DNA of 64,000 nucleotides, from the IMG/VR virus record IMGVR_UViG_3300022843_000001, positions 64,001 to 128,000 of that record; one strand, 5' to 3'. The position numbers and the translations under genes were made by a program. The notes below the pieces were generated by a model. That model had not been told where the DNA came from. It worked only from the letters and a program-made list of their open reading frames with translations, and searched no databases. This DNA is from a virus. How positions within the stretch are numbered: the first letter of the stretch is position 1; every line of letters starts with the position of its first letter. Below, one piece after another: positions 1 to 64,000 of this stretch.

Positions 1-477
1 CATATGATCTTGTATTGTATCTATTGGTGTCAACTTACGCTTCCAAGGTTCGTCCAAGGTGCCTGTCCTTATAGTGCTATAATCATTCATACCGCACTGT
101 GCATCATGCATAGTCATTACATTGTGGCCATCCATATCAGACCACAAAGTTGCACCAATAAATGCAACATCTTCTAGCCGCGTGACGCCCTTTTCTAAAA
201 CACTCACATTATCAAATTCTATTAGTTCGTTTGATATGCGATTATGTGTAGTTGGAAAGTTTGTCCCGTAATGCTCATGATTTCCAAGCACAAATATAAC
301 TTCTTTGAAGCGATAAGACATTTCTTCGATGAAATATCTATAGGACGATTTACGTTTAGCAAGGCCAATATCTCCTGCAAGAACAAGAACCGTATCTTTG
401 TCTTGAGGTAGATCGGGGATTTCCATATCGCCTTGACTAAACTCAAGATGTAAATCTGACATTATTCTAATTTTCAT
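1..477 (-). CDS. Calcineurin-like metallophosphoesterase (runs off the left edge; not in the ORF track)
   Basis: Hand translation from ATG at 477: MKIRIMSDLHLEF...LAGDIG...VLGNHEHY...FIGATLWSD. These are the DxH, GD and GNHE motifs. The frame stays open to base 1. Confidence 0.85.
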   Translation of the reverse strand, partial: MKIRIMSDLHLEFSQGDMEIPDLPQDKDTVLVLAGDIGLAKRKSSYRYFIEEMSYRFKEVIFVLGNHEHYGTNFPTTHNRISNELIEFDNVSVLEKGVTRLEDVAFIGATLWSDMDGHNVMTMHDAQCGMNDYSTIRTGTLDEPWKRKLTPIDTIQDHM

Positions 478-781
478 TTTTTACAGTCCCATCATCTTGT
501 AACAAAACTAAGAAAGGAGCAAGGTCACCTGTCCATTTGCTTTCATGACCGCATTGGCCGCACGAACAAACATAATAAGATAATTCATTCATGTTTACAG
601 GATCATAAAATCTTTTTTTGTGTTTATATTTAACTCCTGAAACACTGAACCACTCGTTACAGCTAGGACATTTAATGTCTGTCCCTGTTCTTTTTAAATG
701 CCGTTTGGTTACTTGATCATAGAAATAGGAATATAAGCGCGTATGCAGCTTGTCTATTATATTTTGAGGCTTCACATTCAT
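467..781 (-). CDS. Hypothetical Cys-rich (zinc-ribbon-like) early protein
   Basis: CPSC...CSCGQC. The true start is probably MNVKPQ at 781 (AAGGA upstream), because the longer ORF start reads through the promoter at 812-840. Confidence 0.6.
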   Translation of the reverse strand: MNVKPQNIIDKLHTRLYSYFYDQVTKRHLKRTGTDIKCPSCNEWFSVSGVKYKHKKRFYDPVNMNELSYYVCSCGQCGHESKWTGDLAPFLVLLQDDGTVKNEN

Positions 782-811
782 ATCGTCACAATCCTTAATT
801 TCTATACATGT

Positions 812-840
812 ATTATACCATAGTCGCGGCACAATGTCAA
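812..840 (-). promoter_or_regulatory. Sigma70-type early promoter (TTGACA-17-TATAAT, extended -10), with an upstream palindrome at 871-886
   Basis: Perfect consensus boxes; 797-877 is identical to 40701-40781. Confidence 0.9.
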
Positions 841-885
841 TAACTAATTTCAGTTTAGTTAGAATTAGTTGTTATATCGATATAA

Positions 886-2718
886 CTATTGTGTTAACCA
901 AACCTTTCTTAATGCAGGGTCAGCGCCAAACATTATTTCAAATTGATTTTCGTCATCAATAGATATAGTTGAAAATTCTGGTTTGTTGATTATATCGTAA
1001 TATTCCTCCTCGGTTAATGAAGCAAGACCTTTTATATATCTGTGATGATACCCAGCACTAGACTTGTTTGATTTGAATTCTTTGGCATCCTTATAAGAAT
1101 AGAACCAAGAAGCGGTCTTCTTATTAGAAGAAATCATAATAGGTGTTCGAGTAAGATGCACTCGCTTTTCGTCGTATAACCGCGGCCAGAATTTGTAGAA
1201 GAATGCAATTAGCAATCCACCGATATGGTTGCCGTCATGGTCTGCGTCTGCAAGTATGGCAATATTCCGGTAGGTCATATCATCAATGCTGTCTGGGTCG
1301 TTGATATTTAAACCAAGAACCGCGACCAATTCGCCTAACTCTTTATTCTTTAGAACATCGGCAGGTTTCATGTTCCAAGTATTCATTACAACACCGCGCA
1401 ATGGAAAACCACCTACAGTCTTGGGATTACGAACCTTTAACAAATAACCAATCGCGGAGTCACCTTCACATAGAAATAAGGTACCTGTAGTACCTGAAGC
1501 TGCAATGTGTTTCGGCACCTTAATCTTTCTAAGTTTCTTTTGTGCAAGTGTTGCCGCTCTATTATCAGCCGCCAGCTTCTTGGCCAACTGCGCTTCAACG
1601 ATAGGTCCAATAATATCATCTGAACCCATTATTTTCTTAGCAATCTTTTCGAAATCAATAACACCTGTTTTGTTGTAGTGTTCCTTAACTCCGGTTATAT
1701 TCGACGTTAGACGTTCCTTTGTCTGTGAATCGTAGTTAGGGTCGGTAAAATTGCGGGCAAACATGACAAAGGTAAGACCATTCTTGATCGTAGATTTGGT
1801 CACATCAATTTTAAATTTGCGTTTCACCAACTTGGCCAATATCTCCACAATCTCATTTATGATGTAATCAACATAAGTACCACCCATGCGAGTATTAACA
1901 CCATTGATATATGACGTAGTCTTGAACCCGTCTTCAGACGAAGTGATGAAATAGGTCAAATCGGTTGTCACGTTGAAAACTGTGCTTGCATCAGGGTCAG
2001 TCTGAAACAACTGAGCATATTTCTTTATATTAGATTCTTTAATACGAGTCTTGTTGAATTTGAATTTGATTTCAGGGAATGCAATCTGTAGGCTCGTTAA
2101 TCGATCTTGAATCAACTCCTCAGTATTAACGTCTGATATGTTATCAATACCGAACAATGCAAAGTCAGGGGTAAATGTAACTCTAGTACCGCTACCTTCC
2201 TTAGTTGAGTTAGAAACATCAATACTATTTGCACCATCCTTGCATTGCACTTTAACAAGATTTTTCTTCTGCCATGTTTCACCAATGAATTTCGAAGACA
2301 TAAAATTGGTACATGCAGAACCTACACCGTTGGCGCCAATCGTGGTACGTTCATCATCAAACGATGTACCCGCGTTAGTTTTTGTCCATGCAGCAACAGG
2401 CCTGACTACTTTATCACCAGTATGGTCTGTTACCATCTCTTGAGGTATACCGCGACCATTATCTTCGATAGTGATTGCATTACCTTTAACTGACACTGAA
2501 ATTTGGTTGGCGTGTTTGAATTTGGTCCGGATGGATTCATCAATTGCATTATCAATGATCTCGTCTACCATCTTGTTTAAGGCAGGAACATAATTAATAG
2601 ACTTCCATTTGCCCACGACAAAGCGCTCAAGACTTTCAGATGCAGTAGAACCAAGATACATCCCAGGCCTAGTGCGTACATGTTCGCGAGGGGATAATAT
2701 TTTAAACTCTTCTTTCAT
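886..2718 (-). CDS. gp39: DNA topoisomerase II large subunit (gp39+gp60 fused)
   Basis: RPGMYLGS, EIIDNAIDE, DNGRGIP, GANGVG (GHKL ATPase); EGDSA, PLRG and DADHDG (TOPRIM). Confidence 0.95.
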   Translation of the reverse strand: MKEEFKILSPREHVRTRPGMYLGSTASESLERFVVGKWKSINYVPALNKMVDEIIDNAIDESIRTKFKHANQISVSVKGNAITIEDNGRGIPQEMVTDHTGDKVVRPVAAWTKTNAGTSFDDERTTIGANGVGSACTNFMSSKFIGETWQKKNLVKVQCKDGANSIDVSNSTKEGSGTRVTFTPDFALFGIDNISDVNTEELIQDRLTSLQIAFPEIKFKFNKTRIKESNIKKYAQLFQTDPDASTVFNVTTDLTYFITSSEDGFKTTSYINGVNTRMGGTYVDYIINEIVEILAKLVKRKFKIDVTKSTIKNGLTFVMFARNFTDPNYDSQTKERLTSNITGVKEHYNKTGVIDFEKIAKKIMGSDDIIGPIVEAQLAKKLAADNRAATLAQKKLRKIKVPKHIAASGTTGTLFLCEGDSAIGYLLKVRNPKTVGGFPLRGVVMNTWNMKPADVLKNKELGELVAVLGLNINDPDSIDDMTYRNIAILADADHDGNHIGGLLIAFFYKFWPRLYDEKRVHLTRTPIMISSNKKTASWFYSYKDAKEFKSNKSSAGYHHRYIKGLASLTEEEYYDIINKPEFSTISIDDENQFEIMFGADPALRKVWLTQ

Positions 2719-3011
2719 AGAGAAACAACCGGCAGTTTTGAAAACATAACAAAAGCAGTATCGTTTATAGTAGGGGTTGTGGAATTATACATTTCAGCAT
2801 CCCATAGTGATTGGGGTCGATCAATCGAACCTTCTGCGATACGGGTCATGTTGAGGGTGTCTTGTTCGTATCGCAATGCTGCGCGTTCTGCGGTTATACG
2901 AGAAGGATAAACACCAACTATTGAATCTTCTGTTGTTTTAACTGTAAACATAGTTTCAAAATCTAGCATTGTGTCTTTCATTTCTTGTTTTGTCATATTA
3001 AATCGGTTCAT
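2715..3011 (-). CDS. Hypothetical early protein
   Basis: 98-aa ORF directly below the promoter at 3045-3072; overlaps the topoisomerase start. Confidence 0.6.
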   Translation of the reverse strand: MNRFNMTKQEMKDTMLDFETMFTVKTTEDSIVGVYPSRITAERAALRYEQDTLNMTRIAEGSIDRPQSLWDAEMYNSTTPTINDTAFVMFSKLPVVSL

Positions 3012-3044
3012 TATATTTCACCTTGTTTATTAATTTATATATGT

Positions 3045-3072
3045 ATTATATCATAACCCATGAGTATGTCAA
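3045..3072 (-). promoter_or_regulatory. Sigma70-type early promoter (16-bp spacer), palindrome at 3103-3118
   Basis: TTGACA and TATAAT boxes; downstream ACAT leader like the other copies. Confidence 0.8.
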
Positions 3073-3137
3073 CAACTAATTGAACTAATTGTCACAAATA
3101 TTTTTATATGGGTATAAACTTAGTTAATAACGTTTTA

Positions 3138-3413
3138 TTATGCAGTTTTCGTATACGAATTCATCATATTAATAATAATGGCGTCACATTGTATCGTACT
3201 ATCGATAATGTCTGCCAATATACAGTCGACTGGGTAGTATGCATTTTCTATCTGTTTAGAAATGGCATAGTCTATATATTCATTCAAGTGGGTCACCGGC
3301 TTGTCTGATGAAAAATTCCAATGGCCTGCATGATCGCGAAAAAGTGGGTCACCGTCGACCCAGTGATTAGGTTTGTATCTTGCAGGAAATTTGTCTATTT
3401 TTGGGTTTTTCAT
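3138..3413 (-). CDS. Hypothetical protein
   Basis: 91-aa ORF with a 4-bp overlap on the upstream gene. Confidence 0.55.
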   Translation of the reverse strand: MKNPKIDKFPARYKPNHWVDGDPLFRDHAGHWNFSSDKPVTHLNEYIDYAISKQIENAYYPVDCILADIIDSTIQCDAIIINMMNSYTKTA

Positions 3414-4024
3414 GTCAATTCTTCATTCTCGATATCTGCTTCTGAATCACCATCCCATTCGTCTTCCACCACATCTTCAACCTCTTTTTCTTTAAGCATA
3501 TTTTGTAATCTTTCGATCACTTCTTCGCTAGTCATCCAAAGATCTTTGTTGTCTAACATTGACTGAATCTCTCTTTCCGTCAAAAAACTTCTATAAATAT
3601 CATACAAAAAGTTTTCAGACCATCGCCGCTCATATATGATATTATCATACATTTCACCACCTTTACCCGAAGTGCCGCCACTGTAATTATGAAACATAAA
3701 CATAGAGTGCTCTGCAACTTCATAAGAGTCAGCACATAACATTATAATGGTAGCGGCCGACATACAAGAACCTTCAATAGAAACCATAACATATGCCTTG
3801 GTCTCTTTAAGTGATCGAGCAAATTGAATAGCAGTATATAAATTGCCTCCATCGGAATTTATATAGATCTTTATAACGTCTTGTTCTGATGCTTTTCGTA
3901 TCACATCAAACCAATTTATATATTGTTCTGGTGCTTCTATGTTACCGGACAAATAAAACTCATATAGATGTCCTATCGGAGTTTTTACAAAGGTGTCAGT
4001 TTCTATTAAATCGCTTATATTCAT
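3410..4024 (-). CDS. ClpP-like (S14) serine peptidase
   Basis: IYINSDGG, CMSAAT (catalytic Ser) and MFHNYS (His), the ClpP/crotonase pattern. Confidence 0.8.
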   Translation of the reverse strand: MNISDLIETDTFVKTPIGHLYEFYLSGNIEAPEQYINWFDVIRKASEQDVIKIYINSDGGNLYTAIQFARSLKETKAYVMVSIEGSCMSAATIIMLCADSYEVAEHSMFMFHNYSGGTSGKGGEMYDNIIYERRWSENFLYDIYRSFLTEREIQSMLDNKDLWMTSEEVIERLQNMLKEKEVEDVVEDEWDGDSEADIENEELT

Positions 4025-4670
4025 TTCGTACCTTAATTAATTTAGGGATCCATTTATAAATCGGCTCTATAAAAATCTGGGGTTTTTGGTAATCAACCCC
4101 GATTGCTATAACAGACTGTTCGGGTACTAATCCAGTTTGTTCATATAAAGCCGCACCGTAAAATGCACATTGCATAAAATAACTTTCTATCCATTCTATT
4201 TTCTTAGGTTTTGCCGACGTTTTAAAATCAATAATCGATAACTTACCATTCCAGTTTGCTATACAATCAACGCGTCCTGCTATTTGTAACTTGTCGGAAT
4301 ATAACGCAACTTCCTGAGCATATATATCACCCACAGCAAGATCAAGCACAGGTTTTAGTGATGAAAATAAACTCGTCACAATTGGCATATAACCAGCAGA
4401 ATAATGCTCCTTGTTTGCCAAATAGTCTTCTGCTATTTGATGAAGTGCAGTTCCTCTAGTTGCCGCATGTCTTGATGTTCTATCTGCTTCGTCTTGACCA
4501 ACGTTTTTCTTCCATTGGTCAATAGCATCTTTGGACAACATAGACAAAATTGTGGTGATAGAAGGATATCTATCACCAGCGGGGGTAGTATACAAACGCT
4601 CGCCATCCACCATCTCTGCGAGCAGATCTTTATAGATTAATGGCAAGCCGACGTGGTTAAACATTACCAA
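3996..4670 (-). CDS. PD-(D/E)XK (Cas4/RecB-like) exonuclease
   Basis: YPSITTIL, RGTALH, AGRVDC, IIDFKTS, QCAFY. Confidence 0.85.
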   Translation of the reverse strand: MVMFNHVGLPLIYKDLLAEMVDGERLYTTPAGDRYPSITTILSMLSKDAIDQWKKNVGQDEADRTSRHAATRGTALHQIAEDYLANKEHYSAGYMPIVTSLFSSLKPVLDLAVGDIYAQEVALYSDKLQIAGRVDCIANWNGKLSIIDFKTSAKPKKIEWIESYFMQCAFYGAALYEQTGLVPEQSVIAIGVDYQKPQIFIEPIYKWIPKLIKVRNEYKRFNRN

Positions 4671-5356
4671 TCAACACCTAGTTTCATGTGTTCCTTGGTC
4701 ATGATGTACTCACGAACTAGATCACTTCTCACAATGTCTTCCCAACCAAATTCCACGCTTTTAAACATCTTCATATTCGAAAGTATTTCGAGAAATGTAT
4801 TAATGTCTTCTTTGTCTTTTCTGGTTGTAAAATCAGATTGATGATAGTCACCACAAGCAATAAACTTGCAGTTATTACCTAATCGGGTGATAGTTGTATT
4901 CAGTTCTCTACCAGAAAGATTTTGCATTTCGTCAACAACTACAATTGCATTGTCTATAGTGATGCCTCGAAGGTATGAAGTTGAAACAAATTGTACATCA
5001 CCTGCCGCTTTTAAACTCTCCCATGCATTGCTCTTATTGAACAGATCGTTGCAGATACAAACATACGGTGCTTCATAAACTAATTTCTTTTCGTCTTCGT
5101 CGCCTGGGAGAAAACCTATATCTCTCGATGGAACAATTGATCTTACAATAATAAGTTGCTTATATTTAGTCTCCTTGTCTAATACATCAACCAACGCATT
5201 AGCTATGGCTATATAAGTTTTTCCTGTACCGGCAGAACCAGAAAGGATTAAATGATAATTATCATTGTATGCCTTAAAAACCTTTTCTTGATTTTTAGTT
5301 ATAGGCCCGAAATTTTTAAGGTCTTCTAAACGTAACTTTGTTGCTCTTGGCTTCAT
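4664..5356 (-). CDS. phoH: PhoH-family ATPase
   Basis: GSAGTGKT, IGFLPG, YLRGITIDNAIVVVDEMQN, TRLG...GDYHQSD. Confidence 0.95.
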   Translation of the reverse strand: MKPRATKLRLEDLKNFGPITKNQEKVFKAYNDNYHLILSGSAGTGKTYIAIANALVDVLDKETKYKQLIIVRSIVPSRDIGFLPGDEDEKKLVYEAPYVCICNDLFNKSNAWESLKAAGDVQFVSTSYLRGITIDNAIVVVDEMQNLSGRELNTTITRLGNNCKFIACGDYHQSDFTTRKDKEDINTFLEILSNMKMFKSVEFGWEDIVRSDLVREYIMTKEHMKLGVDW

Positions 5357-5358
5357 AT

Positions 5359-5589
5359 TTAATAGTCTGGTATGTTGTTAACTTTACACGTTTCCTTGAC
5401 TTTAGATATCATTTCTCGGAATCCGTCATCTACTTTTATATTGGTGCCAACACCACTAACGATTTTGGGTGAACCGACGATCTGCTTTATATGTGGGTTG
5501 TCTGTTAAGAAGACTCCCATAGAGGCATAACTCATTAGTTGCTCAAATCGTTCTTCAGTTTTAGTGTTTTCAAAATCGTATAATGGCAT
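5359..5589 (-). CDS. FmdB-like small protein
   Basis: MPLYDFEN...FEQLMS N-terminus typical of FmdB-like phage proteins; start refined to 5589. Confidence 0.6.
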   Translation of the reverse strand: MPLYDFENTKTEERFEQLMSYASMGVFLTDNPHIKQIVGSPKIVSGVGTNIKVDDGFREMISKVKETCKVNNIPDY

Positions 5590-5602
5590 TTGCTTCTCTT
5601 GG

Positions 5603-5764
5603 TTAGTATTTCGATTCTTGTATGTCAACGATCTTCGAGTTAAGAAACTCTAACTTCGTCTGTATTTTGTGCGCCTGTTTGTGGTTGCCCTCCTTTTCTA
5701 ATCGATAAAGATAATGCTTCAATTCCTTTGAATCCTTTTTAAGACGTTCTATTTGTGGAGACAT
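5603..5764 (-). CDS. Small helical protein (53 aa, not in the ORF track)
   Basis: Hand translation MSPQIERLKKDSKELKHYLYRLEKEGNHKQAHKIQTKLEFLNSKIVDIQESKY; GAGG 5 nt upstream of ATG; fills the gap between genes. Confidence 0.7.
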   Translation of the reverse strand: MSPQIERLKKDSKELKHYLYRLEKEGNHKQAHKIQTKLEFLNSKIVDIQESKY

Positions 5765-5779
5765 ACTTACCTCTTTTAT

Positions 5780-5817
5780 AAAAAAAGGCTGGTGTCGACT
5801 TTACTTCAACACCAGCC
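5780..5817 (-). terminator. Intrinsic terminator
   Basis: GGCTGGTGTTGA...TCGACACCAGCC stem followed by 7 U on the minus strand. Confidence 0.8.
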
Positions 5818-5847
5818 GCTAGTGTACGTGATCAACAATCACAAAAC

Positions 5848-5855
5848 TATTTATA
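5848..5855 (-). promoter_or_regulatory. T4 late promoter TATAAATA
   Basis: Exact consensus, overlapping the stop codon of the upstream gene. Confidence 0.65.
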
Positions 5856-6315
5856 AAAGGTCTTTGCTCGCAATAAGATGCGGAAACTCTGCAGTGATAA
5901 CCTTTACGGTCAGCCCTTTAACCACACCAGCCATCTTTTTGTCTTTCATCAATACTAAATATTCGGCATCAAGTGGGTGTATTTTTTCCAACATACTGAT
6001 AAATGCCGCCTCTTTCATAATGGGAGTCATTGAAGTTCTTTCTCCTACAACAAAATTGGCAAGTTGTGAAGATAATTTATCTAGGTTGATAGGCACCATC
6101 TTTTCTTCATTTTCAAGATAAAACGGAGTATAAGGAACTTCGCCCTTAGGTATAGACCACTGAATGGTGTCATCAAATGACCCTTTGAGAAAATCTCGCA
6201 GACCTAATGAGTTATGTAGTCTTAGTAGTTTAGATTTGTTAGCTGCACCTGTTGTTTCATGTACTTCTGCAAGCACTTCATGTAAATATTTCTTCATAAA
6301 AATTCTCCCACACAC
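5851..6315 (-). CDS. Conserved myovirus hypothetical protein next to RNase H
   Basis: 154-aa ORF overlapping the rnh 3' end; the likely start is MKKYL. Confidence 0.6.
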   Translation of the reverse strand: MCGRIFMKKYLHEVLAEVHETTGAANKSKLLRLHNSLGLRDFLKGSFDDTIQWSIPKGEVPYTPFYLENEEKMVPINLDKLSSQLANFVVGERTSMTPIMKEAAFISMLEKIHPLDAEYLVLMKDKKMAGVVKGLTVKVITAEFPHLIASKDLL

Positions 6316-7166
6316 TCAATTAAGAGGCGCATTCTGTTAGTTATTAAATAATTGAGCACTTTGTTGTTGCCCTTCGCAATCTTCGCCATCTCGTCATCGT
6401 GAGTTTTATATATATTTTCCATAATGTCTTCTGGTGTATAAGATAAGTCTACAAGAGTTCGGTTTCTGATATAGTTGCGCCATTGGTCTTTGGTTAAATG
6501 CTTCTCTAATTCATCCTCGGTCATATTGGTAAGAGGTTCAATAAAAGATTTAAGAATTGGTTTCTGTCTACCACCTTCAACAAAGATCTTATCGTGACTG
6601 TGCATACTAGGAACACCATCCCCTTTGTCTCCACGTATAATATGTTCCCGCAGATATTTTACAGGGTCTGCATCCTTAACCTGCTTCTTTTGTACAGGGG
6701 CAAATTGTTTAACATTTGAATGGCGGTGCAACTGAATAAAGTCGTGATCACCAGAAACAATCATTACCTTTTCGCCTTGGCCAAATTCCTGAGTACGTTC
6801 GACAAGACCGCCAATTATATCGTCTGCCTCAGCACCTTCCACATAAACAACACTATATGGAAAATTGTTCTGTAGATCTTCGCGAACACCATTAATGATT
6901 TCGAATAGTTGTTCCCAATCAATTCCTTTTGCTACTGCCTTATCTCTGTCTTCTTTTCGTTTAAATTTGTATTCAGGAAAATAAGATCTGCGCCACGAGG
7001 TTGCGTCACAGCAGATTACCATGGTACCATATTCTTTGCGAAATTTAAGATTATACATTCTAATCGAATTTAAAATCTGGTGCTTGATGATATCGGCGCG
7101 GGTGTGATCGAGATTGTTTACCATAATATTTGCAATGGCGATTGCATTATAATCTATAAGTATCAC
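6294..7166 (-). CDS. rnh: T4 RNase H (5'-3' exonuclease)
   Basis: LIDYN, SWRRSYFPEYK, EADDIIG, SGDHDFIQL, IRGDKGDGVP. Confidence 0.93.
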   Translation of the reverse strand: MILIDYNAIAIANIMVNNLDHTRADIIKHQILNSIRMYNLKFRKEYGTMVICCDATSWRRSYFPEYKFKRKEDRDKAVAKGIDWEQLFEIINGVREDLQNNFPYSVVYVEGAEADDIIGGLVERTQEFGQGEKVMIVSGDHDFIQLHRHSNVKQFAPVQKKQVKDADPVKYLREHIIRGDKGDGVPSMHSHDKIFVEGGRQKPILKSFIEPLTNMTEDELEKHLTKDQWRNYIRNRTLVDLSYTPEDIMENIYKTHDDEMAKIAKGNNKVLNYLITNRMRLLIECVGEFL

Positions 7167-7196
7167 TTGTTTTCCTATTTGTTAATCATTTCATGT

Positions 7197-7225
7197 ATTA
7201 TATCATGGCTAGATGCTGTTGTCAA
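7197..7225 (-). promoter_or_regulatory. Sigma70-type promoter for rnh
   Basis: TTGACA-17-TATAAT. Confidence 0.85.
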
Positions 7226-7226
7226 C

Positions 7227-7643
7227 CTATTTAAAAAGAGTTTTAACATGTTTTCGGTGAATTCGGCACCCAATGAAGGCATTATAATAATCTTCTGGCC
7301 TAAGCAACACCTCAAGATCAAATTGCAGCTTTGCCTCCATATAGTTCATTTCGCCTTTAGTCATGCAGAGCTCGAGTATCTCTCGTTGGAATCTGTCTTG
7401 TCCAAATTCCTCAACAAGAGACTTTACTAACTCACTGCTTCCATAATACTTTTGCCAGTCAGTTTCGACAATCTTTTTTCGTTTGCGGGTTTTGCCTTTG
7501 AGGGGTGGCAATTTACGGATAGACATAAGAGTCTTCTTGCCGACATATTTCATACCATTTGTGGTATCTGTTATGCAGTATATAAAACCTTTCCATTCAC
7601 CAATATCAGCAGAGGTAAACTCTTTACCTTTATAAATCCACAT
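7227..7643 (-). CDS. GIY-YIG endonuclease (single domain)
   Basis: GFIYCIT...KYVGKK, WQKYYGSS, EAKLQF; start refined to MWIYK at 7643. Confidence 0.8.
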   Translation of the reverse strand: MWIYKGKEFTSADIGEWKGFIYCITDTTNGMKYVGKKTLMSIRKLPPLKGKTRKRKKIVETDWQKYYGSSELVKSLVEEFGQDRFQREILELCMTKGEMNYMEAKLQFDLEVLLRPEDYYNAFIGCRIHRKHVKTLFK

Positions 7644-7806
7644 TTTGAGGAATCCCTTTTTTGTGGTTATCCAGAATGCTGCAAGTCTGCATCTCACATT
7701 CCATGCCATCAATATGGGTACATCCATTTTCAAGATAGTAATCACAGGCCCATACTGGGTCGTTCGGGTGCAAAATTCTGCCTATGAACCCTTCATAATC
7801 AAACAT
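7630..7806 (-). CDS. Small Cys/His-rich protein (58 aa, not in the ORF track)
   Basis: MFDYEGFIGRILHPNDPVWACDYYLENGCTHIDGMECEMQTCSILDNHKKGIPQNVDL; AGGA upstream; below a late promoter. Confidence 0.65.
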   Translation of the reverse strand: MFDYEGFIGRILHPNDPVWACDYYLENGCTHIDGMECEMQTCSILDNHKKGIPQNVDL

Positions 7807-7830
7807 AAAAATATTTCCTAATCAAACAAT

Positions 7831-7869
7831 TATTTATATGTGTGGCCAAGGAAGACCACACATATAAAT
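7831..7869 (-). promoter_or_regulatory. Hairpin after nrdA-C overlapping a late promoter
   Basis: 14-bp arms ATTTATATGTGTGG/CCACACATATAAAT (7832-7869); TATAAATA at 7831-7838. Confidence 0.7.
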
Positions 7870-7873
7870 TATA

Positions 7874-8899
7874 TCAGCCCTCGCATGCTTCACAAGAGCC
7901 ACTTGATGCTTTTACCCCCGATTCAGATCGTATATAATACAAAGATTTTATGAAAGGATCTTTGAATGCCATTTCATGTATTTTTGAAATTACTTCTTCT
8001 TTCTCGTCAGCACTAAAAAATAAGTTAATAGATTGTGCCTGATCGATATGTCTTTGACGCGCCGATGCCAATCGAATAATCGATTCTTGGTTGATTTCAA
8101 ACGCCGTCTTGAAAACTTCTTTCTGGTGATCATCAAGCCATTCAACATCCTGAACTGAACCGTTATCATCTATAATAGCATTTATAGTCTTCGGATTAAA
8201 AACACCTTTCTCTTTCATAACTGCTATGAGTACCGGATTGATTCTGTCAACTTCGCCAGCACTAGTTCTTTGCACGTATGCATTTTTGTATATAGGTTCA
8301 ATTCCTTGAGATACAGAGCCACATAAAATTGCCGAGGACAAATTAGGGGCAATTGCCATGCGGTGAGTGTTACGCAAACCGTAACCAACGCACCATTCCG
8401 GTTCACCTAGGGTTTCTGCTAACCAACGGCTAGCACGCTCTGAAGCTGTTGCCAGTTGTTTAAAAATTGAGTTGTTGATCATATGCGCTTCCATACTTTC
8501 AAAAGCAATGTTTTTCTGTTGTAAATAAGTATGAAAACCTAATGTACCTAAACCTAACGCTCTACTCTTTTCTGTGAAGCGAACTGCCTTTTCTAATCCA
8601 CGAATCTTTTTGCCTTCTTGGATAAATTCTTCGGCCACGCAGTCAAGAAAAACGGTTGCGTCAAATATAACTTCGTCTGGGTCTTTCATATTATCATATT
8701 GAGATAGGTTGATTGACGAAAGAACACAAGTAAAAGTAACATCATCAAAGCCTTCTCCTGTATCACTAGAAGTTGCATTCAATGTAATTTCAGTACAATT
8801 GTGTACTAATATATCATTTGCAAAGAAGTTATGATTATTCTCTACTGTAAGATCAAACACCGCTTCTTTATTATCTAAATATTCTATTGTTAAACTCAT
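7874..8899 (-). CDS. nrdA: Ribonucleotide reductase alpha, C-terminal half, preceded by a 34-aa IntC
   Basis: MSLTIEY...VFDLTV...HNFFANDILVHN followed by CTEI. Also LGLGTLG, AIAPN, DQAQS, KSLYY. Confidence 0.92.
   Translation of the reverse strand: MSLTIEYLDNKEAVFDLTVENNHNFFANDILVHNCTEITLNATSSDTGEGFDDVTFTCVLSSINLSQYDNMKDPDEVIFDATVFLDCVAEEFIQEGKKIRGLEKAVRFTEKSRALGLGTLGFHTYLQQKNIAFESMEAHMINNSIFKQLATASERASRWLAETLGEPEWCVGYGLRNTHRMAIAPNLSSAILCGSVSQGIEPIYKNAYVQRTSAGEVDRINPVLIAVMKEKGVFNPKTINAIIDDNGSVQDVEWLDDHQKEVFKTAFEINQESIIRLASARQRHIDQAQSINLFFSADEKEEVISKIHEMAFKDPFIKSLYYIRSESGVKASSGSCEACEG
8798..8899 (-). mobile_element. Split intein, C-fragment (IntC)
   Basis: Block F (VFDLTVENNHNFFAN) and block G (ILVHN), with Cys at +1. 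Confidence 0.92.
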
Positions 8900-9654
8900 A
8901 TTTTCTTATTCCTATGATTATTGCCGTCAAGCAAGGTTAAATCTGTTATTTTAAATGTTTCTATTAGCAACGTTTGTATATTTTCGTTCCATACCGGTTC
9001 TCTATATTTTCCTTTCAAACTCTTAGGTAGCGGTTGACCATAGACTTCGACAAAGTATCTTTTAGTCATGGCCATACTCCATCTTCCATATTTTTTAAAT
9101 ATTATTTTACAGGCCTCGAGTATATCTTCATTTGATATACCAGTAAATCTTGGGTTTTTTTCACCAGTGACAGAAGCACCAGTTTTTAATTTCCATTCAT
9201 CCGATCTTTTCATTCCTACATGAAAAAACACCCATTTACCAGATAGTACATGTGGATGATCTTTTTTAACTCGACCAATTCGAACTCCAGTAATAGAATC
9301 TTTTACAATTAAAGTTCCGGTGTGTCGTTTCGAAACTTCTGCTGCAATGATCTTGCGAGCTGCAGAATACGCTCTAGATGATAATCTTTTTCCCTTTGAC
9401 ACAACTCTACCCATATTGATCAAAGCCTGGTTTGCTTTATATCTGCCCTGCCCTGTTGCTAATTTAGCGAGCAATACATGAGCAATCCAATGTTCTTTTT
9501 GTGTCAGAAGTATCATATTAAAACTTTCATCTGTACCGCCAAATGATCTTGGTAGTATGTGATGATTTTCGTATTTAAAATCGCGATCTTTTTTAGATCG
9601 ACCTAGGTTTCGTCTGCTTTCTATTAAATTATTGTACAAGTTCAGATAGTTCAT
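8896..9654 (-). mobile_element. Free-standing HNH homing endonuclease inside fractured nrdA
   Basis: YENHHILPRSFGG...NMILLT.KEHWIAH; stop overlaps the IntC start (ATGA). Confidence 0.88.
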
Positions 9655-9658
9655 TTTT

Positions 9659-9693
9659 AATCCTGTTTAGTACTATTTATACTAAACAGGATT
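9659..9693 (-). promoter_or_regulatory. Stem-loop carrying a late promoter and sequestering the endonuclease RBS
   Basis: 14-bp perfect arms AATCCTGTTTAGTA/TACTAAACAGGATT; TATAAATA at 9674-9681 across the loop; AGGA in the 3' arm. Confidence 0.85.
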
Positions 9694-9723
9694 TCCAAAC
9701 ATAAAGATGTTAATGAATAGAGA

Positions 9724-10863
9724 TTACCCTATTACAAGTTCGTCATCTTCAAGCAATTCTTTCGCCATAACATATCCACGATTTTTTGTAAATATTTTAT
9801 GATCTGGAGTACATTTAATAGATTTTCCAGTTTCATCATCCGTGATTTTCATAATAGTAGCGTTAGGGTTTGTTTCCGCACCATCAGTAATTGTTTCCCA
9901 ATTGCCCAATTTATTCTCAACATCATACGACCAGATTTTCCAATCATCGAGATTATTGTTATAATGATTTTCAATGAAATGTTGCAAGGTACAAGATTTA
10001 ACACCAGAAACATCTCCTTTAACTGTTATAATAGTATCTCCAGTCATACATAAATTTGATGCATATACTTGCAGACCGCGATCCTTGTACATTGCTGGGC
10101 TTTGTCTGTTTACTTTATCAACAAAGAAGAAATATCCCTTACCTGTCAACATTTTAATCTTCAATGCTTTCTGATATCGGGCAACTGCATCTTCCTCACC
10201 TTTGTCTAAACGTTCGATAAAATCGTCACTTATATTCCAACCAACATTCACATCGTCAGGCATTGTTTCTACGTGCTGACACATCTCCCAAAAATCACCG
10301 CTTTCGATAGGAATATATCCTGCCCATGAACCCCGTCTAGTACTTCCTTGAGAAACGTCTCGAGACATCTGCACAAAGTCCTTGAATACAGGTACAACAC
10401 CACTTGCGGCGCCACCACCTTTGATATGCGTACCTCGTTCACGAATAGCGCCAAGATACGAACTTGTACCAAAACCGTTCTTTGAAAGGAGAGCACCTTC
10501 TTTCTGGGCTTCATAGAAATTATACACCGAATCACCAACGTAACTTCCAGAACACGATACAGGCATACCACGAGTCGTTCCCATATTTGCCATTACTGGT
10601 GTACTTGGAGCAAGAAAACCATTCCACATCAAATCGAAGAATTTAGTATTCCATTCTTCGCTCGATTCGCCCATGTGCTTCGAGGCGGTTTTTGCGATAC
10701 GTTCAAACGTCGACCGAACATCCGGTTCAGATTCCGTTTGATATTTTTCCTTAAACATTTGCCACCCAGGAGTGGTGTAGTAATCGGGAATTCTGCCAGA
10801 CGCCTGTAACTTCTTACGTTCCCTGCCCAGCTCTTTATAAATTGATACGTGTTCTTCTACCAT
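9724..10863 (-). CDS. nrdA: Ribonucleotide reductase alpha, N-terminal half, ending in a 108-aa IntN
   Basis: PSTPV, GMPVSC, SQGSTRRG, ASNL followed by CMTGDT. Start refined to MVEEH (TAATG overlap with nrdB); no ATP-cone visible. Confidence 0.92.
   Translation of the reverse strand: MVEEHVSIYKELGRERKKLQASGRIPDYYTTPGWQMFKEKYQTESEPDVRSTFERIAKTASKHMGESSEEWNTKFFDLMWNGFLAPSTPVMANMGTTRGMPVSCSGSYVGDSVYNFYEAQKEGALLSKNGFGTSSYLGAIRERGTHIKGGGAASGVVPVFKDFVQMSRDVSQGSTRRGSWAGYIPIESGDFWEMCQHVETMPDDVNVGWNISDDFIERLDKGEEDAVARYQKALKIKMLTGKGYFFFVDKVNRQSPAMYKDRGLQVYASNLCMTGDTIITVKGDVSGVKSCTLQHFIENHYNNNLDDWKIWSYDVENKLGNWETITDGAETNPNATIMKITDDETGKSIKCTPDHKIFTKNRGYVMAKELLEDDELVIG
9727..10050 (-). mobile_element. 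Split intein, N-fragment (IntN)
   Basis: Cys1 block A (CMTGDTII), block B (CTPDHKIFT), acidic end AKELLEDDELVIG then stop. Confidence 0.92.
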
Positions 10864-11864
10864 TATACTTGTCCCCATATGAAGTTAGTTTCTTTCCAGT
10901 CTCTGTTATATTCTGATCCAGTTGATATAAAGAAGTCATGAAGCTTTGATGAATTGATATTACGATAAAACCATTTCTCTATAGGATTGTATGTAGGTTT
11001 ATATAGCTTTTGATAACCAAGTTGTTCAAGACACAAATCAATTCTTGACTGTACGAACATGTCTAGCTGATGTTCTGTAATGCCACGAATGTTTCCTTTC
11101 TCAAAAATCATCTTGATAATTTCTTTTTCATGCTCGTAAGTTTTTGTAGCTACCTTAATAATATCCTTCTCTAAAGTTTCAAGTTCTTTCTTGGTTAAAT
11201 TGGCTTCTCTCATTAAGGTCTTGAACAACCAAGCATCTGCCATTGCGTGTAGATTTTCATCCTTAACTGAGAAGTTAATACCAGCAATTAGGTTTGTCAG
11301 TTTGTTTTTGCCTTCGGCTTGAAAGTGTTTTAGAAAGGCGAAGTTTGCATATAACACAGCACCTTCAACAAAGGAAAACGCGCCAAGACTTCTTAACAAA
11401 TCCATGTTGTTGTCACTTGGTGACAACAACACATCTCCAATCCACGATATACGATCACTCAATACTTTGTTTTCTTTGTAAGAGTTGTAAAATTCGTTGG
11501 TTGCAAGACCAAGAATTTCGTTTATCTTTGAATAGAAAGGTGCATGAACATTTATTTCCACATAGGCGAACATATTTGCCATTCGCTGAATGTCTGGCCG
11601 AGGAAATGATTTTGCAACACGAGCTGACCAATATTCATTGCCAACATTTAGTTCATATTCTGTGAACAGTTGTAGTACAGTTGTAACGCCGTGTAGTTCT
11701 GCTTCGTCGAGGTTGTTCTTGAGATCATGAAGATCTTTCTCCATCGATATCTCGCGTTCTGTCCATAATATATCTTGTTGTTCTTCCGAAAATGCTATTG
11801 CTTCAGGATAGTCAAACGTATATTCGGATTTTTTGGTTCTTATTCTTGGTAATTCCTCGCTCAT
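10863..11864 (-). CDS. nrdB: Ribonucleotide reductase beta subunit
   Basis: WTEREI, EINVHAPFYS, VEGAVLY..F, KDENLH di-iron motifs. Confidence 0.92.
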   Translation of the reverse strand: MSEELPRIRTKKSEYTFDYPEAIAFSEEQQDILWTEREISMEKDLHDLKNNLDEAELHGVTTVLQLFTEYELNVGNEYWSARVAKSFPRPDIQRMANMFAYVEINVHAPFYSKINEILGLATNEFYNSYKENKVLSDRISWIGDVLLSPSDNNMDLLRSLGAFSFVEGAVLYANFAFLKHFQAEGKNKLTNLIAGINFSVKDENLHAMADAWLFKTLMREANLTKKELETLEKDIIKVATKTYEHEKEIIKMIFEKGNIRGITEHQLDMFVQSRIDLCLEQLGYQKLYKPTYNPIEKWFYRNINSSKLHDFFISTGSEYNRDWKETNFIWGQV

Positions 11865-11905
11865 TCGTTGTATTCCTATAGTTCAATGTTTAATTTCGTA
11901 AGACT

Positions 11906-11934
11906 ATTATACATCATTCAGGTGCACTTGTCAA
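11906..11934 (-). promoter_or_regulatory. Sigma70-type promoter for nrdB/nrdA
   Basis: TTGACA-17-TATAAT. Confidence 0.85.
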
Positions 11935-11957
11935 CCCAAAGCTAGAATTATTTGGTA

Positions 11958-12019
11958 TTGACAAATAGTTGGTTATGTGTTATAATAACTAAGTTGTGCC
12001 GGGGCAGGTTGGTATACAC
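11958..12019 (+). promoter_or_regulatory. Plus-strand sigma70 promoter followed by a conserved G-rich 33-mer (copy A)
   Basis: TTGACA-17-TATAAT with TGn; AACTAAGTTGTGCCGGGGCAGGTTGGTATACAC matches 48506-48538 at 31/33. Confidence 0.8.
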
Positions 12020-12045
12020 AATATACTAATTTATGCTGGCAGAGT

Positions 12046-12053
12046 TATTTATA
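12046..12053 (-). promoter_or_regulatory. T4 late promoter
   Basis: TATAAATA, convergent with the plus-strand promoter at 11958. Confidence 0.6.
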
Positions 12054-12055
12054 AG

Positions 12056-12096
12056 ACTGGATTACCGAGATAGGGGGGAATCAACGGTAATCCAGT
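12056..12096. terminator. Stem-loop, possibly a bidirectional terminator
   Basis: 12-bp perfect arms ACTGGATTACCG/CGGTAATCCAGT just after the holin-like gene. Confidence 0.7.
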
Positions 12097-12102
12097 ATTT
12101 AT

Positions 12103-12627
12103 TTAACGATTCTTTGCTTCTGGCATAGCCATGGCTCTTTCACCAAACCACCACATAGTAGCTGTTGATGCGGCAAACACAGTTGAATATAAAACGTATC
12201 TTACCAATTCCACAACTTCTGTTGCATTAAAAATAACTTGTTTGTCCATTGCAATGGATGCATAATCTGTTAATGTTCCATCTAATATCATTTTCAGTTG
12301 CACGATAACAAGTCCCCATAAAGTTAAAGTCAATATAGGACGGAATAATGTCTTCGCGGCAACAACCCATTTGTAATTTGGTTGACCGTTAAGTGCCACC
12401 TCACTCTGGTGGGTAACATTCATTGCTTCCCATGATGCTAAATTTGAGTCGCTGTTCATCTTAAGTACAAGAAGATCTTTCTGAAATTCTCGTTCAGCGG
12501 CTTGTTCTATTGCCTTTGCGGCCCGTTCTTTGTTTTTTACAAAAGCGCCTAATGCAGAACCAAGTATTCCCACAATACCGCCAGAACCTACCGACAGTGC
12601 TCCTCCTATTAATGTCATCCAATCCAT
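12103..12627 (-). CDS. Holin-like membrane protein (3-TM type)
   Basis: Hydrophobic segments, FRPILTLTLW and terminal MWWFGER; start refined to MDWM (TAATG overlap). Confidence 0.6.
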   Translation of the reverse strand: MDWMTLIGGALSVGSGGIVGILGSALGAFVKNKERAAKAIEQAAEREFQKDLLVLKMNSDSNLASWEAMNVTHQSEVALNGQPNYKWVVAAKTLFRPILTLTLWGLVIVQLKMILDGTLTDYASIAMDKQVIFNATEVVELVRYVLYSTVFAASTATMWWFGERAMAMPEAKNR

Positions 12628-12785
12628 TACACAGACCACCTTTTTATAAATTCTTTAAAAGACTTCATGCGCTTTCGACGCATTATGTTCTTAGGGTTGT
12701 CAGAATACAGTCTCTGCTTCTTGGTAGGAGGCATTGATACATTGCCATCCCCTGCGTTATTAGTCGGAGCGTCTTCGGTTAACAT
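12627..12785 (-). CDS. Small late protein (52 aa, not in the ORF track)
   Basis: MLTEDAPTNNAGDGNVSMPP...MKSFKEFIKRWSV; overlaps both neighbours. Confidence 0.7.
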   Translation of the reverse strand: MLTEDAPTNNAGDGNVSMPPTKKQRLYSDNPKNIMRRKRMKSFKEFIKRWSV

Positions 12786-13363
12786 TTCTTTATATCCTTT
12801 CGTGTTATATAGAGCGCTTGTTTTGACATAAGATGCTTAATTTTATACACATCCATACCAAATATATTACCTACAGAATTACAATTAGATTCTATGATAA
12901 TTTTATTTCCTGTATGGCCTGTAACTATGCCTGTAATTGGAGATACAATGTCTCTATTGAGTTGATAGGTGCCTTCCATTAGACAACCGTCCTTTAAAAC
13001 AAACCATTCAAGATCTTCATTTATAGAAGAACCCTCGAATTGTAATTTTTCAACAATTTGATCGTGTTCGAAGTCGACTTCATGCTCTTTTAGCAAATAT
13101 AGTGCTGCAGCATAAGAAACTAATGCTGAACGGCCGAATGGTACTTTATTCATTATACGCTTAACATTAAACACAAGACGATTAAACACTGAATACGCTG
13201 CCTTTTCTTCTGTTGTATTCAGATCAGCAACTTTCTTTAGTGCTTTGCCTTCAGTGTCCACTATGCCCAACTTGAATGCATCAGTTGTGTTCCATTTTTG
13301 CGTTAGAAGACGCAAAAACTTAAAGGTATAGTATGTATTAATTGCTCCTGATATTAAACCCAT
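12779..13363 (-). CDS. Conserved T4-like hypothetical protein
   Basis: YTFKFLRLLTQKW...AFKLGIVD...FNRLVFNVKR pattern; in the late cluster. Confidence 0.65.
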   Translation of the reverse strand: MGLISGAINTYYTFKFLRLLTQKWNTTDAFKLGIVDTEGKALKKVADLNTTEEKAAYSVFNRLVFNVKRIMNKVPFGRSALVSYAAALYLLKEHEVDFEHDQIVEKLQFEGSSINEDLEWFVLKDGCLMEGTYQLNRDIVSPITGIVTGHTGNKIIIESNCNSVGNIFGMDVYKIKHLMSKQALYITRKDIKKC

Positions 13364-13370
13364 GGTGCCT

Positions 13371-13742
13371 CTATATTGATCTAAGTTTTTTTACGATAGT
13401 GGCATCAATCTTATATGTCACCAGCGCATCCTCTGTCAAATAATTCAAGTATATAAGAAACGTTTTTAATGTGTTCCAATACTCTCGTTTTATTTTAAAG
13501 AATGTAAGTTTATGTCCACCTTCGATACCAAACACATTATAGATTATAATCAAGTGATTAAGTATCAAGCGTTCCTGCAGATCTTCATTGTCGTCTGAAT
13601 ATCTTTTTAATAATCTGTTCAAATATTTAAATCTGTTCAAATCGTCACAAAACTCCTCAACATTGGAACATTGAGGGTTGTTGTATACATGAGACGCATA
13701 CATCACAAAATTGTCGCCATTCACGGTATCAAATATATGCAT
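13371..13742 (-). CDS. Conserved T4-like hypothetical protein
   Basis: YNNPQC...EEF.DDLNRFKY...ERLILNHLIIIYNVFG pattern. Confidence 0.65.
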   Translation of the reverse strand: MHIFDTVNGDNFVMYASHVYNNPQCSNVEEFCDDLNRFKYLNRLLKRYSDDNEDLQERLILNHLIIIYNVFGIEGGHKLTFFKIKREYWNTLKTFLIYLNYLTEDALVTYKIDATIVKKLRSI

Positions 13743-13756
13743 AATATTTTTTGATC

Positions 13757-14101
13757 TTATCTTAAATTAAATGGGGTTTTAACACCACCAATCGCTGATT
13801 TGCCTTTTTTAGACCCTTTGCTTTTCTTAGTTGTAGTAGGTGATTCTTTTTCTACTTCAATACTAACAACATCGTCAACTATCACATCGTCAACTATCAC
13901 ATCGTCAACTATCACATCGTCAACTATCACATCGTCAACTATCACACAGGTTTCTTCATGGCCGCCTATCTTGGCAACACCATTCCATGCTGCACACTGT
14001 TCTTCAGTTAACTTTGCGCCTTTTAACTTCTCGCCACGTTTGGTGTAATAACCACTGACCTTGGCAATAGCGTTTTTGAATTGTCCTCTTTTTCTTTCCA
14101 T
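13757..14101 (-). CDS. Small basic/acidic protein with (VIVDD)5
   Basis: ORF track; contains a tandem repeat. Confidence 0.6.
   Translation of the reverse strand: MERKRGQFKNAIAKVSGYYTKRGEKLKGAKLTEEQCAAWNGVAKIGGHEETCVIVDDVIVDDVIVDDVIVDDVIVDDVVSIEVEKESPTTTKKSKGSKKGKSAIGGVKTPFNLR
13869..13945. repeat. 15-bp tandem repeat, five perfect copies (ACATCGTCAACTATC)
   Basis: Read directly; encodes VIVDD x5 on the minus strand. Confidence 0.95.
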
Positions 14102-14126
14102 TACATTTCTCGTTTTGTTTATATGT

Positions 14127-14573
14127 TTATTTATCAGACTTAGAAAGAAGTCCTAAAAATTTAGATTCTTTCATTTCTGATTTTTCGTCGTCCCCTTTCC
14201 AGTTAGCATCAACGTAGTCGTAAAATTTCTTTTCGTCGTCTCCAGATAATTCACCTTGGCTTTTGACACCAAACTTCTTTAATGCAGCAGCGAAGAATTT
14301 TTTATATGCAGGGCCATCGTTTTTTGTGTCTTTATCTGCCCCTTCATTTTTTGTGTCGTCTTCGTCTTCGTCTTCTTCGTCGTCCTTTTTGGTAGCAGGA
14401 CCATTTGCGGCAGGGTCAGCTGTAACCTTTTCTTTGGGTTTTGGCTCGTCTCCATCAGTGTCAACGGGTGTGTCTTCTTCGTCTTCGACTTCAACTTTAA
14501 CTTCTGTCTTTGCTTTCGATGCTTCAATCATTGCACGATATACATTGACTAGATCTGATAGTTCTTCTTTCAT
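14127..14573 (-). CDS. Acidic low-complexity protein, probably head-associated
   Basis: D/E/K-rich linker plus a YKKFFAAALKKFGV...FYDYVDANW domain. Confidence 0.6.
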   Translation of the reverse strand: MKEELSDLVNVYRAMIEASKAKTEVKVEVEDEEDTPVDTDGDEPKPKEKVTADPAANGPATKKDDEEDEDEDDTKNEGADKDTKNDGPAYKKFFAAALKKFGVKSQGELSGDDEKKFYDYVDANWKGDDEKSEMKESKFLGLLSKSDK

Positions 14574-14578
14574 TGTTA

Positions 14579-14857
14579 TTATCCTAATAATGGTAATGCT
14601 ATGTGAATTGCCGTACCGATGTATATAAAGCCGAGAGCGATGTATATAACGACAAGAGATTTTGTATGTTTTTGATTTGAATTAGACACAATGTTATTTT
14701 CTATGGACTTAATTCTATTATCATGATCATGCACTATATCATTTATAGATGCAATGGTGGTGTTCTGGGATATAATAATATCCAAGGATTTTAATAATAT
14801 TGTCGTATTATTCTCGATTCGATCCAATCGGCCGTCTAAAGACGTTTCTTCTTCCAT
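14579..14857 (-). CDS. Coiled-coil protein with a C-terminal transmembrane helix
   Basis: RLDRIENN heptads; hydrophobic C-terminus. Confidence 0.6.
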   Translation of the reverse strand: MEEETSLDGRLDRIENNTTILLKSLDIIISQNTTIASINDIVHDHDNRIKSIENNIVSNSNQKHTKSLVVIYIALGFIYIGTAIHIALPLLG

Positions 14858-14859
14858 TA

Positions 14860-15075
14860 TTATCCAACCTTTACGATTTCTTTTGCTTGTTTTTCAGCGT
14901 TTCTTTTAGATTCGCCATACTTCACCAACAAAGCTGTCATTGTTTTAATGTCTTTCTTATCAGCAGCATCGTTAAATGCATCGGCATCCTTTCCGCTATA
15001 TATCTTAACTAGTGCGTCTTCTTCCAATGTGCCTTCTGTGTGCAAGTCTTCTTTGAATTGAAAATATGATTTCAT
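14860..15075 (-). CDS. Probable internal head protein
   Basis: N-terminus MKSYFQFKED resembles the T4 capsid-targeting sequence. Confidence 0.55.
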   Translation of the reverse strand: MKSYFQFKEDLHTEGTLEEDALVKIYSGKDADAFNDAADKKDIKTMTALLVKYGESKRNAEKQAKEIVKVG

Positions 15076-15104
15076 GATAGTCCTTAATGTATATTAGTCT
15101 AAAG

Positions 15105-15923
15105 TTATTTGTTTATAATTGCAACGTCTGTTAACCATTTTCGGATTTTCTTGCCATTACTTTCTACGATCACGTAGTTAGAACCGGTCACGATTATCAG
15201 GCCGACTTGATCCGTATTATCAAGAAGCACGTAGTCTCCTTTCTCAAACAAGTTGCCTTCTATGTAGCTTTCTCTTGTTTCAGAAACTGATCTTAATTGA
15301 ATATGCTTTCGGAAAGTATAGGATTCTTTAAGTCCCATGCCTGAACGAACAGCATTGAATAATAATTTACCGTCTTTGAACGCCTTTGGCAGTCCTTTTT
15401 GAAACATTTCAAAATCGTTTGCTTCAGCGGCAGCACGCATCTTAGAGGCGGACATTCCACTTACTTCGTCGCTGTCAGGATCTCTATCACCAGCAGAAAC
15501 AACATTCAGTGTCTCGAAGTTATAAAATCCGTGCCGACCTTTTACGCCATTGTACTTATTTATGATTTTATCGAACTCTGCTACTCTGTCAGAACCAACA
15601 ACCATGGTTGCCTTAATGTATCCTTTATCAAACAAGAACACCATAACATCGAAGACATTTCGTATTTTCTTATCTAAAATGATGTTTCGTGCATGTTTTG
15701 GAAACATCTTCCTCATGAACTTTACTTTGGACACGTAGTCCAAAGGATTCTTCTTGGGATCATTAGAAGAAGACGCAAATACGAAATAATCCGCTTTACT
15801 ATTTACAGTTGACAACTTTTTAATAAGTTTTTCGTGCCCAGTTGTAGGTGGGTTAAACCTGCCAAAAGTAAAGACTGCTTCGTTCGTCTCTTCTGTGATG
15901 TATTGACTAAATGATTTAATCAT
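15105..15923 (-). CDS. HIGH-superfamily nucleotidyltransferase (cytidylyltransferase/NMNAT-like)
   Basis: FTFGRFNPPTTGH, VVGSDR, SAGDRDPD, MSASKMR; N-terminus MIKSFSQYITEE. Confidence 0.85.
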   Translation of the reverse strand: MIKSFSQYITEETNEAVFTFGRFNPPTTGHEKLIKKLSTVNSKADYFVFASSSNDPKKNPLDYVSKVKFMRKMFPKHARNIILDKKIRNVFDVMVFLFDKGYIKATMVVGSDRVAEFDKIINKYNGVKGRHGFYNFETLNVVSAGDRDPDSDEVSGMSASKMRAAAEANDFEMFQKGLPKAFKDGKLLFNAVRSGMGLKESYTFRKHIQLRSVSETRESYIEGNLFEKGDYVLLDNTDQVGLIIVTGSNYVIVESNGKKIRKWLTDVAIINK

Positions 15924-16320
15924 CTGACAAATCTTCCTTTTTTGTACTACGTTTGCCGCGTTCGGCTTGTTTTATTTTCGGCAATAGTTTTTTAGACAAT
16001 CTACTTATAGCAGCGCTCTTCTTGGCAACCTTCTTTTCTAAGGCACCTCGTGCAGCAAAGGAAAGATCACCCTTCGACTTATCTTTTAAAATCTTTTTCT
16101 CTATTTCTTTTCGAGCATGTTTATTAGCTCGACTTTTCAGTTTTTCAGGAGACGCTATACGATTTGCGGCACGTTTCTTACCCGCTTTAATTTTGGACTT
16201 ATTCTTTCTCATTGCGGCCCGCATCTTCATCCGCCCTCGAGCATCTAATGCTTCGTCGAAGTCATCTTCATCTTCGTCGAAGTCATCTTCATTGTTTACA
16301 TATTCCTTGAAGGATAACAT
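15916..16320 (-). CDS. Basic probable internal/prohead core protein
   Basis: MLSFKEYVNNE, then an acidic stretch and a very K/R-rich body. Confidence 0.6.
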   Translation of the reverse strand: MLSFKEYVNNEDDFDEDEDDFDEALDARGRMKMRAAMRKNKSKIKAGKKRAANRIASPEKLKSRANKHARKEIEKKILKDKSKGDLSFAARGALEKKVAKKSAAISRLSKKLLPKIKQAERGKRSTKKEDLSDD

Positions 16321-16406
16321 ATTTGTACCTGTTAGTTATTTGCGCGCTGCAGCGCTTTGTGCCATTGTTGGCATATCCATGTTCTTTCTCCGAGCACGCC
16401 AGCCTT

Positions 16407-16802
16407 TTATTTATTTGATTCTTCTACAGTGCCTATTTTATCTTGCACCCAAGCAGAGGTGCCGAATTCAGCACCTCTCTTTTTTGCCAACGCGATTGCC
16501 GCTACTTTAGTCATGTTAGGTTGTATAACTTTATTGTCTTTGTATACAGTGTATTTGTCACCCACTTTGCGAGCTTCGTCAAGATCAAAAGCAGCATCAA
16601 CCGCTTTATTACCATGTCTATCACGAAGAATTTGTGAAATTGCACCTCCCTTATCAAAGCCTTGTACGTTTATAACTTTATTAGTAGATTGTATAATACC
16701 CCGAAGCTCCTTGACAGATTTCTTTTTCAGATCGGCATATTCTTTTTTTACTTTCTCAATACGCCCTTTGTTTTCAAGAATAAATTCTTTATATGTTTTC
16801 AT
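16407..16802 (-). CDS. Probable internal head protein
   Basis: Start refined to MKTYKEFILE, nearly identical to T4 MKTYQEFIAE. Confidence 0.65.
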   Translation of the reverse strand: MKTYKEFILENKGRIEKVKKEYADLKKKSVKELRGIIQSTNKVINVQGFDKGGAISQILRDRHGNKAVDAAFDLDEARKVGDKYTVYKDNKVIQPNMTKVAAIALAKKRGAEFGTSAWVQDKIGTVEESNK

Positions 16803-16813
16803 TTCTGTACCTA

Positions 16814-18064
16814 TTATCTTGTGGGAGAATCCCATCCTTTGAGTATTTCGTCGCTAAAATTTGCGTAGGAGAAACTTAACTGATCGACCAACTTAAAAGC
16901 ATTACCTTTTGCGTGATCAATCGCTACAAAACCTTCATGACCAGTAACTTCAAATCCATTCTTCGTTCTTAGGAACGTGGACATATTGTCAATCTTATTC
17001 AACTTTCCAACTATGATCAATTTTACATCACCTAATAGATTTTGCAATTCAAAAAGATCGATAAGTTGTTTTTTGTTACTATCAGAGAAAAACTTCATAA
17101 AGTCGTCACGGGCAATGATCTTTCGTTCTTTACCTGCATCCGATTTTAATTTATCTATCTCTTTCTGATATTTATTATTTATATATGCAATTAGACCAGT
17201 AACATGCTTTTTAGGGTCGGAAGACATTGTTCCGCCGCGGATAAAACTGTTTGCATATGTCTCAATGGTCTGTGCAAGATTAGGGGTAGTTTCTATTTGT
17301 TTTAAAGTTTTGGATGATACTTTCTGAAACAACTTGCCGGCCTGACTCAACTTCTTGTCAATCGAATTAGTTTCTTTCTTGGTTAACGATACACTGCCAC
17401 TCAGATTCTTAACGTTAGCATCATCGAACCAAACGTTTTTCGTTTGAGTGAATTGTTTTGCATCAAGTTTAAAGGATGCATTAAGGTCAGCAAATGTACT
17501 ACCTTTGTATTCCGTATGAAGCACGATGCCCATCTTGGACCCTTGAATTTTCTTTGCAAGTTTAGAATCTGTTGGTACTGCATATAAAATTGTGTTTGGG
17601 TGAAATGTCAGATAATTCTCGCCATCTATCTTTTGTGTTTTCAAGTCGCTAGCGCTATACATCATATCGCCCTGAAAGATTCCTTTTGGATTTAACTTTG
17701 GAAGTTCTTTGAGCGCAATTTTCATTTTTACATTTAAGTCAGCACTTGATATGTCGGCATCAATGTCAGCGTCAGTCATATAAAACTTAGGAGTTTTTGC
17801 AAATATACCTTTCTTTGCCACGAAGAATTTTCCAGCATCAGGTTCGCCGCTTGGTACTTGACCAAAGAATATGGCAGGGGCGCCGTCCCATTTCATCGTC
17901 ACATCTATTTTAGATGTAGATGTTCCAGCCAAGGTGTTTCTTAAATCTCGCAGAGATTCTATTGCTTGTCTTGTACCTTTAACACCTTTATACAGAACTA
18001 GATTCTGTATGTGCTGCATGTGAGCATTAACTTCTTCGGTTACATAAGATTTGAAGGATATCAT
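16814..18064 (-). CDS. ATP-dependent ligase-like (covalent nucleotidyltransferase fold) protein
   Basis: MKWDGAP (KxDG), FQGDMM, HEGFV, FKLVD; N-terminus MISFKSYVTEE. Confidence 0.6.
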   Translation of the reverse strand: MISFKSYVTEEVNAHMQHIQNLVLYKGVKGTRQAIESLRDLRNTLAGTSTSKIDVTMKWDGAPAIFFGQVPSGEPDAGKFFVAKKGIFAKTPKFYMTDADIDADISSADLNVKMKIALKELPKLNPKGIFQGDMMYSASDLKTQKIDGENYLTFHPNTILYAVPTDSKLAKKIQGSKMGIVLHTEYKGSTFADLNASFKLDAKQFTQTKNVWFDDANVKNLSGSVSLTKKETNSIDKKLSQAGKLFQKVSSKTLKQIETTPNLAQTIETYANSFIRGGTMSSDPKKHVTGLIAYINNKYQKEIDKLKSDAGKERKIIARDDFMKFFSDSNKKQLIDLFELQNLLGDVKLIIVGKLNKIDNMSTFLRTKNGFEVTGHEGFVAIDHAKGNAFKLVDQLSFSYANFSDEILKGWDSPTR

Positions 18065-19341
18065 GAGGCCTTCACATAAGCAGCAGACATTTCGGATTCA
18101 GAGGCAGCGTAACCAATCATAGCCGTTATAACTTTTGTTTTCATTGTTTTTGATAATTTATTAAATTGAAAAAGAAGTTGAGCTCCCATTATCTTGGACA
18201 TAAAAAATGTTGCGTCCTTTTCGTCTACCTTCTTTTTAAAGTCGGAATACTTGATAGAAGGTTCCCCCAATGTTGTGTAATAATCGTAAAACTTGCGAAG
18301 ATTATCTTCTGTTTTTATGCCCAAGGTTTTTTGTGGCATAAATAATGATCGGCCGATATTTTTCATCAAAACGGCAACAGGTCCGCCTGAAATCTTTCCT
18401 TGATTGGCAAACTTACCTTTTATCTCACCTTGCCATGTTGACCCAAATGTTCGGAATTGAATTTCACCACCGTCATATTGAATGTATACATCGTTAGATT
18501 GAAAAAATGATCTCTTTCCTGTCGTGAACTTGGTAAATTGGTATTCTTTTCGTTTCTCCGTAAAGTTCTTCTTTTCTAAAGAAACCTTACCTTGTGCCTG
18601 CTTCAAAGAAACACCAACAAGAATGCCTTCATTTCCTGCATTCAAAATTAAGTTGTTTAATTCTAATATACTTTGAGTACCTTCAATATCGAGCGCTTCT
18701 GCTTTACTTGTTGCCATCCAAATATCAGCAGGGGTCCATTTGTTTAAGTTAGTAAAGAGTTTTTCAATTTTGTTCAGCTTTTTGAATTGATTGTCTATTC
18801 GTGCAATAAAAGCAGAACCTCTATGAAATATATATTTCTTACCTTTATATAAACTTTCTTTGTGAAGTTTCTCCGCGGTAAGTATACATGAATCTCTCCA
18901 AACATCGTCAAGATTATCTACGATATTATTAATTGGCTCGTCAACGTTGACACTATTAGCTGCACCATGTAGGGATTCGGCACTATATTTGCCGCCTTTA
19001 TACCATCTGTCTGCTAAATACAGACATTGCGCGGATTCTGTTAATTTTGTAACAGCTGCACCTGCGCCACTACCACCGCCTGCTGTTTTTGCGACAATAG
19101 TTATCTTGTCGGATAGTTGAGTTTCGCCTACTGAAGATTTGTTCGATATGGGTTGAAAATTGCCGCCAAGTTGTGTTGCAATGTCTTTCAGTGCTTTAAC
19201 TCGTTCGGAGTTACTGTCTACCATTATTGCAATAATTCGGCCCTGTACTTTCTTAATTTTAGAATAACCTATATCGTTTAATAGTGTTATTACTGAGTCG
19301 GTTACAGCATACTCAATTAAGAAGCTTTTAAAACTTTGCAT
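18061..19341 (-). CDS. Putative PD-(D/E)XK restriction-endonuclease-like protein
   Basis: TESAQC, WTPADIW...GVSLKQ; N-terminus MQSFKSFLIE. Confidence 0.5.
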   Translation of the reverse strand: MQSFKSFLIEYAVTDSVITLLNDIGYSKIKKVQGRIIAIMVDSNSERVKALKDIATQLGGNFQPISNKSSVGETQLSDKITIVAKTAGGGSGAGAAVTKLTESAQCLYLADRWYKGGKYSAESLHGAANSVNVDEPINNIVDNLDDVWRDSCILTAEKLHKESLYKGKKYIFHRGSAFIARIDNQFKKLNKIEKLFTNLNKWTPADIWMATSKAEALDIEGTQSILELNNLILNAGNEGILVGVSLKQAQGKVSLEKKNFTEKRKEYQFTKFTTGKRSFFQSNDVYIQYDGGEIQFRTFGSTWQGEIKGKFANQGKISGGPVAVLMKNIGRSLFMPQKTLGIKTEDNLRKFYDYYTTLGEPSIKYSDFKKKVDEKDATFFMSKIMGAQLLFQFNKLSKTMKTKVITAMIGYAASESEMSAAYVKAS

Positions 19342-19366
19342 TATTCGACATTCCCATACAATATAG

Positions 19367-19879
19367 TTAGTTATTAATGTTATTTATAACATCTTTTACC
19401 TCGCGACCCGTAGAAACTATAAACTTATTATACAATATTTCTTCCCATTCGTCAGCTTCTATCTCCCAAGGAAAATTCCAAGGACAGTCGATATAGTCTT
19501 GATCGTCGTATACATTAACTTCTTTCCATATACGATAATGTTTATCATTATATCTTTCCTTCAACTCTCCAGAGGCCATTTGTTTAACATGGACCATTTC
19601 ATGAAAAAGAGTTAACATCATTGTCTTTTTATCTATATTAGTAACAAGAAGTTGAAATTCTCGAGGCCTGATATTAGAATCCATCCATTCAGCACTCCCA
19701 AAGTCACCATTTTTGAGCCGACCGATCTCTACATTTATAAAAAGACTACGGTATCTTGGCATCAATACGCGTTTGGCAAATGAGATACATTCCTGTATTA
19801 GCAATCTTTGTTCTTTGTTGCCGCCTTTCACATAAATATGTGTGTTATCTACTCTGGTTAATATATCGTTCTGACTCAT
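19367..19879 (-). CDS. HExxH zinc metallopeptidase-like (SprT-like) protein
   Basis: TLFHEMVHVKQ and PWEIEA. Confidence 0.75.
   Translation of the reverse strand: MSQNDILTRVDNTHIYVKGGNKEQRLLIQECISFAKRVLMPRYRSLFINVEIGRLKNGDFGSAEWMDSNIRPREFQLLVTNIDKKTMMLTLFHEMVHVKQMASGELKERYNDKHYRIWKEVNVYDDQDYIDCPWNFPWEIEADEWEEILYNKFIVSTGREVKDVINNINN
19381..19388 (-). promoter_or_regulatory. T4 late promoter heading the internal-protein cluster
   Basis: TATAAATA 40 bp upstream of the 19341 start. Confidence 0.75.
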
Positions 19880-20085
19880 AGATCTTTTTTAGAGTGCTTA
19901 ACAAGATCACCAGATTTCGATATTTTGAGATAACCTTCTGCTTCAAGATATTCCATTGTAGTTGAAATGATAGTATTAGTATGTTTTTCCTGCTGCTTAG
20001 CGCTAATGTTTGCGTTTTGCATCAAAAGTGAGAATGCCCAACATCCTAATAGTACTAATATTTCCCAAGATTCAAATGTATACAT
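19876..20085 (-). CDS. Small membrane-anchored hypothetical protein
   Basis: Hydrophobic N-terminus; overlaps both neighbours. Confidence 0.55.
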   Translation of the reverse strand: MYTFESWEILVLLGCWAFSLLMQNANISAKQQEKHTNTIISTTMEYLEAEGYLKISKSGDLVKHSKKDL

Positions 20086-20885
20086 TATACATCCATGTCA
20101 ATATATTTGCTCATTGGGAATAATCTGCTAATCGCAAGAGCAATAGCTTTAGCAAGTTCCATATGTTCTTTTTGAGTACCGTTGCTCATTCTCAATTCGC
20201 AATAATGAATCCAACTTCGTATAGTACCATTTACATATAAACGAGATTTAGTTAAACCTTCAGGCAAAACAACTCTTGCTTGTTCCTTTGCAATTCCATG
20301 TTCAATCGCCCATTCATAAACATTTTTAGTGTAAGTCATTAGTTCGGCCTGAGCTTTATACCAATATGCGGCAACTTCCATGGCGTCAGAGTCTTCAGGA
20401 TCAAGATTTACAGAGTTCTGCCTATTTTTATTGTCTTGAAAACGACACTCTCGCGGTTCTACAAACATACCTTCCATGTCAGTAGGATCGGCATATCGTT
20501 GACTAAATTCCTGAAAGGAGAATGATCGGTGGCGCAGCAGTTGTCGAGCAATGTCTCTCGTTGTATCGACCTCAATTGTTGCAGACACCATCTCGAAAGG
20601 CGAGAAGTGTTTATGCTTTATAAGATAACGAAGCAATTTATCATTAGTTTCTACGTTCATTTGTCCAGCAGGGTTTGATACCCGGGCACAATAAGCAATC
20701 AATTCTTCAAGGCCTGTTCTTACTTCTTCATCACCGTGGAAGTTAACTTGAGGGGTTACACCTAGGTTTGATACCCGGGCACAATAAGCAATCAATTCTT
20801 CAAGGCCTGTTCTTACTTCTTCATCACCGTGGAAGTTAACTTGAGTGGTTACACCTACTAATCTTGCGTTCATATTTTTCACCAT
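20085..20885 (-). CDS. thyX: Flavin-dependent thymidylate synthase with an internal 31-aa duplication
   Basis: AYCARVS, HFSPFEM, RHRSFSFQEFSQRY, QARVVLP. Confidence 0.93.
   Translation of the reverse strand: MVKNMNARLVGVTTQVNFHGDEEVRTGLEELIAYCARVSNLGVTPQVNFHGDEEVRTGLEELIAYCARVSNPAGQMNVETNDKLLRYLIKHKHFSPFEMVSATIEVDTTRDIARQLLRHRSFSFQEFSQRYADPTDMEGMFVEPRECRFQDNKNRQNSVNLDPEDSDAMEVAAYWYKAQAELMTYTKNVYEWAIEHGIAKEQARVVLPEGLTKSRLYVNGTIRSWIHYCELRMSNGTQKEHMELAKAIALAISRLFPMSKYIDMDV
20672..20857. repeat. 93-bp tandem duplication within thyX
   Basis: 20672-20764 vs 20765-20857, one mismatch (20753 G / 20846 T). Confidence 0.95.
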
Positions 20886-21112
20886 TTTAAAGAGTTAATG
20901 AGATCGTGAGTTAATGCACGAGCTGTTTGAAAACCTACTTTTCCAAAGAGCAGCCGATCTTTGTGTGTAGAATTATTGAATCCAAATTCCATAATTGATA
21001 TAAAAATCTCTCCAATACAAAGCAAAATTGCTAGGACTAATACTACGGGAACTAACACAATCATTATCAAGACTCGAATCAACCATTTTACAGTTCTAAT
21101 TATTTGTTTCAT
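20879..21112 (-). CDS. Small membrane protein
   Basis: Long hydrophobic segment. Confidence 0.5.
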   Translation of the reverse strand: MKQIIRTVKWLIRVLIMIVLVPVVLVLAILLCIGEIFISIMEFGFNNSTHKDRLLFGKVGFQTARALTHDLINSLKW

Positions 21113-21197
21113 TATTTAATCTTTCCTTATTTTCTTCGTTTAGTAAATCTTGACCATTCTTCGTTAATCCAACAAAGGTCTTGATTCATAATATATT

Positions 21198-22586
21198 CTA
21201 CATCTTAAAGTTTGTAAATTCAGGTTTGTCTCTATTACCAAAACTATTTATGGGTGCGTCAGTTGTCCCTGGACTAGTTTCTATCAGACTTTGAGCACCT
21301 TCTTCAACATCATACAACTTCATTTTAGGTCTGTCAACACCTATAACAAATCGTTTATAAGTACTCAAATCTGCATAACGATTCTTAAGTTGTTTAACCA
21401 TAATCTGATTAAGTTTTTCTAGTTCGTCATTAGTTATTAGTGCGAACATAAAATCAGCCGTGGCGGGTAAACCCCATGATTCACTTGTGTTTGTAAGATC
21501 AACATCTGAATTGTTAGCGCCATCACGATTTGACTGTGTTGCCGTAACGACAGGTAGATTATTTTCCACCGCAAGTCCTCGCAATTCTTCAGCAATAGAT
21601 TTTACCAAGGTATAGCTATTAATACTTCCGCCAATTCCTTTCATTCTTGAGGATGAACATATGTTTAGATAATCAATAAAGATAATCGTCGGCACGAAGT
21701 TCTTCTTCAACTTAAGTTCATCCAACAATGCTCGGAAATGGCCGGCGTGTGCTGCCCCTGTTGGATATTCCTTGATGATTAACTTACCATTAGTTTTTGC
21801 CTGTATTTTGTCAACCTTCGACATATACATATCTGAACTTAGATTAGTAATTTGATCTAGTGGCACATTAAAAAGATTTGCGTCTATACGCTCCGCAATT
21901 CTTTCTTCTGCCATTTCCATAGTAATATATAGTACATTTTTCTGTTGAGCAAGAGATGCCGCGGCCATGTGACACATAAACAAACTCTTACCAACACCTG
22001 TGCTTGCAAGTATTACATTCAGAGTTTTGTTTGGAAGACCTCCTTTAGTAATTCTGTTGAAGTAATCTAGATCAAAAGGAGTTCGAACCTCTTTTTGGTG
22101 ATAAAAATCATAGCGATCTGAAGCATTTTCGAAATAGTCATGACCTACACTGGCATCAAATGTAACCGCAAGTGCTCGTTGTAACAAGTCAGGTAATGAG
22201 TTTTTGCTAAGATTGTCATGAGTGCCATCAATGATAGTAATTGATTCCATGATTGCAAGATAAATAGCTCGATCTTGGCACCACTTTTCTGTATTTTCAT
22301 ATAACCACTCAGGGTTAACATCTTCAACCTTGTCCAACTCATTCAACACAATAAGTGCATCTGAATATTGGTGTTCAGTTATATCACTATTCTGTAATTC
22401 AATAGATATCGCTTCAATATTTGGCAGATTATTATATTTACTAACAAAGGAAACTATTGTTTCGAACACCGACCGATGGATTCCTTCAAAGTAATCTTTT
22501 TTAAGAAAAGGTATTACTTTTCGAGTAAACGAGTCATTTGCTAATAGATTTCGCAAAATAGTAGTTTGTATAGACGCTGTACCCAT
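21198..22586 (-). CDS. gp41: Replicative DNA helicase
   Basis: ASTGVGKS, YITMEMAEERIAERIDAN, IDYLNI, ATQSNR, QLKNRY. Confidence 0.96.
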   Translation of the reverse strand: MGTASIQTTILRNLLANDSFTRKVIPFLKKDYFEGIHRSVFETIVSFVSKYNNLPNIEAISIELQNSDITEHQYSDALIVLNELDKVEDVNPEWLYENTEKWCQDRAIYLAIMESITIIDGTHDNLSKNSLPDLLQRALAVTFDASVGHDYFENASDRYDFYHQKEVRTPFDLDYFNRITKGGLPNKTLNVILASTGVGKSLFMCHMAAASLAQQKNVLYITMEMAEERIAERIDANLFNVPLDQITNLSSDMYMSKVDKIQAKTNGKLIIKEYPTGAAHAGHFRALLDELKLKKNFVPTIIFIDYLNICSSSRMKGIGGSINSYTLVKSIAEELRGLAVENNLPVVTATQSNRDGANNSDVDLTNTSESWGLPATADFMFALITNDELEKLNQIMVKQLKNRYADLSTYKRFVIGVDRPKMKLYDVEEGAQSLIETSPGTTDAPINSFGNRDKPEFTNFKM

Positions 22587-22969
22587 TATTCAGAAGGCTC
22601 GTCTTTGGTTTTCTCGGCTGGCATTTCACCTATCTTTGCTTCTAATGAATCTGTTATAACATGAGTCAACAAATCGCCGATGTAATTCTGAAAATAAGAA
22701 TCATGTTCTAATGAGGGGTCACCTTCGATCAACTTCCAGTCAAAAGAAACTTTAAGTCCCTCAACATCATTCGAATCTTCTTCATGAACCTGAACTTGGC
22801 CAAACTGAAATTTTGTATCTGTCCACTGGCCGGTAGTCAAATGAATTGTATAATGGTCGTCTTCAGGTCTTTCGACAAATTTGAAATCGTCGTTTGATAT
22901 AATATGAGGCATATAGTTTCCATAATTAAGTTTATAATACATTGTATCATAAAAGGGGTTGTTTGTCAA
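22586..22969 (-). CDS. Hypothetical protein in the gp40 position (between uvsX and 41)
   Basis: Synteny only. The true start is likely downstream (MPHII), since the ORF start overlaps a promoter. Confidence 0.55.
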   Translation of the reverse strand: MTNNPFYDTMYYKLNYGNYMPHIISNDDFKFVERPEDDHYTIHLTTGQWTDTKFQFGQVQVHEEDSNDVEGLKVSFDWKLIEGDPSLEHDSYFQNYIGDLLTHVITDSLEAKIGEMPAEKTKDEPSE

Positions 22970-22973
22970 CCCC
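22941..22973 (-). promoter_or_regulatory. uvsX terminator overlapping a sigma70 promoter
   Basis: GGGGTTG/CAACCCC stem plus UUUU; TTGACA (22964-22969)-17-TACAAT. Confidence 0.75.
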
Positions 22974-22980
22974 CATCAGA

Positions 22981-24030
22981 TTATTCTTCCATTTCAGCAA
23001 TGAACTCGTCGGACCACACCGCAGCTGCGCCGATGGTATATTGTCCTTCCACAAATTTCTGAAACTTCACGTCTTCGAGAATAGGGTTCCAGAATTCAGA
23101 ATTCATGATTTCTTTCAGACGTTTGTTGCCACCAATTTCACCTGTCTCCTGATTTACAGGAGCATACCAACCATTCTTAGGTTTGACAACATGACCAGAT
23201 TCCATAGCGACTTCAAGTAAACCACTGTACTTTTCGATGCCACCTTCCCAAGAGACACTAACAGGTATTTTAGACTTCTCTTTAACGAATCGAGATTTTT
23301 CCACATTAATCACAAAATCATAACCAGTAACTTCTGTTCCAGTTTTTGTTTGACGACGGCCGATAATCCAAATGGTGTTCGCACTATAATAGATACCCGT
23401 ACCACCAGATACAATCGCTCTACTAAACATTTCCATAGATTGGTAGGTATGATTAATCGCTAGCATAGGAATGGCTTTCATAGCAAGATAAGGTGTACAC
23501 ATTCGAAATAAACCTTTTAATGCTTTTGCTCGAGTCATATCAGCAACCGACTTTTCGTTAATCGCATCATCCACTTCTTTCTTGCTAGCAAGGTTGCCGA
23601 TAGAGTCAATTACTATAATAACTTTATCCTGTACTTCGATTTCTTCGAGTTGACTAACGATATCAAACTTTAGTTCTTCTACGTTGGTGATCGGTGTATG
23701 TAATACCCTACTAGTATCAATTCCGAAAGTTTCAAAATATGCCTGAGGCGAGCCAAATTCACTATCATAAAATAGTATAACTGCATCGGCATGCTTTTTT
23801 AAATACGCGGCCGCCATTAGCAATGCGAAAGATGTTTTGAAGTGCTTCGAAGGTCCGGCCAACACCGTAAGTCCAGCGGTAAGACCGCCTTCTAATTTTC
23901 CTGATAATGCCACATTGATCATCGGCACATCAGTCTTTATTGTCTCGATGTTGCTAAACAACTTTGACTCAGAAAGAACCGCGGCCTGTTTCACCTTGGA
24001 GTTCTTCTTTAATTTATCCATCACGCTCAT
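22981..24030 (-). CDS. uvsX: RecA-like recombinase
   Basis: AGPSKHFKTSF, YDSEFG, IDSIGNLASKKE, SGGTGIYYSA. Confidence 0.96.
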   Translation of the reverse strand: MSVMDKLKKNSKVKQAAVLSESKLFSNIETIKTDVPMINVALSGKLEGGLTAGLTVLAGPSKHFKTSFALLMAAAYLKKHADAVILFYDSEFGSPQAYFETFGIDTSRVLHTPITNVEELKFDIVSQLEEIEVQDKVIIVIDSIGNLASKKEVDDAINEKSVADMTRAKALKGLFRMCTPYLAMKAIPMLAINHTYQSMEMFSRAIVSGGTGIYYSANTIWIIGRRQTKTGTEVTGYDFVINVEKSRFVKEKSKIPVSVSWEGGIEKYSGLLEVAMESGHVVKPKNGWYAPVNQETGEIGGNKRLKEIMNSEFWNPILEDVKFQKFVEGQYTIGAAAVWSDEFIAEMEE

Positions 24031-24063
24031 ATATTTTTACCTGTAAATTGTTTGTTAAATGAT

Positions 24064-24092
24064 ATTATAACACAAACTGACAGGGTTGTCAA
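24064..24092 (-). promoter_or_regulatory. Sigma70-type promoter for uvsX
   Basis: TTGACA-17-TATAAT. Confidence 0.85.
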
Positions 24093-24096
24093 CCTA

Positions 24097-25572
24097 TTAA
24101 TATCCATTAATTTCTTTATAAAGCGCAAAAGACATACTACCCATAGCGATGTTGTGTTTAGCCGAGATCATTACAAGATTCGAAAATTCTGTCTTTCCAC
24201 CCCTAGAGTGAGCAACAAGGTGACCGCCGTGAGCATCTTCCATTTTTAATGGTTTTCCATCTACTGCACATTTATAACCTTGTTCCGCCAGTTTGGATTC
24301 TCGCATTGTCTTCGAAAAGAATCGTCTTGTGTCTTTGATTGTAATCAATTGGGTAAAATCAAGATATTGTGTAAACCAACCCAAACATGTTTTCATTCTT
24401 TCGGCATCATCATATTCACCCAATGTATCTTTGAACTGAAGACCTATTGTCTTGTTTTGATTGTAAGGAGATACCTGATTCTCAGGCTCTTCCATATCAG
24501 CAACAGGTTTGAAGAATTTTTCATCCATTACTTTTTTCAATGCATCAAAATACGCCGCATCATCGATTATTTTGAATGAGCCGAACTCCTTTTCCATGTA
24601 CATCCAAACCCTCTTAAACAACTCAAATTCTCTTTTACCAAGACCGCTATTCAATTTCATCTTTTTGACTTCAGCCATTCTTTTGACATGATCCAAGGTC
24701 TTATGTACCTTTTTCTTTAAATTATCAACCTTTTTAAAGTCCAAATCTTCATCAGAATACATCTCTAAAAGTTGTTTCTCAGCGGCTAAACCAATACCTC
24801 CTTTATCATCACTGTGATATCTATAGTATATTCTAGCAACAATTTCATCTATTTTGAGTCGGCTTGGGTCGAATGTCAACCAAGCCAGATTCTTAACACT
24901 ATAATCGAAAAGTGGGTGACACGTTGAGTTAATGCCCGCAACCAATCGCGCAGTTTCTCTAACCGCGTTGGCGATTGCAATGTCTCCATAAGAGTTAAGA
25001 GTTTCTTGTCTGTTAACTGGAGTCGTCTTATTCAATGTTCTGAATATATCACCAATTTCACTTGGGGTTAAGTTAACATATACGGCAAAAAGCAAAGGAT
25101 ACTTCAAGAAATCATCTCTTTCTTCGTCTGAATAATCCACCCAAAGTTTTCCATCAACATGAAACTGGTTATTCACAAAAGCATAAATATATCTTTTTCT
25201 GTTGCCGCCATCAATACTTGCGAATGTGTAAGAATCAGCCGGAACTAGACCAGTACCCTTCTGAGAGATTCTCTTTCCATCGAACTGATAAGGTTTAAGC
25301 GCGGATTTTTTTGGAATTTTGTGAATAGTGATCTGACCGATATCATAACCTTTCATCATCGTAGAGATAATACCTTGCGCCTTCGAAGGTGTTTTTTCGG
25401 TACCTTCCAATTTCGGAGCAACGTCTAAACGCTGACCAACAGGTTGAGTATCGATAATGTTATACAGTAATAAGTATTCTTTAACCGTGATGGTTTCACG
25501 AAAGAACTTAAGTCCTCTTTTTACATAAGGTTTGTTTTTACCCATTCCTAATAATTTATTCACATCAGACAT
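24097..25572 (-). CDS. DUF262 (ParB/GmrS-like) plus C-terminal HNH nuclease, GmrSD-like
   Basis: IISTMMKGYDIG, SIDGGNRKR, IFRTLN; C-terminal GHLVAHSRGGKTEFSNLVMISAKHN. Confidence 0.75.
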   Translation of the reverse strand: MSDVNKLLGMGKNKPYVKRGLKFFRETITVKEYLLLYNIIDTQPVGQRLDVAPKLEGTEKTPSKAQGIISTMMKGYDIGQITIHKIPKKSALKPYQFDGKRISQKGTGLVPADSYTFASIDGGNRKRYIYAFVNNQFHVDGKLWVDYSDEERDDFLKYPLLFAVYVNLTPSEIGDIFRTLNKTTPVNRQETLNSYGDIAIANAVRETARLVAGINSTCHPLFDYSVKNLAWLTFDPSRLKIDEIVARIYYRYHSDDKGGIGLAAEKQLLEMYSDEDLDFKKVDNLKKKVHKTLDHVKRMAEVKKMKLNSGLGKREFELFKRVWMYMEKEFGSFKIIDDAAYFDALKKVMDEKFFKPVADMEEPENQVSPYNQNKTIGLQFKDTLGEYDDAERMKTCLGWFTQYLDFTQLITIKDTRRFFSKTMRESKLAEQGYKCAVDGKPLKMEDAHGGHLVAHSRGGKTEFSNLVMISAKHNIAMGSMSFALYKEINGY

Positions 25573-25603
25573 AATATAGACTCTTCAATTAATTTATACA
25601 TGT

Positions 25604-25632
25604 ATTATACCATAGGTGTGGTATAATGTCAA
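25604..25632 (-). promoter_or_regulatory. Sigma70-type early promoter, palindrome at 25663-25678
   Basis: TTGACA-17-TATAAT; ATTATACCA/TGGTATAAT inverted repeat across the -10 box and spacer. Confidence 0.88.
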
Positions 25633-25677
25633 CAACTGATTTCAGTTTTCTTATAACTTGTGGTTGTATCGATATAA

Positions 25678-26619
25678 CTAATAGTTATTACGGTAAATGT
25701 ATTCTATTGCTCTTTCTGCTTCCAATTCAAAAGGTCTTTGGCCGTACCAGTTTCCAGTCTCTAGATCGATTTGACGGCATAATTGTGCAATTTCATGTGA
25801 TGTTATAGGGTACTCCATTCGTACAGCATTCGCGGCTATCTGAACCATTAAGGAATACATTTTGTGATACCAGCCAGTCCCTGATATTTCCTTGTATTGA
25901 TCAATCATGTACTTCTTGACGAACTTGCAGTCATGAAAAGACGTCCAAGACACTTTAGTTTGTTCCTGATTGTCCTTTCGTTGTTGTATAATCATTTCCT
26001 GCATAGCAGCAGGTAAGCGCTCGAAGAAGTTGCCACCGACTTTTCGTTCTGTAGGCGGCATAGGGTGTTTCTTTATAAGTTCGTCAACATCGAGTACAGC
26101 GCCAGTGTTTGTAAAGATAAAATTATTAGCACCATCATAACACGCAGGAATATAGTACATACGACTAAAATCTTTAACTTGTTGATCTCCCATTGAACCG
26201 AAAGTGGTGTTGAGAGCATACCAAAAGTCTCTAATGTTTTCCGTCTTGATGATATTTTTAACAGGAAACACCAACCTGAATTTAGGTTTGTCTTTAGTAC
26301 TTGAAGCTGTGCTATAACAAATATAGTAATAAGCACCAAATCTATTATGAAGTTCATCTTTTAAGTCTCCTTTACATTCATGATCATCTATGTCGAGCGC
26401 GGCCCATGCGCCCCATCCGGTAACATTTTTGTTCGCTCTTGTTGTTCCTTCAATATAAGTAGCAGGAGATATCAAACAAGCATTTTTCTTTCCAGCACAC
26501 GGTACCTTACTTAAACCATACAACAGCGACTCAAATTCAGCAAAGGTTTTAAACTCTGCCAATTTGTGAGTCTTGTTGTCATATAAATCATTAAATATGG
26601 TGAATGCAGTATCAGACAT
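25678..26619 (-). CDS. Archaeo-eukaryotic-type (Prim-Pol) primase-like protein
   Basis: AALDID (DxD), [22 protein letters not shown]; helical C-terminal domain. Confidence 0.7.
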
Positions 26620-27568
26620 ATAGCTTGAAATATTCTATAGTTTTCTCAAGGCCCTGATGTAAACTTACTTTTGGTTCCCAATCTAATTCTTTCTTAGCTT
26701 TAGTTATATCTGGGCAGCGTTGCTTAGGATCATCGAGAGGAAGGGGTTTATTTACGATTTTAGATTTAGTGTCAGTCATCGCAATTACCACCTCGGCCAG
26801 TTCACGTATTGTAAATTCTACAGGATTGCCAAGATTAAAACAAGGGTTGTTTAAATTTACATTTGTATTCATTAAACTAACAAGACCGTCAACCAAATCA
26901 TCAACATATTGGAATGATCTTGTTTGAGTACCATCTCCATATATTGTAATGTCTTCACCACGAAGTGCCTGCATTATAAAGTTTGACACCACTCGCCCAT
27001 CAAGTGGGTCCATTTGTGGCCCGTAGGTGTTGAATATTCTAGCAATCTTCACCTCAGTCCCGTATGATCTGTTATAATCCAAACATAAAGATTCTGCGGC
27101 ACGTTTACCTTCGTCATAACAACTACGAATACCATTTGGATTTACATTACCAAAATATGATTCTGGTTGCGGAGTGATGCTTGGGTCTCCATAAACTTCA
27201 CTGGTAGATGCCTGAATTATAGGACATTTATTTGACCGAGCTATTTCTAGGACATTTATCATGCCGTAGACATTCGTTTTCATTGTGTGTACAGGATCGT
27301 TTTGATATGCTGGAGGTGAAGCAGCACAGGCTAAGTTGAATATCATATCAACAGACATCATAGAATAAGGGTTTATAATATCGTGTTCAACCACAGTGAA
27401 GGGCATACCTTTCGCTGTATCCGAGTTTGGATTCAAATGCTTGATATTAACCATTCTGCCGGTTTGAAAATTGTCTAGACAAATGACCTCATGACCGGCG
27501 CCCAACAATCTTTTACAAAGATGGCCGCCTATAAATCCTGCGCCGCCTGTTACCAGTATTTTACTCAT
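26612..27568 (-). CDS. UDP-glucuronate decarboxylase (UDP-xylose synthase-like SDR)
   Basis: [78 protein letters not shown]. Confidence 0.9.
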
Positions 27569-27857
27569 CTTCTACATCCACGTAGCGTAGCAGAGTATCT
27601 TCAAATCGATCAAGTTGTGGAAACCAAATAGACTTAGTTTTATGTGTCATAGGTTGTTCCATTCTTTCTGCAAATAATTGATAGTCTTCTTCACATCTAA
27701 AACGTACCCTTACTATACGATGCACTCCGGCCTCGTCTCGTTTACCACTAGAATCATGAACATACTCAGGCATGCCATCCCAATCTAATGGCATGGATTC
27801 TTCTTCTTGTCCAGTATTGACAAATAAACTGTTTACTACAGGTCTTTTAACGGCCAT
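27561..27857 (-). CDS. Small acidic protein of the type seen beside TAGT glycosyltransferases
   Basis: WDGMPEY...[14 protein letters not shown]...KTKSIWFP. Confidence 0.6.
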
Positions 27858-27892
27858 GGCCTGATATTCCTCATTTAATTAGATTATAATCT

Positions 27893-27921
27893 ATTATAAC
27901 ACAAAGAGATGGTGTTGTCAA
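27893..27921 (-). promoter_or_regulatory. Sigma70-type promoter
   Basis: TTGACA-17-TATAAT. Confidence 0.85.
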
Positions 27922-27923
27922 CC

Positions 27924-28775
27924 TTAATCAACCTTCGGTTCTTCTAGTCTGGTTAATTCCATTCCGTAGTTATCAACACCTTTTTTAATGTTAAGGCCTT
28001 CTTTCTTGATTAATCGGTTATTCTCGAAAGATCGATAGTCCACATGATGATGCCACCGGCCGTATTTTTCCACAATCTCTACAACATCTGGGTGTTGATC
28101 ATACAAAGACTTGGCAAACTTGAATCGATTGTCTTTGTCAGCGCCATAGACTTCATCGGTATTACCACCTTTCATGCTCAGAGTACCTGTTTTACCGCAA
28201 AGAAAAGCATTGAACAATATAGTACAATCCCCGTCTTTCAACACTCTAAGACTTAGATCAGTGTCCTCATTATATTTGCCGCGCCACCGGTGAACAGTAT
28301 CGTTGGCAATTAACAAACAACTGTAGACGCGAGTGTTTGCCAGATATGCTGGACGAGTAGTAGATCGCTTTGGTATAAAATAGAAATATTGCATTCCCGC
28401 AATCTTGACATTTTCATATCGATCTGTAAAATCCTCTGCGGCACGAAAAGTTGTGCCAGAAGTTACACGGACTCGTTTGTTCTTGTTGAATCGATAAAAA
28501 CATTTAATGTTGTCGTCAAGAATCCAGTGGCGTTCATGGCCTTCAGATATACTGTGATCCCAAACCCAATTTCTAGCAGGTATACTTCCTTGCCCTAGAT
28601 TGCTGAACGGCAACACCAATATTTTAGCAGGGTCAATAACCGCAGCATATTCATCATACTCCTGAGGCTCGATTACAATCCTGTAGGGAACCTTCATCAG
28701 TTCCAAAGCATCTGAAGTCTGGCGAGATTCCCACCGACCCTTCGATATAATATAGACAGGATATTTCGGGTTCAT
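27924..28775 (-). CDS. TAGT/GREB1-like GT-A glycosyltransferase
   Basis: YPVYIISKGR, VIEPQEYDEY, GSIPARNWVW, WILDDNI (DxD-like), YSCLLI, YNEDTDLSL, GGNT. Confidence 0.8.
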   Translation of the reverse strand: MNPKYPVYIISKGRWESRQTSDALELMKVPYRIVIEPQEYDEYAAVIDPAKILVLPFSNLGQGSIPARNWVWDHSISEGHERHWILDDNIKCFYRFNKNKRVRVTSGTTFRAAEDFTDRYENVKIAGMQYFYFIPKRSTTRPAYLANTRVYSCLLIANDTVHRWRGKYNEDTDLSLRVLKDGDCTILFNAFLCGKTGTLSMKGGNTDEVYGADKDNRFKFAKSLYDQHPDVVEIVEKYGRWHHHVDYRSFENNRLIKKEGLNIKKGVDNYGMELTRLEEPKVD

Positions 28776-29188
28776 TTATAATCGCCCAATAAAGGTAACA
28801 GATTTGGTTCAGAATAATCCTCTCCTTTCAAAATCTTACCATCACTTCGATATATAGGATTGCCGAATTGATCCAATTTTGACATATTAGAACGTTGAAC
28901 TTCATTAAAGGTTAAGTCTAGAGGTATACCGTAGGTATGGCCTGCACCGTATGTCACATACAGAATATCAGTTAAGGCATCCGCTATCTCAACCATATCG
29001 TCATCGAGCACCGCCGCCTCTAATTCTAAGAGTTCTTCCCGTATCAATTCGATGCGAAGCAAGGCCTCGGCTTTAGTTGGAAAAGCCGGAAATGTTCGTA
29101 CAGGTTGCCCAAAGGTTTCCATGAAACGCCCTACTTTTGCAAAGTTACTTTCAGAATTACTCATAATTATCTTTTCCTGTTTATACAT
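28772..29188 (-). CDS. MazG-like (PRA-PH family) nucleotide pyrophosphohydrolase
   Basis: LIREELLEL...EIADALTDILYV.YG...EVQRSNMSK...DGKILK; the likely start is MSNSES. Confidence 0.88.
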   Translation of the reverse strand: MYKQEKIIMSNSESNFAKVGRFMETFGQPVRTFPAFPTKAEALLRIELIREELLELEAAVLDDDMVEIADALTDILYVTYGAGHTYGIPLDLTFNEVQRSNMSKLDQFGNPIYRSDGKILKGEDYSEPNLLPLLGDYK

Positions 29189-29190
29189 GT

Positions 29191-29219
29191 ATTATACACT
29201 AATTATTAGTGTTTGTCAA
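29191..29219 (-). promoter_or_regulatory. Sigma70-type promoter
   Basis: TTGACA-17-TATAAT; the spacer is the near-palindrome ACACTAAT-T-ATTAGTGT. Confidence 0.85.
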
Positions 29220-29226
29220 CAACTAT

Positions 29227-31728
29227 TTACATAAAGTCAAGAAGACTCGTGGTTGGTTCGATTTCCCAACCTATGGCTGTCAATATAGGCAATATGGCGT
29301 TTGTAAATGATTTTTCAAACTGCGTATTATAATCTATGTGTCTATTCAACTGAAGTTCTGGTGGCAAATAATCAGGATATGATATCACATTTTCTCTGAT
29401 AGGATTAGGCACCTTTAGATAACAGAACTTTATCTTTTCACCATTCTTGGCCAGATCGTATTCTTTTAATCCGCGGTCATTAATATGGTGATTATAAAGC
29501 AAAGCACCTCTGACATGGATAGGAGTTCTTTTTCCGTATATCGTAAGATTGTTCTGAAACTTGCCGATATCACTTAATCCACGAGGAAAAGAAATGTCTT
29601 CAATAGGCAGGGTGAAGAATTTCGTCTTGAACTCCGCAATTGATTTTTGTGTTTTTTCTTCTGATCCAGATATAATGACCTTGAACATAGATTTTAGCGC
29701 TTCACGACAAACCGCAGGAGTGCTTGATTTAATTGCCTCGATACCCATAATTTTCATCTTAGGTTCTGCATATTGAACACCTTCGCTGTTGTGTACATTC
29801 AGTATATAGCGTTTCTTCGCAGTCCATATACCAATATCGGCAATAACTTCTCTTTCCATAACCATACGATTTTCATAAGCATCAGCATTGGTTGCCATTC
29901 TAGCATATGATTGTGCTATCATAGGTTCAAATTGATCTTTGCACATTTTATCAATCAACTCAACAGTCTTTGCTTTATCTTCACCTAAACCAAGTTTCTT
30001 AACTAAAGGCCCGAAGTTTAAATAATTAGAATCTGTATCAGCGGCCACAACATAGTCAACATCAACAGAATCTACAATCCGATTCATAAACTTATTGAAT
30101 GCTTTATCGGCCCAACGAACTGCAAGTTGACCAGACAAAGTAATTGCTTCTGCTATACGAACATCGTAATGTCTGAAATGTCGATTACCCATAGCACCAT
30201 ACAAACTGTTCATAAGTATCTTGATTGACATTTGCTGATTGTCTAAAATAGAGATAGCTTTTTCTAATCTAAACACTTCCTGTTTATCCGCTTTATCTAC
30301 ATTCTGCAATAATTGCTGATTGGCCAACATCGCCTTCTTGATTTCTTTTCGCTGTGCATAATAATCTACGATGATCTCTGGGATTATACCTCTTGAATCC
30401 TTGGTAAAATGAGCACCGTTAACTGCCATAGAAGTGTTTGGGTGTACATTAATAGGTTGTTGTTCGTCCAAAAATAGATCAACATCACAACCTCTGGTCG
30501 TTGGGTCAAGAATAGTCTCGGGAGACATATTAAACTGTGTGATAATAAGAGGATAAAGTGAAGCCAAATCGAATGAAACAATCCAATTGTGAAGTCCAAC
30601 TTGCACAGGTTTGACATAACCACCAACAAAGGGAATCTTCGCTTTGCTTGTCTTGGGTTGCAGTACAATGTTTCTATCATGGAGCTTTCTGTATATAATA
30701 GCATCCCAAATTGCTGTTGTACCCATTGTGTCCTGATAATTCACACCGCCTCGATAGGCCATGGTCATTGCAAGCGAGATCAATCCTAATTTATCTTCAA
30801 TGCGGTTAACAAGTTCAACGTCTTTGATGTTGTAGTCAATAAACAACTGAAAGTTTTCCGTATAAAGACCATGCAAACCTTTGTATTCCTCATAAGAGAT
30901 CTTTCGTTCACCAAGAACAACCGACGCAATATGATCTAACTTATAAGATTCCTGAGCGCCAAGAGTATTCAATGTGAACTTTTTAAATAGCTCTAGATAA
31001 TCTAAGGATGCTACACCTGTAATCTCCCAAGTTTGTTGCTTCTTGCCAAATATATTTACATCTCTTGGAGATATAAGACCCCAAGGAGATAATTTCTTGG
31101 CAAATTCTTCACCAAGTACTCGCGTTATCCTGTTAACCAAATATGGTATATCATAAAACCGAGTGTTCCAACCAGTAATAACATCCGGTGTATTAATTGG
31201 AGACGACCAATGTGAAACGAATCTCATTAGCATATTTGCTTCGTCTGAGCATTGGTGATACTCTACGTCTTTACGTCTATTATCATATGCTTTCATGCCC
31301 CAGACATAATATCTATCTTTTTGCCATAATGCAATAGATATAATTCGATTCGCCGCTGTGTCTGGCGCTGACCACCCATCATCATATTCAGTTTCAATGT
31401 CGATATTAGCAACATTTATCTCGTCCCGATTGAATGATGTTTTGCCTGGGTATTGTTCCTGAATGTGTTGAACAATATAGTTTTGATTGCCGTATACTTC
31501 GAAGTTAGGGACGTCCTTGTATTGATCAACAAAATCCTTTGCTTCTCGCATGGAGTCGAATTTAATAGGGGAAACGTCGATCCCATGAAGTGATTTGTGA
31601 GAACCGTCACTGTCAGGGATATACAGTGTAGGTTTAAACTTTACTCGTTTCTGATCGCGGTGACCGTCTTTATAACCACGATAAAGCAGAGAATTGCCGT
31701 ATCTGGCTACGTTGGTGTAATATCTCAT
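29227..31728 (-). CDS. gp43: Family B DNA polymerase
   Basis: DIET, TGWNTRFYDIPYL, YKLDHIA, YNIKDV, SFDLASLYP, KILMNSLYG, ADTDS, KKRY. Confidence 0.97.
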   Translation of the reverse strand: MRYYTNVARYGNSLLYRGYKDGHRDQKRVKFKPTLYIPDSDGSHKSLHGIDVSPIKFDSMREAKDFVDQYKDVPNFEVYGNQNYIVQHIQEQYPGKTSFNRDEINVANIDIETEYDDGWSAPDTAANRIISIALWQKDRYYVWGMKAYDNRRKDVEYHQCSDEANMLMRFVSHWSSPINTPDVITGWNTRFYDIPYLVNRITRVLGEEFAKKLSPWGLISPRDVNIFGKKQQTWEITGVASLDYLELFKKFTLNTLGAQESYKLDHIASVVLGERKISYEEYKGLHGLYTENFQLFIDYNIKDVELVNRIEDKLGLISLAMTMAYRGGVNYQDTMGTTAIWDAIIYRKLHDRNIVLQPKTSKAKIPFVGGYVKPVQVGLHNWIVSFDLASLYPLIITQFNMSPETILDPTTRGCDVDLFLDEQQPINVHPNTSMAVNGAHFTKDSRGIIPEIIVDYYAQRKEIKKAMLANQQLLQNVDKADKQEVFRLEKAISILDNQQMSIKILMNSLYGAMGNRHFRHYDVRIAEAITLSGQLAVRWADKAFNKFMNRIVDSVDVDYVVAADTDSNYLNFGPLVKKLGLGEDKAKTVELIDKMCKDQFEPMIAQSYARMATNADAYENRMVMEREVIADIGIWTAKKRYILNVHNSEGVQYAEPKMKIMGIEAIKSSTPAVCREALKSMFKVIISGSEEKTQKSIAEFKTKFFTLPIEDISFPRGLSDIGKFQNNLTIYGKRTPIHVRGALLYNHHINDRGLKEYDLAKNGEKIKFCYLKVPNPIRENVISYPDYLPPELQLNRHIDYNTQFEKSFTNAILPILTAIGWEIEPTTSLLDFM

Positions 31729-31756
31729 ATGAATCCATAATTAAGTGGGTAAACCC

Positions 31757-31785
31757 ATTATATCATAATAATGGGTACTTGTCAA
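31757..31785 (-). promoter_or_regulatory. Sigma70-type promoter for gp43
   Basis: TTGACA-17-TATAAT; ACCCATTAT/ATAATGGGT inverted repeat at 31753-31776. Confidence 0.85.
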
Positions 31786-31788
31786 TGT

Positions 31789-32088
31789 TTAATAAACTAT
31801 TTTGGATTCTGGCGTAATGATTTGTTGAGTTTCGGGAAAAATGCTTCTATAATGGGCCAACAATTCCGCATTAGGTTCAGTCATGAACAATATTGCCTCT
31901 ACGTTCAGATCTAGACCTTCGTCCAAATCTGCGTAAGGCATAAATCTGCCGACAGCAAGACCTTCATCAGTCGGTATGATTATGGAAATGTCGTTTATAG
32001 TCATTTTACCAAGTGTGTACGATGCTGTGATTTCTGCCAGAAGTTCTTCACCTGAAGTCAATCTTATTAAACTTATTTTATTCGTCAT
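31789..32088 (-). CDS. Conserved hypothetical protein between regA and 43
   Basis: LIRLTSGEELLAEI...FMPY pattern; synteny. Confidence 0.6.
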   Translation of the reverse strand: MTNKISLIRLTSGEELLAEITASYTLGKMTINDISIIIPTDEGLAVGRFMPYADLDEGLDLNVEAILFMTEPNAELLAHYRSIFPETQQIITPESKIVY

Positions 32089-32115
32089 AATGTATATTCT
32101 CTTTAATGTAGTTTG

Positions 32116-32538
32116 TTAGCTAGCAGTACCTATATTGTATTTGGGTATAAGTTCCCATTTATATTTGTCTTTATGTGAAATGATTTTAATTTGTTTCAGA
32201 GGAGCAACATCTGCGGCCTGATCTTCATTTAGTATCGTAATCAATCCCCAATCAGACAATAATGTCGTAATGCTATTTCTTCTCTGAATATCATTTTCAA
32301 ACAAGTTAGACGATTTTCCATCTAATAAAAACAGTTCTTTAAAATGTACTATAAAATAGTGTCCTTGTTTGTGTAATATATGGCATGATTGAAATAGTCT
32401 ATTTTCTTTTTTCGAAGCAACACCCATACGCGTAAGAGTTTCTCTTACCTTTAAAAAATCGTCTGGAGCACTAAGAGAGACTTCTAGCATACAAGCCGGA
32501 GTCCATTCAATTACTACGTTTTCGTTTTCCTGTTCCAC
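32116..32538 (-). CDS. regA: Translational repressor RegA
   Basis: PDDFLKVRETLTRMG, CHILHKQG.YFIVHFKELF, W.LIPKYNIG. Confidence 0.96.
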   Translation of the reverse strand: MEQENENVVIEWTPACMLEVSLSAPDDFLKVRETLTRMGVASKKENRLFQSCHILHKQGHYFIVHFKELFLLDGKSSNLFENDIQRRNSITTLLSDWGLITILNEDQAADVAPLKQIKIISHKDKYKWELIPKYNIGTAS

Positions 32539-32911
32539 CTTGGCACACCCTTTTGGATAGTTTTATCACTTGTTCATTAGATAATATTTTCAAAACTTGG
32601 CGAGCCTTTTCGTTACTATAGCCATAATATGTTTTGATCACATCGATATCGCTTGATTCCTCAGCTTTAAACCACTTGGAGAATCGTTTGCGTTTCCTTA
32701 AAGTATTTATATAAAAGTGAAACTGCAATTTAGAATCAAGGTGATATGCTCTATTCATTTCATTTGCAAAGAGTATGCTATCTTCAAAATATGAAAGACC
32801 TCGATTGACAACAAACGGAGCATATGCTTTTTCGTCTATGTCATCAACCATAATATCCTGCTTAGTTGTGTTTATAGCATTCAGATAATCGAAGGGCGAC
32901 AGTGCACTCAT
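32507..32911 (-). CDS. gp62: Clamp loader small subunit
   Basis: SPFDYLNAIN, PFVVNRGLS, LRKRKRFSKW, YYGYSNEKA. Confidence 0.93.
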   Translation of the reverse strand: MSALSPFDYLNAINTTKQDIMVDDIDEKAYAPFVVNRGLSYFEDSILFANEMNRAYHLDSKLQFHFYINTLRKRKRFSKWFKAEESSDIDVIKTYYGYSNEKARQVLKILSNEQVIKLSKRVCQGGTGKRKRSN

Positions 32912-33498
32912 TAAGATATAGCTATGATTAGTTGTTGCATACGAAGAACGTCTACGACAATATCGTGCTCCGGGTCATGTTTTTTAAACTTTTTTCCCAA
33001 TCCGTCGGGCATAAAGCTATTTTTGATATCAGAACCATAAGATAAACCTTCAATAAAAGATCTTGTGTCTCGTACAGTCCAGAAGTTATGCGGTTCGGGG
33101 TAACCTAATTGCTTTGCCCATGCAGTTGTAATCATTGGGTCAAATGTATTTCCACGAGTAAAGACTCGGGTCACACCAGCCGCTTCATTTTTAATGATTC
33201 CGATAAGATTAGTAATAGATTGATCTACTCCTGGATTAGGAACCAATTGAGTATTTCTTACGGCTGCAGGCAGCGCTTCCCACCATGCTACAGTTTCTAA
33301 ATTAATCTTTCGTTTATAGGTTTTTACCTGTTCTGCCACGTCAAATTTGAAGAATTTAGTTGCATCTAGCAACTCTTGAAATGTGTATGGATTTGTTGTG
33401 AATCTTTCTGGTTCATATCGCATCGTGGCGATAGATAATACAGGCAAGGTAACCACGTCAGTGTCTAGTGTTTCGTAATCGTATATTAAGTTAGTCAT
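32911..33498 (-). CDS. dexA: DexA-like 3'-5' exonuclease
   Basis: DYETL, TVAWW, TRGNTFD, FWTVRDTRS, HDPEHD (DEDDh); start refined to MTNLI. Confidence 0.85.
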   Translation of the reverse strand: MTNLIYDYETLDTDVVTLPVLSIATMRYEPERFTTNPYTFQELLDATKFFKFDVAEQVKTYKRKINLETVAWWEALPAAVRNTQLVPNPGVDQSITNLIGIIKNEAAGVTRVFTRGNTFDPMITTAWAKQLGYPEPHNFWTVRDTRSFIEGLSYGSDIKNSFMPDGLGKKFKKHDPEHDIVVDVLRMQQLIIAIS

Positions 33499-34433
33499 TA
33501 TTTGAACTCCGTTGAGGACATTATTTCTGTCAAACATGCCACGACATTAATCTCTTTGTCAGCACAAAATGCATCGCGAAATTGATAATCAGCAATGATA
33601 AGTACGACAGTTGGTATTGATGATGGCGCGATTGAATCTGACATTGAATCATATATGCGTCTAAATATTACATGAGACTCTGTATCGATATTGTCTGCAA
33701 CCCATTTTCTCATTAACTTGAAGTTTTTATCCTTCAAATAAGCAAGAAGATTATTAAAGCTTTCATCACCTAGATTGACCAGAATGCCTGTATCAATTTT
33801 ACCCGATATAGAGTATCGCTGACATTCGTTTAATATACGGCGAAAATCTGGAAAGTATCTCTGTACAAGTTCAGCAAGGACTTTCTTGTCGTATTCGATG
33901 CCTTCCTTATCAAGGATGCCTGCGGTACGTTTGAAGATGCCATTCGCAATGGCAGGTTTTTGTGCTGAAGGTATAGAAAAATCATAGACCGAACATCTCG
34001 AATGAAGCGGCTCGATAATACGATTGCGGAAGTTGCACGTTAGAATGAACCGACAGTTGTTGGAAAATTCTTCGATGAAACCGCGAAGCGCAGGTTGGGT
34101 AGATTGTGGATTTAGATAATCTGCTTCATCTAGAATCACAACTTTATAACCACCTTGAAGTGATACAGTAGAAGCAAATTGCTTTATAGTTGTTCGCAGA
34201 GTATCAATATTGCCATTTTCCGACCCGTTTATAATAAGATAATCAAGATCAAGTTCTTTACAAAGCGCTTTGGCAACGGTCGTTTTACCAACACCTGCAG
34301 TACCAGCAAACAACATATTTGGCACTTCACCTGATTTGATGATTTCAGAAAATGTCTTCTTTAGATCACTGGTGAGAATAGTATCATTAATTGTTACCGG
34401 CCGGTACTTTTCGACAAATAGAAATTCACTCAT
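33498..34433 (-). CDS. gp44: Clamp loader large subunit
   Basis: EKYRP, GTAGVGKTT, LDEADYL, QPALRGFIEEFS, PLHSRC. Confidence 0.96.
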   Translation of the reverse strand: MSEFLFVEKYRPVTINDTILTSDLKKTFSEIIKSGEVPNMLFAGTAGVGKTTVAKALCKELDLDYLIINGSENGNIDTLRTTIKQFASTVSLQGGYKVVILDEADYLNPQSTQPALRGFIEEFSNNCRFILTCNFRNRIIEPLHSRCSVYDFSIPSAQKPAIANGIFKRTAGILDKEGIEYDKKVLAELVQRYFPDFRRILNECQRYSISGKIDTGILVNLGDESFNNLLAYLKDKNFKLMRKWVADNIDTESHVIFRRIYDSMSDSIAPSSIPTVVLIIADYQFRDAFCADKEINVVACLTEIMSSTEFK

Positions 34434-34437
34434 AATA

Positions 34438-34635
34438 TTAATTCACACACACGGCTGAAATATACTCACCACGAACTTCAAATTTGCCCCAGAAAGGGGT
34501 AAAGCATATGTTATTATAATCATTGCCTTCGTCATCACACGAAGTAACGACCTCTGAGGTCAACAGTTGAGGATTGTCTTTTCCAAATTTAATAAGACCG
34601 TTCGTGTATTCTTCTAATGTCATTTCATTTCTCAT
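34438..34635 (-). CDS. Small hypothetical early protein
   Basis: Directly under the duplicated promoter cassette. Confidence 0.55.
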   Translation of the reverse strand: MRNEMTLEEYTNGLIKFGKDNPQLLTSEVVTSCDDEGNDYNNICFTPFWGKFEVRGEYISAVCVN

Positions 34636-34699
34636 TATGTAATTGAAGCACCATTATATCACAAATGGTGCTTCGTGTCAACCATTTTTAATGTTATTT
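34627..34699 (-). repeat. Promoter/stem-loop cassette, copy 1 (promoter 34653-34681)
   Basis: Matches 35090-35161 with one substitution and a 1-nt indel; 11-bp arms GAAGCACCATT/AATGGTGCTTC; includes the ATGAGAAAT start. Confidence 0.9.
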
Positions 34700-35098
34700 A
34701 ATTAATGGAAGGTTGGCTACGTATTCTACTAACCAGACTTTTGGTGCTAAATAGATTTGCAACCATGTTAGATTTAAACATACAGTGTAAATTGTGGACC
34801 AGACTATAACTCTTATAATTGTGCCAAGTCCTACATACCCTATCCAAAAATCGTCAGACGGGTTTTTATTGTAAGTTGATAAACCTATTTTTATGTCTAT
34901 TAACAATGATATTGTTAATCCAATCAAACCAATGATAAACATGATTAAACTATAGGTGCCATACCATAAAATCAATTGTTCTAAATATACTGGTAACTCA
35001 CCTGCTAAAAATTCTTTTGCTTCACTAGCGTTATCTAAAACGCCTGTGACTAGTTGAGTCAATGCTGTTTCAAGTGCTTGGTTCATGTTATTTCTCAT
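34694..35098 (-). CDS. Membrane protein
   Basis: Two or three hydrophobic segments; ends APKVWLVEYVANLPLIK. Confidence 0.65.
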   Translation of the reverse strand: MRNNMNQALETALTQLVTGVLDNASEAKEFLAGELPVYLEQLILWYGTYSLIMFIIGLIGLTISLLIDIKIGLSTYNKNPSDDFWIGYVGLGTIIRVIVWSTIYTVCLNLTWLQIYLAPKVWLVEYVANLPLIK

Positions 35099-35161
35099 TT
35101 TGTAATTGAAGCACCATTATATCACAAATGGTGCTTCGTGTCAACCATTTTAATGTTATTT
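35090..35161 (-). repeat. Promoter/stem-loop cassette, copy 2 (promoter 35116-35144)
   Basis: See copy 1; offset 463 bp. Confidence 0.9.
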
Positions 35162-35294
35162 TGTCAAACTTGATTCGAAGTCAATGTCTGGAATTATTGA
35201 TTGAGGTTTAAAAATTACTCTGTAATGATATATACTGACACCTTTGCTTTCTAACTGCTCGGCAGAATAATTTTAATAATTTTACGTTTTTCAT
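35156..35294 (-). pseudogene. Deleted/frameshifted remnant of a phage lipoprotein-like gene
   Basis: AAGGAG and ATG MKNVKLL at 35294; a second frame reads NYSAEQLESKGVSIYHYRVIFKPQSIIPDIDFESSLTK*, recognised from memory as the C-terminus of a widespread phage protein. Confidence 0.5.
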
Positions 35295-35328
35295 TACATA
35301 CTCCTTGTTGCTTATGATAGGTGCTTTT

Positions 35329-35385
35329 TATTTAATCAAAGGCAGGTTGGCTACGTATTCTACTAACCAGACTTTTGGTGCTATT
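35329..35385 (-). pseudogene. Orphan second copy of the 3' end of the 34694-35098 gene
   Basis: 40 identical bp (35344-35383 = 34710-34749); encodes APKVWLVEYVANLPLIK* with synonymous changes in the last codons. Confidence 0.8.
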
Positions 35386-35392
35386 GCGATCT

Positions 35393-35584
35393 TCAATCAT
35401 CATCGACAATCTCATAATCAGACTTATCAATTTCTGATATTTCGACATCTCGCCATTCGTAATGAGTTGAGTTGGATATTCCGTGAGCACTGAACACTTG
35501 CTGTAACTTAAGTCCCACTGGACCGTCATAATTAGATATAATCTTAGCAGGATCGCAGCCAGTGCATTTTTTAAGTCGAATCAT
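35393..35584 (-). CDS. Small hypothetical protein
   Basis: 63-aa ORF with CTGC; abuts the upstream gene. Confidence 0.5.
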   Translation of the reverse strand: MIRLKKCTGCDPAKIISNYDGPVGLKLQQVFSAHGISNSTHYEWRDVEISEIDKSDYEIVDDD

Positions 35585-35586
35585 TA

Positions 35587-36003
35587 TTAATGCCCCTTAG
35601 ATTTTAGGAAATCTACCATTGCCATCATGTCGATCTTCCAAGCTTTTGGGCTTTCTTGGTACGGTGTTACTCTAAAGTAATCGGATAGAATGTTGGTTTT
35701 ATGTATACCCATCTCATGTAGACCTAGTATTATATCTCCTAAGCGAAATGCGTCTAACGCCGCTAACTTATTATAGTTTTTACCAAAATCGTGAGGATCT
35801 AGAACCTCACGAAAATTTGATCTTAGCGTTCCAGCCATTACAGCTCCAGCAAAACACGCGTAACAGATTTGGTCAACATCACAATAATCGTGCCATCGGG
35901 TCATATTGACTATATAATTAGGGTTTTTTTCTATCAACTCTAAATCGTTCAAGGCCAAAAGTATGAGTTCTGACGGTACGTCTGGTAGCTTTAATTTTTT
36001 CAT
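35587..36003 (-). CDS. Hypothetical protein
   Basis: 138-aa ORF containing CYACFAGAVM. Confidence 0.6.
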   Translation of the reverse strand: MKKLKLPDVPSELILLALNDLELIEKNPNYIVNMTRWHDYCDVDQICYACFAGAVMAGTLRSNFREVLDPHDFGKNYNKLAALDAFRLGDIILGLHEMGIHKTNILSDYFRVTPYQESPKAWKIDMMAMVDFLKSKGH

Positions 36004-36120
36004 AATATATATACTTTTTGTTTAAAATTAGTAAGGCTGGTTACGTTATCCAGCAATGCAGCGCGATCAGTTCGGCATTCGCAGTTTTTTAGATCATCTC
36101 ATTGTTATTTTGTGTTGCTG

Positions 36121-36369
36121 TTACCCCGTAGTAATAGATTCATACAACTCAACAATATCTTCCTGTTCTTGTTGAATCTCGGTAAAATTTTGCTTGTGGT
36201 AGATTGCAGCAATCTTTTTTACGTTTTTCTTGTCAAGATCAAGTTCGTCAGCAATTCTTGCCACCGCTTCTTTCTGGAAATCCCTTTCGGCGTCATTACG
36301 AGTCATACTGTTTGATATTTCAGTAATGGCATCTTTTAACTTTTTTACATCTGCAGGATTGCTTAACAT
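36121..36369 (-). CDS. dsbA: DsbA-like double-stranded DNA-binding protein
   Basis: ELDLDKK..KKIAAIYHKQN...EDIVELYESI resembles the T4 DsbA C-terminus. Confidence 0.75.
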   Translation of the reverse strand: MLSNPADVKKLKDAITEISNSMTRNDAERDFQKEAVARIADELDLDKKNVKKIAAIYHKQNFTEIQQEQEDIVELYESITTG

Positions 36370-36641
36370 TATTTAGTACCTTCAGTTAGAAATTGTGGCT
36401 TGTTGTCTGATGCAGATTCTTCTACTTCTTTAGCTTGAGGAGCAACCGACTTGATGAAGGTCACTACTCGGGTTCTTAGAGCGCCGACAGTTTCCATTTC
36501 GGCGCCTTCAAATGCTCCTCGTTTTGAACAGTTGTCAATAATGCCAATCATTCCTACAAGATCATTTAACTGCAGTTGTTCAGCAGCACCTTCGGTTTCA
36601 ACAGTAGGTGTTACTTTGGTTGATGTATCAGATTCGTTCAT
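36369..36641 (-). CDS. Conserved hypothetical protein
   Basis: LNDL...IID.CSKRGAFEG.EM..VG pattern. Confidence 0.6.
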   Translation of the reverse strand: MNESDTSTKVTPTVETEGAAEQLQLNDLVGMIGIIDNCSKRGAFEGAEMETVGALRTRVVTFIKSVAPQAKEVEESASDNKPQFLTEGTK

Positions 36642-36688
36642 ATTATTTGTCTCAAATTTTACGTTGCATTATATTTTAATGTGTAACC

Positions 36689-36717
36689 ATTATACACCAT
36701 TTTAATGTGTTTGTCAA
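36689..36717 (-). promoter_or_regulatory. Sigma70-type promoter
   Basis: TTGACA-17-TATAAT. Confidence 0.85.
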
Positions 36718-36728
36718 TACCTAATTTA

Positions 36729-36773
36729 TATAAATAATAAAAACAAACCGGTTGGCGTTTTCAGCACCAACCG
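36729..36773 (+). promoter_or_regulatory. Plus-strand late promoter and leader hairpin
   Basis: TATAAATA at 36729-36736; CGGTTGG/CCAACCG stem. Confidence 0.6.
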
Positions 36774-36803
36774 ATTCTAACATCACAATACGGACATATT
36801 GCA

Positions 36804-36974
36804 ATGCCTACAATCTATTTATATCTAAAAACCCATAACATCACTGGGTTAAAATACCTCGGCAAAACTACCCAAGAACCGCACAAATATTGGGGTTCTG
36901 GAATAGATTGGCTGTTACATATCAAGAAATATGGTTATAATGTAACACGGTCTGGTTGGTCTATCCAAAGCTAG
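36804..36974 (+). pseudogene. Truncated Seg-like GIY-YIG homing endonuclease (56 aa)
   Basis: MPTIYLYLKTHNITGLKYLGKTTQEPHKYWGSGIDWLLHIKKYGYNVT then a stop inside the gp45 3' end. Confidence 0.8.
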
Positions 36975-37650
36975 AAGACTTCTCCAAAGCAACCCAATAC
37001 TCGATGGCGCCAGAATCATTTACAAAATGTGAGATTAACTTTGAGGATATTGATACCTCGTAATTACCTGACATAAACTTATAGTTTCCAATATTGAACA
37101 CGAAAGAAAACGGTACATCAGGACGAGTACTCGTATCAGCCGTGATATCAATAGAATAGGAATTTGCTGTATTGTTTTTAACTTCACCTATAACTGCGGT
37201 GATAGGTGAATTTTTGTCACCATCGCCTGATATGGTCATATCAGTAGAGCCAAGTGTTGCCGCGGCTTTCCTAAGTGCATTAATGTCAGAATCAGACATG
37301 GTAAACTTAAGATCGATGTTTGGCATATTTACATCTTTTTCGGGCTTTGTAAGAAACGAGGCATCTGAAAAGAAATATTTAACCGATTGACGACCACTTG
37401 ATATTCTGGCAAACATTGCGTCTGAACTCAAAGCAATTTCTGGTTCTTCAAACATGCCATGCACACCAAGGAATTCGTTCAGATCATATATACCGAATGA
37501 TGTATCGAATTCTTCTTGGATAGTGGCTTTTGCGAGGATATTCTTACCTTCAGATATAGTTCGGATTACTGAACCTACATCGAGCACGATATTAGAATTG
37601 ATGGATGCCAAATTTTTTAAAATACTGACTGTGTTTGCACTAAGTTTCAT
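36961..37650 (-). CDS. gp45: Sliding clamp
   Basis: MKLS..TVSILKNLASIN, FGIYDLNEFL, YWVALE. Confidence 0.95.
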   Translation of the reverse strand: MKLSANTVSILKNLASINSNIVLDVGSVIRTISEGKNILAKATIQEEFDTSFGIYDLNEFLGVHGMFEEPEIALSSDAMFARISSGRQSVKYFFSDASFLTKPEKDVNMPNIDLKFTMSDSDINALRKAAATLGSTDMTISGDGDKNSPITAVIGEVKNNTANSYSIDITADTSTRPDVPFSFVFNIGNYKFMSGNYEVSISSKLISHFVNDSGAIEYWVALEKSSSFG

Positions 37651-37692
37651 AATTAATCTTTCTCACTTGTTGTAATTGTAAATAGTATGACT

Positions 37693-37721
37693 ATTATATC
37701 ATACTAAATTGGGTTTGTCAA
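37693..37721 (-). promoter_or_regulatory. Sigma70-type promoter for gp45
   Basis: TTGACA-17-TATAAT; the -10 box sits between arms TAGTATGA/TCATACTA. Confidence 0.87.
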
Positions 37722-37739
37722 CCTTTTAGTACACAATAA

Positions 37740-38735
37740 TTAAAGAATTTCTTGTTGGAAAAACCAAGCTCGCGCCTTAGCACTGGTACCTTTGCTTATA
37801 TCCCTCATCTCTAAGGAGTTATCCTTAATCACGTCTGATTCTTCTTTTGCGATATCATTATTCACCCATTGAATAAAGGCGCTTAAGTATTGTCGATCAA
37901 AATCTAATAAGTTATCTGTCTGGGCAAGTTTATGGTGCGGCACATTAGGTAAAATCTCTGCTGCAGCCTGATTTAATCGATTTTCAGTTACCGCGTATTC
38001 GATAAATTCCATAATAGAGTTTAACTTTTCTACATCAACAGGGGCCAAAGTTTTTACTTTAGATATGCTGTGTTTTTCACCTTTAATTTTAAAAGATAAA
38101 AGTTCACCGCTATCTGAAATATGTTCCCATACAACACCCTCGCCTATACCTAAATTACCAAAGAACTTGCCTACTGGGCACTCAGCTTCGATTTTTTCTG
38201 TAATATCAATCAGCTGATTTTGCACTTTCTCTGGATTAGCAAAATCGATTTCAATTGATTGCGACCAGATTGTCAGACAATCAGTAATACAGTCAAGGCT
38301 CGACTTAAACTCTGGACGATTGTCGATCCATTTGCTATCGTCTCCATTCACCAATTTTACACCAAACGTGTAAAAGAACTTTGGTAAACCAGAAACGGCA
38401 ACATTTGGGGATATTTGCTGGCCAGCAAACTCGCCGTATATGACAACCGTATCATTGCTGCCTACAAGATTTGAACTGATAAGATCTTGTTTATATCTTA
38501 AAAACTCGTATTCATAAAGACTGGCCCAGGCGGCAAATCCTTGATTATCATCACCAATCCTAATTTCCTTGTTTCTCGATTGCAGAATTATATCATCATT
38601 GGGTGCAATGACCACGGAAGCATTGGTGCCATGAAGTTTAACAGTGCCTTTAAACGTAAGCAATGGCATTGCACCGTGTCTGGTAACTTCTCTTATAGTA
38701 TTTCTATATTGGGATACAGATGGATATTTAATCAT
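37740..38735 (-). CDS. RNA ligase (Rnl2-like family)
   Basis: TVKLHGTN (motif I), YGEFAG, GEGVVW, FKIKGEKHS. Confidence 0.85.
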   Translation of the reverse strand: MIKYPSVSQYRNTIREVTRHGAMPLLTFKGTVKLHGTNASVVIAPNDDIILQSRNKEIRIGDDNQGFAAWASLYEYEFLRYKQDLISSNLVGSNDTVVIYGEFAGQQISPNVAVSGLPKFFYTFGVKLVNGDDSKWIDNRPEFKSSLDCITDCLTIWSQSIEIDFANPEKVQNQLIDITEKIEAECPVGKFFGNLGIGEGVVWEHISDSGELLSFKIKGEKHSISKVKTLAPVDVEKLNSIMEFIEYAVTENRLNQAAAEILPNVPHHKLAQTDNLLDFDRQYLSAFIQWVNNDIAKEESDVIKDNSLEMRDISKGTSAKARAWFFQQEIL

Positions 38736-39393
38736 GTAATAAATCTCTAATGTTGGATTTTAAGTCTTGAATGTCACCATGATTGCTAATAGTGCATTTC
38801 GGGCTACAACCTATCCAAGCCCATTCACTTTCATGGACATGTTCAAGCATTTTTGGTTTTTCCTCTGGGTATTTAATTTGGTCGATTTCAGTGTTCCAAA
38901 TCTTTGCAGAAGTGAACCACACAGGTCGCACTCCACGCTCTATCATCCACAAATCACCATTAGTTTTTAACCAAGCAATTTCGTTAGGGAATCTAACGTC
39001 TGTGACGACTACATTACCCAACTTTGCAATTTTGCTCTCCAAAATATTCAACCAAATATCTGAATGAAAGTTGTTGCGAAGAACCTCAGTACCTAAAGTC
39101 TGCAGAGCAGTTCTTGGGGACCAAGGTTTACCCAACTTTTGTGACCAAAAGACGTCTGGGGTATCTCTTTGACTTCTTGATTCATCGGTAAGACCTTCCA
39201 ACATCTCACGGTCCCAATCAAACAAGATAGCAACTACATCCTTTAACGATTCAGCAAAGCTTAGACGAGTATAACCATAATCTGAAACCAGAATGTCTCC
39301 AGCCGTGTCTTTGCCTGAACCGATAGAGCCACATAAACCTATAAGATCAGGTAGATTGGATTTATTTTTTTCGGTTAATTTACAAGTTTTCAT
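38728..39393 (-). CDS. gp1: Deoxynucleoside monophosphate kinase
   Basis: GSIGSGKDT, SFAESLKD, PRTALQTLGTEV, VVTDVRFPNE. Confidence 0.92.
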   Translation of the reverse strand: MKTCKLTEKNKSNLPDLIGLCGSIGSGKDTAGDILVSDYGYTRLSFAESLKDVVAILFDWDREMLEGLTDESRSQRDTPDVFWSQKLGKPWSPRTALQTLGTEVLRNNFHSDIWLNILESKIAKLGNVVVTDVRFPNEIAWLKTNGDLWMIERGVRPVWFTSAKIWNTEIDQIKYPEEKPKMLEHVHESEWAWIGCSPKCTISNHGDIQDLKSNIRDLLHD

Positions 39394-39410
39394 AATTTTT
39401 CCTAGAGCCG

Positions 39411-40679
39411 TTATAGATATGGTGCGTCATCACTATTAGATTCAGCATCAATATCAATATCAATATCAGCATCGACCTTAGTGTAAAGATCAAGAAACGC
39501 TTCTTTAGTTTCTTCATCAAAGCGATTAACACATAACTGAATGGATTTCATTTTATCCTTAAAGATTGAATGTGTTTGGACAATATGACACAAACGTCTA
39601 GTCGAAATAATCTCATCAATTGCATCCATTGCAAATGTATCACGAATTGTTTTTGACCAGTTCGTAAGATTATCTGCAAATTTATCATCAACTTCACCTG
39701 AGTAAAGTTGCATATGTTTTAGGACGATTCGTTTTTCAACAGATGGCGATGGATATGGTTGTTCCAACGTAATAGCGAAGCGTTCAAGAAATGCCTCGTC
39801 TATAATTGTCGCCGCGGCAAAACGGCCATCGTCTGAACCTTTGCCTTTAGTATTAGCAGTAGCAACAACATTGAATCCTTCGGCAGGACGAATGATCTCA
39901 CCTGTCTTTTTAAGTAAAACAGGTTTGCCTTCTAAAATCGCCTGAAGACACATAATCTTGTTAGTACCACGGTCAATTTCGTCAAGCAACAAAATATCGC
40001 CGTTTTCCATTGCCTGAATAACAGGGCCTTTCTGGAAAACAGTATCACCATTAATCAAACGAAAACCACCTAGCAAATCATCTTCATCTGTTTCTGGTGA
40101 GATTTGAACTCGAACACAAGAACGTTTCAGCTTTGCACAAGCCTGTTCTATCATAAGAGTTTTACCGTTTCCAGAAAGACCAGAAGTAAACATAGGGTAG
40201 AACATTTTTGATTTTATAATTTTAACCACATCCCGAAAATGTCCCCATTCGACATAGGTGTCTAAAACTTCAGGTATGAATGTTTCCATTAAAGTCGAAG
40301 TGGGCGCAGGTCCCTTGTCTTCCTTGGTAAAAGAGATCACATTTTCAACAACAGGAATGGCGTCGGTATTTTTAACAGAAAACAGACTTGCAATCTCTGA
40401 AAGATCGTAAAGACCATTTTCAAGTTTAGGTTGGGCAACGGCGATTTGTCGCCCGAAGTTATGTGAGTAACCTAGGTCACGTGCCGCGTCGGCAACGTCA
40501 TCAGCTCGAAATTCTGTCTTTGAGGGATATTGATTAAAGATAGATCTTGCAACCTCGACGATCTTAGCAACCGTAGTGTCTGTGACCTTCATCGAAGGTT
40601 TATCCATAACAGACATACGGCGTTTAAATATTTTAGCAACAGCAACGGTAGTGCCAACAACGGTAGTAGCATCTTTCAT
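39411..40679 (-). CDS. CobS/MoxR-like AAA+ ATPase
   Basis: GLSGNGKT, ETDEDDLLGG, LLLDEID, ATANTKG, AFLERF, ISTRRL. Confidence 0.9.
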   Translation of the reverse strand: MKDATTVVGTTVAVAKIFKRRMSVMDKPSMKVTDTTVAKIVEVARSIFNQYPSKTEFRADDVADAARDLGYSHNFGRQIAVAQPKLENGLYDLSEIASLFSVKNTDAIPVVENVISFTKEDKGPAPTSTLMETFIPEVLDTYVEWGHFRDVVKIIKSKMFYPMFTSGLSGNGKTLMIEQACAKLKRSCVRVQISPETDEDDLLGGFRLINGDTVFQKGPVIQAMENGDILLLDEIDRGTNKIMCLQAILEGKPVLLKKTGEIIRPAEGFNVVATANTKGKGSDDGRFAAATIIDEAFLERFAITLEQPYPSPSVEKRIVLKHMQLYSGEVDDKFADNLTNWSKTIRDTFAMDAIDEIISTRRLCHIVQTHSIFKDKMKSIQLCVNRFDEETKEAFLDLYTKVDADIDIDIDAESNSDDAPYL

Positions 40680-40700
40680 AATATAAGTCTCTTATTTCTC

Positions 40701-40790
40701 AATTTCTATACATGTATTATACCATAGTCGCGGCACAATGTCAATAACTAATTTCAGTTTAGTTAGAATTAGTTGTTATATTAATATAAC
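40701..40790 (-). promoter_or_regulatory. Early promoter cassette (promoter 40716-40744, palindrome 40775-40790), duplicate of 797-877
   Basis: 81-bp perfect identity. Confidence 0.92.
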
Positions 40791-40804
40791 TTTTAATTAT
40801 AACG

Positions 40805-43039
40805 TTATGCAATCATTTCGATAAACTTGGTAGCAAACAATCGGGTAGATTTTTTACCAACGCTGTGTTTCTTAAATGCGCTACGTATCTGAGTCGCGGT
40901 GGCATTTTCCTGAACTTCAAATTCTTTCTTTTCAGCATTAAGATCTTTGGTATTCATAAAAAACAGACGGTTATAGCCTAGAACGTTATCGACAGGAACA
41001 AAATGATTTTTTCTAAATTCCTTGTTCATAGAGTATATATCAAAGGGCTTTTTATATCCACAAAACGCTGCATAATTCATTTTTTTTTCCATTTGTCTTT
41101 TATTTGTCGCTACAAAGTAACCAATAACATTAAATTCAGTCTGAAGATATTCAAACATATCTTTTTGCAGATTTTTATATCGATCTTCTCGAGTATTATA
41201 TGTGTATATTTTACCATCAATTTCTACTTTATAATGTTGTGGCAACCGGCCGAACTGCCGGTTGAAGTACGCTGGGTCTACTCGATGAGCATTCATACTA
41301 GGGTCTAGGTGATGATTTACATCACCGCCGTCCCCGTCAGTCAAAAATATCGCGGTTACCTTTTGCACATTATTTAATCTCTTAAAATCCCGAATTATAT
41401 GTCTAGCCATCATGATGGTTTCGACCAGAGGTGTGCCACCTAATCGATAATCTTGTATAGGATAGTTCCTGCGAATTAAATCACCATAAGGTCCTTCAAT
41501 AGCTAATTCCAAAAGAAAATGATAACTTGAAGTGTATTCATCTTTATTCATCCGTGATGATAGTATATGTCTAATAATACTATCGCTAACGTCAATATCT
41601 TGATCTTGAAGTGTATGAGTGATCCCTATCACTTTCTCCCTATGTTTTGATTCATTAGAAGAAGAACACGTAAAAGTATAAATATCAAAGGGTATATAAG
41701 CTCGTTTACAAAATGCGGCCAGTATCAAACTCTGCTTAATAACATCTCCTAAATCACCGTTCATAGAGCCAGAAGCGTCGATAAACATAACCATTCCATG
41801 GCTCTTAGCATCCGCCAAATTAGTAACAGATTTGAAAACATCGTCGTCATATTTGTAAGAAAACATGCGGTTAACGTCAAGCACACCTTTAGAAGAAGTC
41901 GTGGCCCGTTGATATTGAAAAGCATGTTTTTTTAAGTCAAATTCCTTAATCATCAACGATACAGAAGATTTAGACGTTTCCATAAAATCATCATATTTTT
42001 TTTTGTTGTGTGTAGACATCTCCTTAAAAGTAATCTTTTTTTCGATTAAAGCGGTTTCTTGATAGTTCTTTCGATTATCAAGAACTTCTTTATAACCAAC
42101 AACACAAGTTTTAGTAGTCTTTTTCGAAACAGCTTTAATATAATGAATGAACTCGCCACCGTTTTGAGTTAGATCGCCATTCTTTTCGTGTTCACGAAAC
42201 GCCGAATCTGTAAAAGGTTCGGGTGGAGTTTCAAAATCATCTTTCTTTGACATATCCACATCATGCGAACCTTTTTTGCCCATTGATCCGGCAGAATCCT
42301 CATCGGCTTGATCACTTGGCTCATCACCACCAGAATCTTCCTCGGCTTCCTCGGCTTGATCACTTGGCTCATCACTGACAGAATCCTCAGCGACTTCATC
42401 ACTGGCAGAATCCTCAGCGACTTCATCACTTGGCTCTTCATCTTCAAGATTGTCGATCAAATCTTTCATTTCCTTTTCCTTTTCCTTTTGTCTTTCTTTT
42501 AGCTCGTCGGCATAACCACCAAGCATTCTACAAACTCTAAGAGTGTCTTCCCAAGTTTCAACCGCCATTGCAGCTTTAAGCAAAGGTTGTTCTTCATCTG
42601 TAAAGTTGATATCTAACAAATTACGAACCTTGGCTTTAATGTTTAGTCGATCTATAAAATGTAGAGAGTTAACATCTTTGTCGTCAATACCGAAGAAGTT
42701 TCTATTTAACAAATCCATATAACCGCGTTTGAAACAAAGAACAAGTCCTGGATAGGTTCTAATCACCAACTTTTCAATTCTAATGTCTTCAATTATATTA
42801 ATAAACGATCTTGGTATGCCAGGGACTTCTTCTTTAGCATCATGCCAACCTTGTGTTGGAGTGTAAAGAGCATGGCCAACTTCGTGGCCAATCATCAGGT
42901 CATTAAGATGTTTAGATTCAGAGGTCCACAAAGGAAGACCAAGAGTACGAGTTTTAGGAACAAAGAAGGCTGTTTTGTAGTTTCCAACTTGAACCGTAAT
43001 ATCTTCTTTGGCTAGTAGATTAACAATGAGTTTATTCAT
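40805..43039 (-). CDS. HExxH peptidase-like plus vWA (CobT-like) partner of the AAA+ ATPase
   Basis: HEVGHAL, NIIEDIRIEK, acidic repeat linker, MIDAS DASGSM, GGTPL, FLTDG. Confidence 0.85.
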   Translation of the reverse strand: MNKLIVNLLAKEDITVQVGNYKTAFFVPKTRTLGLPLWTSESKHLNDLMIGHEVGHALYTPTQGWHDAKEEVPGIPRSFINIIEDIRIEKLVIRTYPGLVLCFKRGYMDLLNRNFFGIDDKDVNSLHFIDRLNIKAKVRNLLDINFTDEEQPLLKAAMAVETWEDTLRVCRMLGGYADELKERQKEKEKEMKDLIDNLEDEEPSDEVAEDSASDEVAEDSVSDEPSDQAEEAEEDSGGDEPSDQADEDSAGSMGKKGSHDVDMSKKDDFETPPEPFTDSAFREHEKNGDLTQNGGEFIHYIKAVSKKTTKTCVVGYKEVLDNRKNYQETALIEKKITFKEMSTHNKKKYDDFMETSKSSVSLMIKEFDLKKHAFQYQRATTSSKGVLDVNRMFSYKYDDDVFKSVTNLADAKSHGMVMFIDASGSMNGDLGDVIKQSLILAAFCKRAYIPFDIYTFTCSSSNESKHREKVIGITHTLQDQDIDVSDSIIRHILSSRMNKDEYTSSYHFLLELAIEGPYGDLIRRNYPIQDYRLGGTPLVETIMMARHIIRDFKRLNNVQKVTAIFLTDGDGGDVNHHLDPSMNAHRVDPAYFNRQFGRLPQHYKVEIDGKIYTYNTREDRYKNLQKDMFEYLQTEFNVIGYFVATNKRQMEKKMNYAAFCGYKKPFDIYSMNKEFRKNHFVPVDNVLGYNRLFFMNTKDLNAEKKEFEVQENATATQIRSAFKKHSVGKKSTRLFATKFIEMIA
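42292..42431. repeat. 27-bp and 48-bp imperfect direct repeats encoding the acidic linker
   Basis: SDEVAEDS x2 and EPSDQA x2 with repeated DNA. Confidence 0.75.
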
Positions 43040-43068
43040 TTCTTCAATTCCTTAATTTCTATACATGT

Positions 43069-43097
43069 ATTATACCATAACCCAAGTACAATGTCAA
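43069..43097 (-). promoter_or_regulatory. Sigma70-type early promoter, palindrome at 43118-43133
   Basis: TTGACA-17-TATAAT; same ACATGTATAGAAATTAAGG leader as at 793-811. Confidence 0.88.
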
Positions 43098-43188
43098 TAA
43101 CAATTTGCAAACTTGTAGTTATAACGATATAACTAAATGTTATATCGGTAAGATTATTTGGTGTAGGTGTTTTCCAATTCATACGACC

Positions 43189-43217
43189 ATTATATAGGGA
43201 TTTCAGTATAATGTCAA
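43189..43217 (-). promoter_or_regulatory. Second tandem sigma70 promoter, palindrome at 43248-43263
   Basis: TTGACA-17-TATAAT, 120 bp upstream of the previous promoter. Confidence 0.85.
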
Positions 43218-43348
43218 CAACTATTTTTGATTTAGACAGAACTTGGAGTTATAACGTTATAACATTTAGTTATATAAGATACGCTGAGTACGCTGCATGC
43301 TTTTAGAGTTGCTTGGTGATTACCGTGAAGGATTCAAGCCAGATATGT

Positions 43349-43391
43349 AAAAAATGTTCTAGTACCGACACATTACGAAGGTACTAGAACG
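43349..43391 (-). terminator. Intrinsic terminator after gp46
   Basis: GTTCTAGTACC/GGTACTAGAAC stem plus a U-tract. Confidence 0.82.
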
Positions 43392-43397
43392 TTTCTA

Positions 43398-45113
43398 TTA
43401 TTTTATGACACTAAAGTTACGAGACTTGACGAATTCTATCTTAGATCGAAACTTATCCGCGAGCATATCGCCTTTGTGAGATATGATAAAGGTGTTGCTT
43501 TCGGTGCCCAGAGTGTCCATTATCTTCATAAGGTTATCAACTGAGTCCTGATCAAGACTAGAGTCAAATGTTTCATCCAATATCAACAAGTTGGTGCTAG
43601 CGCTGTTCTTTAACTTCGCGATCTGTCGCCACGCAAATAACAAGGAAATATCAATCTTCATCTTCTCCCCTTCACTGAATGAGGAATAGCTGAAAGCATC
43701 TCTATATCTTGATCTGATGGTCTCGTTAAAGTTTTCATCGATGTTGAAGTCCACAAAGAAGTCAAGAATCTGTAAATACTTATTTACAATAATATTCATG
43801 ACAGGAAGATACTCTTTTATGATTTTTGTCTTTATGCCTGTGTCCTTCAACATCTCATTACAAGCATTAAAATACGTTTGCTCTTCATTAAGTTTAGATT
43901 TAGTTTCAACCATAATGTCTCTTTGATTTATAAGATCATTTAGATTTTCGGTTGCTACACCAATATCTCCATCCTGATTACTTAATTTAATGAGACCAGC
44001 ATTCTTATTATTGATAATACTATTCAGTCTTTTGATAACAGACATGTTATTTCGAATGGTCCCTTTATGATCATTCATTTTGTCCATCTCTTGCTGTAGT
44101 TCAGTCATGGCCAATTTGTTTGAATTTGAAGTATCTTCAAGAGTTGCCATTGCCTGTTGCAACTCTGTTGCTTTTGATTCACACGATCTGATATTATGAT
44201 TCTTGGTATTTTCCTCAATTTGAATACCACACGAAGGACAATGATCATTGTCCGTGTAGAACTTAGCATCCTTTACTATATCATTCATTTTTTGTTTGAA
44301 TTGTGCGGCGTATTCAACCAACTTAAGATTTTGATCGTTAGATTTATTCAATTCTTTTAATACCACATCAAACCTTGTATCGATCTCTGACTGTAAGTCG
44401 CTGTTGTGTTGATCATACTTAGTTATGTCTGCTGCAAGGCTTTCAACTTCTGTCTGTATACCAACCAAAGTGTTCTGATTAAGTACTGCTACTTTGTCTA
44501 TATGACCTTTCTGCATATCTATCTTGTCTTTAAGAAGATCGTTCTGATAGACAACTTCTTTTAGATGATCTTTATTCTTATTAAGTCGATCTTTCATGAT
44601 ACTATTCATTTTAGAAAATATGTTTATATCTAAAAGATCTTCTATTACTTCGCGCCGATGACCAGCAGGCAGCTGCATAAACGGAATAAAAGAACTAGAA
44701 CCTAAAACTACAATCTGATGAAACGATTTGTGGTTCATCTTAATTATGTTGAGTTCAAGAAACTTCTGATAATCCCTTGCTTTTGCATCTTGGTTGATTA
44801 ATGTATCATTCTGATATATTTCAAAACGAGCAGGCTTGATGCCTCGTATAATAAGAAAAGATTGCTTTCCTATATTAAATTCAACTTCCGCTACACAATT
44901 CTTTCCGTTAATAGAGTTTATCAGTTGTGGCTTTGTGATGTTTCTATGAGGTTTGCCAAATAGTGCAAATGACAAAGCATCTGTCATAGTAGACTTTCCA
45001 GAACCATTCTTGCCTACAACTAGTGTAGTTTGAGATCGATCAAGAGCAATCTCAGTAAAAGCATCGCCCGTACTGAGAAAGTTTTTATATCGAAGTTTAG
45101 TAAAGTGTATAAT
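43398..45113 (-). CDS. gp46: Recombination endonuclease ATPase subunit (Rad50-like); start extended to a probable AUU
   Basis: The in-frame extension IIHFTKLRYKNFLSTG...GKNGSGKST contains Walker A upstream of the first ATG; also SFSEGEK and LDETFDS. Confidence 0.93.
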   Translation of the reverse strand: MIHFTKLRYKNFLSTGDAFTEIALDRSQTTLVVGKNGSGKSTMTDALSFALFGKPHRNITKPQLINSINGKNCVAEVEFNIGKQSFLIIRGIKPARFEIYQNDTLINQDAKARDYQKFLELNIIKMNHKSFHQIVVLGSSSFIPFMQLPAGHRREVIEDLLDINIFSKMNSIMKDRLNKNKDHLKEVVYQNDLLKDKIDMQKGHIDKVAVLNQNTLVGIQTEVESLAADITKYDQHNSDLQSEIDTRFDVVLKELNKSNDQNLKLVEYAAQFKQKMNDIVKDAKFYTDNDHCPSCGIQIEENTKNHNIRSCESKATELQQAMATLEDTSNSNKLAMTELQQEMDKMNDHKGTIRNNMSVIKRLNSIINNKNAGLIKLSNQDGDIGVATENLNDLINQRDIMVETKSKLNEEQTYFNACNEMLKDTGIKTKIIKEYLPVMNIIVNKYLQILDFFVDFNIDENFNETIRSRYRDAFSYSSFSEGEKMKIDISLLFAWRQIAKLKNSASTNLLILDETFDSSLDQDSVDNLMKIMDTLGTESNTFIISHKGDMLADKFRSKIEFVKSRNFSVIK

Positions 45114-45151
45114 AGGTAGTACCCCAATTCATTATGTAATTTTGCATTAAG

Positions 45152-45748
45152 TTATTTCTCATACCAATTTCTCATCAGATTGTCTTTCCAAGGTAACATC
45201 CTTAAGTTATCTTTTTGAGACAATTCCTCAGCTGAAAGGCCGTTTTCAAATCCGAATTTAATCGTTATAATATGGTCCAGTTGGTATCCGCCATCAACAC
45301 CACATATAGTTCGGGGATGATCGTTCGGATTAATTTCCTCTTTGTACATTTCATATATTTTCTGTGTAAGTCGATGCACTCTACCTCCAAATTTTTTAAA
45401 TTCTGGCGTAGTGTCTTTGCTTTGAGCCTTACTGAATGACTCAGTCTGCGTATATGATCTATCAATATTTCGTACTTTAGTTAGATATTCCTCATTTATA
45501 TGCATACATGATCTAGAACAATATTTACGATTGCTAGATGGAACGACTAACATTAACACTCCACACTCCCCGCAAATTTTGTTATTTTTTGGCCCGTGTT
45601 TTGGTCCACTTCCAACTTGGCGCTTTGCACATATTTGATAATGCTTTAATAATCTGCTTACTGTAGGTCTAGATATATTAAAGTTCTTCATAATTTCATC
45701 ATAGGTATGGTCTTTAACCCATAATATATCTTCTTCTGATAAACGCAT
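45152..45748 (-). mobile_element. Free-standing HNH homing endonuclease
   Basis: CGVDGGYQLDHII...NLRMLPWKDN; Zn-like CGEC...CSRSC; late promoter at 45771-45778. Confidence 0.8.
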
Positions 45749-45773
45749 ATTAATCTCTTTTGTATGGAGTTAT

Positions 45774-45818
45774 TTATACATTTCCATTTTTCCATTTCAG
45801 TTTAGTAAAACTTATCAT
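45774..45818 (-). pseudogene. Stranded original 5' end of gp46
   Basis: MISFTKLKWKNGNV* parallels IIHFTKLRYKN; ATG lies 1 nt after the upstream stop. Confidence 0.7.
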
Positions 45819-45819
45819 A

Positions 45820-46314
45820 TTAGTGCTTCCAAGTTACCGCCTGATGACCTTTATGTTTAACCATCCAGTCTGCGCAGTAACTTGCAGCAAAAGCATCTGG
45901 TTTCGCCTTGGCTTTCATGCCAGTCATACCCATTACATAACCAGTCGCTTCGTTAATAACGATACTGGAGTTATGCTTTTTATTAGGGTTAATGTCAAGG
46001 TGGATTTCACATTCAAAGTTTTCTAATTCTTCTGCTAATTCCATATACAAACCAACGACCTTATACGACTCATTCATAAGACGCATTCTAGGTTTTGCTT
46101 TGTTTGGGTCATAATCCCGTTCAGTATCGCTGTAACCAAATACTCTACAACCATGGCGGCCGCTAAGATGAATTACCACCACGGTAGTATATCTGGCATA
46201 CCACGTATTGCCTTTCTTATACTTAACGGAGTCACAACCTAAATAGATCTTTGAGTCGTCCTCTACTGTGGTAAGGAATTCTTTAATTTCTTCAATTTCA
46301 ATCTGATTAAACAT
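45820..46314 (-). CDS. RNase H-like (DUF458-type) protein
   Basis: IYLGCDS, RYTTVVVIH, RMRLMNE, EIHLDIN, ASYCAD. Confidence 0.75.
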   Translation of the reverse strand: MFNQIEIEEIKEFLTTVEDDSKIYLGCDSVKYKKGNTWYARYTTVVVIHLSGRHGCRVFGYSDTERDYDPNKAKPRMRLMNESYKVVGLYMELAEELENFECEIHLDINPNKKHNSSIVINEATGYVMGMTGMKAKAKPDAFAASYCADWMVKHKGHQAVTWKH

Positions 46315-46317
46315 TAT

Positions 46318-47379
46318 TTAAACTACCTCTAAATTTAAAGCCTCAATGTAGACTTCTTGCATCAATTGCTTGATTCTTTCTTTATTCAAATCCGTTTCTA
46401 CATTCATCACGTAACCATCCAATAACTCCGTGGTATCTTCTACCGTAATGTTATTGTCTGAGGTGTTCATCCCTGCAAATTCATCGAACGATTCCGCGAT
46501 CTTTAGATCATGGACGCCCACATCATTAATCCTATCAACAAACTTATCAAAAGAGTAAGGGTCGGATTTATGTACAACCACGATCTTTATAAATTTGTCT
46601 GTGAACTTTTGCACATCAACTGTGCTATAGTCGGTGGTCTTATCATCATATATTATCTTCTCAAATAGAGTCACCGAATTATGTACTGGACTCATGATTC
46701 GAGTATCTGTATCAAATATATGGAAATACTTAGGATCATGAGCATCAGCCCATGTAAATTCAAGTTGTGACCCAAGATATGTTATATTGCCCTGAGAAGA
46801 CTTTGTATGAAAGTGCCCAGACCACACCTGTTCAAAGCGCTTGAATGCCTCCATACCCATACCATGCTGGTTTTTAATACCTTTCATCATATCAAAACCC
46901 ACCAACTCTAGGTGTGCTCCAAGAAAGTCTGCTTTACAGTTCTGCACAAAGTTCATGCTTTCTTTATAGTTATAGTTATTAATCCACGGCAACAGGGCAA
47001 TATTGCAACCGTCATAGTTCATAACCCGTGGCTCCATTACTATATTTATCTCGTTCATGTAATGACCTAGCAACTCTTTTAGTGAACAAAGATCGTTGTC
47101 ATTCTTATAAAAAACATCATGATTCCCAGGTATGATATCCATAGTGATACCAAACTTCTTTAGGTTGTCTAGAAAGTGCTTACGATTTTCGTGAAGTGCT
47201 TTAAAGTTTATAAACTTTCGGTGGTCGTAATAGTCACCCAGATGAATAATTGTAGTGATGCCATGTTTAACTAAATAAGGAAAAAACACATTCTCATAAA
47301 AGTCGGCCTGATACCTAATAAAGATCTCAGACGAGTTTCGTATACCACAATGAGTATCATTTAAAAATGCAATTTTCAT
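46318..47379 (-). CDS. gp47: Recombination endonuclease (Mre11-like)
   Basis: NDTHCG, HLGDYYD, PGNHD, GAHLE, SGHFH. Confidence 0.95.
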   Translation of the reverse strand: MKIAFLNDTHCGIRNSSEIFIRYQADFYENVFFPYLVKHGITTIIHLGDYYDHRKFINFKALHENRKHFLDNLKKFGITMDIIPGNHDVFYKNDNDLCSLKELLGHYMNEINIVMEPRVMNYDGCNIALLPWINNYNYKESMNFVQNCKADFLGAHLELVGFDMMKGIKNQHGMGMEAFKRFEQVWSGHFHTKSSQGNITYLGSQLEFTWADAHDPKYFHIFDTDTRIMSPVHNSVTLFEKIIYDDKTTDYSTVDVQKFTDKFIKIVVVHKSDPYSFDKFVDRINDVGVHDLKIAESFDEFAGMNTSDNNITVEDTTELLDGYVMNVETDLNKERIKQLMQEVYIEALNLEVV

Positions 47380-47612
47380 GATAGATCTTTACTTTCAGGC
47401 CAGTTTCTGAGTCCTTTGCTTTTCAATTCAAGATCAGTCATTATCTTAATAACATAATCTGACGCGTTATTAAGATTTAGTCGAATTGAATATTCATCAA
47501 CATTGTGGCCAAATGGCTGGTCATTTCTTACTAGCATTTCAAATGCTTCTGTATATCTATTAGAAGATAATAGATATGTTTTGTATTTTGCCTTCATAAA
47601 AATGTTGCTCAA
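47376..47612 (-). CDS. Small hypothetical protein
   Basis: ORF track; the likely start is MKAKY. Confidence 0.45.
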   Translation of the reverse strand: MSNIFMKAKYKTYLLSSNRYTEAFEMLVRNDQPFGHNVDEYSIRLNLNNASDYVIKIMTDLELKSKGLRNWPESKDLS

Positions 47613-47623
47613 ATTAAAGTTTG

Positions 47624-47791
47624 TTAGTTATCATTGTCGCTAATATCCCAATCCTGTCGTTCCGAATCCATTCGAGAATCATTAAATGCCGTCATATATT
47701 TTGTAGATACCAATTCAGTTTTTACTGCTGAATCTGATTTTACTACCACAACCTCTTGAAGTTTTACGTTATCTTCGGGTGTATAAAACAT
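47624..47791 (-). CDS. Small hypothetical protein (55 aa, not in the ORF track)
   Basis: MFYTPEDNVKLQEVVVVKSD...DWDISDNDN; starts 4 nt after the gp55 stop. Confidence 0.5.
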   Translation of the reverse strand: MFYTPEDNVKLQEVVVVKSDSAVKTELVSTKYMTAFNDSRMDSERQDWDISDNDN

Positions 47792-47795
47792 ATTT

Positions 47796-48392
47796 CTACC
47801 TATTGAATGTGAATAATTCCAACCCTTCTTTTTTAGCTTTTTGTGCTTTCTTCTCAGCTTTTATCTTTTTCTTGGTAAACCCATCGTCTTCCTTTACTCT
47901 TTGAATTCGTGATCTTAAATCATCGACAAAGGTATGATCAATGCTACTTAAATGGTTTAGTTCTTCATCATTTAGATACATAAAATCATCGTAACCAGAT
48001 CTTTCTATGAATTTAAATTTAATATCTTGTTGCTTCTTCTCCTTTGCTATTCGACGCAAAAATGCAAAATAGCTAATTTGAGTAAAGTACGAAAAGGCAT
48101 TTGGATTACCCGTTCGAGTTGCTGCTTCAATGTTATAGTTAACTATGGCTCGTAAGTTGTTTTCTACTGCATCCATTACCATCTCATCTCGATATGTATA
48201 TCTAATGAAGTTTGATTTGTAGGACAACCCTTCTGCTATTTTTAGAAAGCATCTGGCAATATATTCTGGAACAACTGGCACCACGGTTTCATTTTCTTTG
48301 GCCGTGTTTGCAATCTTAACATAATCACAAACTGCTTGTGAGAAGTTTTTATTGTTCACGTAATGCGGTTTATCTTTAGGTTTAATCTTCAT
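47796..48392 (-). CDS. gp55: Late transcription sigma factor
   Basis: HYVNNK.F, IAEGLSYKSNFIRYTYRDEMVMDAVEN, NAFSYFTQI...AFLRRI.KEKKQ. Confidence 0.96.
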   Translation of the reverse strand: MKIKPKDKPHYVNNKNFSQAVCDYVKIANTAKENETVVPVVPEYIARCFLKIAEGLSYKSNFIRYTYRDEMVMDAVENNLRAIVNYNIEAATRTGNPNAFSYFTQISYFAFLRRIAKEKKQQDIKFKFIERSGYDDFMYLNDEELNHLSSIDHTFVDDLRSRIQRVKEDDGFTKKKIKAEKKAQKAKKEGLELFTFNR

Positions 48393-48413
48393 TGTTTGTT
48401 TCCTTTATAATGT

Positions 48414-48442
48414 ATTATACACCATCTTGGCGTATTTGTCAA
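48414..48442 (-). promoter_or_regulatory. Sigma70-type promoter for gp55
   Basis: TTGACA-17-TATAAT. Confidence 0.87.
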
Positions 48443-48476
48443 TAACTATTTAATATTAAACTTATTCACAAAATGG

Positions 48477-48538
48477 TTGACAAACTTGTGTAGTTGTGTT
48501 ATAATAACTAAGTCGTGCCGGGGCAGGTTGGTGTACAC
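48477..48538 (+). promoter_or_regulatory. Plus-strand sigma70 promoter followed by the conserved G-rich 33-mer (copy B)
   Basis: TTGACA-17-TATAAT with TGn; AACTAAGTCGTGCCGGGGCAGGTTGGTGTACAC. Confidence 0.8.
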
Positions 48539-48545
48539 TAAATAT

Positions 48546-48902
48546 CTAATGTAAGGTCAACCCTTCGGGATTGCCCTCCTGCGGTTCTTCTTCCTGCAAG
48601 GCATCCTTTAATTCCTGTCCTACGATTTTACTTAATGCATCCACGTAAAAGTTACACATTTCTGCATTAGGCTCTGCTATAACAATTCCAGTCTTCATAA
48701 TTGTCACGGTGTTGTTCTCTGCAAAGTTCATGAAGTCCTTCATATAATAAGTATACTTATCTTCTTCTGAATTGCTTTTAACTACTTCAAGACTGTCTTG
48801 CATTTCAATATAGACATCATTTTGGAATGTAACATTACCTACAATAAACTCTCCAGTGGCAAGTTTTATATACAATAATTGTACTTCATTTATAGCTCTC
48901 AT
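48546..48902 (-). CDS. Conserved hypothetical protein downstream of uvsW
   Basis: IKLATGEFIVG N-terminus; overlaps the uvsW stop. Confidence 0.6.
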   Translation of the reverse strand: MRAINEVQLLYIKLATGEFIVGNVTFQNDVYIEMQDSLEVVKSNSEEDKYTYYMKDFMNFAENNTVTIMKTGIVIAEPNAEMCNFYVDALSKIVGQELKDALQEEEPQEGNPEGLTLH

Positions 48903-49813
48903 TTTAAAGGTACCTCATAAACTTTATAATCAAATTCTTGTTGACTGTATATCTTAATTCTTTCTGCTGCATGATTTAATGCATAATTTTTATGTGATTT
49001 CCAATGCAAGTCGTCTGCAATGTCATACACGGTTGTAATTCTTCCATCATCAGATTTTCTCAAACCACGTCCTATCGATTGTAAAATCTTAATTTGGCTC
49101 TTCGACGGAGATGCAAAGACAATATTGTGTAGGTTCCTAATATTTATACCTGTAGAAAATACACCTAAACTAGCAACAATAATCGCATTCTTTTGTGTTT
49201 CAGTTAGTTTCCGTACATACTCTCTGGTATCGGCATCAGTCTTACCAGACACATAAAAGATCTTTCTTCTTTCGTGAGCATGCTTTTCTATAAGAGCATG
49301 TAGTGGTATACCATGCTTTTCCACAAACTGAAACAAGATTAAAGTATTACCATCTAGATCAAGAGCAAGATTTTTGATAAAGTTGTTACGTTTTTCGTGC
49401 CGAACAATAAAATCAATCTCGTCAGGATACTTCATCTTCTTAACTAACTTACATTCTTCATCTCTAAACTTCAACAATAGAATGTTAATATTCAGGCCAG
49501 CGAGAGTTCCATCATCAATAAGTTTCTTGGTTGTTGTCACGTAATGTGCTTTACCAAAGTGACCTTCAAGCTGCAATCTATGGCTCTTTGCAGAGCTGTC
49601 TTTGATAGTACCGGTAGTGCCAAATCTATATGCTGCTTCTGATAAGTTGGACATAATAGAGGTCAGAGACTTTGCTGTAGCGAGGTGCGCTTCATCCACT
49701 ACGACACAACCATACCTTTCAAACCAACTCTTATTGAGCTTGTATATAGACTGCCATGTTGATATTACAATTCTGGGTGTTGTAGTTTTTCTAGTTATTT
49801 TTTTTATTTTCAT
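48899..49813 (-). CDS. uvsW: UvsW helicase, C-terminal half
   Basis: ISTWQS, DEAH, GTTGT, STGINI, QSIGRGLR; basic MKIKKITRK head. Confidence 0.92.
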   Translation of the reverse strand: MKIKKITRKTTTPRIVISTWQSIYKLNKSWFERYGCVVVDEAHLATAKSLTSIMSNLSEAAYRFGTTGTIKDSSAKSHRLQLEGHFGKAHYVTTTKKLIDDGTLAGLNINILLLKFRDEECKLVKKMKYPDEIDFIVRHEKRNNFIKNLALDLDGNTLILFQFVEKHGIPLHALIEKHAHERRKIFYVSGKTDADTREYVRKLTETQKNAIIVASLGVFSTGINIRNLHNIVFASPSKSQIKILQSIGRGLRKSDDGRITTVYDIADDLHWKSHKNYALNHAAERIKIYSQQEFDYKVYEVPLK

Positions 49814-50639
49814 GATATGATCTTATATGTTTAGGGATGCAATGTGCCGCCATAGCTCTATCACAATATTCACATTTGATTTTGGGTTTTGATCGACCCT
49901 TCGCTTTAGTTGTAGTACCCTTATTGTGACCTTGTTGGATCCAATCATCTCCGGGCTTTTCGTTTGCTTGAGTACGTTCATAGGTTACAGTATTATACCA
50001 ACACTTTCTACCTTTCATATCAGGCATAGAATCAAGTTTTTTCTGAACAAAAACAGGATTTTGCATAGGATTGTTAGTATTCCACACATTCGTTTTATTT
50101 TTAGTACGAGTTTCTATAGACTTCTTATGAGTTTCCTCATCATTGAAGGGACTGTGCTCTTTCATAAACTCGCGTTGATTTTCTCTTTTCCCCGAATTCC
50201 ATTCAGCAACCATCATCTCAGATTGAGTGATGGCGTCCCTTCGCCCATCTTTGTAACTAGCTTTCATATCTTCGGACATCATGGCTGCAAGGTCTCTTTT
50301 TAGACTTTCGTATACCCTATTGGTTACACGACTTTCTGTGTTATTTGATTTCATAGACATTGCTGTATATGCCCTTAACATAGAATATCGACCTTTGTCC
50401 GTTATAAATTTAGGCAACAGCACGTGTGCTAAATAATGTTCCCTTGCTGTTAATCTTACCATATTATTTTTTGCATTACAACCACCAAGAGATTTAGGTA
50501 ATATGTGATGGTTTTCGGTGTAATTGTCTCTATCTACAGGATTAGCTAACCGGTTAGCTATTATATTACAATACCAATTATAATATTTGTTTATGTTCTT
50601 GCCCTTGTAGCCATTTATCGTCAATTTCGTGAGATTCAT
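49791..50639 (-). mobile_element. Free-standing HNH homing endonuclease splitting uvsW
   Basis: TENHHILPKSLGG...NMVRLTAREHYLAH; C-terminal CEYC...H...H; late promoter at 50676-50683 inside the upstream CDS. Confidence 0.88.
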
Positions 50640-51402
50640 TTAGTTCGTCTGCTCTTATTTTACATTTCTTATTGTTATTTATAATATCTATAAACGCATT
50701 GCCTAAAAATCTATACAATTTACCATCAATCGTCTCTATTTCTATGTATACTTTTGTGGGTGGTACCTTATCTTGCCCCGAGTATATAATATGGCAAAGA
50801 TCATCAGACATAAACCCGTCGTCAAATTCTGAATAATCCGCGAAGTCACTATTCATTTGTTTTACAAGTGAGGTTGTTGGCACTACAATTAGTATATCTT
50901 TTTCGTTGTTGTCAAGATAATAACGAAGTATAGAATATATAATAAAAGATTTGCCAGACGCAGTTGGAGATATAACCAAAGAGTTTCTATTCTCTAGGCA
51001 ATGCTCTACCGCGGCTAATTGATAGTCGTGATGCTTTATAGGTGCGCCGCGAGAAGTAAAAGTGCAGTCATTGATCCATTCCATATCATAAGAGTGTAGA
51101 GTCCCAGGCATGCCATAATAGTTATTGTGCTCTACTTCGATCTTGTAATCTCGAGTTTTGGCAAATTCTTCAACATAAGTATAGAGCCCAATAGGCAGCT
51201 GTCTATCTCTCGAGTTAAAAATGCGAATGTAGCCGTCCCATTGCTTGTTCTTATATGAGGGCATGAACTGATATCCCTCAGGTTGAAAAGCAAAGAAGTC
51301 AGTTAACTCATTGAGTATAGAAGGCTCGGCATCAACATGCAAAAACGCTTGGTTCTTCTTTTTTAAGGTTATTGTATTCCATTCTTTCATATCACATCCC
51401 AC
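50578..51402 (-). CDS. uvsW: UvsW helicase, N-terminal half with a 62-aa Hint-like tail
   Basis: WDGYIRIF, YQLAAV, SPTASGKS, VPTTSLV.QM, CHIIYSGQDK, then a foreign tail. Confidence 0.92.
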   Translation of the reverse strand: MGCDMKEWNTITLKKKNQAFLHVDAEPSILNELTDFFAFQPEGYQFMPSYKNKQWDGYIRIFNSRDRQLPIGLYTYVEEFAKTRDYKIEVEHNNYYGMPGTLHSYDMEWINDCTFTSRGAPIKHHDYQLAAVEHCLENRNSLVISPTASGKSFIIYSILRYYLDNNEKDILIVVPTTSLVKQMNSDFADYSEFDDGFMSDDLCHIIYSGQDKVPPTKVYIEIETIDGKLYRFLGNAFIDIINNNKKCKIRADELNESHEIDDKWLQGQEHKQIL

Positions 51403-51838
51403 TTGTAAATTGACGCCATTTTATAGCATTGCCGATAGTTTGGTGTCTCCATTTTATCGACTCCATTATCTCTTTCAGTACATCTACCACGTTTTTGGTG
51501 TATTCGATTCTTGCTAGTGCTGATTGTATGTGTTCATCCGCATCATAAAAATAATGCATCTCACCTTTCATGATCTTTAAACCTTGGAGTGCATCGTAAT
51601 CCCAGCCCAGCTTATCTATTGCATCTTTGGACATTTTGCCATTATACCATAGATATTTATTTTTTAGGAGTACTTGTAGTTCTGCTTCGCGCTTTTTGAG
51701 AGTAAGTCTATACATCGACCAGATCTCTATATATTTTGAATGAAGCTTAGCACCTTGGATAGATGCTGCGTCTAGATTCATCTCGTCGATGGGAGAATCG
51801 ACTTTCCACATAGCATAGATTGCTTCTAATGTTATCAT
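51392..51838 (-). CDS. uvsY: Recombination mediator
   Basis: WKVDSPID, LHSKY, KYLWYNGK; late promoter at 51873-51880. Confidence 0.9.
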   Translation of the reverse strand: MITLEAIYAMWKVDSPIDEMNLDAASIQGAKLHSKYIEIWSMYRLTLKKREAELQVLLKNKYLWYNGKMSKDAIDKLGWDYDALQGLKIMKGEMHYFYDADEHIQSALARIEYTKNVVDVLKEIMESIKWRHQTIGNAIKWRQFTSGM

Positions 51839-51883
51839 TATAAAGAGCCTTCATATAATTAGTTTACATATGTATTTATACAG

Positions 51884-52393
51884 CTATAATATCTTGTAGT
51901 AGCTGTAATTAAACGTGACGTTTGCAGTCATATATTCAACGTCAGATGCAGTTGCATCAAAAGCAACGGCAGATAAATCTACTGGAAAAGCATCAATAAA
52001 CTGTATTTGCTTATTAACATTATTTGATGAAGACAATATTGATAATGTCATATCTCGGGTTTTCTTTATGTTGTCACTTTCAACAACCTGTGCCAGAATC
52101 CAATCATGTATTTCTTGATAGTTAATTAGATTCTCGTCAATAAGAAACGTGCAGTCAAATGGACTGTAATCAATCTTATCACCATGAAAGCCTAGTTGTC
52201 TTACAGGTGTTGCAAAGTTAGCGGGTGGTAGAGAAATAGTGGGCAATGTTGCATTTTGAATAAGAAACTGAGAGTTCTTAAATTTAAGATTGTCTATAAG
52301 TAAATGAAATCCCGTAGGCGACAAATAGGAAACGTCTTCCATCATAGAAACTTCGTCTGATGAAGATATGTTGGTTTTAATATTATACGGCAT
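51884..52393 (-). CDS. gp3: gp3-like tail completion protein
   Basis: YLSPTGF, LPTISL, IDENLINYQEIHDW, DAFPVDLS; synteny; late promoter at 52421-52428. Confidence 0.7.
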   Translation of the reverse strand: MPYNIKTNISSSDEVSMMEDVSYLSPTGFHLLIDNLKFKNSQFLIQNATLPTISLPPANFATPVRQLGFHGDKIDYSPFDCTFLIDENLINYQEIHDWILAQVVESDNIKKTRDMTLSILSSSNNVNKQIQFIDAFPVDLSAVAFDATASDVEYMTANVTFNYSYYKIL

Positions 52394-52448
52394 AACGTTC
52401 TCTATTTTCTTGTATGTTACTATTTATAACATCTTTATCGGCGCCCAT

Positions 52449-52478
52449 AAAAAAAGGGTCGCAGCAATAGCGACCCTT
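52449..52478 (-). terminator. Intrinsic terminator after gp23
   Basis: AAGGGTCGC/GCGACCCTT stem plus a U-tract. Confidence 0.88.
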
Positions 52479-52507
52479 CCTATTATTTTCTAAAGATTAA
52501 TCAGGGA

Positions 52508-53854
52508 CTAAGCAGTAGAATCAATGATACCATTAACTTTAACAATTCTGTAATAAGTGTTTGTACGAACCGCACCTATTTCATTAGTACTGTCAACGAA
52601 TGGGTTTGCTACCATACCATAGCGAGTTTTGAAACCAATTTTAGGTTGGAATGTATTTTCACCAACAGCACGAACCATTGTTAAAGGAACATATGGGCAG
52701 TAGAAAAGACCTGCGTCATAAGCATTAGAACCTTTATAACCAATTGACATATAATCAACAGTGGCATATGGGTCAAGGATAACTTTCATGTTTCCGCCAA
52801 TTGTTCCTACAACAGTAGGACCAGTAACGTCATCACCAACAGTTAGACCATTCAAAGGTGAAGAATAATCAAGAAGACCAGCAGCATTCAATGAAGCAGC
52901 GATATCAGATGAAACGATAACGAAGTTACCTTTTCCACGGCGAGTATCGATTGCAATTTTGTTTGCTTCACGTTGGATGTGCAACATAAGCATCTTGATT
53001 TTTTCAATTGCCCAACGACCGTCAGCATCTGTAGAAAGGTCGTAAATACCAGCAGTTGTTAAACCAGCTTGTTGAGCACCAAGAACAGCACGTGAGTTAA
53101 CAGTACGAATTACTTCGCGGTTAACTTCAGCAAGAATTTCACCAGAAAGGATATTAGCCAATTCTGATTCAGCATCAAGACCATGTACAGCTTTAAGATC
53201 TTGTGCAAGTTCCATTGTGTATTCAGCTTTAAGAGCACGTGACTTTGCAGTTACAGTAGTCTTATCGATACTGAAAGACATTTCAGCAAAATGACCTTCG
53301 TTTGATTCACCGCTACCTAGAGCTTCAGAAGCAGCAGTAGTCATTGCTTGACCAACGCCGAAAGCGTCATTTACTGTGTCAGCAGGAGATGAGTCAGTTC
53401 CACCAAGTGAACTTGAATCAGCACCCATTGCAGAACCGGCACCGGTTAAATCACCAGCAGCGTTGTTTCCAGAGAAACCAGAGTTAGCTTCGCCAAATAA
53501 TGCTTCAGCACCACTTTGAGAAGTGTAACGAGATTTCATTGCAAAGATAAGTCCAGTAGGACCAGACATTGGCTGAACGCCAGCAATATCATATGCAATC
53601 AAATTAGGCATTGCGCGACGAACAAGAGAGATCAGAATTGGATCCCAGTTTGCCATTGGGCTTGCGCCACCAGCAGTAGCATTCGCAGCTTCGTTAAGAT
53701 AAGTGGATTGACCACGTTCTTCCATAAGAGCACGTTCAGTGTTCTCAAGAGCAACAGCAGTTACCGCGCGTTTTTGAGCATTACCAATAGTTTCAACGCC
53801 ATCAGCGTCGAGCATTGGTGCCCATTTTTCTAAAATTTCTTTTTGGTTTAGCAT
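52508..53854 (-). CDS. gp23: Major capsid protein
   Basis: DPILISLVRRAMPNLIAYDIAGVQPMSGPTGLIFAM, KSRALKAEYTMELAQDL, FQPKIGFKTRYG. Confidence 0.98.
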   Translation of the reverse strand: MLNQKEILEKWAPMLDADGVETIGNAQKRAVTAVALENTERALMEERGQSTYLNEAANATAGGASPMANWDPILISLVRRAMPNLIAYDIAGVQPMSGPTGLIFAMKSRYTSQSGAEALFGEANSGFSGNNAAGDLTGAGSAMGADSSSLGGTDSSPADTVNDAFGVGQAMTTAASEALGSGESNEGHFAEMSFSIDKTTVTAKSRALKAEYTMELAQDLKAVHGLDAESELANILSGEILAEVNREVIRTVNSRAVLGAQQAGLTTAGIYDLSTDADGRWAIEKIKMLMLHIQREANKIAIDTRRGKGNFVIVSSDIAASLNAAGLLDYSSPLNGLTVGDDVTGPTVVGTIGGNMKVILDPYATVDYMSIGYKGSNAYDAGLFYCPYVPLTMVRAVGENTFQPKIGFKTRYGMVANPFVDSTNEIGAVRTNTYYRIVKVNGIIDSTA

Positions 53855-53872
53855 TTTGTTAATAACTCCGAG

Positions 53873-54871
53873 TTATTTATTATTTAACGCAGCAATATAC
53901 TGTGTCATTGAATTAGAAAGTGACTTAGTAACAGGGCCAGCTTCGTTTAATTCATCTTCATCAGCAGTAACTACAGTGGTTTTAAAGTAAGATTCTTTTA
54001 AAGTGGTTACTTTTGTAGTAAAAGTTTCAGCACTTTCAAAATCAATATCTTCGACTAAAGTTTTTAGTTTTTCAATTTCCGATTCAGACAACCCAATTGA
54101 AGACTCACGAATGATTTGTTGCTTAACAAGTTTCGCATTTTCTTCTTTAAGTTTGATGTTACGCGCAACTTCTGTATTATAATCTTCTTCAAGACCTGCA
54201 GCTTTATTGCTAAGTTCATCAACAAGATCAACCTTGCTTTCTGGAACTTCGACATAATGCTCATCGAATACAGTTTTCAGTGAACTAATAAATGATTCCG
54301 CGATTTCGGTACGAATGCCTTTTTCTACTTCGATTGTGTTATCTTCCATCCATGTTTCAACAACATAGTTTAAATAACCATCAACCTTTTCGACTAATGC
54401 TGATTGTATAGCATCAACTTCTTCGTTTAATTTTTCAGCATATTCTTCTTCTAAACGGTCAACAGTTTCATTGATTTTAGATGTAAGAGCTGCTTCAAAT
54501 ATAACAGAAGCCTTGGCACGAAATGCTTCAGATAAAGTAGATTCGCCTTCAACTAATGCGTCAAGATCTTTTTTGAATACTTCTTCTTTCTTCAATTTCT
54601 TGGCTTTTAGTTTTGCAGCAGACGCCTTAACAGCAGCGGCAGTAGCAGCGGCAGCTTCTTCGCCGTCATCTTCTACAGATTCGTCAACGTCATCTTCGTC
54701 TTCTTCGTCTTCTTCACCTTCCTTGAAAGGTTTAGCTTTTTTCTTTCCGAAGTTGTCTAGATTTTCATCTTGCTCATCTTCGTCTTCTTCTTCTTCGGTT
54801 TCCTCATCAAACTCTTCAATGTCTTCAACGAGTTCATCTTGGAGGTCATGCGGGTTTTTGTACTTTTTCAT
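53873..54871 (-). CDS. gp22: Prohead core scaffold protein
   Basis: KASVIFEAA, VDGYLNYVVETWM, EHYVEVPE; late promoter at 54991-54998. Confidence 0.92.
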   Translation of the reverse strand: MKKYKNPHDLQDELVEDIEEFDEETEEEEDEDEQDENLDNFGKKKAKPFKEGEEDEEDEDDVDESVEDDGEEAAAATAAAVKASAAKLKAKKLKKEEVFKKDLDALVEGESTLSEAFRAKASVIFEAALTSKINETVDRLEEEYAEKLNEEVDAIQSALVEKVDGYLNYVVETWMEDNTIEVEKGIRTEIAESFISSLKTVFDEHYVEVPESKVDLVDELSNKAAGLEEDYNTEVARNIKLKEENAKLVKQQIIRESSIGLSESEIEKLKTLVEDIDFESAETFTTKVTTLKESYFKTTVVTADEDELNEAGPVTKSLSNSMTQYIAALNNK

Positions 54872-55021
54872 ATGTACAGTGCTCCTAAAATGTTAAAGTA
54901 TTGAGAGGAAATCACATGATGTAACTTCAGTCCCACTTAATCAAATAACCCATTATATAGTTAAAAACGATTATTTCAAATCATTAATTATATTTATACA
55001 AAAACGATCCTCTGGATCGAA

Positions 55022-55666
55022 TTATATCGTATTTAAGAAATCCTTAAATAATTTAAAAGATAGATCAGTATCCATCTTCTTATTTTTAAGAGTCTTTCTT
55101 TGTTCTTCCAATGTCTCCATTGCATAGACGCCATGCTTTTCATCATACAACCATTCAGCACCTTCTAAGATACCATTAACGAATGCTTCATGAGCAGAAG
55201 GGTCTTGTACAATATCAACAGTGTTAAGCATAAAATCTTCGCCTACCTGATTGATACCATTTTTTGTTACTAATGAACCCATACCCCGTGATGATACACC
55301 AAGCTGAACTCCTCCTTCAATTAAACCTTTCGCGATTAATCCCATAGGAGTATCAAGTAACTTCGCCTTTCCTAAAACATTATTTCCTTCCCAGGTCAGT
55401 TCTGTGATAAGATGAGATACTTTGTCAAGATTGATTGTAGGACCTTCTGGGTGGTTTAATTCACCAACCGATCGTCCTGCCGCTATTTGAGTTTTAGAAT
55501 ATGTCTCTACTGCCTTTTCCATGATCTTCTTTGGATATATACGGCCGTTTCGATTCTTTTTCTCTGACTGCATGAATATACCTTTTATATAGGTACTTTT
55601 CTTTTGGCCGTTAGATTCTGTGATATATTCAAGTTCTTGGCCGAAATCTTCACATATAAGTTTCAT
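55022..55666 (-). CDS. gp21: Prohead protease
   Basis: GIFMQ...NRNGRIYP, GELNHP, GVSSRGMGS, DPSAHEA. Confidence 0.96.
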   Translation of the reverse strand: MKLICEDFGQELEYITESNGQKKSTYIKGIFMQSEKKNRNGRIYPKKIMEKAVETYSKTQIAAGRSVGELNHPEGPTINLDKVSHLITELTWEGNNVLGKAKLLDTPMGLIAKGLIEGGVQLGVSSRGMGSLVTKNGINQVGEDFMLNTVDIVQDPSAHEAFVNGILEGAEWLYDEKHGVYAMETLEEQRKTLKNKKMDTDLSFKLFKDFLNTI

Positions 55667-55818
55667 TAGTCTTCCTGTTTATAGATCGACTTACCTATCT
55701 CTACTTTCTTTGCTTCAATAGCATCTGAGATACGAGCGCCAATCTCTTGTTTGAACATTGAATTAGCTTCTGGACTATCACCATCTGCTATTGATTTAAT
55801 CATTTTTTCTATTGACAT
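55666..55818 (-). CDS. Small prohead core protein (gp67/68 position; 50 aa, not in the ORF track)
   Basis: MSIEKMIKSIADGDSPEANSMFKQEIGARISDAIEAKKVEIGKSIYKQED; TAATG overlap with gp21. Confidence 0.7.
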   Translation of the reverse strand: MSIEKMIKSIADGDSPEANSMFKQEIGARISDAIEAKKVEIGKSIYKQED

Positions 55819-55831
55819 AATATTTCTCCGT

Positions 55832-56308
55832 TTATCCTTTAGGATAAGTTATAGATGTAAGTCTTAACAGAGAACTACCTGCAAATAAACTCTGTGTTTG
55901 ATTTTTGTCCATTACTAATGAACCTGCAGCTTCTATTGACATAGAAGCAACCGCTCTGTCGAATTGAATAACCTCTGCCGTTCCTGAACCATCAATATCA
56001 TCGGTAAGATTATTATCCAATGTTATTGCGTTGCCTGCTATAGCAGTTATAACTGAACCGGTGTCAATGTTTGCTGCAGTTGCAACATCTCCAATTAATA
56101 ATCCAACAACATTATCTAATGTCAAAACAGATTGACCTGACGCATTGTTGACTGAAGTTGTTTGTGGATTATTATCTACAAGAGTAATAACATGAGAATT
56201 TGAGCTATCTGTATTAGTAATTCGAACTGCCTTACCTAAAGACACAGTCGATGCTGTTGCTTGTGAGGTAGGAGAAGATATTTCCAAAGTCAGTGGTTTG
56301 TAATACAT
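55832..56308 (-). CDS. Late structural-like protein
   Basis: Beta-rich S/T/A/G composition; late promoter at 56333-56340. Confidence 0.55.
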   Translation of the reverse strand: MYYKPLTLEISSPTSQATASTVSLGKAVRITNTDSSNSHVITLVDNNPQTTSVNNASGQSVLTLDNVVGLLIGDVATAANIDTGSVITAIAGNAITLDNNLTDDIDGSGTAEVIQFDRAVASMSIEAAGSLVMDKNQTQSLFAGSSLLRLTSITYPKG

Positions 56309-56459
56309 AGTTTCTATCCTTTAATATGTTTATATTTATACAATCTATATCTAGACTATTTCAAACCTAGAAATTTGATAGTTGTTAGCAATTTGCCGAT
56401 TATTTTACCAAACGATCCCTCTTGTTCATTACTTATTCCTTCAATACAGAAGTCATCGA

Positions 56460-58067
56460 TTATATTAATAATTTATTCAGCTCATTAATTTCATCATCTG
56501 ATTTATCTGCCTTATCTTCTTCTAAGTCTAATGGTTTATCATCCACAACCAAATCTGTGGATTCACCAAAATCGTCGTCATCGTCTGGAGCCGCGTCCTT
56601 TTCGGCCTGTATTTGTTCGATGGTTAATGCGATATCTTCATCATTCTGCATTAAAATATTCTTTCTTACCCATTCAACGGAGTAGTATCTGCCAACGTAT
56701 TCGTCAACTTCTCTAAGAGTAAGGATTCTTTCCCTTAACAATTCCGCATTTTTCATTTCTGCGAAGTGAGAATCTTTAATAAAATTAACCGAAATATCGT
56801 GCTTGATTACTAACCATTCTTCTTCAGTTACAATACCTTTGAGTATTAACTGAGTATGAAGCATGTCTATGAAAAGATTTGAAAACTTTTTTCGTATACG
56901 TGAAACAAACTTTTGAAATTTAAGTTCTTCTCTTGTAGTTTCACTTGCACGACCTAACGAGATCATACCTGAGTTTTCAGTATCTAATCTAGATGCAGGT
57001 ACAGTTAATGCCTTGTATAGTTTCTTTTGAAAATATATAATATCGTCAATCTGTCCTAGATTGTCACCACCTGGGAGAGTTGATATTTCTGTTCCTCGAC
57101 CGCCTTCGCGTCTTGGTAACCAAAAATCTTCAAGCATAGACATATGTTTATTGTTGTCTTTAAGTTCACCAGTAGATGCATCGTAGACCATTTTGTTGCG
57201 ATACCGAGCCATGATATTTCTTAGATATTCCTCGGCTTTGCCTTTAGGTAGATTACCAACGTCTATATAAAATATACGTCTTTCAGGTGCCCGTGACATA
57301 CGGTAGACAACCAAGCTGTCTTCCATCATACGCAATTGATTAACCGCTTTCATTGCTTTGTGTAGATGAGAAAGCACTTGCGTTCTAGTAGGATCAAATA
57401 ATCCAGATGTTACATATGTAATAGAATCTGGAGCAACTTTAAGTCCTGTGTTGGCCGCGCCAATTCCACCAATTCCATTCTTTTCATAGATATAAAATTC
57501 GTTTGTTCCTGTAATTATCTCTGCTTTGGTTACAGGGTCAATTTCTTTTATTACTTCTTTTACCTTTCTGATCTTGGTTGAATCAATTGGTCGTACTTCA
57601 ATCAAACCTTTTTTAGGATTGTCTGGGTCTATAATTTTGTGGTAATATAACCTACCGTCAACGTACCAACGTCTAAATATATCATGACCTTGAAAATTCA
57701 TATTCAGCAATTCGCCGATATATTCAAATTCTTTTCTTATAATATTCTTTATTCTGTCTGGTTGTTTTAAATCGTCTAGCGTAATGCTAACAGGAGATGA
57801 AGAATCGTCTGACACGATTGCTTCGTTTACTATATCGTCTACAGCTGCATCACATTCAGCTTGCATTGCTATATCACGATACTTTATAATTAGTTCTTTA
57901 TCGTTTTGCGCTTGGCCGCCGTCTTGATCTAAATATGTTCCATAATGGCCGCCAGCGTCAACTACATAACCGCCGTCATCGTCATTTACCGCTGGAACAA
58001 ACGACTTATTTTCTTTGTTTTCCTTGCCTTTTCGTACTATTTCAAATCCAAAAAAATCTAATGCCAT
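56460..58067 (-). CDS. gp20: Portal protein
   Basis: FRRWYVDGR, NQLRMMEDSLVVYR.SRAPERRIFYIDVGNLP, EDFWLPRREGGRGTEI; late promoter at 58125-58132. Confidence 0.97.
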   Translation of the reverse strand: MALDFFGFEIVRKGKENKENKSFVPAVNDDDGGYVVDAGGHYGTYLDQDGGQAQNDKELIIKYRDIAMQAECDAAVDDIVNEAIVSDDSSSPVSITLDDLKQPDRIKNIIRKEFEYIGELLNMNFQGHDIFRRWYVDGRLYYHKIIDPDNPKKGLIEVRPIDSTKIRKVKEVIKEIDPVTKAEIITGTNEFYIYEKNGIGGIGAANTGLKVAPDSITYVTSGLFDPTRTQVLSHLHKAMKAVNQLRMMEDSLVVYRMSRAPERRIFYIDVGNLPKGKAEEYLRNIMARYRNKMVYDASTGELKDNNKHMSMLEDFWLPRREGGRGTEISTLPGGDNLGQIDDIIYFQKKLYKALTVPASRLDTENSGMISLGRASETTREELKFQKFVSRIRKKFSNLFIDMLHTQLILKGIVTEEEWLVIKHDISVNFIKDSHFAEMKNAELLRERILTLREVDEYVGRYYSVEWVRKNILMQNDEDIALTIEQIQAEKDAAPDDDDDFGESTDLVVDDKPLDLEEDKADKSDDEINELNKLLI

Positions 58068-58089
58068 TATACAATACCTCTTTATATAG

Positions 58090-58113
58090 AAAGGGGAGAG
58101 CGTACCCTCCCCA
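58090..58113 (-). terminator. Terminator after gp19
   Basis: GGGGAG/CTCCCC stem plus UUUCU. Confidence 0.7.
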
Positions 58114-58136
58114 TATGTTTCTATTATTTATAACGC

Positions 58137-58664
58137 CTAGCTTGTTGAACTGGATTCCCAATATTGGATTTGTAATTCAACTGTAAATTCTTCAATTGTG
58201 TTTTCACTATCATAGTTAACATCGATAGCAGAAACATTTGAAGGCCAACATCCACGGATATTGTAAGTCTTAGTAACAACTCCTTCTTTGTTTAGTTGTT
58301 CAACAACCATATCAGCTGAATAATCGGTAGGATTGCTCAAACCTGTATTATTGTTATGTTGGTTGATACCATTCATCCATTGCTCAAACGAGTTACGAAC
58401 ACTCATCTCAACATCATTGATAACCGTCAAGGTCCAAGGTTCGAAAGTTCTATCGCCTGCAATTTGCAGTTGACGACCACGAAAAGGAATCATGATTGGT
58501 GCAATGATTGATGCTGGAAGTGAAGCACCTTTGATAAGGAAAGATGCAAGTTCGGGGTCACCGCCCGCATATCCTGGAAAGTTACAAGTAACTCGGAACA
58601 TATTAGCCCGAGCACCGCCACCTTTTAATTTCGACTTGAAGTCATCTACGCCTAAAGTTGCCAT
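58137..58664 (-). CDS. gp19: Tail tube protein
   Basis: GGARANMF, LPAS, FRGRQL.IAGDRTFEPWT, IEEFTVE. Confidence 0.96.
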   Translation of the reverse strand: MATLGVDDFKSKLKGGGARANMFRVTCNFPGYAGGDPELASFLIKGASLPASIIAPIMIPFRGRQLQIAGDRTFEPWTLTVINDVEMSVRNSFEQWMNGINQHNNNTGLSNPTDYSADMVVEQLNKEGVVTKTYNIRGCWPSNVSAIDVNYDSENTIEEFTVELQIQYWESSSTS

Positions 58665-59317
58665 TAATATATCTCTCCTATTTGAGTTTGTGTTGCAATG
58701 ATGTTACTCATAACTGATTTGATTTGTGTTTCGTTTATATTCATGTGTTTATTCCTATTCTCTTGCCAGGGTATAAATCTTAAGTTGTTTATATGACCTA
58801 ATAACTCGGGAGCAATATTATTATCAAAACCATATTTAATTGATATGATATGATCTAGTTGATAAGCCCCTTCTTGGCCACACAAACCTCGAGGTTTGTC
58901 ATAATTCTTCAAAGACGATAAGTCATTTAATCTTGTAACTCTCAGCACATTCGCATAATATGCTTTCTGGGCATCTTTGTTGGAATTCCAACGTGGATGA
59001 TTCGTCCCTTGCATATTAGGCATTATTCTGCCCTTATTAGCTCTACCAGCAACATTTCCCTTCATCTGAATGCTTTTGCGGCATGTGTAACAAGTATCAG
59101 TATTTCTACTATATCTTTGCGTATAAGTTTCTTCACATAGATCACATTTACATTCAACATCAACACACGAACCGCTCAGAAGTTCAGACACCAATACTTT
59201 AATTCTTGGTATGATTCCCCATCGCGGCGCTGGATTATCAAATGAATAACCCTTTGATTGCCAATATTTCATGTTACTGGATGAAATCTTCATTTCGATA
59301 TATTTCGTTATTATCAT
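58664..59317 (-). mobile_element. Free-standing HNH homing endonuclease between gp18 and gp19
   Basis: CKCDLC, CYTC, CGQEGAYQLDHIISI...NLRFIPWQEN; its 3' end carries the gp19 RBS. Confidence 0.8.
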
Positions 59318-59348
59318 CTTTGTTTACCTTTAACAAAACCTAAAAATG

Positions 59349-59405
59349 TGTTTATGCAGAACGATAGGTTATTCGTCTCTTCGGGTGGCCACCCTAGCAT
59401 AAACA
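59349..59405 (-). other. Predicted multi-stem RNA leader
   Basis: TGTTTATGC/GCATAAACA outer stem, GGGTGGCCACCC palindrome and a second inner hairpin. Confidence 0.5.
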
Positions 59406-59415
59406 TAACTCTTAT

Positions 59416-61107
59416 TTACTGACCTGCTATTTCAGAGAATTCGACCCCCGTTCTAGTTGCAATAAAGTTCAATGTAATATAATTTATAGCTCGGGCAGGT
59501 TTGATATAAATATCAGCAACAAAGTTGTTGCTATCGATAACCTGACCCGTGTTATTAGTAGAATCACAAACAACTTTAAAGTCTGTTAAACCACGACGGC
59601 CTTTGATATCTCGTAAGAATGGTTCAACCATATTTCTGAATTGTGCGCGAGTAAACTCATCATTCAATTCAAAGAGTTGAAATTTAGATGCAGTTGCAAC
59701 AGCCTTCTCGAGGACGATAAACAGACGACGAACATTGATTCGATCAAACGCAGATGGGCGAGCCAACATAGTTTTATCACCGTAAAGAATAGTTCCTTCA
59801 CCTGGGAATGAAACGATAGGGTTAACGCGTGCCTTGTAAAGATCATCACGCTCCGCTTTTGTAGGATTATATGCAATCTTAACTGTGTTCAGAATCTGAC
59901 CACGATTAAATCCAGCAGGCGAGAACCATGCATCGGCAACACCATCTGTATAAGCACAAAGTCCTGCGGTATGTCCGTTAGCAGGAATCCAACGATAAAG
60001 ATCGTTGTATTTGTCGTAGATTTTAACAGCAGTAGAATCAGCAACAGAATATGAAGTAGATGCAAGTGCGTTAAAATATTCTAAAACGTTTGTAGCAGGA
60101 GTTGCAGCGTTAACTGTATCTGCGATTGGTGGTGATATAAAAGCAACACAATCCTTCCGGCCTTCAACCAAAGTAATTACTTTAGCGCCCAGGGTTGTTA
60201 CACCGTTAACGTCAACTGGAGCGATTAACAAGTTAATGTCAACAGTTTCAGCATCTGCAAACAGATCAAGTGCTATTGATAATTCACCAGCAGTAGCAGC
60301 AGAACCTTCAACACCACCATTAAGAGTAGTAACTTCGGTTGTACTTCCAGCAGTAAAATCAGTTATACTTGTAGTGCCAGCATCGACAGCAGTAGTGTGA
60401 TCAAGCCAGTAGATGTATTCTGATGTTGAAGCAATAACTTCAATATAGTAGTTAGAAGTACCATCAGTTTTCTTTGCATCAGAAGCAGCAGAAACATATG
60501 CGAATTTTTCTAAAACGTTTCCAGGTGTTCCTGAGATTGTACCCAATGTGTCTATAACGATAATGTGCATTTCATCAAGAGACCCACCACGAGCAACCGC
60601 GTAATCAGAAGAAGTAGGTTTAGAATCAAATTCTTTGTCGTATCGAGCAGCAGAACCTGTCCAAACTGCCCATGCGGCGTCTGACGCAGGACAAACTTCA
60701 ACTTTGATTCCGTTACCGATAGTTCCTGCAGCACGTGCGCCCCAGATACCAACAGAAGCTTCACCAGCCTTAAAATTGTCTTCGTAATGTGATAGATTTT
60801 TGATTAATAATCCAGTTCCAGAACCAGTTGCATTTACTTGTAATGCCTTTGCAGCACGAACAATTCTTAATGAATTTCCGTATTTTAGAAATGCTGCAGC
60901 TTGAAAGAATGGGGTGAAATTTGCGGTGGTTGGTTGACCGAACTTAGCAACCATATCTGTTTCTGATGAAACAGTAGTTACTTCGCCAATCGGGCCCGCC
61001 GAGAAGTCGCCAACCAAAGCACCTATCGATGTAGATACTGCGGGTACGACATTCGTTAAGTCAATTTCCTTGACTTGAACGCCTGCTGATACTTGAAATG
61101 CTGACAT
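59416..61107 (-). CDS. gp18: Tail sheath protein
   Basis: GVQVKEIDLT, AWFSPAGFNRG, SAFDRINVRRLF, IKPARAINYI.LNF; late promoter at 61167-61174. Confidence 0.97.
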   Translation of the reverse strand: MSAFQVSAGVQVKEIDLTNVVPAVSTSIGALVGDFSAGPIGEVTTVSSETDMVAKFGQPTTANFTPFFQAAAFLKYGNSLRIVRAAKALQVNATGSGTGLLIKNLSHYEDNFKAGEASVGIWGARAAGTIGNGIKVEVCPASDAAWAVWTGSAARYDKEFDSKPTSSDYAVARGGSLDEMHIIVIDTLGTISGTPGNVLEKFAYVSAASDAKKTDGTSNYYIEVIASTSEYIYWLDHTTAVDAGTTSITDFTAGSTTEVTTLNGGVEGSAATAGELSIALDLFADAETVDINLLIAPVDVNGVTTLGAKVITLVEGRKDCVAFISPPIADTVNAATPATNVLEYFNALASTSYSVADSTAVKIYDKYNDLYRWIPANGHTAGLCAYTDGVADAWFSPAGFNRGQILNTVKIAYNPTKAERDDLYKARVNPIVSFPGEGTILYGDKTMLARPSAFDRINVRRLFIVLEKAVATASKFQLFELNDEFTRAQFRNMVEPFLRDIKGRRGLTDFKVVCDSTNNTGQVIDSNNFVADIYIKPARAINYITLNFIATRTGVEFSEIAGQ

Positions 61108-61169
61108 GTTTTTATCCTTTGTTAAAATAATAAGAAATCATAATAAGGTTGTATTCAATTTACATATAT

Positions 61170-61826
61170 TTATATCAAATGGTATCTGCGAATCTTTGAT
61201 TTAGATATTCCAGTGAGACGCCAAGCCTCAGATATAGAACTATACAGCTTATTGTCTATTGATACTTCTTTAGATTGTGTTTGTATATAGCCGTTCTCAT
61301 ATAACATTTTTAAACTCTTTGACATTTGATCTCTAACACGAATATCACTCATGGCTTTAATCTTTTTGTCGACAGTTTCGCTACTCTGTTTTACCCCCAT
61401 CTTGCTTTTTGATATCTTGCTTTTTGTTTCTTCAGATTTCCTTTTTCCGGTATTAGCAATCTTCAGCTTGAGTTTAAATGATTCAGATTTAGGCTTTCTT
61501 GCACCTTCTAATGCTGATTTCTCACTGATAGCAAAATTATCCGTTTTATTGAGGAATTTTAAATTTTCAACGACTCTCATTCGTTTTAAAACTACATTTT
61601 CCCATGCTATAGCATTTGAACTATTATCAAAGATTCTTCTTATATTGATAATGTCAGGTTCGCCATATTCCATTCTGAATGATTTGACGTGCTTAGAAGA
61701 AGTAAAGTAAGATACCCATAAATCATCGGGGGTACAGTTTTTGGCATATCTTACCCCATAATAATATTTGGCATATTTCGACCATCCTATAACATAAGTA
61801 TAAGGTTTATAACTAATGGTAGACAT
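61170..61826 (-). mobile_element. Seg-like GIY-YIG/NUMOD3 homing endonuclease between gp17 and gp18
   Basis: PYTYVIGW...YYYGVR...YFTSS, and KSEETKSKISKS NUMOD3 repeats; late promoter at 61893-61900; start refined to MSTIS. Confidence 0.8.
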
Positions 61827-61904
61827 GATAGCTAATACCTCATTTGAGTTTATAGTAAGATTCATAATACGATTATCTTCAATTTACCATTATATTTATA
61901 ATAA

Positions 61905-63527
61905 TTACCAACTTGAAGATTTCATCGTTGTTGAATCGTCTATACCATATCCTCCGTCATCGATTCCGTCATCAACAAACCCAAAAGGTATAACATCATT
62001 TTCTATCATCTTCATATTTTCCGCGTGAATCATATCTCTAAGATTTATATCTGTAATCGATTGAAAGAATGGAGTTGAAGCAAACCAACCAAATAATACA
62101 AGATTCATTACTAAATCGTCGTGATGGCCGTTGGTTGCTTCATAAGAAGAACCTCTTGCTTCAAACGTGGACATTTCTATTATTGTATTTTCATCGCAAA
62201 TCTCTAGTTTATTTTCTTCTATCAGATCTTTGAAGTTGGAACAGCCGATTCTTTTTATCTTCTTGGTCATTTTTACACCAAGTGCATCCGCTTTTACTGC
62301 AGATTCCATATAAACATTTTCGTATTCTAGCTCGTAATATAATCCATTACATACCAGCGTGCCTTGATCGTTGCTTTCAATTACAGCGTACGCTTCGTTA
62401 TAAGTTTTGCAATATTTATAGATCACATCTGGAAACAATAACGGGGAAATCATATTATCTCTGAACACGCAAACCTGCTTCATAGGTCGCGAAGTTATGT
62501 CTATGATTATAAAAGTTGAATAATCCTGTCCTCTACCATGAGCAACATCTACAAAACACATATATTCATGATCGATTTCTGGTTTATAATATACGCTAGC
62601 ATTACCTTGAGTATAAACAGGTTCTGTCTTTCTAAGACTAAGTAATTTGTTGCCATCAATAAGAGTAAGGCCATAACCAATGAACTCGTTACCAAACTCT
62701 TGTCTAAATTGAAGTGCACTAGTATTTTGAATTGTTTCTTGCTTCCACGCCTCGTCTCTACCTGGGACGTCCCACCAATCAACTCGAAAATTGTTATATG
62801 AATTTACTTCCTGAACTGACCCTTCCCATAACTTGTGGAATGAATTGCCAAGACCGTTTGCGGTTGAGGTAATAATAACTCTAGAAGTTTTTCCCGAGGT
62901 TATTACAGGGTAGGTTGAAGTGTAGAATTGAACATCATTTTCAACAAAGGCAAACTCGTCAAGATACAAAAGCGAAATAGATAAACCACGAATAGAACTT
63001 CCACTTGTAGCGGCGGCAACTATACGAGAATTATTATCGAATTCAATTGAACCTTTGTTTAACGCTTTACACCCAGGTTGTAAAAAGAAAGGTACATTTT
63101 CTAACATTAGAGTAATACGAGAAAGCATCTCTCTCGAAGTAGCACCTTTGTTTGCCAATATAGCAACTACCTTTGTTGCATGGAACAAAACATACCAAAG
63201 CAAATACGCGCAAGACGAAATGGACTTACCTGACTGTCTACATGCCAGAACAATGGAAAATCTGTTTGAATTAAAATGATCAAACATATCTTCTTGGTAA
63301 TCATATAAATCGAAATCGACGAGACCTCTATCTAGATGAATTACTTTAAGATAGTTTCGTGCAAAATATGCAGGGTCTGCCATACATTTCTTGTATTCAA
63401 CAACCTGATGCTCTGTAAACTGTGTTACAACCCCTGCGCGCTTTACCTGTGAGTTGCCAAGATATGTTTGTTCAGACGCTGGTGTTACTTGGGTCTTTTG
63501 GTTTATGCTCAAGAGCTTCTCCATCAT
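61905..63527 (-). CDS. gp17: Terminase large subunit
   Basis: CRQSGKS, LDEFAF, TSTANG, QFRQEF, VDVAHG.G.DYS, HDDLVM. Confidence 0.97.
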   Translation of the reverse strand: MMEKLLSINQKTQVTPASEQTYLGNSQVKRAGVVTQFTEHQVVEYKKCMADPAYFARNYLKVIHLDRGLVDFDLYDYQEDMFDHFNSNRFSIVLACRQSGKSISSCAYLLWYVLFHATKVVAILANKGATSREMLSRITLMLENVPFFLQPGCKALNKGSIEFDNNSRIVAAATSGSSIRGLSISLLYLDEFAFVENDVQFYTSTYPVITSGKTSRVIITSTANGLGNSFHKLWEGSVQEVNSYNNFRVDWWDVPGRDEAWKQETIQNTSALQFRQEFGNEFIGYGLTLIDGNKLLSLRKTEPVYTQGNASVYYKPEIDHEYMCFVDVAHGRGQDYSTFIIIDITSRPMKQVCVFRDNMISPLLFPDVIYKYCKTYNEAYAVIESNDQGTLVCNGLYYELEYENVYMESAVKADALGVKMTKKIKRIGCSNFKDLIEENKLEICDENTIIEMSTFEARGSSYEATNGHHDDLVMNLVLFGWFASTPFFQSITDINLRDMIHAENMKMIENDVIPFGFVDDGIDDGGYGIDDSTTMKSSSW

Positions 63528-63852
63528 TAATTTGTTTTAACGCCTGTTGTAAATCCGCGGTGCTGCCAATAAACAAATTATTTGTTGTGGTGCCGTTCGG
63601 TGCATCCAAGCCAGGCTGTGAAACTTTTGTATCTATGTCTTTCTTCTTCTTTTGCAGTTCAATTAATTTTTCCGCCACTTCTGAATTTTGCTTCATAAGT
63701 GTACCCAACACTTCAAACGCTCGAGGGTGTTCAAGATTTTTCGCAAGTTCCATCATTAGATCAATTGCTTCTGCACCTTTTTCTGCTAATTCATAATATT
63801 GCTTTCGGGCAAATTCATAATCATCACGTAAATCTTTTTCATCAATAGCCAT
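63472..63852 (-). CDS. gp16: Terminase small subunit
   Basis: DDYEFAR...HPRAFEV...TNNLFIGSTADLQ. Confidence 0.93.
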   Translation of the reverse strand: MAIDEKDLRDDYEFARKQYYELAEKGAEAIDLMMELAKNLEHPRAFEVLGTLMKQNSEVAEKLIELQKKKKDIDTKVSQPGLDAPNGTTTNNLFIGSTADLQQALKQINDGEALEHKPKDPSNTSV

Positions 63853-63858
63853 TATTTA

Positions 63859-64000
63859 TTACCAATTTTCAGTTACACTTGTTAGCACATCGGTAACAAC
63901 GGTGTTTTGGATTGTTATAGTTTCTCCTGCCACGAAAAGTTCACTTGGAGAAGAAACCAGCAAAGTATTACTATTTATTTGTGTTATTTGACCCACACTT
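63859..64000 (-). CDS. C-terminal fragment of the upstream gene (gp15 position)
   Basis: Open frame SVGQITQIN...VTENW*; identity inferred from synteny only. Confidence 0.45.
   Translation of the reverse strand, partial: SVGQITQINSNTLLVSSPSELFVAGETITIQNTVVTDVLTSVTENW

What the first reader, a model, noticed from the sequence alone, without database searches (positions are those of the whole stretch)
7874..10863. Fractured nrdA with an intact natural split intein and an intervening HNH gene
Seen: nrdA-N ends ASNL|CMTGDT...CTPDHKIFTKNRGYVMAKELLEDDELVIG* (108-aa IntN). A 252-aa HNH ORF follows, then a gene starting with a 34-aa IntC (...HNFFANDILVHN|CTEI). Trans-splicing would restore SNL-CTEI. 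Established: this motif holds the RNR catalytic thiyl cysteine, here the +1 nucleophile, so enzyme activity depends on splicing. Fractured genes with split inteins (gp41-1, NrdJ-1) are known from marine metagenomes, and from memory both ends resemble NrdJ-1. Unusual here: a class I NrdA host, an HNH partner, and an IntC that is net acidic (6 D/E, 1 K) without the usual basic N-terminal strand. That suggests a different assembly mode and a possibly orthogonal biotechnology intein.
Basis: partly seen in the sequence, partly recalled or inferred. Interest (0 to 1): 0.85.

Follow-up and report, generated by a model that had tools for sequence, protein, structure and literature searches.

The report
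Split-intein nrdA with HNH homing gene
A 199-kb T4-like phage carries its ribonucleotide reductase large-subunit gene in two pieces that a split intein should stitch together, with a selfish HNH nuclease gene in between; it is a genuine, intact example of the "fractured gene" arrangement known since 2009, not a new kind of element.

Summary
On the minus strand lie nrdB, nrdA-N plus a 108-aa IntN, a 69-nt spacer, a 252-aa HNH gene, and a 34-aa IntC plus nrdA-C.

A sister phage in IMG/VR has an uninterrupted 583-aa nrdA. The window differs from it by one clean 1253-bp insertion, just before the thiyl-radical Cys codon. The joined exteins are collinear with that allele (91% identity). Both halves are under strong purifying selection (dN/dS 0.03-0.04, like nrdB).

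All splicing residues are present. A complex model supports docking of IntN with IntC (0.70 against 0.01 for the best control). The nuclease gene has the hairpin-plus-late-promoter control described for such cassettes.

The claimed oddities mostly fall away:
- Class I NrdA split inteins at this site are known (NrdA-1 to -7), and NrdA-2 splices experimentally.
- Acidic IntC fragments are known (gp41-1) and common among relatives. One IntN/IntC residue pair flips polarity across the family.
- An HNH partner is not among the 2009 types, but it recurs in IMG/VR and in the cultured Yersinia phage vB_YenM_TG1.

This scan has noted many fractured nrdA genes on other DNA. Verdict: real and most likely functional, a new member of a known kind.

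The parts
11906..11934 (-). Consensus sigma-70-type promoter (TTGACA-17-TATAAT) upstream of nrdB; likely early promoter of the nrdB / nrdA-N / HEG / nrdA-C unit
   Evidence: 12 of 12 match. A pattern match only; function is inferred.
10863..11864 (-). nrdB, class I RNR small subunit, 333 aa; its stop overlaps the nrdA-N start
   Evidence: Pfam PF00268 at 6.5e-46; ORF.
10051..10878 (-). nrdA N-extein (276 aa from the ATG at 10878, or 271 aa from the ATG at 10863); no ATP cone; ends ...YASNL
   Evidence: PF00317 and the first part of PF02867. Collinear with the contiguous NrdA of L023; dN/dS 0.041.
9724..10050 (-). IntN, 108 aa plus stop: Cys1 and block B T81-P-D-H84
   Evidence: PF14890 positions 18-93. 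NrdJ-1 intein PDB 8UBS at E 2.5e-13. C1, T81 and H84 invariant in 13 relatives.
9659..9693 (-). 15-bp RNA hairpin in the 69-nt spacer. The loop holds TATAAATA (9674-9681, T4-type late-promoter motif) and the 3' arm holds the HEG Shine-Dalgarno AGGA (9661-9664)
   Evidence: sequence.: -23.1 kcal/mol, z -5.3, none of 200 shuffles as stable.: motif enriched, 23 against 8.3 expected. The same design with different stem sequences occurs in L029, L102-L104 and Yersinia phage TG1.
8896..9654 (-). Free-standing Mob-like HNH homing endonuclease gene, 252 aa; its stop overlaps the IntC start (ATGA)
   Evidence: phrog_655 'homing endonuclease' at 1.9e-28. tblastn hits to annotated Mob-like HNH genes of T4-like phages. 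E29, H31, H32, N46, H55 and H59 invariant in 14 relatives. The AF2 model has strand-strand-helix at residues 29-65. No Pfam HNH hit at threshold.
8798..8899 (-). IntC, 34 aa, net charge -5; block F/G ...NHNFFANDILVHN
   Evidence: PF14890 positions 126-155. gp41-1, DnaB and NrdJ-1 inteins in the PDB. H33, N34 and C+1 invariant.
7874..8797 (-). nrdA C-extein (307 aa plus stop), starting with the thiyl-radical Cys in CTEI. Contains LYY (radical-transfer tyrosines) and the C-terminal CEAC pair
   Evidence: PF02867 at 3.1e-52; sequence; dN/dS 0.026 against L023.
7832..7869 (-). 16-bp hairpin just after the nrdA-C stop (terminator-like); it contains another TATAAATA (7831-7838), upstream of the segE-like GIY-YIG gene
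   Evidence: Function inferred.

Best explanation
This is a functional 'fractured' class I nrdA in a complete 199-kb T4-like phage.

How it most likely works:
- nrdB, nrdA-N-IntN, the endonuclease gene and IntC-nrdA-C are read from one unit.
- The two NrdA polypeptides are made separately.
- IntN and IntC dock by the usual antiparallel strand zipper. IntN strand I66-T70 lies against IntC strand L3-L8, with a K68-E6 ion pair.
- Canonical class 1 protein trans-splicing follows (Cys1, T81-x-x-H84, H33-N34, Cys+1). It releases a 583-aa NrdA with the native SNL-CTEI active-site loop, whose Cys is the thiyl-radical residue.
- The gene between the halves is a Mob-like HNH homing endonuclease. It sits at the canonical endonuclease-insertion point of the intein.
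- In read-through early transcripts its ribosome-binding site is locked in a hairpin. A T4-type late promoter in the hairpin loop would give late transcripts that lack the 5' arm, so the nuclease would be made only late.
- The nuclease drives spread of the cassette into alleles that lack it in co-infecting phages.

Shown here: anatomy, exact insertion boundaries, conservation of the catalytic residues, purifying selection, the hairpin, and the family context.

Inferred: splicing itself, timing of expression, nuclease activity and its target.
For: 1. Empty site. Sister-phage contigs L022-L024 share the gene order and carry a contiguous 583-aa nrdA. The window differs by one 1253-bp insertion at 8798-10050. 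The joined exteins align without a gap at 91.3% identity, and the junction reads SNL|CTEI in both.
2. Selection. dN/dS is 0.041 for the N-extein and 0.026 for the C-extein, against 0.034 for nrdB.
3. Intein integrity. C1, T81, H84, H33, N34 and C+1 are invariant in 13 related pairs. IntN matches the NrdJ-1 intein structure at E 2.5e-13.
4. Docking. The complex model scores 0.70 against 0.01 for the best of 3 controls. That mark was reached by 58 of 80 solved complexes and 2 of 110 mismatched pairs. Runs agree in at least 92% of contacts and partner pLDDT is at least 73. Solved split-intein complexes exist, so this pass may only reflect likeness to them.
5. Covariation. The IntN K68 and IntC E6 columns carry opposite charges in 12 of 13 pairs, with polarity flipped in 6. 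The model puts these two residues in contact.
6. Control element. The hairpin folds at -23.1 kcal/mol (z -5.3), with TATAAATA in the loop and AGGA in the 3' arm. The same design with different stem sequences occurs in L029, L102-L104 and Yersinia phage TG1. It matches the description in PMC2677866.
7. Nuclease family. phrog_655 at 1.9e-28, an invariant HNH motif, and a strand-strand-helix element in the model.
8. Precedent. NrdA-2, a homologous class I NrdA split intein at the same SNL/C site, splices in cis and in trans.
Against:
- Both fragments are net acidic overall (IntN -8, IntC -5). Global electrostatics would therefore not drive association, and only the local pair is complementary.
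- Each intein half scores below Pfam's gathering cut-off (27.8 and 30.2 bits against 35.8). This is expected for half domains.
- No Pfam HNH model reaches threshold (HNH_5 at E 0.17). Whole-model fold searches gave no significant HNH match.
- The spacer is 69 nt, longer than the 27-51 nt reported for the 2009 loci.
- The Shine-Dalgarno sequence for nrdA-C lies about 12 nt from its ATG, which is a poor spacing.
Confidence: 0.84

Rival explanations
1. The intein halves act only as a non-covalent clasp. The two NrdA pieces would assemble without splicing, as in Aeromonas phage Aeh1 NrdA-a/NrdA-b.
For: Split NrdA can be active without splicing in Aeh1 (PMC3045599, cited through).
Against: Every splicing residue is retained here and invariant in relatives. 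The break lies one residue before the thiyl Cys in the active-site finger loop, so an unexcised 142-residue intein would sit inside the active site. The homologous NrdA-2 splices.
Confidence: 0.06
2. One reading: the acidic IntC signals a different assembly mode, which would make this an unusual intein that is orthogonal by mechanism.
For: IntC is net -5 and lacks the basic N-terminal strand of NrdJ-1, NrdA-2 and Npu DnaE. IntN is also net acidic (-8), so the fragments are not globally complementary.
Against: gp41-1 and gp41-8 already show a negative IntC with a positive IntN strand. The best full-length PDB match of this IntC is gp41-1. Seven of 13 related pairs are acidic. The K68/E6 pair covaries with flipped polarity, and the model shows the ordinary strand pairing. 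Orthogonality to NrdJ-1 remains plausible, but that would be by a known principle.
Confidence: 0.08
3. The locus is a decaying pseudogene or an assembly or frameshift artefact.
For: The genome is metagenome-derived and read-level checks could not be run.
Against: Identical ORFs occur on 14-18 contigs from several assemblers. dN/dS is 0.03-0.04 in both halves. There are clean in-frame intein boundaries, and the same architecture occurs in many independent contigs and in a cultured phage.
Confidence: 0.02

Closest known systems
Fractured genes of Dassa, London, Stoddard, Schueler-Furman and Pietrokovski 2009 (PMC2677866), loci NrdA-1 to NrdA-7, especially NrdA-2
   Same: The order is the same: host-N plus IntN, a short spacer with a hairpin and TATAAATA, a free-standing homing endonuclease gene, then IntC plus host-C, all on one strand. 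The host is class I NrdA and the insertion point is the same, directly before the thiyl-radical Cys (SNL|C). The intein is split at the canonical endonuclease-insertion site. By eye, NrdA-2 is homologous: CLTGD..., CTPDHKVYT.NRGYV...FFANNILVHN.
   Different: The nuclease here is a Mob-like HNH; the 2009 loci had only GIY-YIG or Vsr-like genes. NrdA-2 has a basic IntC and the ...VLEI... IntN strand, whereas this one has the swapped polarity (...IMKIT... with LTIEYL). The host NrdA lacks an ATP cone. The phage is not cyanophage-like; its nearest NrdA (58% identity) is in T5-like Vibrio phages.
NrdJ-1 split intein (PDB 8UBS; used in PMC7090010)
   Same: It is the closest solved relative of IntN: E 2.5e-13, with 30 of 71 aligned positions identical. 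The IntC tail HNFFANDILVHN is identical.
   Different: NrdJ-1 sits in class II NrdJ, one residue further downstream, with Ser as the +1 residue. Its IntC N-terminal strand is basic, and its IntN has Glu where this intein has K68.
gp41-1 split intein (PDB 6QAZ; bioRxiv 10.1101/546465)
   Same: IntC is acidic and faces a Lys-bearing IntN strand. It is the best end-to-end PDB match of this IntC (residues 3-34).
   Different: The host is a gp41 helicase with Ser at +1. Its IntN is not detectably similar by phmmer.
Yersinia phage vB_YenM_TG1 (NC_028820) nrdA locus
   Same: A cultured T4-like phage with nrdA-N plus IntN at SNL|C, a hairpin with TATAAATA and the SD in its 3' arm, a Mob-like HNH gene (E 1e-16 to this one), and an acidic-type IntC followed by C+1.
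   Different: IntN is only 37% identical. The NrdA N piece is longer (532 aa against 384 aa here). The record names only RNR pieces and a homing endonuclease, and I found no paper describing it as a split intein.
Aeromonas phage Aeh1 nrdA-a / mobE / nrdA-b (PMC3045599)
   Same: nrdA of a T4-like phage is split by a Mob-type HNH gene. As summarised in PMC2677866, a hairpin and late promoter limit translation of that nuclease to late infection.
   Different: Aeh1 has no intein. Its halves assemble non-covalently, and the split lies at a different place.

Membership tests
Class 1 split intein (HINT domain, trans-splicing) | N-terminal nucleophile Cys1 directly after the N-extein | tested here: met
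   SNL|CMTGDT. The column is invariant in 13 relatives.
Class 1 split intein (HINT domain, trans-splicing) | Block B T-x-x-H | tested here: met
   T81-P-D-H84; T and H are invariant.
Class 1 split intein (HINT domain, trans-splicing) | Block G penultimate His, terminal Asn, and a +1 Cys/Ser/Thr | tested here: met
   ...LVHN|CTEI; H33, N34 and C35 are invariant.
Class 1 split intein (HINT domain, trans-splicing) | The two halves lie on separate polypeptides and associate | tested here: met
   They are separate ORFs with a stop and a start. The complex model scores 0.70 against 0.01 for the best control (58 of 80 solved complexes and 2 of 110 mismatched pairs reached the mark). Contact agreement is at least 92% and partner pLDDT at least 73. 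This is a model only and may reflect likeness to solved inteins.
Class 1 split intein (HINT domain, trans-splicing) | Demonstrated trans-splicing | not testable with these tools
   Needs co-expression and detection of the spliced product.
Fractured gene (Dassa et al. 2009) | Host-N plus IntN, non-coding spacer, free-standing endonuclease gene, IntC plus host-C, all on one strand | tested here: met
   The spacer is 69 nt, against 27-51 nt in the paper.
Fractured gene (Dassa et al. 2009) | Hairpin upstream of the endonuclease start, often holding the late-promoter motif TATAAATA and hiding the RBS | tested here: met
Fractured gene (Dassa et al. 2009) | Endonuclease of GIY-YIG or Vsr-like type (the types described; not a defining feature) | tested here: not met
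   The gene here is a Mob-like HNH. The paper itself predicted that HNH genes could do this.
HNH (beta-beta-alpha-metal) homing endonuclease, Mob-like | HNH motif residues | tested here: met
   H31-H32, N46, H55 and H59 are invariant in 14 sequences. Local match to Cas8-HNH chains.
HNH (beta-beta-alpha-metal) homing endonuclease, Mob-like | Profile match to the family | tested here: inconclusive
   PHROG 655 at 1.9e-28 and PHROG 12434 'HNH endonuclease' at 1.3e-6. Pfam HNH_5 reaches only E 0.17, below its cut-off.
HNH (beta-beta-alpha-metal) homing endonuclease, Mob-like | beta-beta-alpha fold | tested here: inconclusive
   The AF2 model (pLDDT 77) has strands 29-32 and 47-50 and helix 52-65. 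Foldseek found nothing at E <= 0.001, and the VIA search was dominated by the C-terminal helical domain.
HNH (beta-beta-alpha-metal) homing endonuclease, Mob-like | Site-specific DNA cleavage and homing | not testable with these tools
   Needs in vitro cleavage assays or phage crosses.
Class I ribonucleotide reductase alpha subunit (NrdA) | RNR all-alpha and barrel domains with the active-site N-x-C-x-E loop, the YY pair and a C-terminal Cys pair | tested here: met
   PF00317 and PF02867 are split over the two ORFs. SNL-CTEI, LYY and CEAC are in the sequence.
Class I ribonucleotide reductase alpha subunit (NrdA) | Partner NrdB radical-generating subunit | tested here: met
   Adjacent, overlapping nrdB; PF00268 at 6.5e-46.

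The most novel reading that the evidence does not exclude
This Mob-like HNH lineage may be a specialist invader of intein-coding DNA. It would home into the endonuclease-insertion point of mini-inteins and so be an agent that turns contiguous inteins into split ones, in several host genes.

Evidence that leaves this open:
- Its closest IMG/VR relatives sit between IntN and IntC halves (8 of the top 80 Mob-like loci, including 5 of the 6 best-scoring).
- Homologous inteins exist as a contiguous mini-intein (L012), with the gene, with only its 3' stump (L025-L028), and with almost no gap (L013).
- A paralog in the same genome splits uvsW.

A linked possibility: the K68/E6 polarity flip makes this intein naturally orthogonal to NrdJ-1 and NrdA-2, and to the second split intein of the same phage.
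Probability: 0.3. Interest if true: 0.55.

Novelty: new member of a known kind. Interest (0 to 1): 0.3.

Why it matters
As biology it confirms the 2009 fractured-gene model rather than extending it. Its value lies in the unusually complete comparative series around this locus:
- an empty allele in a sister phage;
- a contiguous mini-intein homolog;
- alleles with HNH or GIY-YIG genes;
- an allele that keeps only the last 63 codons of the HNH gene;
- alleles with almost no gap.

Together these document each step of the proposed gain-and-loss cycle within one intein family. The locus also adds the HNH class to the nucleases seen in such cassettes.

For protein engineering, the intein has an NrdJ-1-like backbone with the opposite charge polarity at a covarying inter-fragment pair. 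That makes it a reasonable candidate for an extra orthogonal split intein. Many such candidates exist and none of this has been tested.

Tried and rejected
- Megablast of the locus against 50,697 phage records found no match. The phage has no close cultured relative; its gp43 is at most 50% identical to any.
That HEG relatives and NrdA-N relatives lie on the same contigs (P0002/P0072, P0004/P0068, P0016/P0075, P0020/P0073) rests only on equal contig lengths. I relied on IMG/VR loci instead.
- A single-protein scan of IMG/VR with the HEG found nothing. The alignment-based scan did.
- Foldseek against the PDB with the whole HEG model gave no match at E <= 0.001; the weak top rows include Cas9, Cascade-HNH and Cap5 chains. 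VIA-wide matched only the C-terminal helical part to TetR-like helix-turn-helix domains at Z about 5, which is not discriminating.
- Rfam at E <= 1 gave nothing in 7600-11000, so there is no group I intron.
- Identity in 60-nt windows around the insertion site is neither raised nor lowered (0.78-0.83 against 0.81 overall). There is no visible co-conversion tract.
- No supplementary files of Dassa 2009 are held.
- No paper in the held library describes an HNH gene inside a split-intein fractured gene, or the TG1 locus. This is absence in that library only.
Full report
**1. What is there**

The window is bases 64001-128000 of a 198,785-bp IMG/VR virus record with terminal repeats, judged complete. 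It encodes T4-type gp23, gp20, gp18, gp17, gp41 and gp43. It has no close cultured relative: megablast finds nothing, and gp43 is at most 50% identical to any phage record.

On the minus strand, one search gives these genes in order:
- nrdB, 10863-11864;
- nrdA-N, 9724-10878 (384 aa, or 379 aa from the ATG at 10863, which overlaps the nrdB stop);
- a 252-aa ORF, 8896-9654;
- nrdA-C, 7874-8899 (341 aa).

Pfam places the RNR all-alpha domain and the first 130 positions of the barrel in the first nrdA ORF. The rest of the barrel is in the second. Positions 18-93 and 126-155 of the intein splicing domain lie at the C-end of the first ORF and the N-end of the second. IntC has 6 D/E and 1 K.

**2. 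It is real and not an artefact**

Each of the three proteins is found letter for letter on 14-18 contigs from JGI, Logan, ENA and MetaClust assemblies. IMG/VR holds a sister phage (L022-L024) with the same neighbouring genes and an uninterrupted 583-aa nrdA.

blastn against L023 gives two blocks, window 12867-10047 and 8798-6203, which abut in L023. The window therefore carries one 1253-bp insertion, 8798-10050, exactly between the Leu codon and the Cys codon of SNL-CTEI. The exteins joined in silico are the same length as the sister allele and 91.3% identical, without a gap. dN/dS is 0.041 for the N-extein, 0.026 for the C-extein and 0.034 for the unsplit nrdB. Both halves are thus kept under the same strong constraint as the partner gene.

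**3. The intein**

Cys1, T81-x-x-H84, H33-N34 and Cys+1 are present and invariant in 13 related IntN/IntC pairs taken from IMG/VR.

IntN matches the solved NrdJ-1 intein (8UBS) at E 2.5e-13, with 30 of 71 aligned positions identical. The last twelve IntC residues equal those of NrdJ-1. Over its whole length, IntC matches gp41-1 best (residues 3-34).

A complex model built with these alignments supports binding. The score is 0.70 against 0.01 for the best of three controls. That mark was reached by 58 of 80 solved complexes and 2 of 110 mismatched pairs. Runs agree in at least 92% of contacts and partner pLDDT is at least 73. Because split-intein complexes are solved, this shows likeness rather than proof. 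The most confident contacts place IntN I66-T70 against IntC L3-L8, including K68 with E6.

**4. The acidic IntC is not a new mode**

Three lines of evidence bear on this.
- Dassa et al. 2009 already reported gp41-1 and gp41-8 with a positive IntN strand and a negative IntC. The gp41-1 structure paper describes the same reversal relative to Npu DnaE.
- Among the 13 related pairs, seven IntCs are acidic (-5 to -9, plus one at -1) and six are neutral to basic.
- In the alignment, the IntN column of K68 and the IntC column of E6 read K/R with E in six pairs, N with E in one, and E with K/R in six. No pair has like charges. Yersinia phage TG1 (K with E) and the contiguous homolog L012 (R with E) fit the pattern. 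In the alignment, NrdJ-1 has Glu opposite K68.

The sequences are related, so these counts are not independent events. Even so, the pattern is the one expected for a conserved inter-fragment ion pair whose polarity has flipped.

One caveat remains. IntN as a whole is also acidic (-8), so only local complementarity is seen.

**5. The gene between the halves**

The evidence for a Mob-like HNH homing endonuclease is as follows.
- It has no Pfam hit at threshold.
- It matches PHROG 655 'homing endonuclease' at 1.9e-28.
- It matches annotated Mob-like HNH genes of T4-like phages at 27-31% identity.
- Fourteen relatives keep E29, H31, H32, N46, H55 and H59.
- The AF2 model (pLDDT 77) has the strand-strand-helix element at residues 29-65.
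- Fold searches were inconclusive.

The 69-nt spacer upstream of the gene folds into a 15-bp hairpin (9659-9693; -23.1 kcal/mol; z -5.3). Its loop holds TATAAATA and its 3' arm holds the AGGA that lies 6 nt before the ATG. TATAAATA occurs 23 times in the window against 8.3 expected, 19 of them on the coding strand. That fits T4-type late promoters.

The same hairpin, motif and SD design, with quite different stem sequences, stands before the HNH genes of L029, L102/L103, L104 and Yersinia phage TG1. It is the control element that Dassa et al. describe, citing Edgell's work on Aeh1 mobE: the RBS is hidden in read-through transcripts and free in late transcripts. The timing here is inference.

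The HEG stop overlaps the nrdA-C start (ATGA). A perfect sigma-70-type promoter precedes nrdB and a hairpin follows nrdA-C.

**6. Family context**

A search of 5.8 billion proteins found 62 NrdA-N-plus-IntN proteins related to this one. IMG/VR holds every stage of the cycle proposed in 2009 for this same intein family:
- empty alleles (L022-L024);
- a contiguous mini-intein with an 8-residue linker where the split lies (L012);
- split alleles with GIY-YIG genes (L007-L011);
- split alleles with Mob-like HNH genes (L029/L030, L102-L105, L126/L129);
- split alleles whose 170-nt gap is the last 63 codons of this very HNH family (L025-L028; 70% identity to P0070, E 4e-27);
- alleles with gaps of 5-36 nt (L013, L015, L031).

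Eight of the 80 best Mob-like HNH loci in IMG/VR are flanked by IntN and IntC. These include five of the six best-scoring loci.

A cultured T4-like phage, Yersinia phage vB_YenM_TG1 (NC_028820), has the same layout with a related HNH gene (E 1e-16). Its record does not call it an intein.

**7. Comparison with what is known**

The 2009 paper lists seven fractured NrdA loci at this insertion point. They had GIY-YIG or Vsr-like genes only, and the paper predicted that HNH genes could do the same.

Pinto et al. 2020 showed that NrdA-2 (class I, junction SNL/CNE) splices in cis at 75-98%. It splices in trans and does not cross-react with NrdJ-1, gp41-1 and others. By eye, its sequence is homologous to this intein but of the basic-IntC type.

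The class I host and the acidic IntC are therefore not unusual. The HNH partner is the one feature not covered by the papers I could search, yet it is common in sequence databases. This scan has itself noted fractured nrdA genes in many other genomes, including one with a MobE-type HNH gene in a coliphage. I did not check that case, but it led me to the search that found TG1.

**8. Verdict**

This is a well-preserved and almost certainly functional fractured nrdA, and a new member of a known kind. What remains open:
- splicing itself;
- the nuclease's target (empty nrdA, a mini-intein allele, or a split allele without the gene);
- whether the polarity flip gives useful orthogonality.

Noticed in passing
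L003 236-1168 and 1489-1869 (G000:C1 about 52861-54494, outside the window): The same phage has a second split intein. A P-loop protein is cut inside its Walker A motif (...GGAG then C...; ...LVHN then SGKGF). The gap is 320 nt with no endonuclease ORF. Its IntC N-terminal strand is basic, the opposite of the nrdA IntC.
   Followed up: partly
window 48899-51402 (-): A helicase-like gene pair (earlier notes call it uvsW; not checked here) is split by a 282-aa ORF. Its first 108 residues are 40% identical to the nrdA HNH gene (E 2e-21), while its C-terminal part differs. It is a paralogous Mob-like nuclease with another DNA-binding end.
   Followed up: partly
L025 3326-3514 (also L026-L028): The 170-nt gap between the IntN and IntC genes of a related fractured nrdA encodes the last 63 residues of this HNH family and nothing else. 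The nuclease gene has lost all but its last 63 codons, while the split intein survives.
   Followed up: yes
L012 2-1498: A contiguous (cis) mini-intein homolog sits at the same nrdA site. An 8-residue linker (DNGNVVSG) lies where the split and the nuclease gene lie in the window.
   Followed up: yes
L031 2321-5412; L015 3314-4321: In L031, nrdA is in three pieces joined by two split inteins, with a 109-aa Vsr-like-looking ORF in the second gap. In L015/L016 a middle piece begins with an IntC and ends with an IntN.
   Followed up: no
L106 977-3169; L127 168-2344: HNH genes are flanked by ORFs that match only the inner half of IntN (profile positions 49-109) and an IntC match that stops five positions short of the profile's end (positions 2/3-33 of 38). 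These may be non-splicing docking remnants.
   Followed up: no
window 7227-7869 (-): A segE-like GIY-YIG gene (PF19835 at 6.5e-38) lies directly downstream of nrdA-C, and also in the sister phage. It is preceded by a 16-bp hairpin that holds another TATAAATA.
   Followed up: no
L182 1708-5355 (Yersinia phage vB_YenM_TG1, NC_028820): A cultured T4-like phage carries a split-intein fractured nrdA with a Mob-like HNH gene and the same hairpin and late-promoter element. It is annotated only as two RNR genes and a homing endonuclease.
   Followed up: yes
L017 3032-6415; L014 3011-6753: NrdJ-like (class II) hosts carry inteins of the same family. The L017 IntC is nearly identical to the window's and is inserted before the Cys (TNP then C), not after it as in NrdJ-1. 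ORFs of 351-362 aa of unknown type lie between the halves.
   Followed up: no

Follow-up and report, generated by a model that had tools for sequence, protein, structure and literature searches.

Replication origins of phage T4 are promoter-derived R-loops that share no common motif, and one of them, oriE, is served by an early-mode promoter (PMC3016281). Several such sites are present in one genome. In the T4 record (NC_000866), the annotated oriE primer RNA is complementary to the gene 5 transcript and lies at a distance of about 2 kb from genes 4 and 2, and oriF is placed on the strand convergent with uvsW. A study of Rho-deficient Escherichia coli (PMC5909445) also links antisense transcription to the formation of R-loops. 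The oriE transcript is antisense to late genes, and oriE is further characterized by a cluster of 12-nt iterons and by the repEA and repEB genes in its transcript. The origins oriF and oriG combine MotA-type middle promoters, active before replication and directed into the origin, with an A+T-rich unwinding element; the oriF transcript heads for the 3' end of uvsW and encodes uvsY.

Precedents of other kinds are found in phage lambda and its relatives. OOP RNA of lambda is a short non-coding RNA made beside the replication region, with a host-type, constitutive promoter at its start and an intrinsic terminator at its end, and was once considered to be a primer. It converges on the 3' end of the adjacent gene, overlaps the end of the cII coding sequence and acts through RNase III. 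The nut sites of lambda and the put sites of HK022 lie just past early promoters, are identical within a genome and different between related phages, and form RNA hairpins that serve the downstream operons. PeSL cassettes are short, multi-copy early-promoter repeats with conserved cores and unrelated flanks (PMC2839356, PMC4122927); they consist of a terminator stem-loop followed by a promoter, in the sense orientation, between the open reading frames of hyperplastic regions (PMC4122927). Among marine T4-like phages, S-PM2 produces the non-coding antisense transcript CfrI, of about 225 nt, from the psbA/homing-endonuclease locus (Millard et al. 2010, as cited in PMC2984593). For marine T4-like cyanophages, the 2010 review (PMC2984593) gives one predicted origin only, that of Syn9. 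In the literature that we searched, we found no experimentally mapped origin for marine T4-like phages and, within a coverage that was incomplete, no description of a backward promoter beside gp55.

The DNA analysed here, called the window, comprises 64,000 nucleotides (bases 64001-128000) of an IMG/VR virus record that is 198,785 bp long and has terminal repeats. The record is a T4-like phage of salt-lake origin, which encodes gp43 polymerase, topoisomerase II, gp41, gp46, gp55, gp23, gp20, gp18 and gp17. No phage record matched it in a near-identity search, and nrdB gave the sole match in a search for distant phage records. The genes of the window lie on the minus strand nearly throughout. 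The initial annotation had pointed out a perfect plus-strand sigma70 promoter, back to back with the nrdB promoter and followed by a G-rich 33-mer that recurs in the window at 31 of 33 identical positions. Both observations held. The plus-strand promoter scores 12/12, as does the opposing minus-strand one, and has an extended -10 element of the TGn type. The two 33-mers (the leaders of copies A and B) show no mismatch to the degenerate pattern, for which shuffled sequences predict no occurrence, and the promoter spacers preceding them do differ. The features of both sites are collected in Table 1.

Table 1. Features of the two copies of the promoter-leader module in the window and of their surroundings (window positions).
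Feature	Position	Strand	Remarks
Copy A promoter	11958..11986	+	-35 TTGACA 11958-11963, 17-bp spacer, TG 11978-11979, -10 TATAAT 11981-11986; 12/12
Copy A G-rich leader, 33 nt	11987..12019	+	conserved; predicted start about 11992-11993
Copy A predicted non-coding RNA, about 110 nt	11992..12104	+	leader predicted to pair with downstream CUGGCA, then terminator hairpin
Hairpin	12056..12096		12-bp arms 12056-12067 and 12085-12096; 17-nt loop rich in G (GGGGGG)
T4-type late promoter box TATAAATA	12046..12053	-	present in relative L005 too
Perfect early promoter of nrdB	11906..11934	-	12/12; back to back with copy A
nrdB, ribonucleotide reductase small subunit	10863..11864	-	phrog_86
178-aa gene, convergent with copy A	12103..12639	-	stop codon just past hairpin
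Copy B promoter	48477..48505	+	12/12, with TGn
Copy B leader	48506..48538	+	between p118 and gp55; ancestral position
Perfect early promoter of gp55	48414..48442	-	back to back with copy B
gp55 late sigma factor	47796..48392	-	
p118 (phrog_527)	48546..48902	-	convergent target of copy B; uvsW upstream of p118

Past the leader of copy A, the 12-bp hairpin that had been proposed to end a short RNA is real and is followed by the T-rich sequence ATTTATTT. It is a likely two-way terminator, which would serve both the 178-aa gene and the plus-strand RNA. From the predicted start at about 11992 and the end of the hairpin, the RNA of copy A is expected to measure about 108-112 nt; since 12096 is the last position of the hairpin and 12103-12105 are those of the stop codon of the 178-aa gene, RNA and gene would overlap by a few nucleotides at most. 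The predicted fold (-42.9 kcal/mol, z -5.8) comprises a 5' hairpin, in which UGCCGG of the leader pairs with CUGGCA, and then the terminator with its U tail. The convergent late promoter reported earlier is also present on the minus strand. A salt-lake relative, L005, shows the same succession of hairpin and late promoter between leader and 178-aa gene and differs from copy A by one compensatory change in each helix (5' hairpin and terminator), which is anecdotal with two distinct sequences only. The loop of the hairpin carries a second G run and is the most hybrid-favouring window of the plus strand in the genome, as calculated with approximate RNA/DNA parameters. This loop (12068-12084) contains GAUAGGGGGGAAUC, which resembles the G tract and ATATAC motif in the leaders of distant relatives, and the 108-kb relative described below has a comparable second G block some 85 nt past one of its copies (L111). 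No gene follows. A coding leader was rejected: the sole open reading frame after copy A (12033-12128, 31 aa) is devoid of a Shine-Dalgarno sequence and is not kept in the closest relative, both its start and its frame being lost in L005.

Extending the search to the whole genome revealed four copies of the promoter and leader, at 28441 (-), 52838 (+), 75996 (+, copy A) and 112515 (+, copy B). A more permissive scan, for promoters with a G-rich start behind them, returned the same four sites and no more. The copies at 28441 and 52838 lie outside the window and had been overlooked. Each copy, itself gene-less, is located between two co-directional genes and directed into the upstream one at its 3' end. 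Copy A thus faces the 178-aa gene, copy B faces p118 and behind it uvsW, and a third copy faces a 310-aa gene; the 28.4-kb copy, which sits between gp4 and gp2, points into the late gene gp4, for which a TATAAATA of its own is present. A late/early boundary, to which the module had been assigned, is a better description of copy B and of the 28.4-kb copy than of copy A. The copies other than A have no nearby terminator, so that their RNA would overlap the convergent gene, and folding of these three was no better than that of shuffled sequence. The leader belongs to the top 0.1-2% of genome windows for the stability of RNA:DNA over DNA:DNA duplexes, again with the approximate parameters. An HNH homing endonuclease gene (genome 28500-29327, minus strand; L004:1577-2404) lies between the 28.4-kb copy and gp2; in a Tara relative without this gene, the gap between gp4 and gp2 is only about 100 bp and contains the element.

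The promoters of these copies are of the same class as the sense early promoters of the phage. Perfect sigma70 promoters (12/12) number 41 in the genome, where an estimate from composition predicts about 0.4, and all of them are confined to the region 28-112.5 kb. Sense promoters account for 37 of the 41. Only three lie on the plus strand, every one belonging to a leader copy, and the promoter-rich region is bounded on its left by the fourth leader copy. Between 35 and 107 kb, the genome also holds a large, distinct family of repeated sense cassettes, which combine an early promoter, a leader, a ribosome site and an ATG around the common core AGTTGTTGACATTATACC..TGGTATAATACATGTATAAATTAATTGAAGAG..ATG (for example at genome 64840, 67072, 89632 and 104744), and bear a likeness to PeSL-type regulatory repeats. 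The minimum of the cumulative GC skew falls at 142.9 kb (142,920), where the gene blocks diverge, and at none of the copies; as the skew tracks gene strand, it is uninformative on the leader sites. The divergence of minus- and plus-strand gene blocks at about 142.0-142.9 kb, outside the window, together with the skew minimum, is a classical theta-origin signature.

A few IMG/VR and metagenome contigs, from salt-lake and Tara samples, carry the leader unchanged. One Tara phage has four copies, three of them syntenic (gp55, nrdB and gp4 sites) and one elsewhere. Presence of the motif at syntenic positions in relatives was the test that the initial annotation had set for itself, and the motif is there. 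The leader is identical at 32-33 of 33 positions between the two phages, next to proteins that are 45% (p118) and 88% (nrdB) identical. Across copies, the promoter spacers differ and the hexamers and leader are fixed. Such drift around fixed elements argues for purifying selection and not for recent copying. Conservation stops at about +37; the conserved unit consists of the promoter and some 33 nt. Copy A of the Tara phage lacks hairpin and late promoter, its leader running directly up to the stop codon of the 178-aa homologue. A nearby terminator was found only in our copy A and in the Tara copy L106.

A 108-kb contig from a further relative, estimated to be 65% complete, carries at least three identical copies of a leader of its own, different from ours, again with differing spacers; two of the three are antisense and one is sense. 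The sense copy (L110:2034-2210) directly precedes a 54-aa open reading frame encoding a CxxC...CxxC zinc ribbon. Leaders are thus alike within one genome and unlike between lineages. Copy number is four in this 199-kb genome and one in genomes of 156-175 kb.

We then examined 80 gp55 loci from more distant relatives, whose gp55 is 59-67% identical to ours; 76 of them were scored with a strict pattern. The 33-mer itself is absent from all 80. Inspection by eye shows a backward promoter beside gp55 in nearly all of the 76. The strict pattern, which demands this promoter and a G-rich tract, was found in the antisense orientation at 51 of the 76 loci, at none in the sense orientation and at none after shuffling. 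From the p118 homologue's stop codon to gp55, the antisense strand has the same layout in almost all of these loci: a promoter that has TGn and a TATAAT, a start region that is commonly AGAGT, a short segment containing pyrimidines, then a tract of about 11 nt almost without C or T. The fractions of G and C in the G tract are 0.50 and 0.10; G makes up 0.15 of the strand background. GTATAC, 21-26 nt past the -10 element, is the most conserved motif of the leader. Composition is kept across relatives, and not a seed sequence. Outside cyanophages, the gp55-side leader is G/purine-rich and ends in GTATAC; the cyanophages Syn19 and S-RIM8 have, at the same place, TTGACA-N17-TAGAAT and a common, less G-rich leader, which occurs once in Syn19. 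In C48C1 (Kyanoviridae), the cultured phage closest to ours, the only intergenic copy is the one at gp55. No terminator was found within 400 nt in 40 of the 43 gp55-side copies of relatives.

The -35 hexamer of the backward promoter is lineage-specific (TTGACA, TTTACA or TGTACA) and equal to that of the lineage's own sense gp55 promoter, indicating that one polymerase form reads both. In many of the relatives (L012-L091), TGTACA or TTTACA replaces TTGACA in the two promoters, for which a different host or a modified polymerase specificity is a possible reason. Homologues of p118 end in a conserved His codon and a stop (window 48546-48548 and homologous sites in relatives). The ATG or GTG, often ATG-TAA, that can be read antisense a few bases past gp55-side leaders is thus explained as the complement of the last His codon of the convergent gene.

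Together, these comparisons establish a family of four paralogous, gene-less putative early transcription units that point against the local genes and whose G-rich 33-nt start region is under selection. They also show, as far as sequence can, that copy B is the ancestral copy and that the family descends from a single predicted backward promoter between uvsW-p118 and gp55, as found in Kyanoviridae-type relatives.

Several known element types were searched for. Rfam 15 gave no match at gathering score over the whole window, and permissive scans around both window copies returned only hits with E>1; no tRNA or tmRNA is present. RNAalifold found no consensus pairs among 39 leaders. Pairing of AGU with ACU in the leader was rejected, its covariation equalling that of shuffled controls, and so was a Y/R covariation between the two window copies, which was lost once the remaining copies were added. 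A sigma-dependent pause at the -10-like TATAC is contradicted by the variation of key positions among the phage's own copies (TATACA, TGTACA, TATGTA, TATGTG). The leader has just three separable G tracts, against a G-quadruplex, and the GGAG/GGA motifs of relatives, which would have suited an anti-Shine-Dalgarno or CsrA sponge, are absent from this clade. No conserved open reading frame was detected downstream of the leader.

We consider it a plausible reading, although we give it somewhat less than an even chance, that the module produces an untranslated early transcript which would seed an R-loop and act as an origin primer. Host RNA polymerase would fire the backward promoters immediately after infection, the RNA would presumably remain untranslated because it is antisense, and its G-rich 5' tract would stay annealed to the C-rich template strand as an R-loop; at copy A, the two-way terminator would limit the RNA to about 110 nt. 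A replication-origin or R-loop role had been put forward from the start, and we prefer it since it covers more of the features than any rival. The module is early and carries no gene, its G-rich RNA start would favour a hybrid, and larger genomes contain several copies. The ancestral site heads the replication module, immediately beyond uvsW. The positions have parallels in T4: the oriF transcript heads for the 3' end of uvsW, and our copies lie just past uvsW and between gp4 and gp2. Like T4, this genome has several sites. The early-mode promoter of oriE and its transcript antisense to late genes are matched by the 28.4-kb copy (gp4) and by copy B (p118, uvsW). The start region of T4 uvsY (oriF; L114:2860-2890) contains CTAAGTC at nearly the same offset as CTAAGTY at window 11987-11996, maybe by chance.

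No iterons or cluster of direct repeats were found near copy A or copy B, and the transcripts have no counterpart of repEA/repEB and, unlike that of oriF, encode nothing. In contrast to oriF and oriG, an A+T-rich unwinding element is missing past the leader: the 50-bp windows there range from the 3rd to the 82nd percentile of duplex instability, and those downstream of copy B are more stable than the genome average. The canonical TTGACA at -35 also differs from a MotA-dependent middle-mode promoter with its MotA box at -30. A search of the genome found no MotA or AsiA homologue, a weak negative since control genomes gave no match either. Activity before replication, a property of the oriF and oriG promoters, is predicted here from the 12/12 sigma70 consensus with TGn. 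Further points count against an origin. In T4, neither the oriE leader nor the oriF leader is G-rich. One copy of the 108-kb relative is sense-oriented. A rightward-primed fork would meet transcription head-on. Finally, leaders that are identical within a genome and divergent between lineages suggest sequence-specific recognition, which a purely physical R-loop does not need. We advance a fuller version of the origin reading more tentatively: the module would be the replication origin of Kyanoviridae-type T4-like phages, where the G/purine 5' tract of the untranslated early transcript, bounded by GTATAC, would form a persistent hybrid and be processed into a primer, in the manner of a retroviral polypurine tract. 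A phage factor would read the lineage-specific leader, and the number of copies would rise with genome size.

The orientation of the copies lends itself to another explanation, which we regard as possible and somewhat doubtful, namely control by antisense RNA or by collision. The RNA, or head-on polymerases, would stop or destabilise read-through transcripts of the upstream unit, by which late genes (uvsW, p118 and gp4 among them) would be silenced early and the next early promoter insulated. Models are lambda OOP RNA and the classical 'anti-late RNA' of T4; the latter term gave no match in our literature search. The orientation is strict (four of four copies here, four of four in the Tara phage, two of the three on the 108-kb contig, and those beside gp55 in relatives), and the copies lie directly against the upstream gene's stop codon. 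With no terminator in the first 400 nt, as in most relatives, the RNA would extend over the gene; copy B and the 28.4-kb copy face genes having late promoters. As OOP RNA does, all four copies converge with the 3' end of a neighbouring gene. However, OOP RNA overlaps the end of cII, whereas the RNA of copy A would stop at the stop codon; OOP is single-copy, has no conserved G-rich leader and shows no sequence similarity to the module. The terminators of copy A and of Tara L106 would likewise halt the RNA short of the coding region. Moreover, antisense control leaves the G-rich leader unexplained, there is no early promoter upstream of copy B that needs insulation, and early promoters are presumably off during late-gene expression, judging from T4.

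The identity of leaders within a genome and their difference between lineages would be explained if the leader were a DNA or nascent-RNA site for a phage protein that switches the promoter class or alters the polymerase, as with lambda nut/N or HK022 put. The element does lie directly past the start site, occurs in antisense and sense contexts alike, and has in GTATAC a motif more conserved than any other. Its likeness to nut and put is nevertheless one of position and within-genome identity: the conserved boxB- or put-type hairpin is missing, the antisense copies have no downstream operon that could benefit, and no candidate factor was found. We hold this explanation to be unlikely.

The initial annotation had offered a regulatory sRNA as a second possibility. 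In a family of trans-acting sRNAs, the 5' 33 nt would be a seed common to four sRNA genes, pairing with mRNAs of the host or, less likely, of the phage, and copy A would be the complete form. Copy A could yield a terminated RNA of about 110 nt, with a 5' hairpin, a terminator with a U tail, a z score of -5.8 and one compensatory change per helix relative to L005, and several copies alike at the 5' end and unlike in their 3' parts are what a family of this type should look like. The conserved part of the claim was not supported, however. Body and terminator are missing in copy A of the Tara phage and in 40 of 43 relatives, a nearby terminator is present only in copy A and Tara L106, and the three other copies of the genome fold no better than shuffles. 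Complementary sites in the phage genome are not in excess (one 11-nt match against 0.98 expected), Rfam gives no match, and what is kept in the leader is composition and not a seed. A family of trans-acting sRNAs is improbable.

Promoter-cassette shuffling is known in T4-type phages (PMC4122927). A selfish or neutral cassette of this sort, a PeSL-like mobile repeat spread by recombination and functionless at its new sites, would fit the positions of copies away from gp55, which vary among relatives, and the large family of repeated sense cassettes in the same genome, but is very improbable given three of four positions syntenic in a relative with proteins 45-88% identical, spacers that drift against fixed hexamers and leader, and a gp55-side copy kept across the whole phage family. 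The module also differs from PeSL cassettes in that its conserved part is downstream of the promoter, unstructured, G-rich and almost always antisense.

The element thus has some features of T4 oriE/oriF, of OOP, of PeSL cassettes and of nut/put, and lacks a defining feature of each. CfrI of S-PM2, likewise a non-coding antisense transcript of a marine T4-like phage, is not tied to gp55 and is unrelated to the promoter-leader module. What is new here is a four-copy family with a strict topology, a leader layout shared across the phage family with leaders that are identical within a genome and divergent between lineages, a sense-oriented copy, and positional parallels with the annotated oriE and oriF of T4. 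The module provides a precise target of 60-100 bp in a large and ecologically important group of phages. If it is not an origin, it would be a family-wide antisense control point beside gp55, the master late regulator, which would be new for T4-like phages too.

Follow-up and report, generated by a model that had tools for sequence, protein, structure and literature searches.

A TAGT-family glycosyltransferase, its adaptor and a UDP-xylose synthase in the DNA-modification slot of a T4-like phage: a candidate module for DNA xylosylation

Sugar modifications protect phage DNA from restriction enzymes as well as CRISPR nucleases and make it harder to sequence, and to our knowledge every phage DNA sugar system described so far starts from a hydroxylated pyrimidine. 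The T-even phages encode their glucosyl-hmC system, including the TAGT-type beta-glucosyl-HMC-alpha-glucosyltransferase of T2/T6, between gene 43 and uvsX, where the T6-type TAGT occupies the position of T4 beta-gt (PMC13390438), and enzymes of the TAGT GT-A family have been found experimentally to glycosylate 5hmC in DNA (bioRxiv 10.1101/2023.12.21.572611). Pentosylated cytosine exists in T4-like phages as well, namely as arabinosyl-5-hydroxycytosine in RB69 and DLP3 and as pentosyl-cytosine in Shewanella phage Thanatos. These systems need a ThyA-homologue 5hodCMP synthase, employ GT-B transferases and come with their own supply of UDP-arabinofuranose made from ribulose-5-phosphate (PMC13326640, PMC12838424). 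Metaviromic clusters combine 5mYOX/TET enzymes with JGT-like GT-A transferases and neighbouring sugar-tailoring enzymes, and the ParB-dependent T-dioxygenases are associated with a ParB homologue that activates the phage DNA dioxygenase on dsDNA (PMC13229309). Bacillus phage SP-15, finally, carries a UDP-glucose dehydrogenase inside its DNA-hypermodification cluster (PMC5977210); its pathway begins with a hydroxymethyl-dUMP synthase of the ThyA type and leads to glucose and phosphoglucuronate on dihydroxypentyluracil.

The module described here belongs to an uncultured T4-like phage from a salt lake with a complete genome of 199 kb, and positions refer, where not stated otherwise, to the window, i.e., the whole 64,000-nucleotide stretch of that genome that was analysed. 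Open reading frames and Pfam matches bear out the proposal of an earlier note that four genes lie at 26612-29188 between gp43 and uvsX. They are co-directional on the minus strand and, in the ORF list of the 64-kb window, together span exactly this interval:

29227..31728, minus strand: gp43 family-B DNA polymerase, upstream flank (PF00136, PF03104)
29191..29219, minus strand: perfect sigma-70 consensus promoter in the gp43/MazG gap (TTGACA-17-TATAAT, 12/12)
28772..29188, minus strand: MazG-like / PRA-PH all-alpha NTP pyrophosphohydrolase, 138 aa (PF01503, E 2.9e-19; phrog_671, E 3.7e-39)
27924..28775, minus strand: TAGT-family GT-A glycosyltransferase, predicted catalytic subunit, 283 aa (PF20691, E 2.4e-43; phrog_842)
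27893..27921, minus strand: perfect sigma-70 consensus promoter in the 66-nt TAGT/orf98 gap (12/12, extended TG)
27561..27857, minus strand: TAGT adaptor domain as a separate acidic protein, 98 aa (BLASTP to Aeh1p093)
26612..27568, minus strand: UDP-glucuronate decarboxylase / UDP-xylose synthase (UXS), 318 aa (E 1e-99 to human UXS1)
25678..26619, minus strand: gp61-like primase, flank, same transcription unit as UXS (phrog_9765, E 6.8e-50)
22981..24030, minus strand: UvsX recombinase, downstream landmark (PF21134, PF00154)
61016-61819 of the genome, ca. 30 kb upstream of the module: truncated (mini) UDP-glucose dehydrogenase (PF03721, E 3.7e-13; PF00984, E 9e-16)

Adjacent genes overlap by 4 nt (MazG/TAGT) or 8 nt (orf98/UXS and UXS/primase), with the stop codon of orf98 overlapping the UXS start, and translation of UXS is coupled to that of the adaptor gene. 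The module and replication genes lie downstream of perfect sigma-70 consensus promoters, of which there are five in total, all intergenic and on the coding strand. The corresponding order in T4 is 43-imm.1-imm-42-bgt-segA-uvsX-40-41, and the module therefore sits in the slot of gene 42 and beta-gt, which agrees with the earlier assignment to the T4 DNA-modification locus. T4-like relatives repeat the order TAGT-adaptor-(SDR)-primase with a MazG gene before TAGT, and in relatives outside the T4-like phages TAGT is found among ERF, YqaJ, PolA, UDG and helicase genes. The MazG-like protein has D. radiodurans DR2231 as its closest solved relative (E 1e-9); it is closest to dUTPase-like MazG and may simply serve nucleotide housekeeping. 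The gp43-UvsX interval also holds the primase and a 491-aa ORF, for which weak C-terminal nuclease matches and nothing else were detected; an assignment of this ORF to GmrSD/DUF262 was dropped, with no PF03235 match at E ≤1 and no PDB match.

Beyond the shared slot, the module resembles the T-even system in its transferase family (PF20691 / phrog_842) and in probable early expression alongside replication genes, though the T-even TAGTs are beyond the reach of tblastn with our TAGT at E 1e-3. Unlike the T-even phages, the phage described here has neither a dCMP hydroxymethylase nor a first alpha- or beta-glucosyltransferase whose product could serve as the sugar acceptor, encodes a separate adaptor protein and probably makes its own donor, UDP-xylose, where T-even phages use host UDP-glucose. 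With RB69, DLP3 and Thanatos it would share a pentose on the DNA of a T4-like phage and a phage-encoded nucleotide-sugar supply, but it has no ThyA homologue, its transferase is of the GT-A/TAGT type and its donor would arise from UDP-glucose via UDP-glucuronate. The metaviromic clusters have the same GT-A family in common with it, including the R...DD(D/N)...ED motif, together with the sugar-tailoring neighbours and, through the adaptor, the ParB-domain association of the T-dioxygenases, whereas here neither 5mYOX/TET nor a C5-methyltransferase was found in the genome and the adaptor has no ParB domain. The SP-15 UDP-glucose dehydrogenase is a homologue at 28% identity, and clusters of relatives of our phage also hold phosphomannomutase and nucleotidyltransferases, but SP-15 has no UXS and is absent among the tblastn hits of TAGT.

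The transferase matches PF20691 over full coverage (residues 5-204 to profile positions 1-205) with 148.9 bits at a cut-off of 27.5, and its residues R68, D87-D88-N89 and E170-D171 are invariant among 57 relatives. PDB sequence searches with TAGT or a TAGT profile gave no match, and the fold was read from a fused homologue (L035), whose model (pLDDT 87.5) resembles GT-A structures as well as viral TAGT models, among them the T-even-type model PKO111 (E 9e-11). Judged by this model and by its R...DD(D/N)...ED motifs, the protein is a GT-A enzyme. Among solved folds, those nearest to the fused homologue belong to GT-A enzymes that act on proteins or polymers (e.g., ColGalT1, SunS/ThuS and TarP). 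In Pfam scans covering almost every ORF of at least 100 aa, TAGT was the sole glycosyltransferase found in the genome, and tblastn with the GT4 gene of relatives did not find a homologue; homologues of the relatives' phosphomannomutase and cupin genes are missing from the phage genome, too.

The 98-aa ORF had been described as a small acidic neighbour of the transferase. It is indeed acidic (21 D/E vs 13 K/R, counted on the translation) but by no means incidental, as conservation and gene fusions across relatives identify it as an "adaptor", a domain with which this TAGT subfamily is obligately paired. Despite having no Pfam, PHROG or NCBIfam match and only unnamed viral clusters as Atlas neighbours, it matches the N-terminal extension of Aeh1p093 (BLASTP E 8e-10) and lies beside TAGT in 64 of 80 loci. 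Relatives encode it alongside TAGT or fused to TAGT, to the ParB N-terminal domain (ParBc) or to another GT family. The fusion to ParBc is found in many proteins and, among the 80 loci that were fetched, in at least 11. When modelled alone the adaptor folds poorly (pLDDT 67.6) and it folds well when fused; the natural fusions and the fold of the fused homologue suggest that TAGT and adaptor bind each other. From the position in replication modules and the ParB-fused adaptors we infer that TAGT transfers sugar to DNA.

An enzyme that makes a hydroxylated acceptor base is a usual companion of the TAGT family, though this context lies outside the Pfam definition, and neither a 5mYOX TET/JBP enzyme nor a ThyA homologue to fill this role was found in the genome or in complete relatives. 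The complete genome gave no match to the ThyA family (PF00303), for which a control matched 10 genomes, nor to TET/JBP (PF12851), a weaker negative since its control matched 0 genomes; tblastn with three phage ThyA homologues had no match in it either, and Pfam scans of the genome returned no oxygenase or C5-methyltransferase. Both PF00303 and PF12851 are also missing from three relatives of 100%, 98% and 100% completeness. The earlier observation that no hydroxymethylase or TET is visible in the window thus extends to the whole genome and to complete relatives, and the search of the remaining genome for a base hydroxylase or hydroxymethylase that had been suggested (PF00303, PF12851, tblastn) came back empty. 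Since these searches found no ThyA-family, TET/JBP, oxygenase or C5-methyltransferase gene, nothing supports a classical route to hmC, hmU or 5hoC. An acceptor of the hmC or hmU type is improbable, and the sugar would go either to a group already present in canonical DNA or to a base that an unrecognised enzyme makes. The genome does encode ThyX, a dCMP deaminase and a dNMP kinase, and ThyX was considered as a hidden acceptor-maker but dropped, as it lies near TAGT in just 2 of 80 loci. Palindrome avoidance is unremarkable among 4-mers (0.71-1.3), with a few CG-rich 6-mers depleted, and we take it to be uninformative.

Because the known acceptor-base pathway is missing from this phage and from related complete genomes, one has to consider that TAGT and adaptor may target a protein or some other molecule of the cell early in infection, in the service of host takeover or counter-defence, with either UDP-xylose or a host UDP-sugar as donor. 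The protein- or polymer-directed nature of the nearest solved folds (ColGalT1, SunS/ThuS, TarP) is in line with such a target, as is the TAGT-family member GREB1, reported to be a protein O-GlcNAc transferase (PMC7968844), and the phage genome has several counter-defence genes (Tad2-like, Tad6, Acb2/Tad1). We nevertheless regard a non-DNA target as unlikely, since the module recurs within the replication and recombination modules of very different phages as well as in the T4 beta-gt slot, its adaptor is repeatedly fused to the ParB N-terminal domain and the characterised phage members of the TAGT family act on DNA.

Over residues 3-315 the SDR, of the extended type, aligns with human UXS1, a UDP-glucuronate decarboxylase (4gll/2b69), at 337 bits and E 1e-99, against just 1e-44 for the second-best PDB class, and shares 62-65% identity with bacterial proteins named UDP-glucuronic acid decarboxylase. 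Its N-terminal NAD-binding glycine motif reads GGAGFIG, and T122, S123, E124, Y151, K155 and R284 correspond to T118, S119, E120, Y147, K151 and R277 of hUXS1, comprising the SDR catalytic triad (hUXS1 Thr118/Tyr147/Lys151) and the UXS group-specific Ser119, Glu120 and Arg277, in place of which epimerases have Ser and Thr (PMC3438964). With all six group signature residues kept, the protein is by sequence a genuine UXS-type decarboxylase, as the earlier note had recognised, and its similarity to hUXS1 and bacterial UXS suggests that it would convert UDP-glucuronate to UDP-xylose without releasing the 4-keto-pentose. Epimerase-type enzymes replace UXS in some relatives, and the SDRs that adjoin TAGT elsewhere show S/T and T at the UXS group-specific positions. 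The mini-dehydrogenase keeps the GxGxxG motif (GKGFVG) and the catalytic-cysteine motif GGHCFPKD but stops at residue 267, directly past the central domain, so that the C-terminal UDP-sugar-binding domain (PF03720) is missing. Its short form (262-277 aa) is kept in thousands of environmental proteins, and in nine TAGT loci of relatives it adjoins the SDR.

TAGT has a UXS orthologue directly next to it in several loci, which are scattered over the TAGT tree (L018, L025/26, L048/49 and L085), and we infer UDP-xylose as the TAGT donor. At the same time, 62 of the 80 TAGT loci have no adjacent SDR, identity among the TAGT proteins of relatives is 58-69% with or without an adjacent sugar enzyme, and the UXS-linked TAGTs cannot be told from the others by any column of the alignment. 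With no TAGT signature that tracks UXS, use of UDP-xylose as donor is therefore invisible in the sequence. The earlier proposal that the phage makes its own pentose donor for DNA hypermodification thus stands as far as UXS, the mini-dehydrogenase and their linkage to TAGT in relatives are concerned, but finds no counterpart in the transferase itself. Mere neighbourhood would be the rival explanation, with TAGT using a host UDP-hexose, as relatives without sugar genes must, and with UXS and mini-dehydrogenase serving another end, for example by diverting or depleting the UDP-glucose/UDP-glucuronate pool of the host. Apart from the missing residue pattern and the many loci without SDR, this would fit the presence of UXS and dehydrogenase in phages outside the TAGT hits (Aphanizomenon phage Yong-DA and Pseudomonas phage QdP_Psa3) and the GT4 glycosyltransferase that directly adjoins SDR and mini-dehydrogenase in several T4-like relatives, suggestive of a second transferase as the user. 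However, GT4 is absent here and no other glycosyltransferase was found that could use UDP-xylose, UXS is coupled in translation to the adaptor gene and its orthologues abut TAGT in several independent contexts, so that we consider this explanation quite improbable.

Our best reading, which we hold tentatively and at slightly less than even confidence, is xylosylation of phage DNA by an early-expressed module, with a non-classical acceptor. It is built from genomic sequence, i.e., from family membership, catalytic residues, the linkage of adaptor and TAGT, the linkage of UXS and dehydrogenase to TAGT in relatives and synteny with the T4 slot. The module would then combine a two-part glycosyltransferase of the DNA type with a sugar-donor supply of its own and be transcribed from host sigma-70 promoters as two units that comprise the MazG-like gene and TAGT on the one hand and adaptor, UXS and primase on the other. 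The mini-dehydrogenase would oxidise host UDP-glucose to UDP-glucuronate, UXS would convert the latter to UDP-xylose, and TAGT, which the 98-aa adaptor would anchor or guide, would place the sugar on phage DNA after replication, where it may protect from nucleases much like the glucosyl-hmC of T4. Evidence against DNA xylosylation includes the incomplete dehydrogenase, which lacks a C-terminal UDP-binding domain. A bolder version, which we deem rather improbable, holds that TAGT and adaptor form a self-sufficient DNA glycosyltransferase with no need for a hydroxymethyl or hydroxy base, directly attaching sugar to a canonical group such as an exocyclic amine, here using xylose from the two-enzyme pathway encoded by the phage.

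Across the TAGT loci the design appears to be modular, with a constant core of transferase and adaptor and variable sugar-nucleotide genes that are either lacking or represent the xylose route or, likely, a uronic-acid epimerase route. The step that yields a hydroxylated pyrimidine is missing in this module and in around 300 viral relatives of its transferase, even in complete genomes, and a published survey is said to have left most phage GT-A genes likewise unexplained. The module thus offers a compact four-gene test case for what such GT-A enzymes modify, and a DNA target, if true, might yield new DNA-labelling enzymes. If xylosylation were indeed independent of hydroxylation, neither xylosylated DNA nor a DNA glycosylation that does without hydroxylation would have a precedent, and the many "orphan" GT-A genes of phages would have an explanation.

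The viral record, assembled from salt-lake metagenomes, comprises 198,785 bp with direct terminal repeats and is rated complete; the window covers its positions 64001-128000. Its MazG-like, TAGT (PF20691 GT-A glycosyltransferase), orf98 and UXS genes are part of a replication block with the following order (window coordinates):

33498-34433, minus strand, gp44 (311 aa)
32507-32911, minus strand, gp62 (134 aa)
32116-32538, minus strand, regA (140 aa)
31789-32088, minus strand, orf99 (99 aa)
29227-31728, minus strand, gp43 polymerase (833 aa)
28772-29188, minus strand, MazG-like protein (138 aa)
27924-28775, minus strand, TAGT (283 aa)
27561-27857, minus strand, orf98 (98 aa)
26612-27568, minus strand, UXS (318 aa)
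25678-26619, minus strand, gp61-like primase (313 aa)
24097-25572, minus strand, unnamed ORF (491 aa)
22981-24030, minus strand, uvsX (349 aa)
22586-22969, minus strand, orf127 (127 aa)
21198-22586, minus strand, gp41 helicase (462 aa)

The corresponding order in T4 is 44-62-regA-43-imm.1-imm-42-bgt-segA-uvsX-40-41, and the module therefore replaces the genes for dCMP hydroxymethylase and beta-glucosyltransferase, as expected from the earlier note, which had placed it at the T4 DNA-modification locus between gp43 and uvsX. Overlaps join the MazG-like gene to TAGT (4 nt), orf98 to UXS (8 nt) and UXS to the primase gene (8 nt). Five perfect 12-of-12 matches to the sigma-70 consensus (TTGACA-17-TATAAT; minus strand, window 24064-24092, 25604-25632, 27893-27921, 29191-29219 and 31757-31785), all intergenic and on the coding strand ahead of replication-block genes, delimit units of gp43; MazG-like gene and TAGT; orf98, UXS and primase; the 491-aa ORF; and uvsX. 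These perfect matches stand out as unusual despite an ordinary total of promoter-like sites in the region (34 vs 31 in shuffles, i.e., no excess). The 491-aa ORF between primase and uvsX, which has its own promoter, showed no PF03235 match at E <=1, no PDB match and only weak C-terminal nuclease matches; it is missing in the closest relative (L018) and therefore has the appearance of a variable insertion.

The adjacent SDR, described previously as a well-preserved UDP-glucuronate decarboxylase, is accepted as a UXS by sequence assignment: it matches human UXS1 at E 1e-99 (next-best PDB class, 1e-44), is 62-65% identical to bacterial proteins annotated as UDP-glucuronic acid decarboxylase, and keeps as T122, S123, E124, Y151, K155 and R284 all residues that define the UXS group (Thr118, Ser119, Glu120, Tyr147, Lys151 and Arg277; PMC3438964). 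Scanning almost every ORF of >=100 aa against Pfam additionally revealed a UDP-glucose dehydrogenase-like gene outside the window (genome 61016-61819, minus strand; 4016-4819 of genome piece L011). Its 267-aa product retains both the NAD motif and the GGHCFPKD motif with the catalytic cysteine and ends after the central domain, without the UDP-binding C-terminal domain. Truncation of this kind is not peculiar to this genome: thousands of environmental sequences, 262-277 aa long and around 60% identical, have the same short form, and Bacillus phage SP-15, Campylobacter CP220-group phages and Vibrio phage Kuja encode remoter homologues. The genome also encodes a TagD-like cytidylyltransferase (133 aa; genome 50141-50539, minus strand; 12141-12539 of genome piece L010) that is closest to glycerol-3-phosphate and ethanolamine-phosphate cytidylyltransferases and 60% identical to the product of a gene between dehydrogenase and SDR of another TAGT locus (L080); it may serve to attach a phospho-alcohol to the same glycan. 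The scans also matched signalling-defence inhibitors (Tad6, a Tad2-like domain and the Acb2/Tad1 hairpin domain) and RtcB at genome 27.9-64.9 kb and window 45-64 kb.

Among 296 TAGT relatives in IMG/VR, we fetched 80 (58-94% identical). An SDR adjoins TAGT in 18 of these loci, six times with the UXS signature and otherwise with a Ser/Thr epimerase signature (one of the latter closest to UDP-glucuronate 4-epimerase-type structures), and the short dehydrogenase adjoins the SDR in nine. TAGT thus recurrently comes with a UDP-glucuronate branch point that leads on to either decarboxylation or epimerisation. That UXS does not feed TAGT would run against this linkage, and we consider it improbable; still, the TAGT sequence does not vary with the type of adjacent sugar enzyme, which is at best neutral for DNA as the target. 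T4-like relatives carry extra genes for phosphomannomutase, cupin, TagD-like cytidylyltransferase and GT4 glycosyltransferase, and no homologues of the phosphomannomutase, cupin and GT4 were found in this genome. In a larger island between gp43 and uvsX (L081:3932-12195; similar in L076, L079, L082-84, L091 and L096), these four accompany MazG, TAGT, adaptor, primase, epimerase-type SDR and short dehydrogenase.

The earlier note had seen in orf98 a small acidic neighbour of the transferase; the adjacency stands, but it is not incidental, as a homologue adjoins TAGT in 64/80 loci and natural fusions exist. We conclude that orf98 is a TAGT adaptor. Its sequence aligns (E 8e-10) to an N-terminal extension found in the longer TAGT of Aeromonas phage Aeh1, and homologues are mostly encoded separately just upstream of TAGT, fused to it in some loci and downstream in T4-like ones. 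Among longer proteins, a profile search recovered four fusion types: with TAGT, with a ParB N-terminal domain (many proteins of around 200 aa), with a DXD glycosyltransferase family distinct from TAGT and, in one case, with TAGT and ParB at once; the ParB-adaptor form lies immediately upstream of TAGT in at least 11 fetched loci. The adaptor by itself gave a poor fold model (pLDDT 67.6); a natural adaptor-TAGT fusion reached pLDDT 87.5 and pTM 0.84 overall (adaptor segment 76-93), with a GT-A catalytic part that matches viral TAGT models.

No hydroxymethylase or TET had been visible in the window, and this absence extends to the complete genome, which contains no ThyA-family gene and no TET/JBP match (though the control of this TET/JBP search gave no signal anywhere either), nor any oxygenase or C5-methyltransferase in the Pfam scans; three relatives rated 98-100% complete also revealed neither ThyA-family nor TET/JBP genes. 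Around 65% of phage glycosyltransferase contigs have been published as lacking a neighbouring base-modifying enzyme; here, the absence holds for complete genomes. The encoded ThyX, dCMP deaminase and dNMP kinase fit ordinary nucleotide metabolism, and the MazG-like protein, closest to dUTPase-like DR2231, may simply supply dUMP to ThyX. Aeh1, Kuja and GD1, cultured phages whose TAGTs are more distant, do encode ThyA homologues.

We tentatively favour xylosylation of DNA on an acceptor outside the classical routes, a reading weakened by the missing acceptor pathway. A target other than DNA, as for a TAGT-family member that acts on a protein, seems rather unlikely. DNA is favoured because characterised phage members of the family act on it, because the module occupies the T4 beta-gt slot, because ParB fusions of the adaptor are frequent, and because TAGT also lies within replication modules of unrelated, non-T4 phages. 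In two loci (L035:3185-9334 and L041:5731-9334), a radical-SAM/SPASM enzyme precedes a fused adaptor-TAGT, and directly after the fusion come a protein combining UDG with a 3'-5' exonuclease and then a family-A polymerase; recent work has connected family-A polymerases that are linked to UDG with thymine-modified phage genomes (PMC13697223).

DNA pentosylation, sugar donors made by phages and GT-A transferases acting on DNA have already been published; new are the route through UXS, the split of transferase and adaptor into two proteins, with ParB-fused variants, and the demonstrable absence of known acceptor-making enzymes from complete genomes. The cultured Ackermannviridae phage Kuja encodes two tandem long-form TAGTs together with ThyA and UDP-glucose dehydrogenase homologues (L002:5581-8269) and is a possible laboratory model for this enzyme family.
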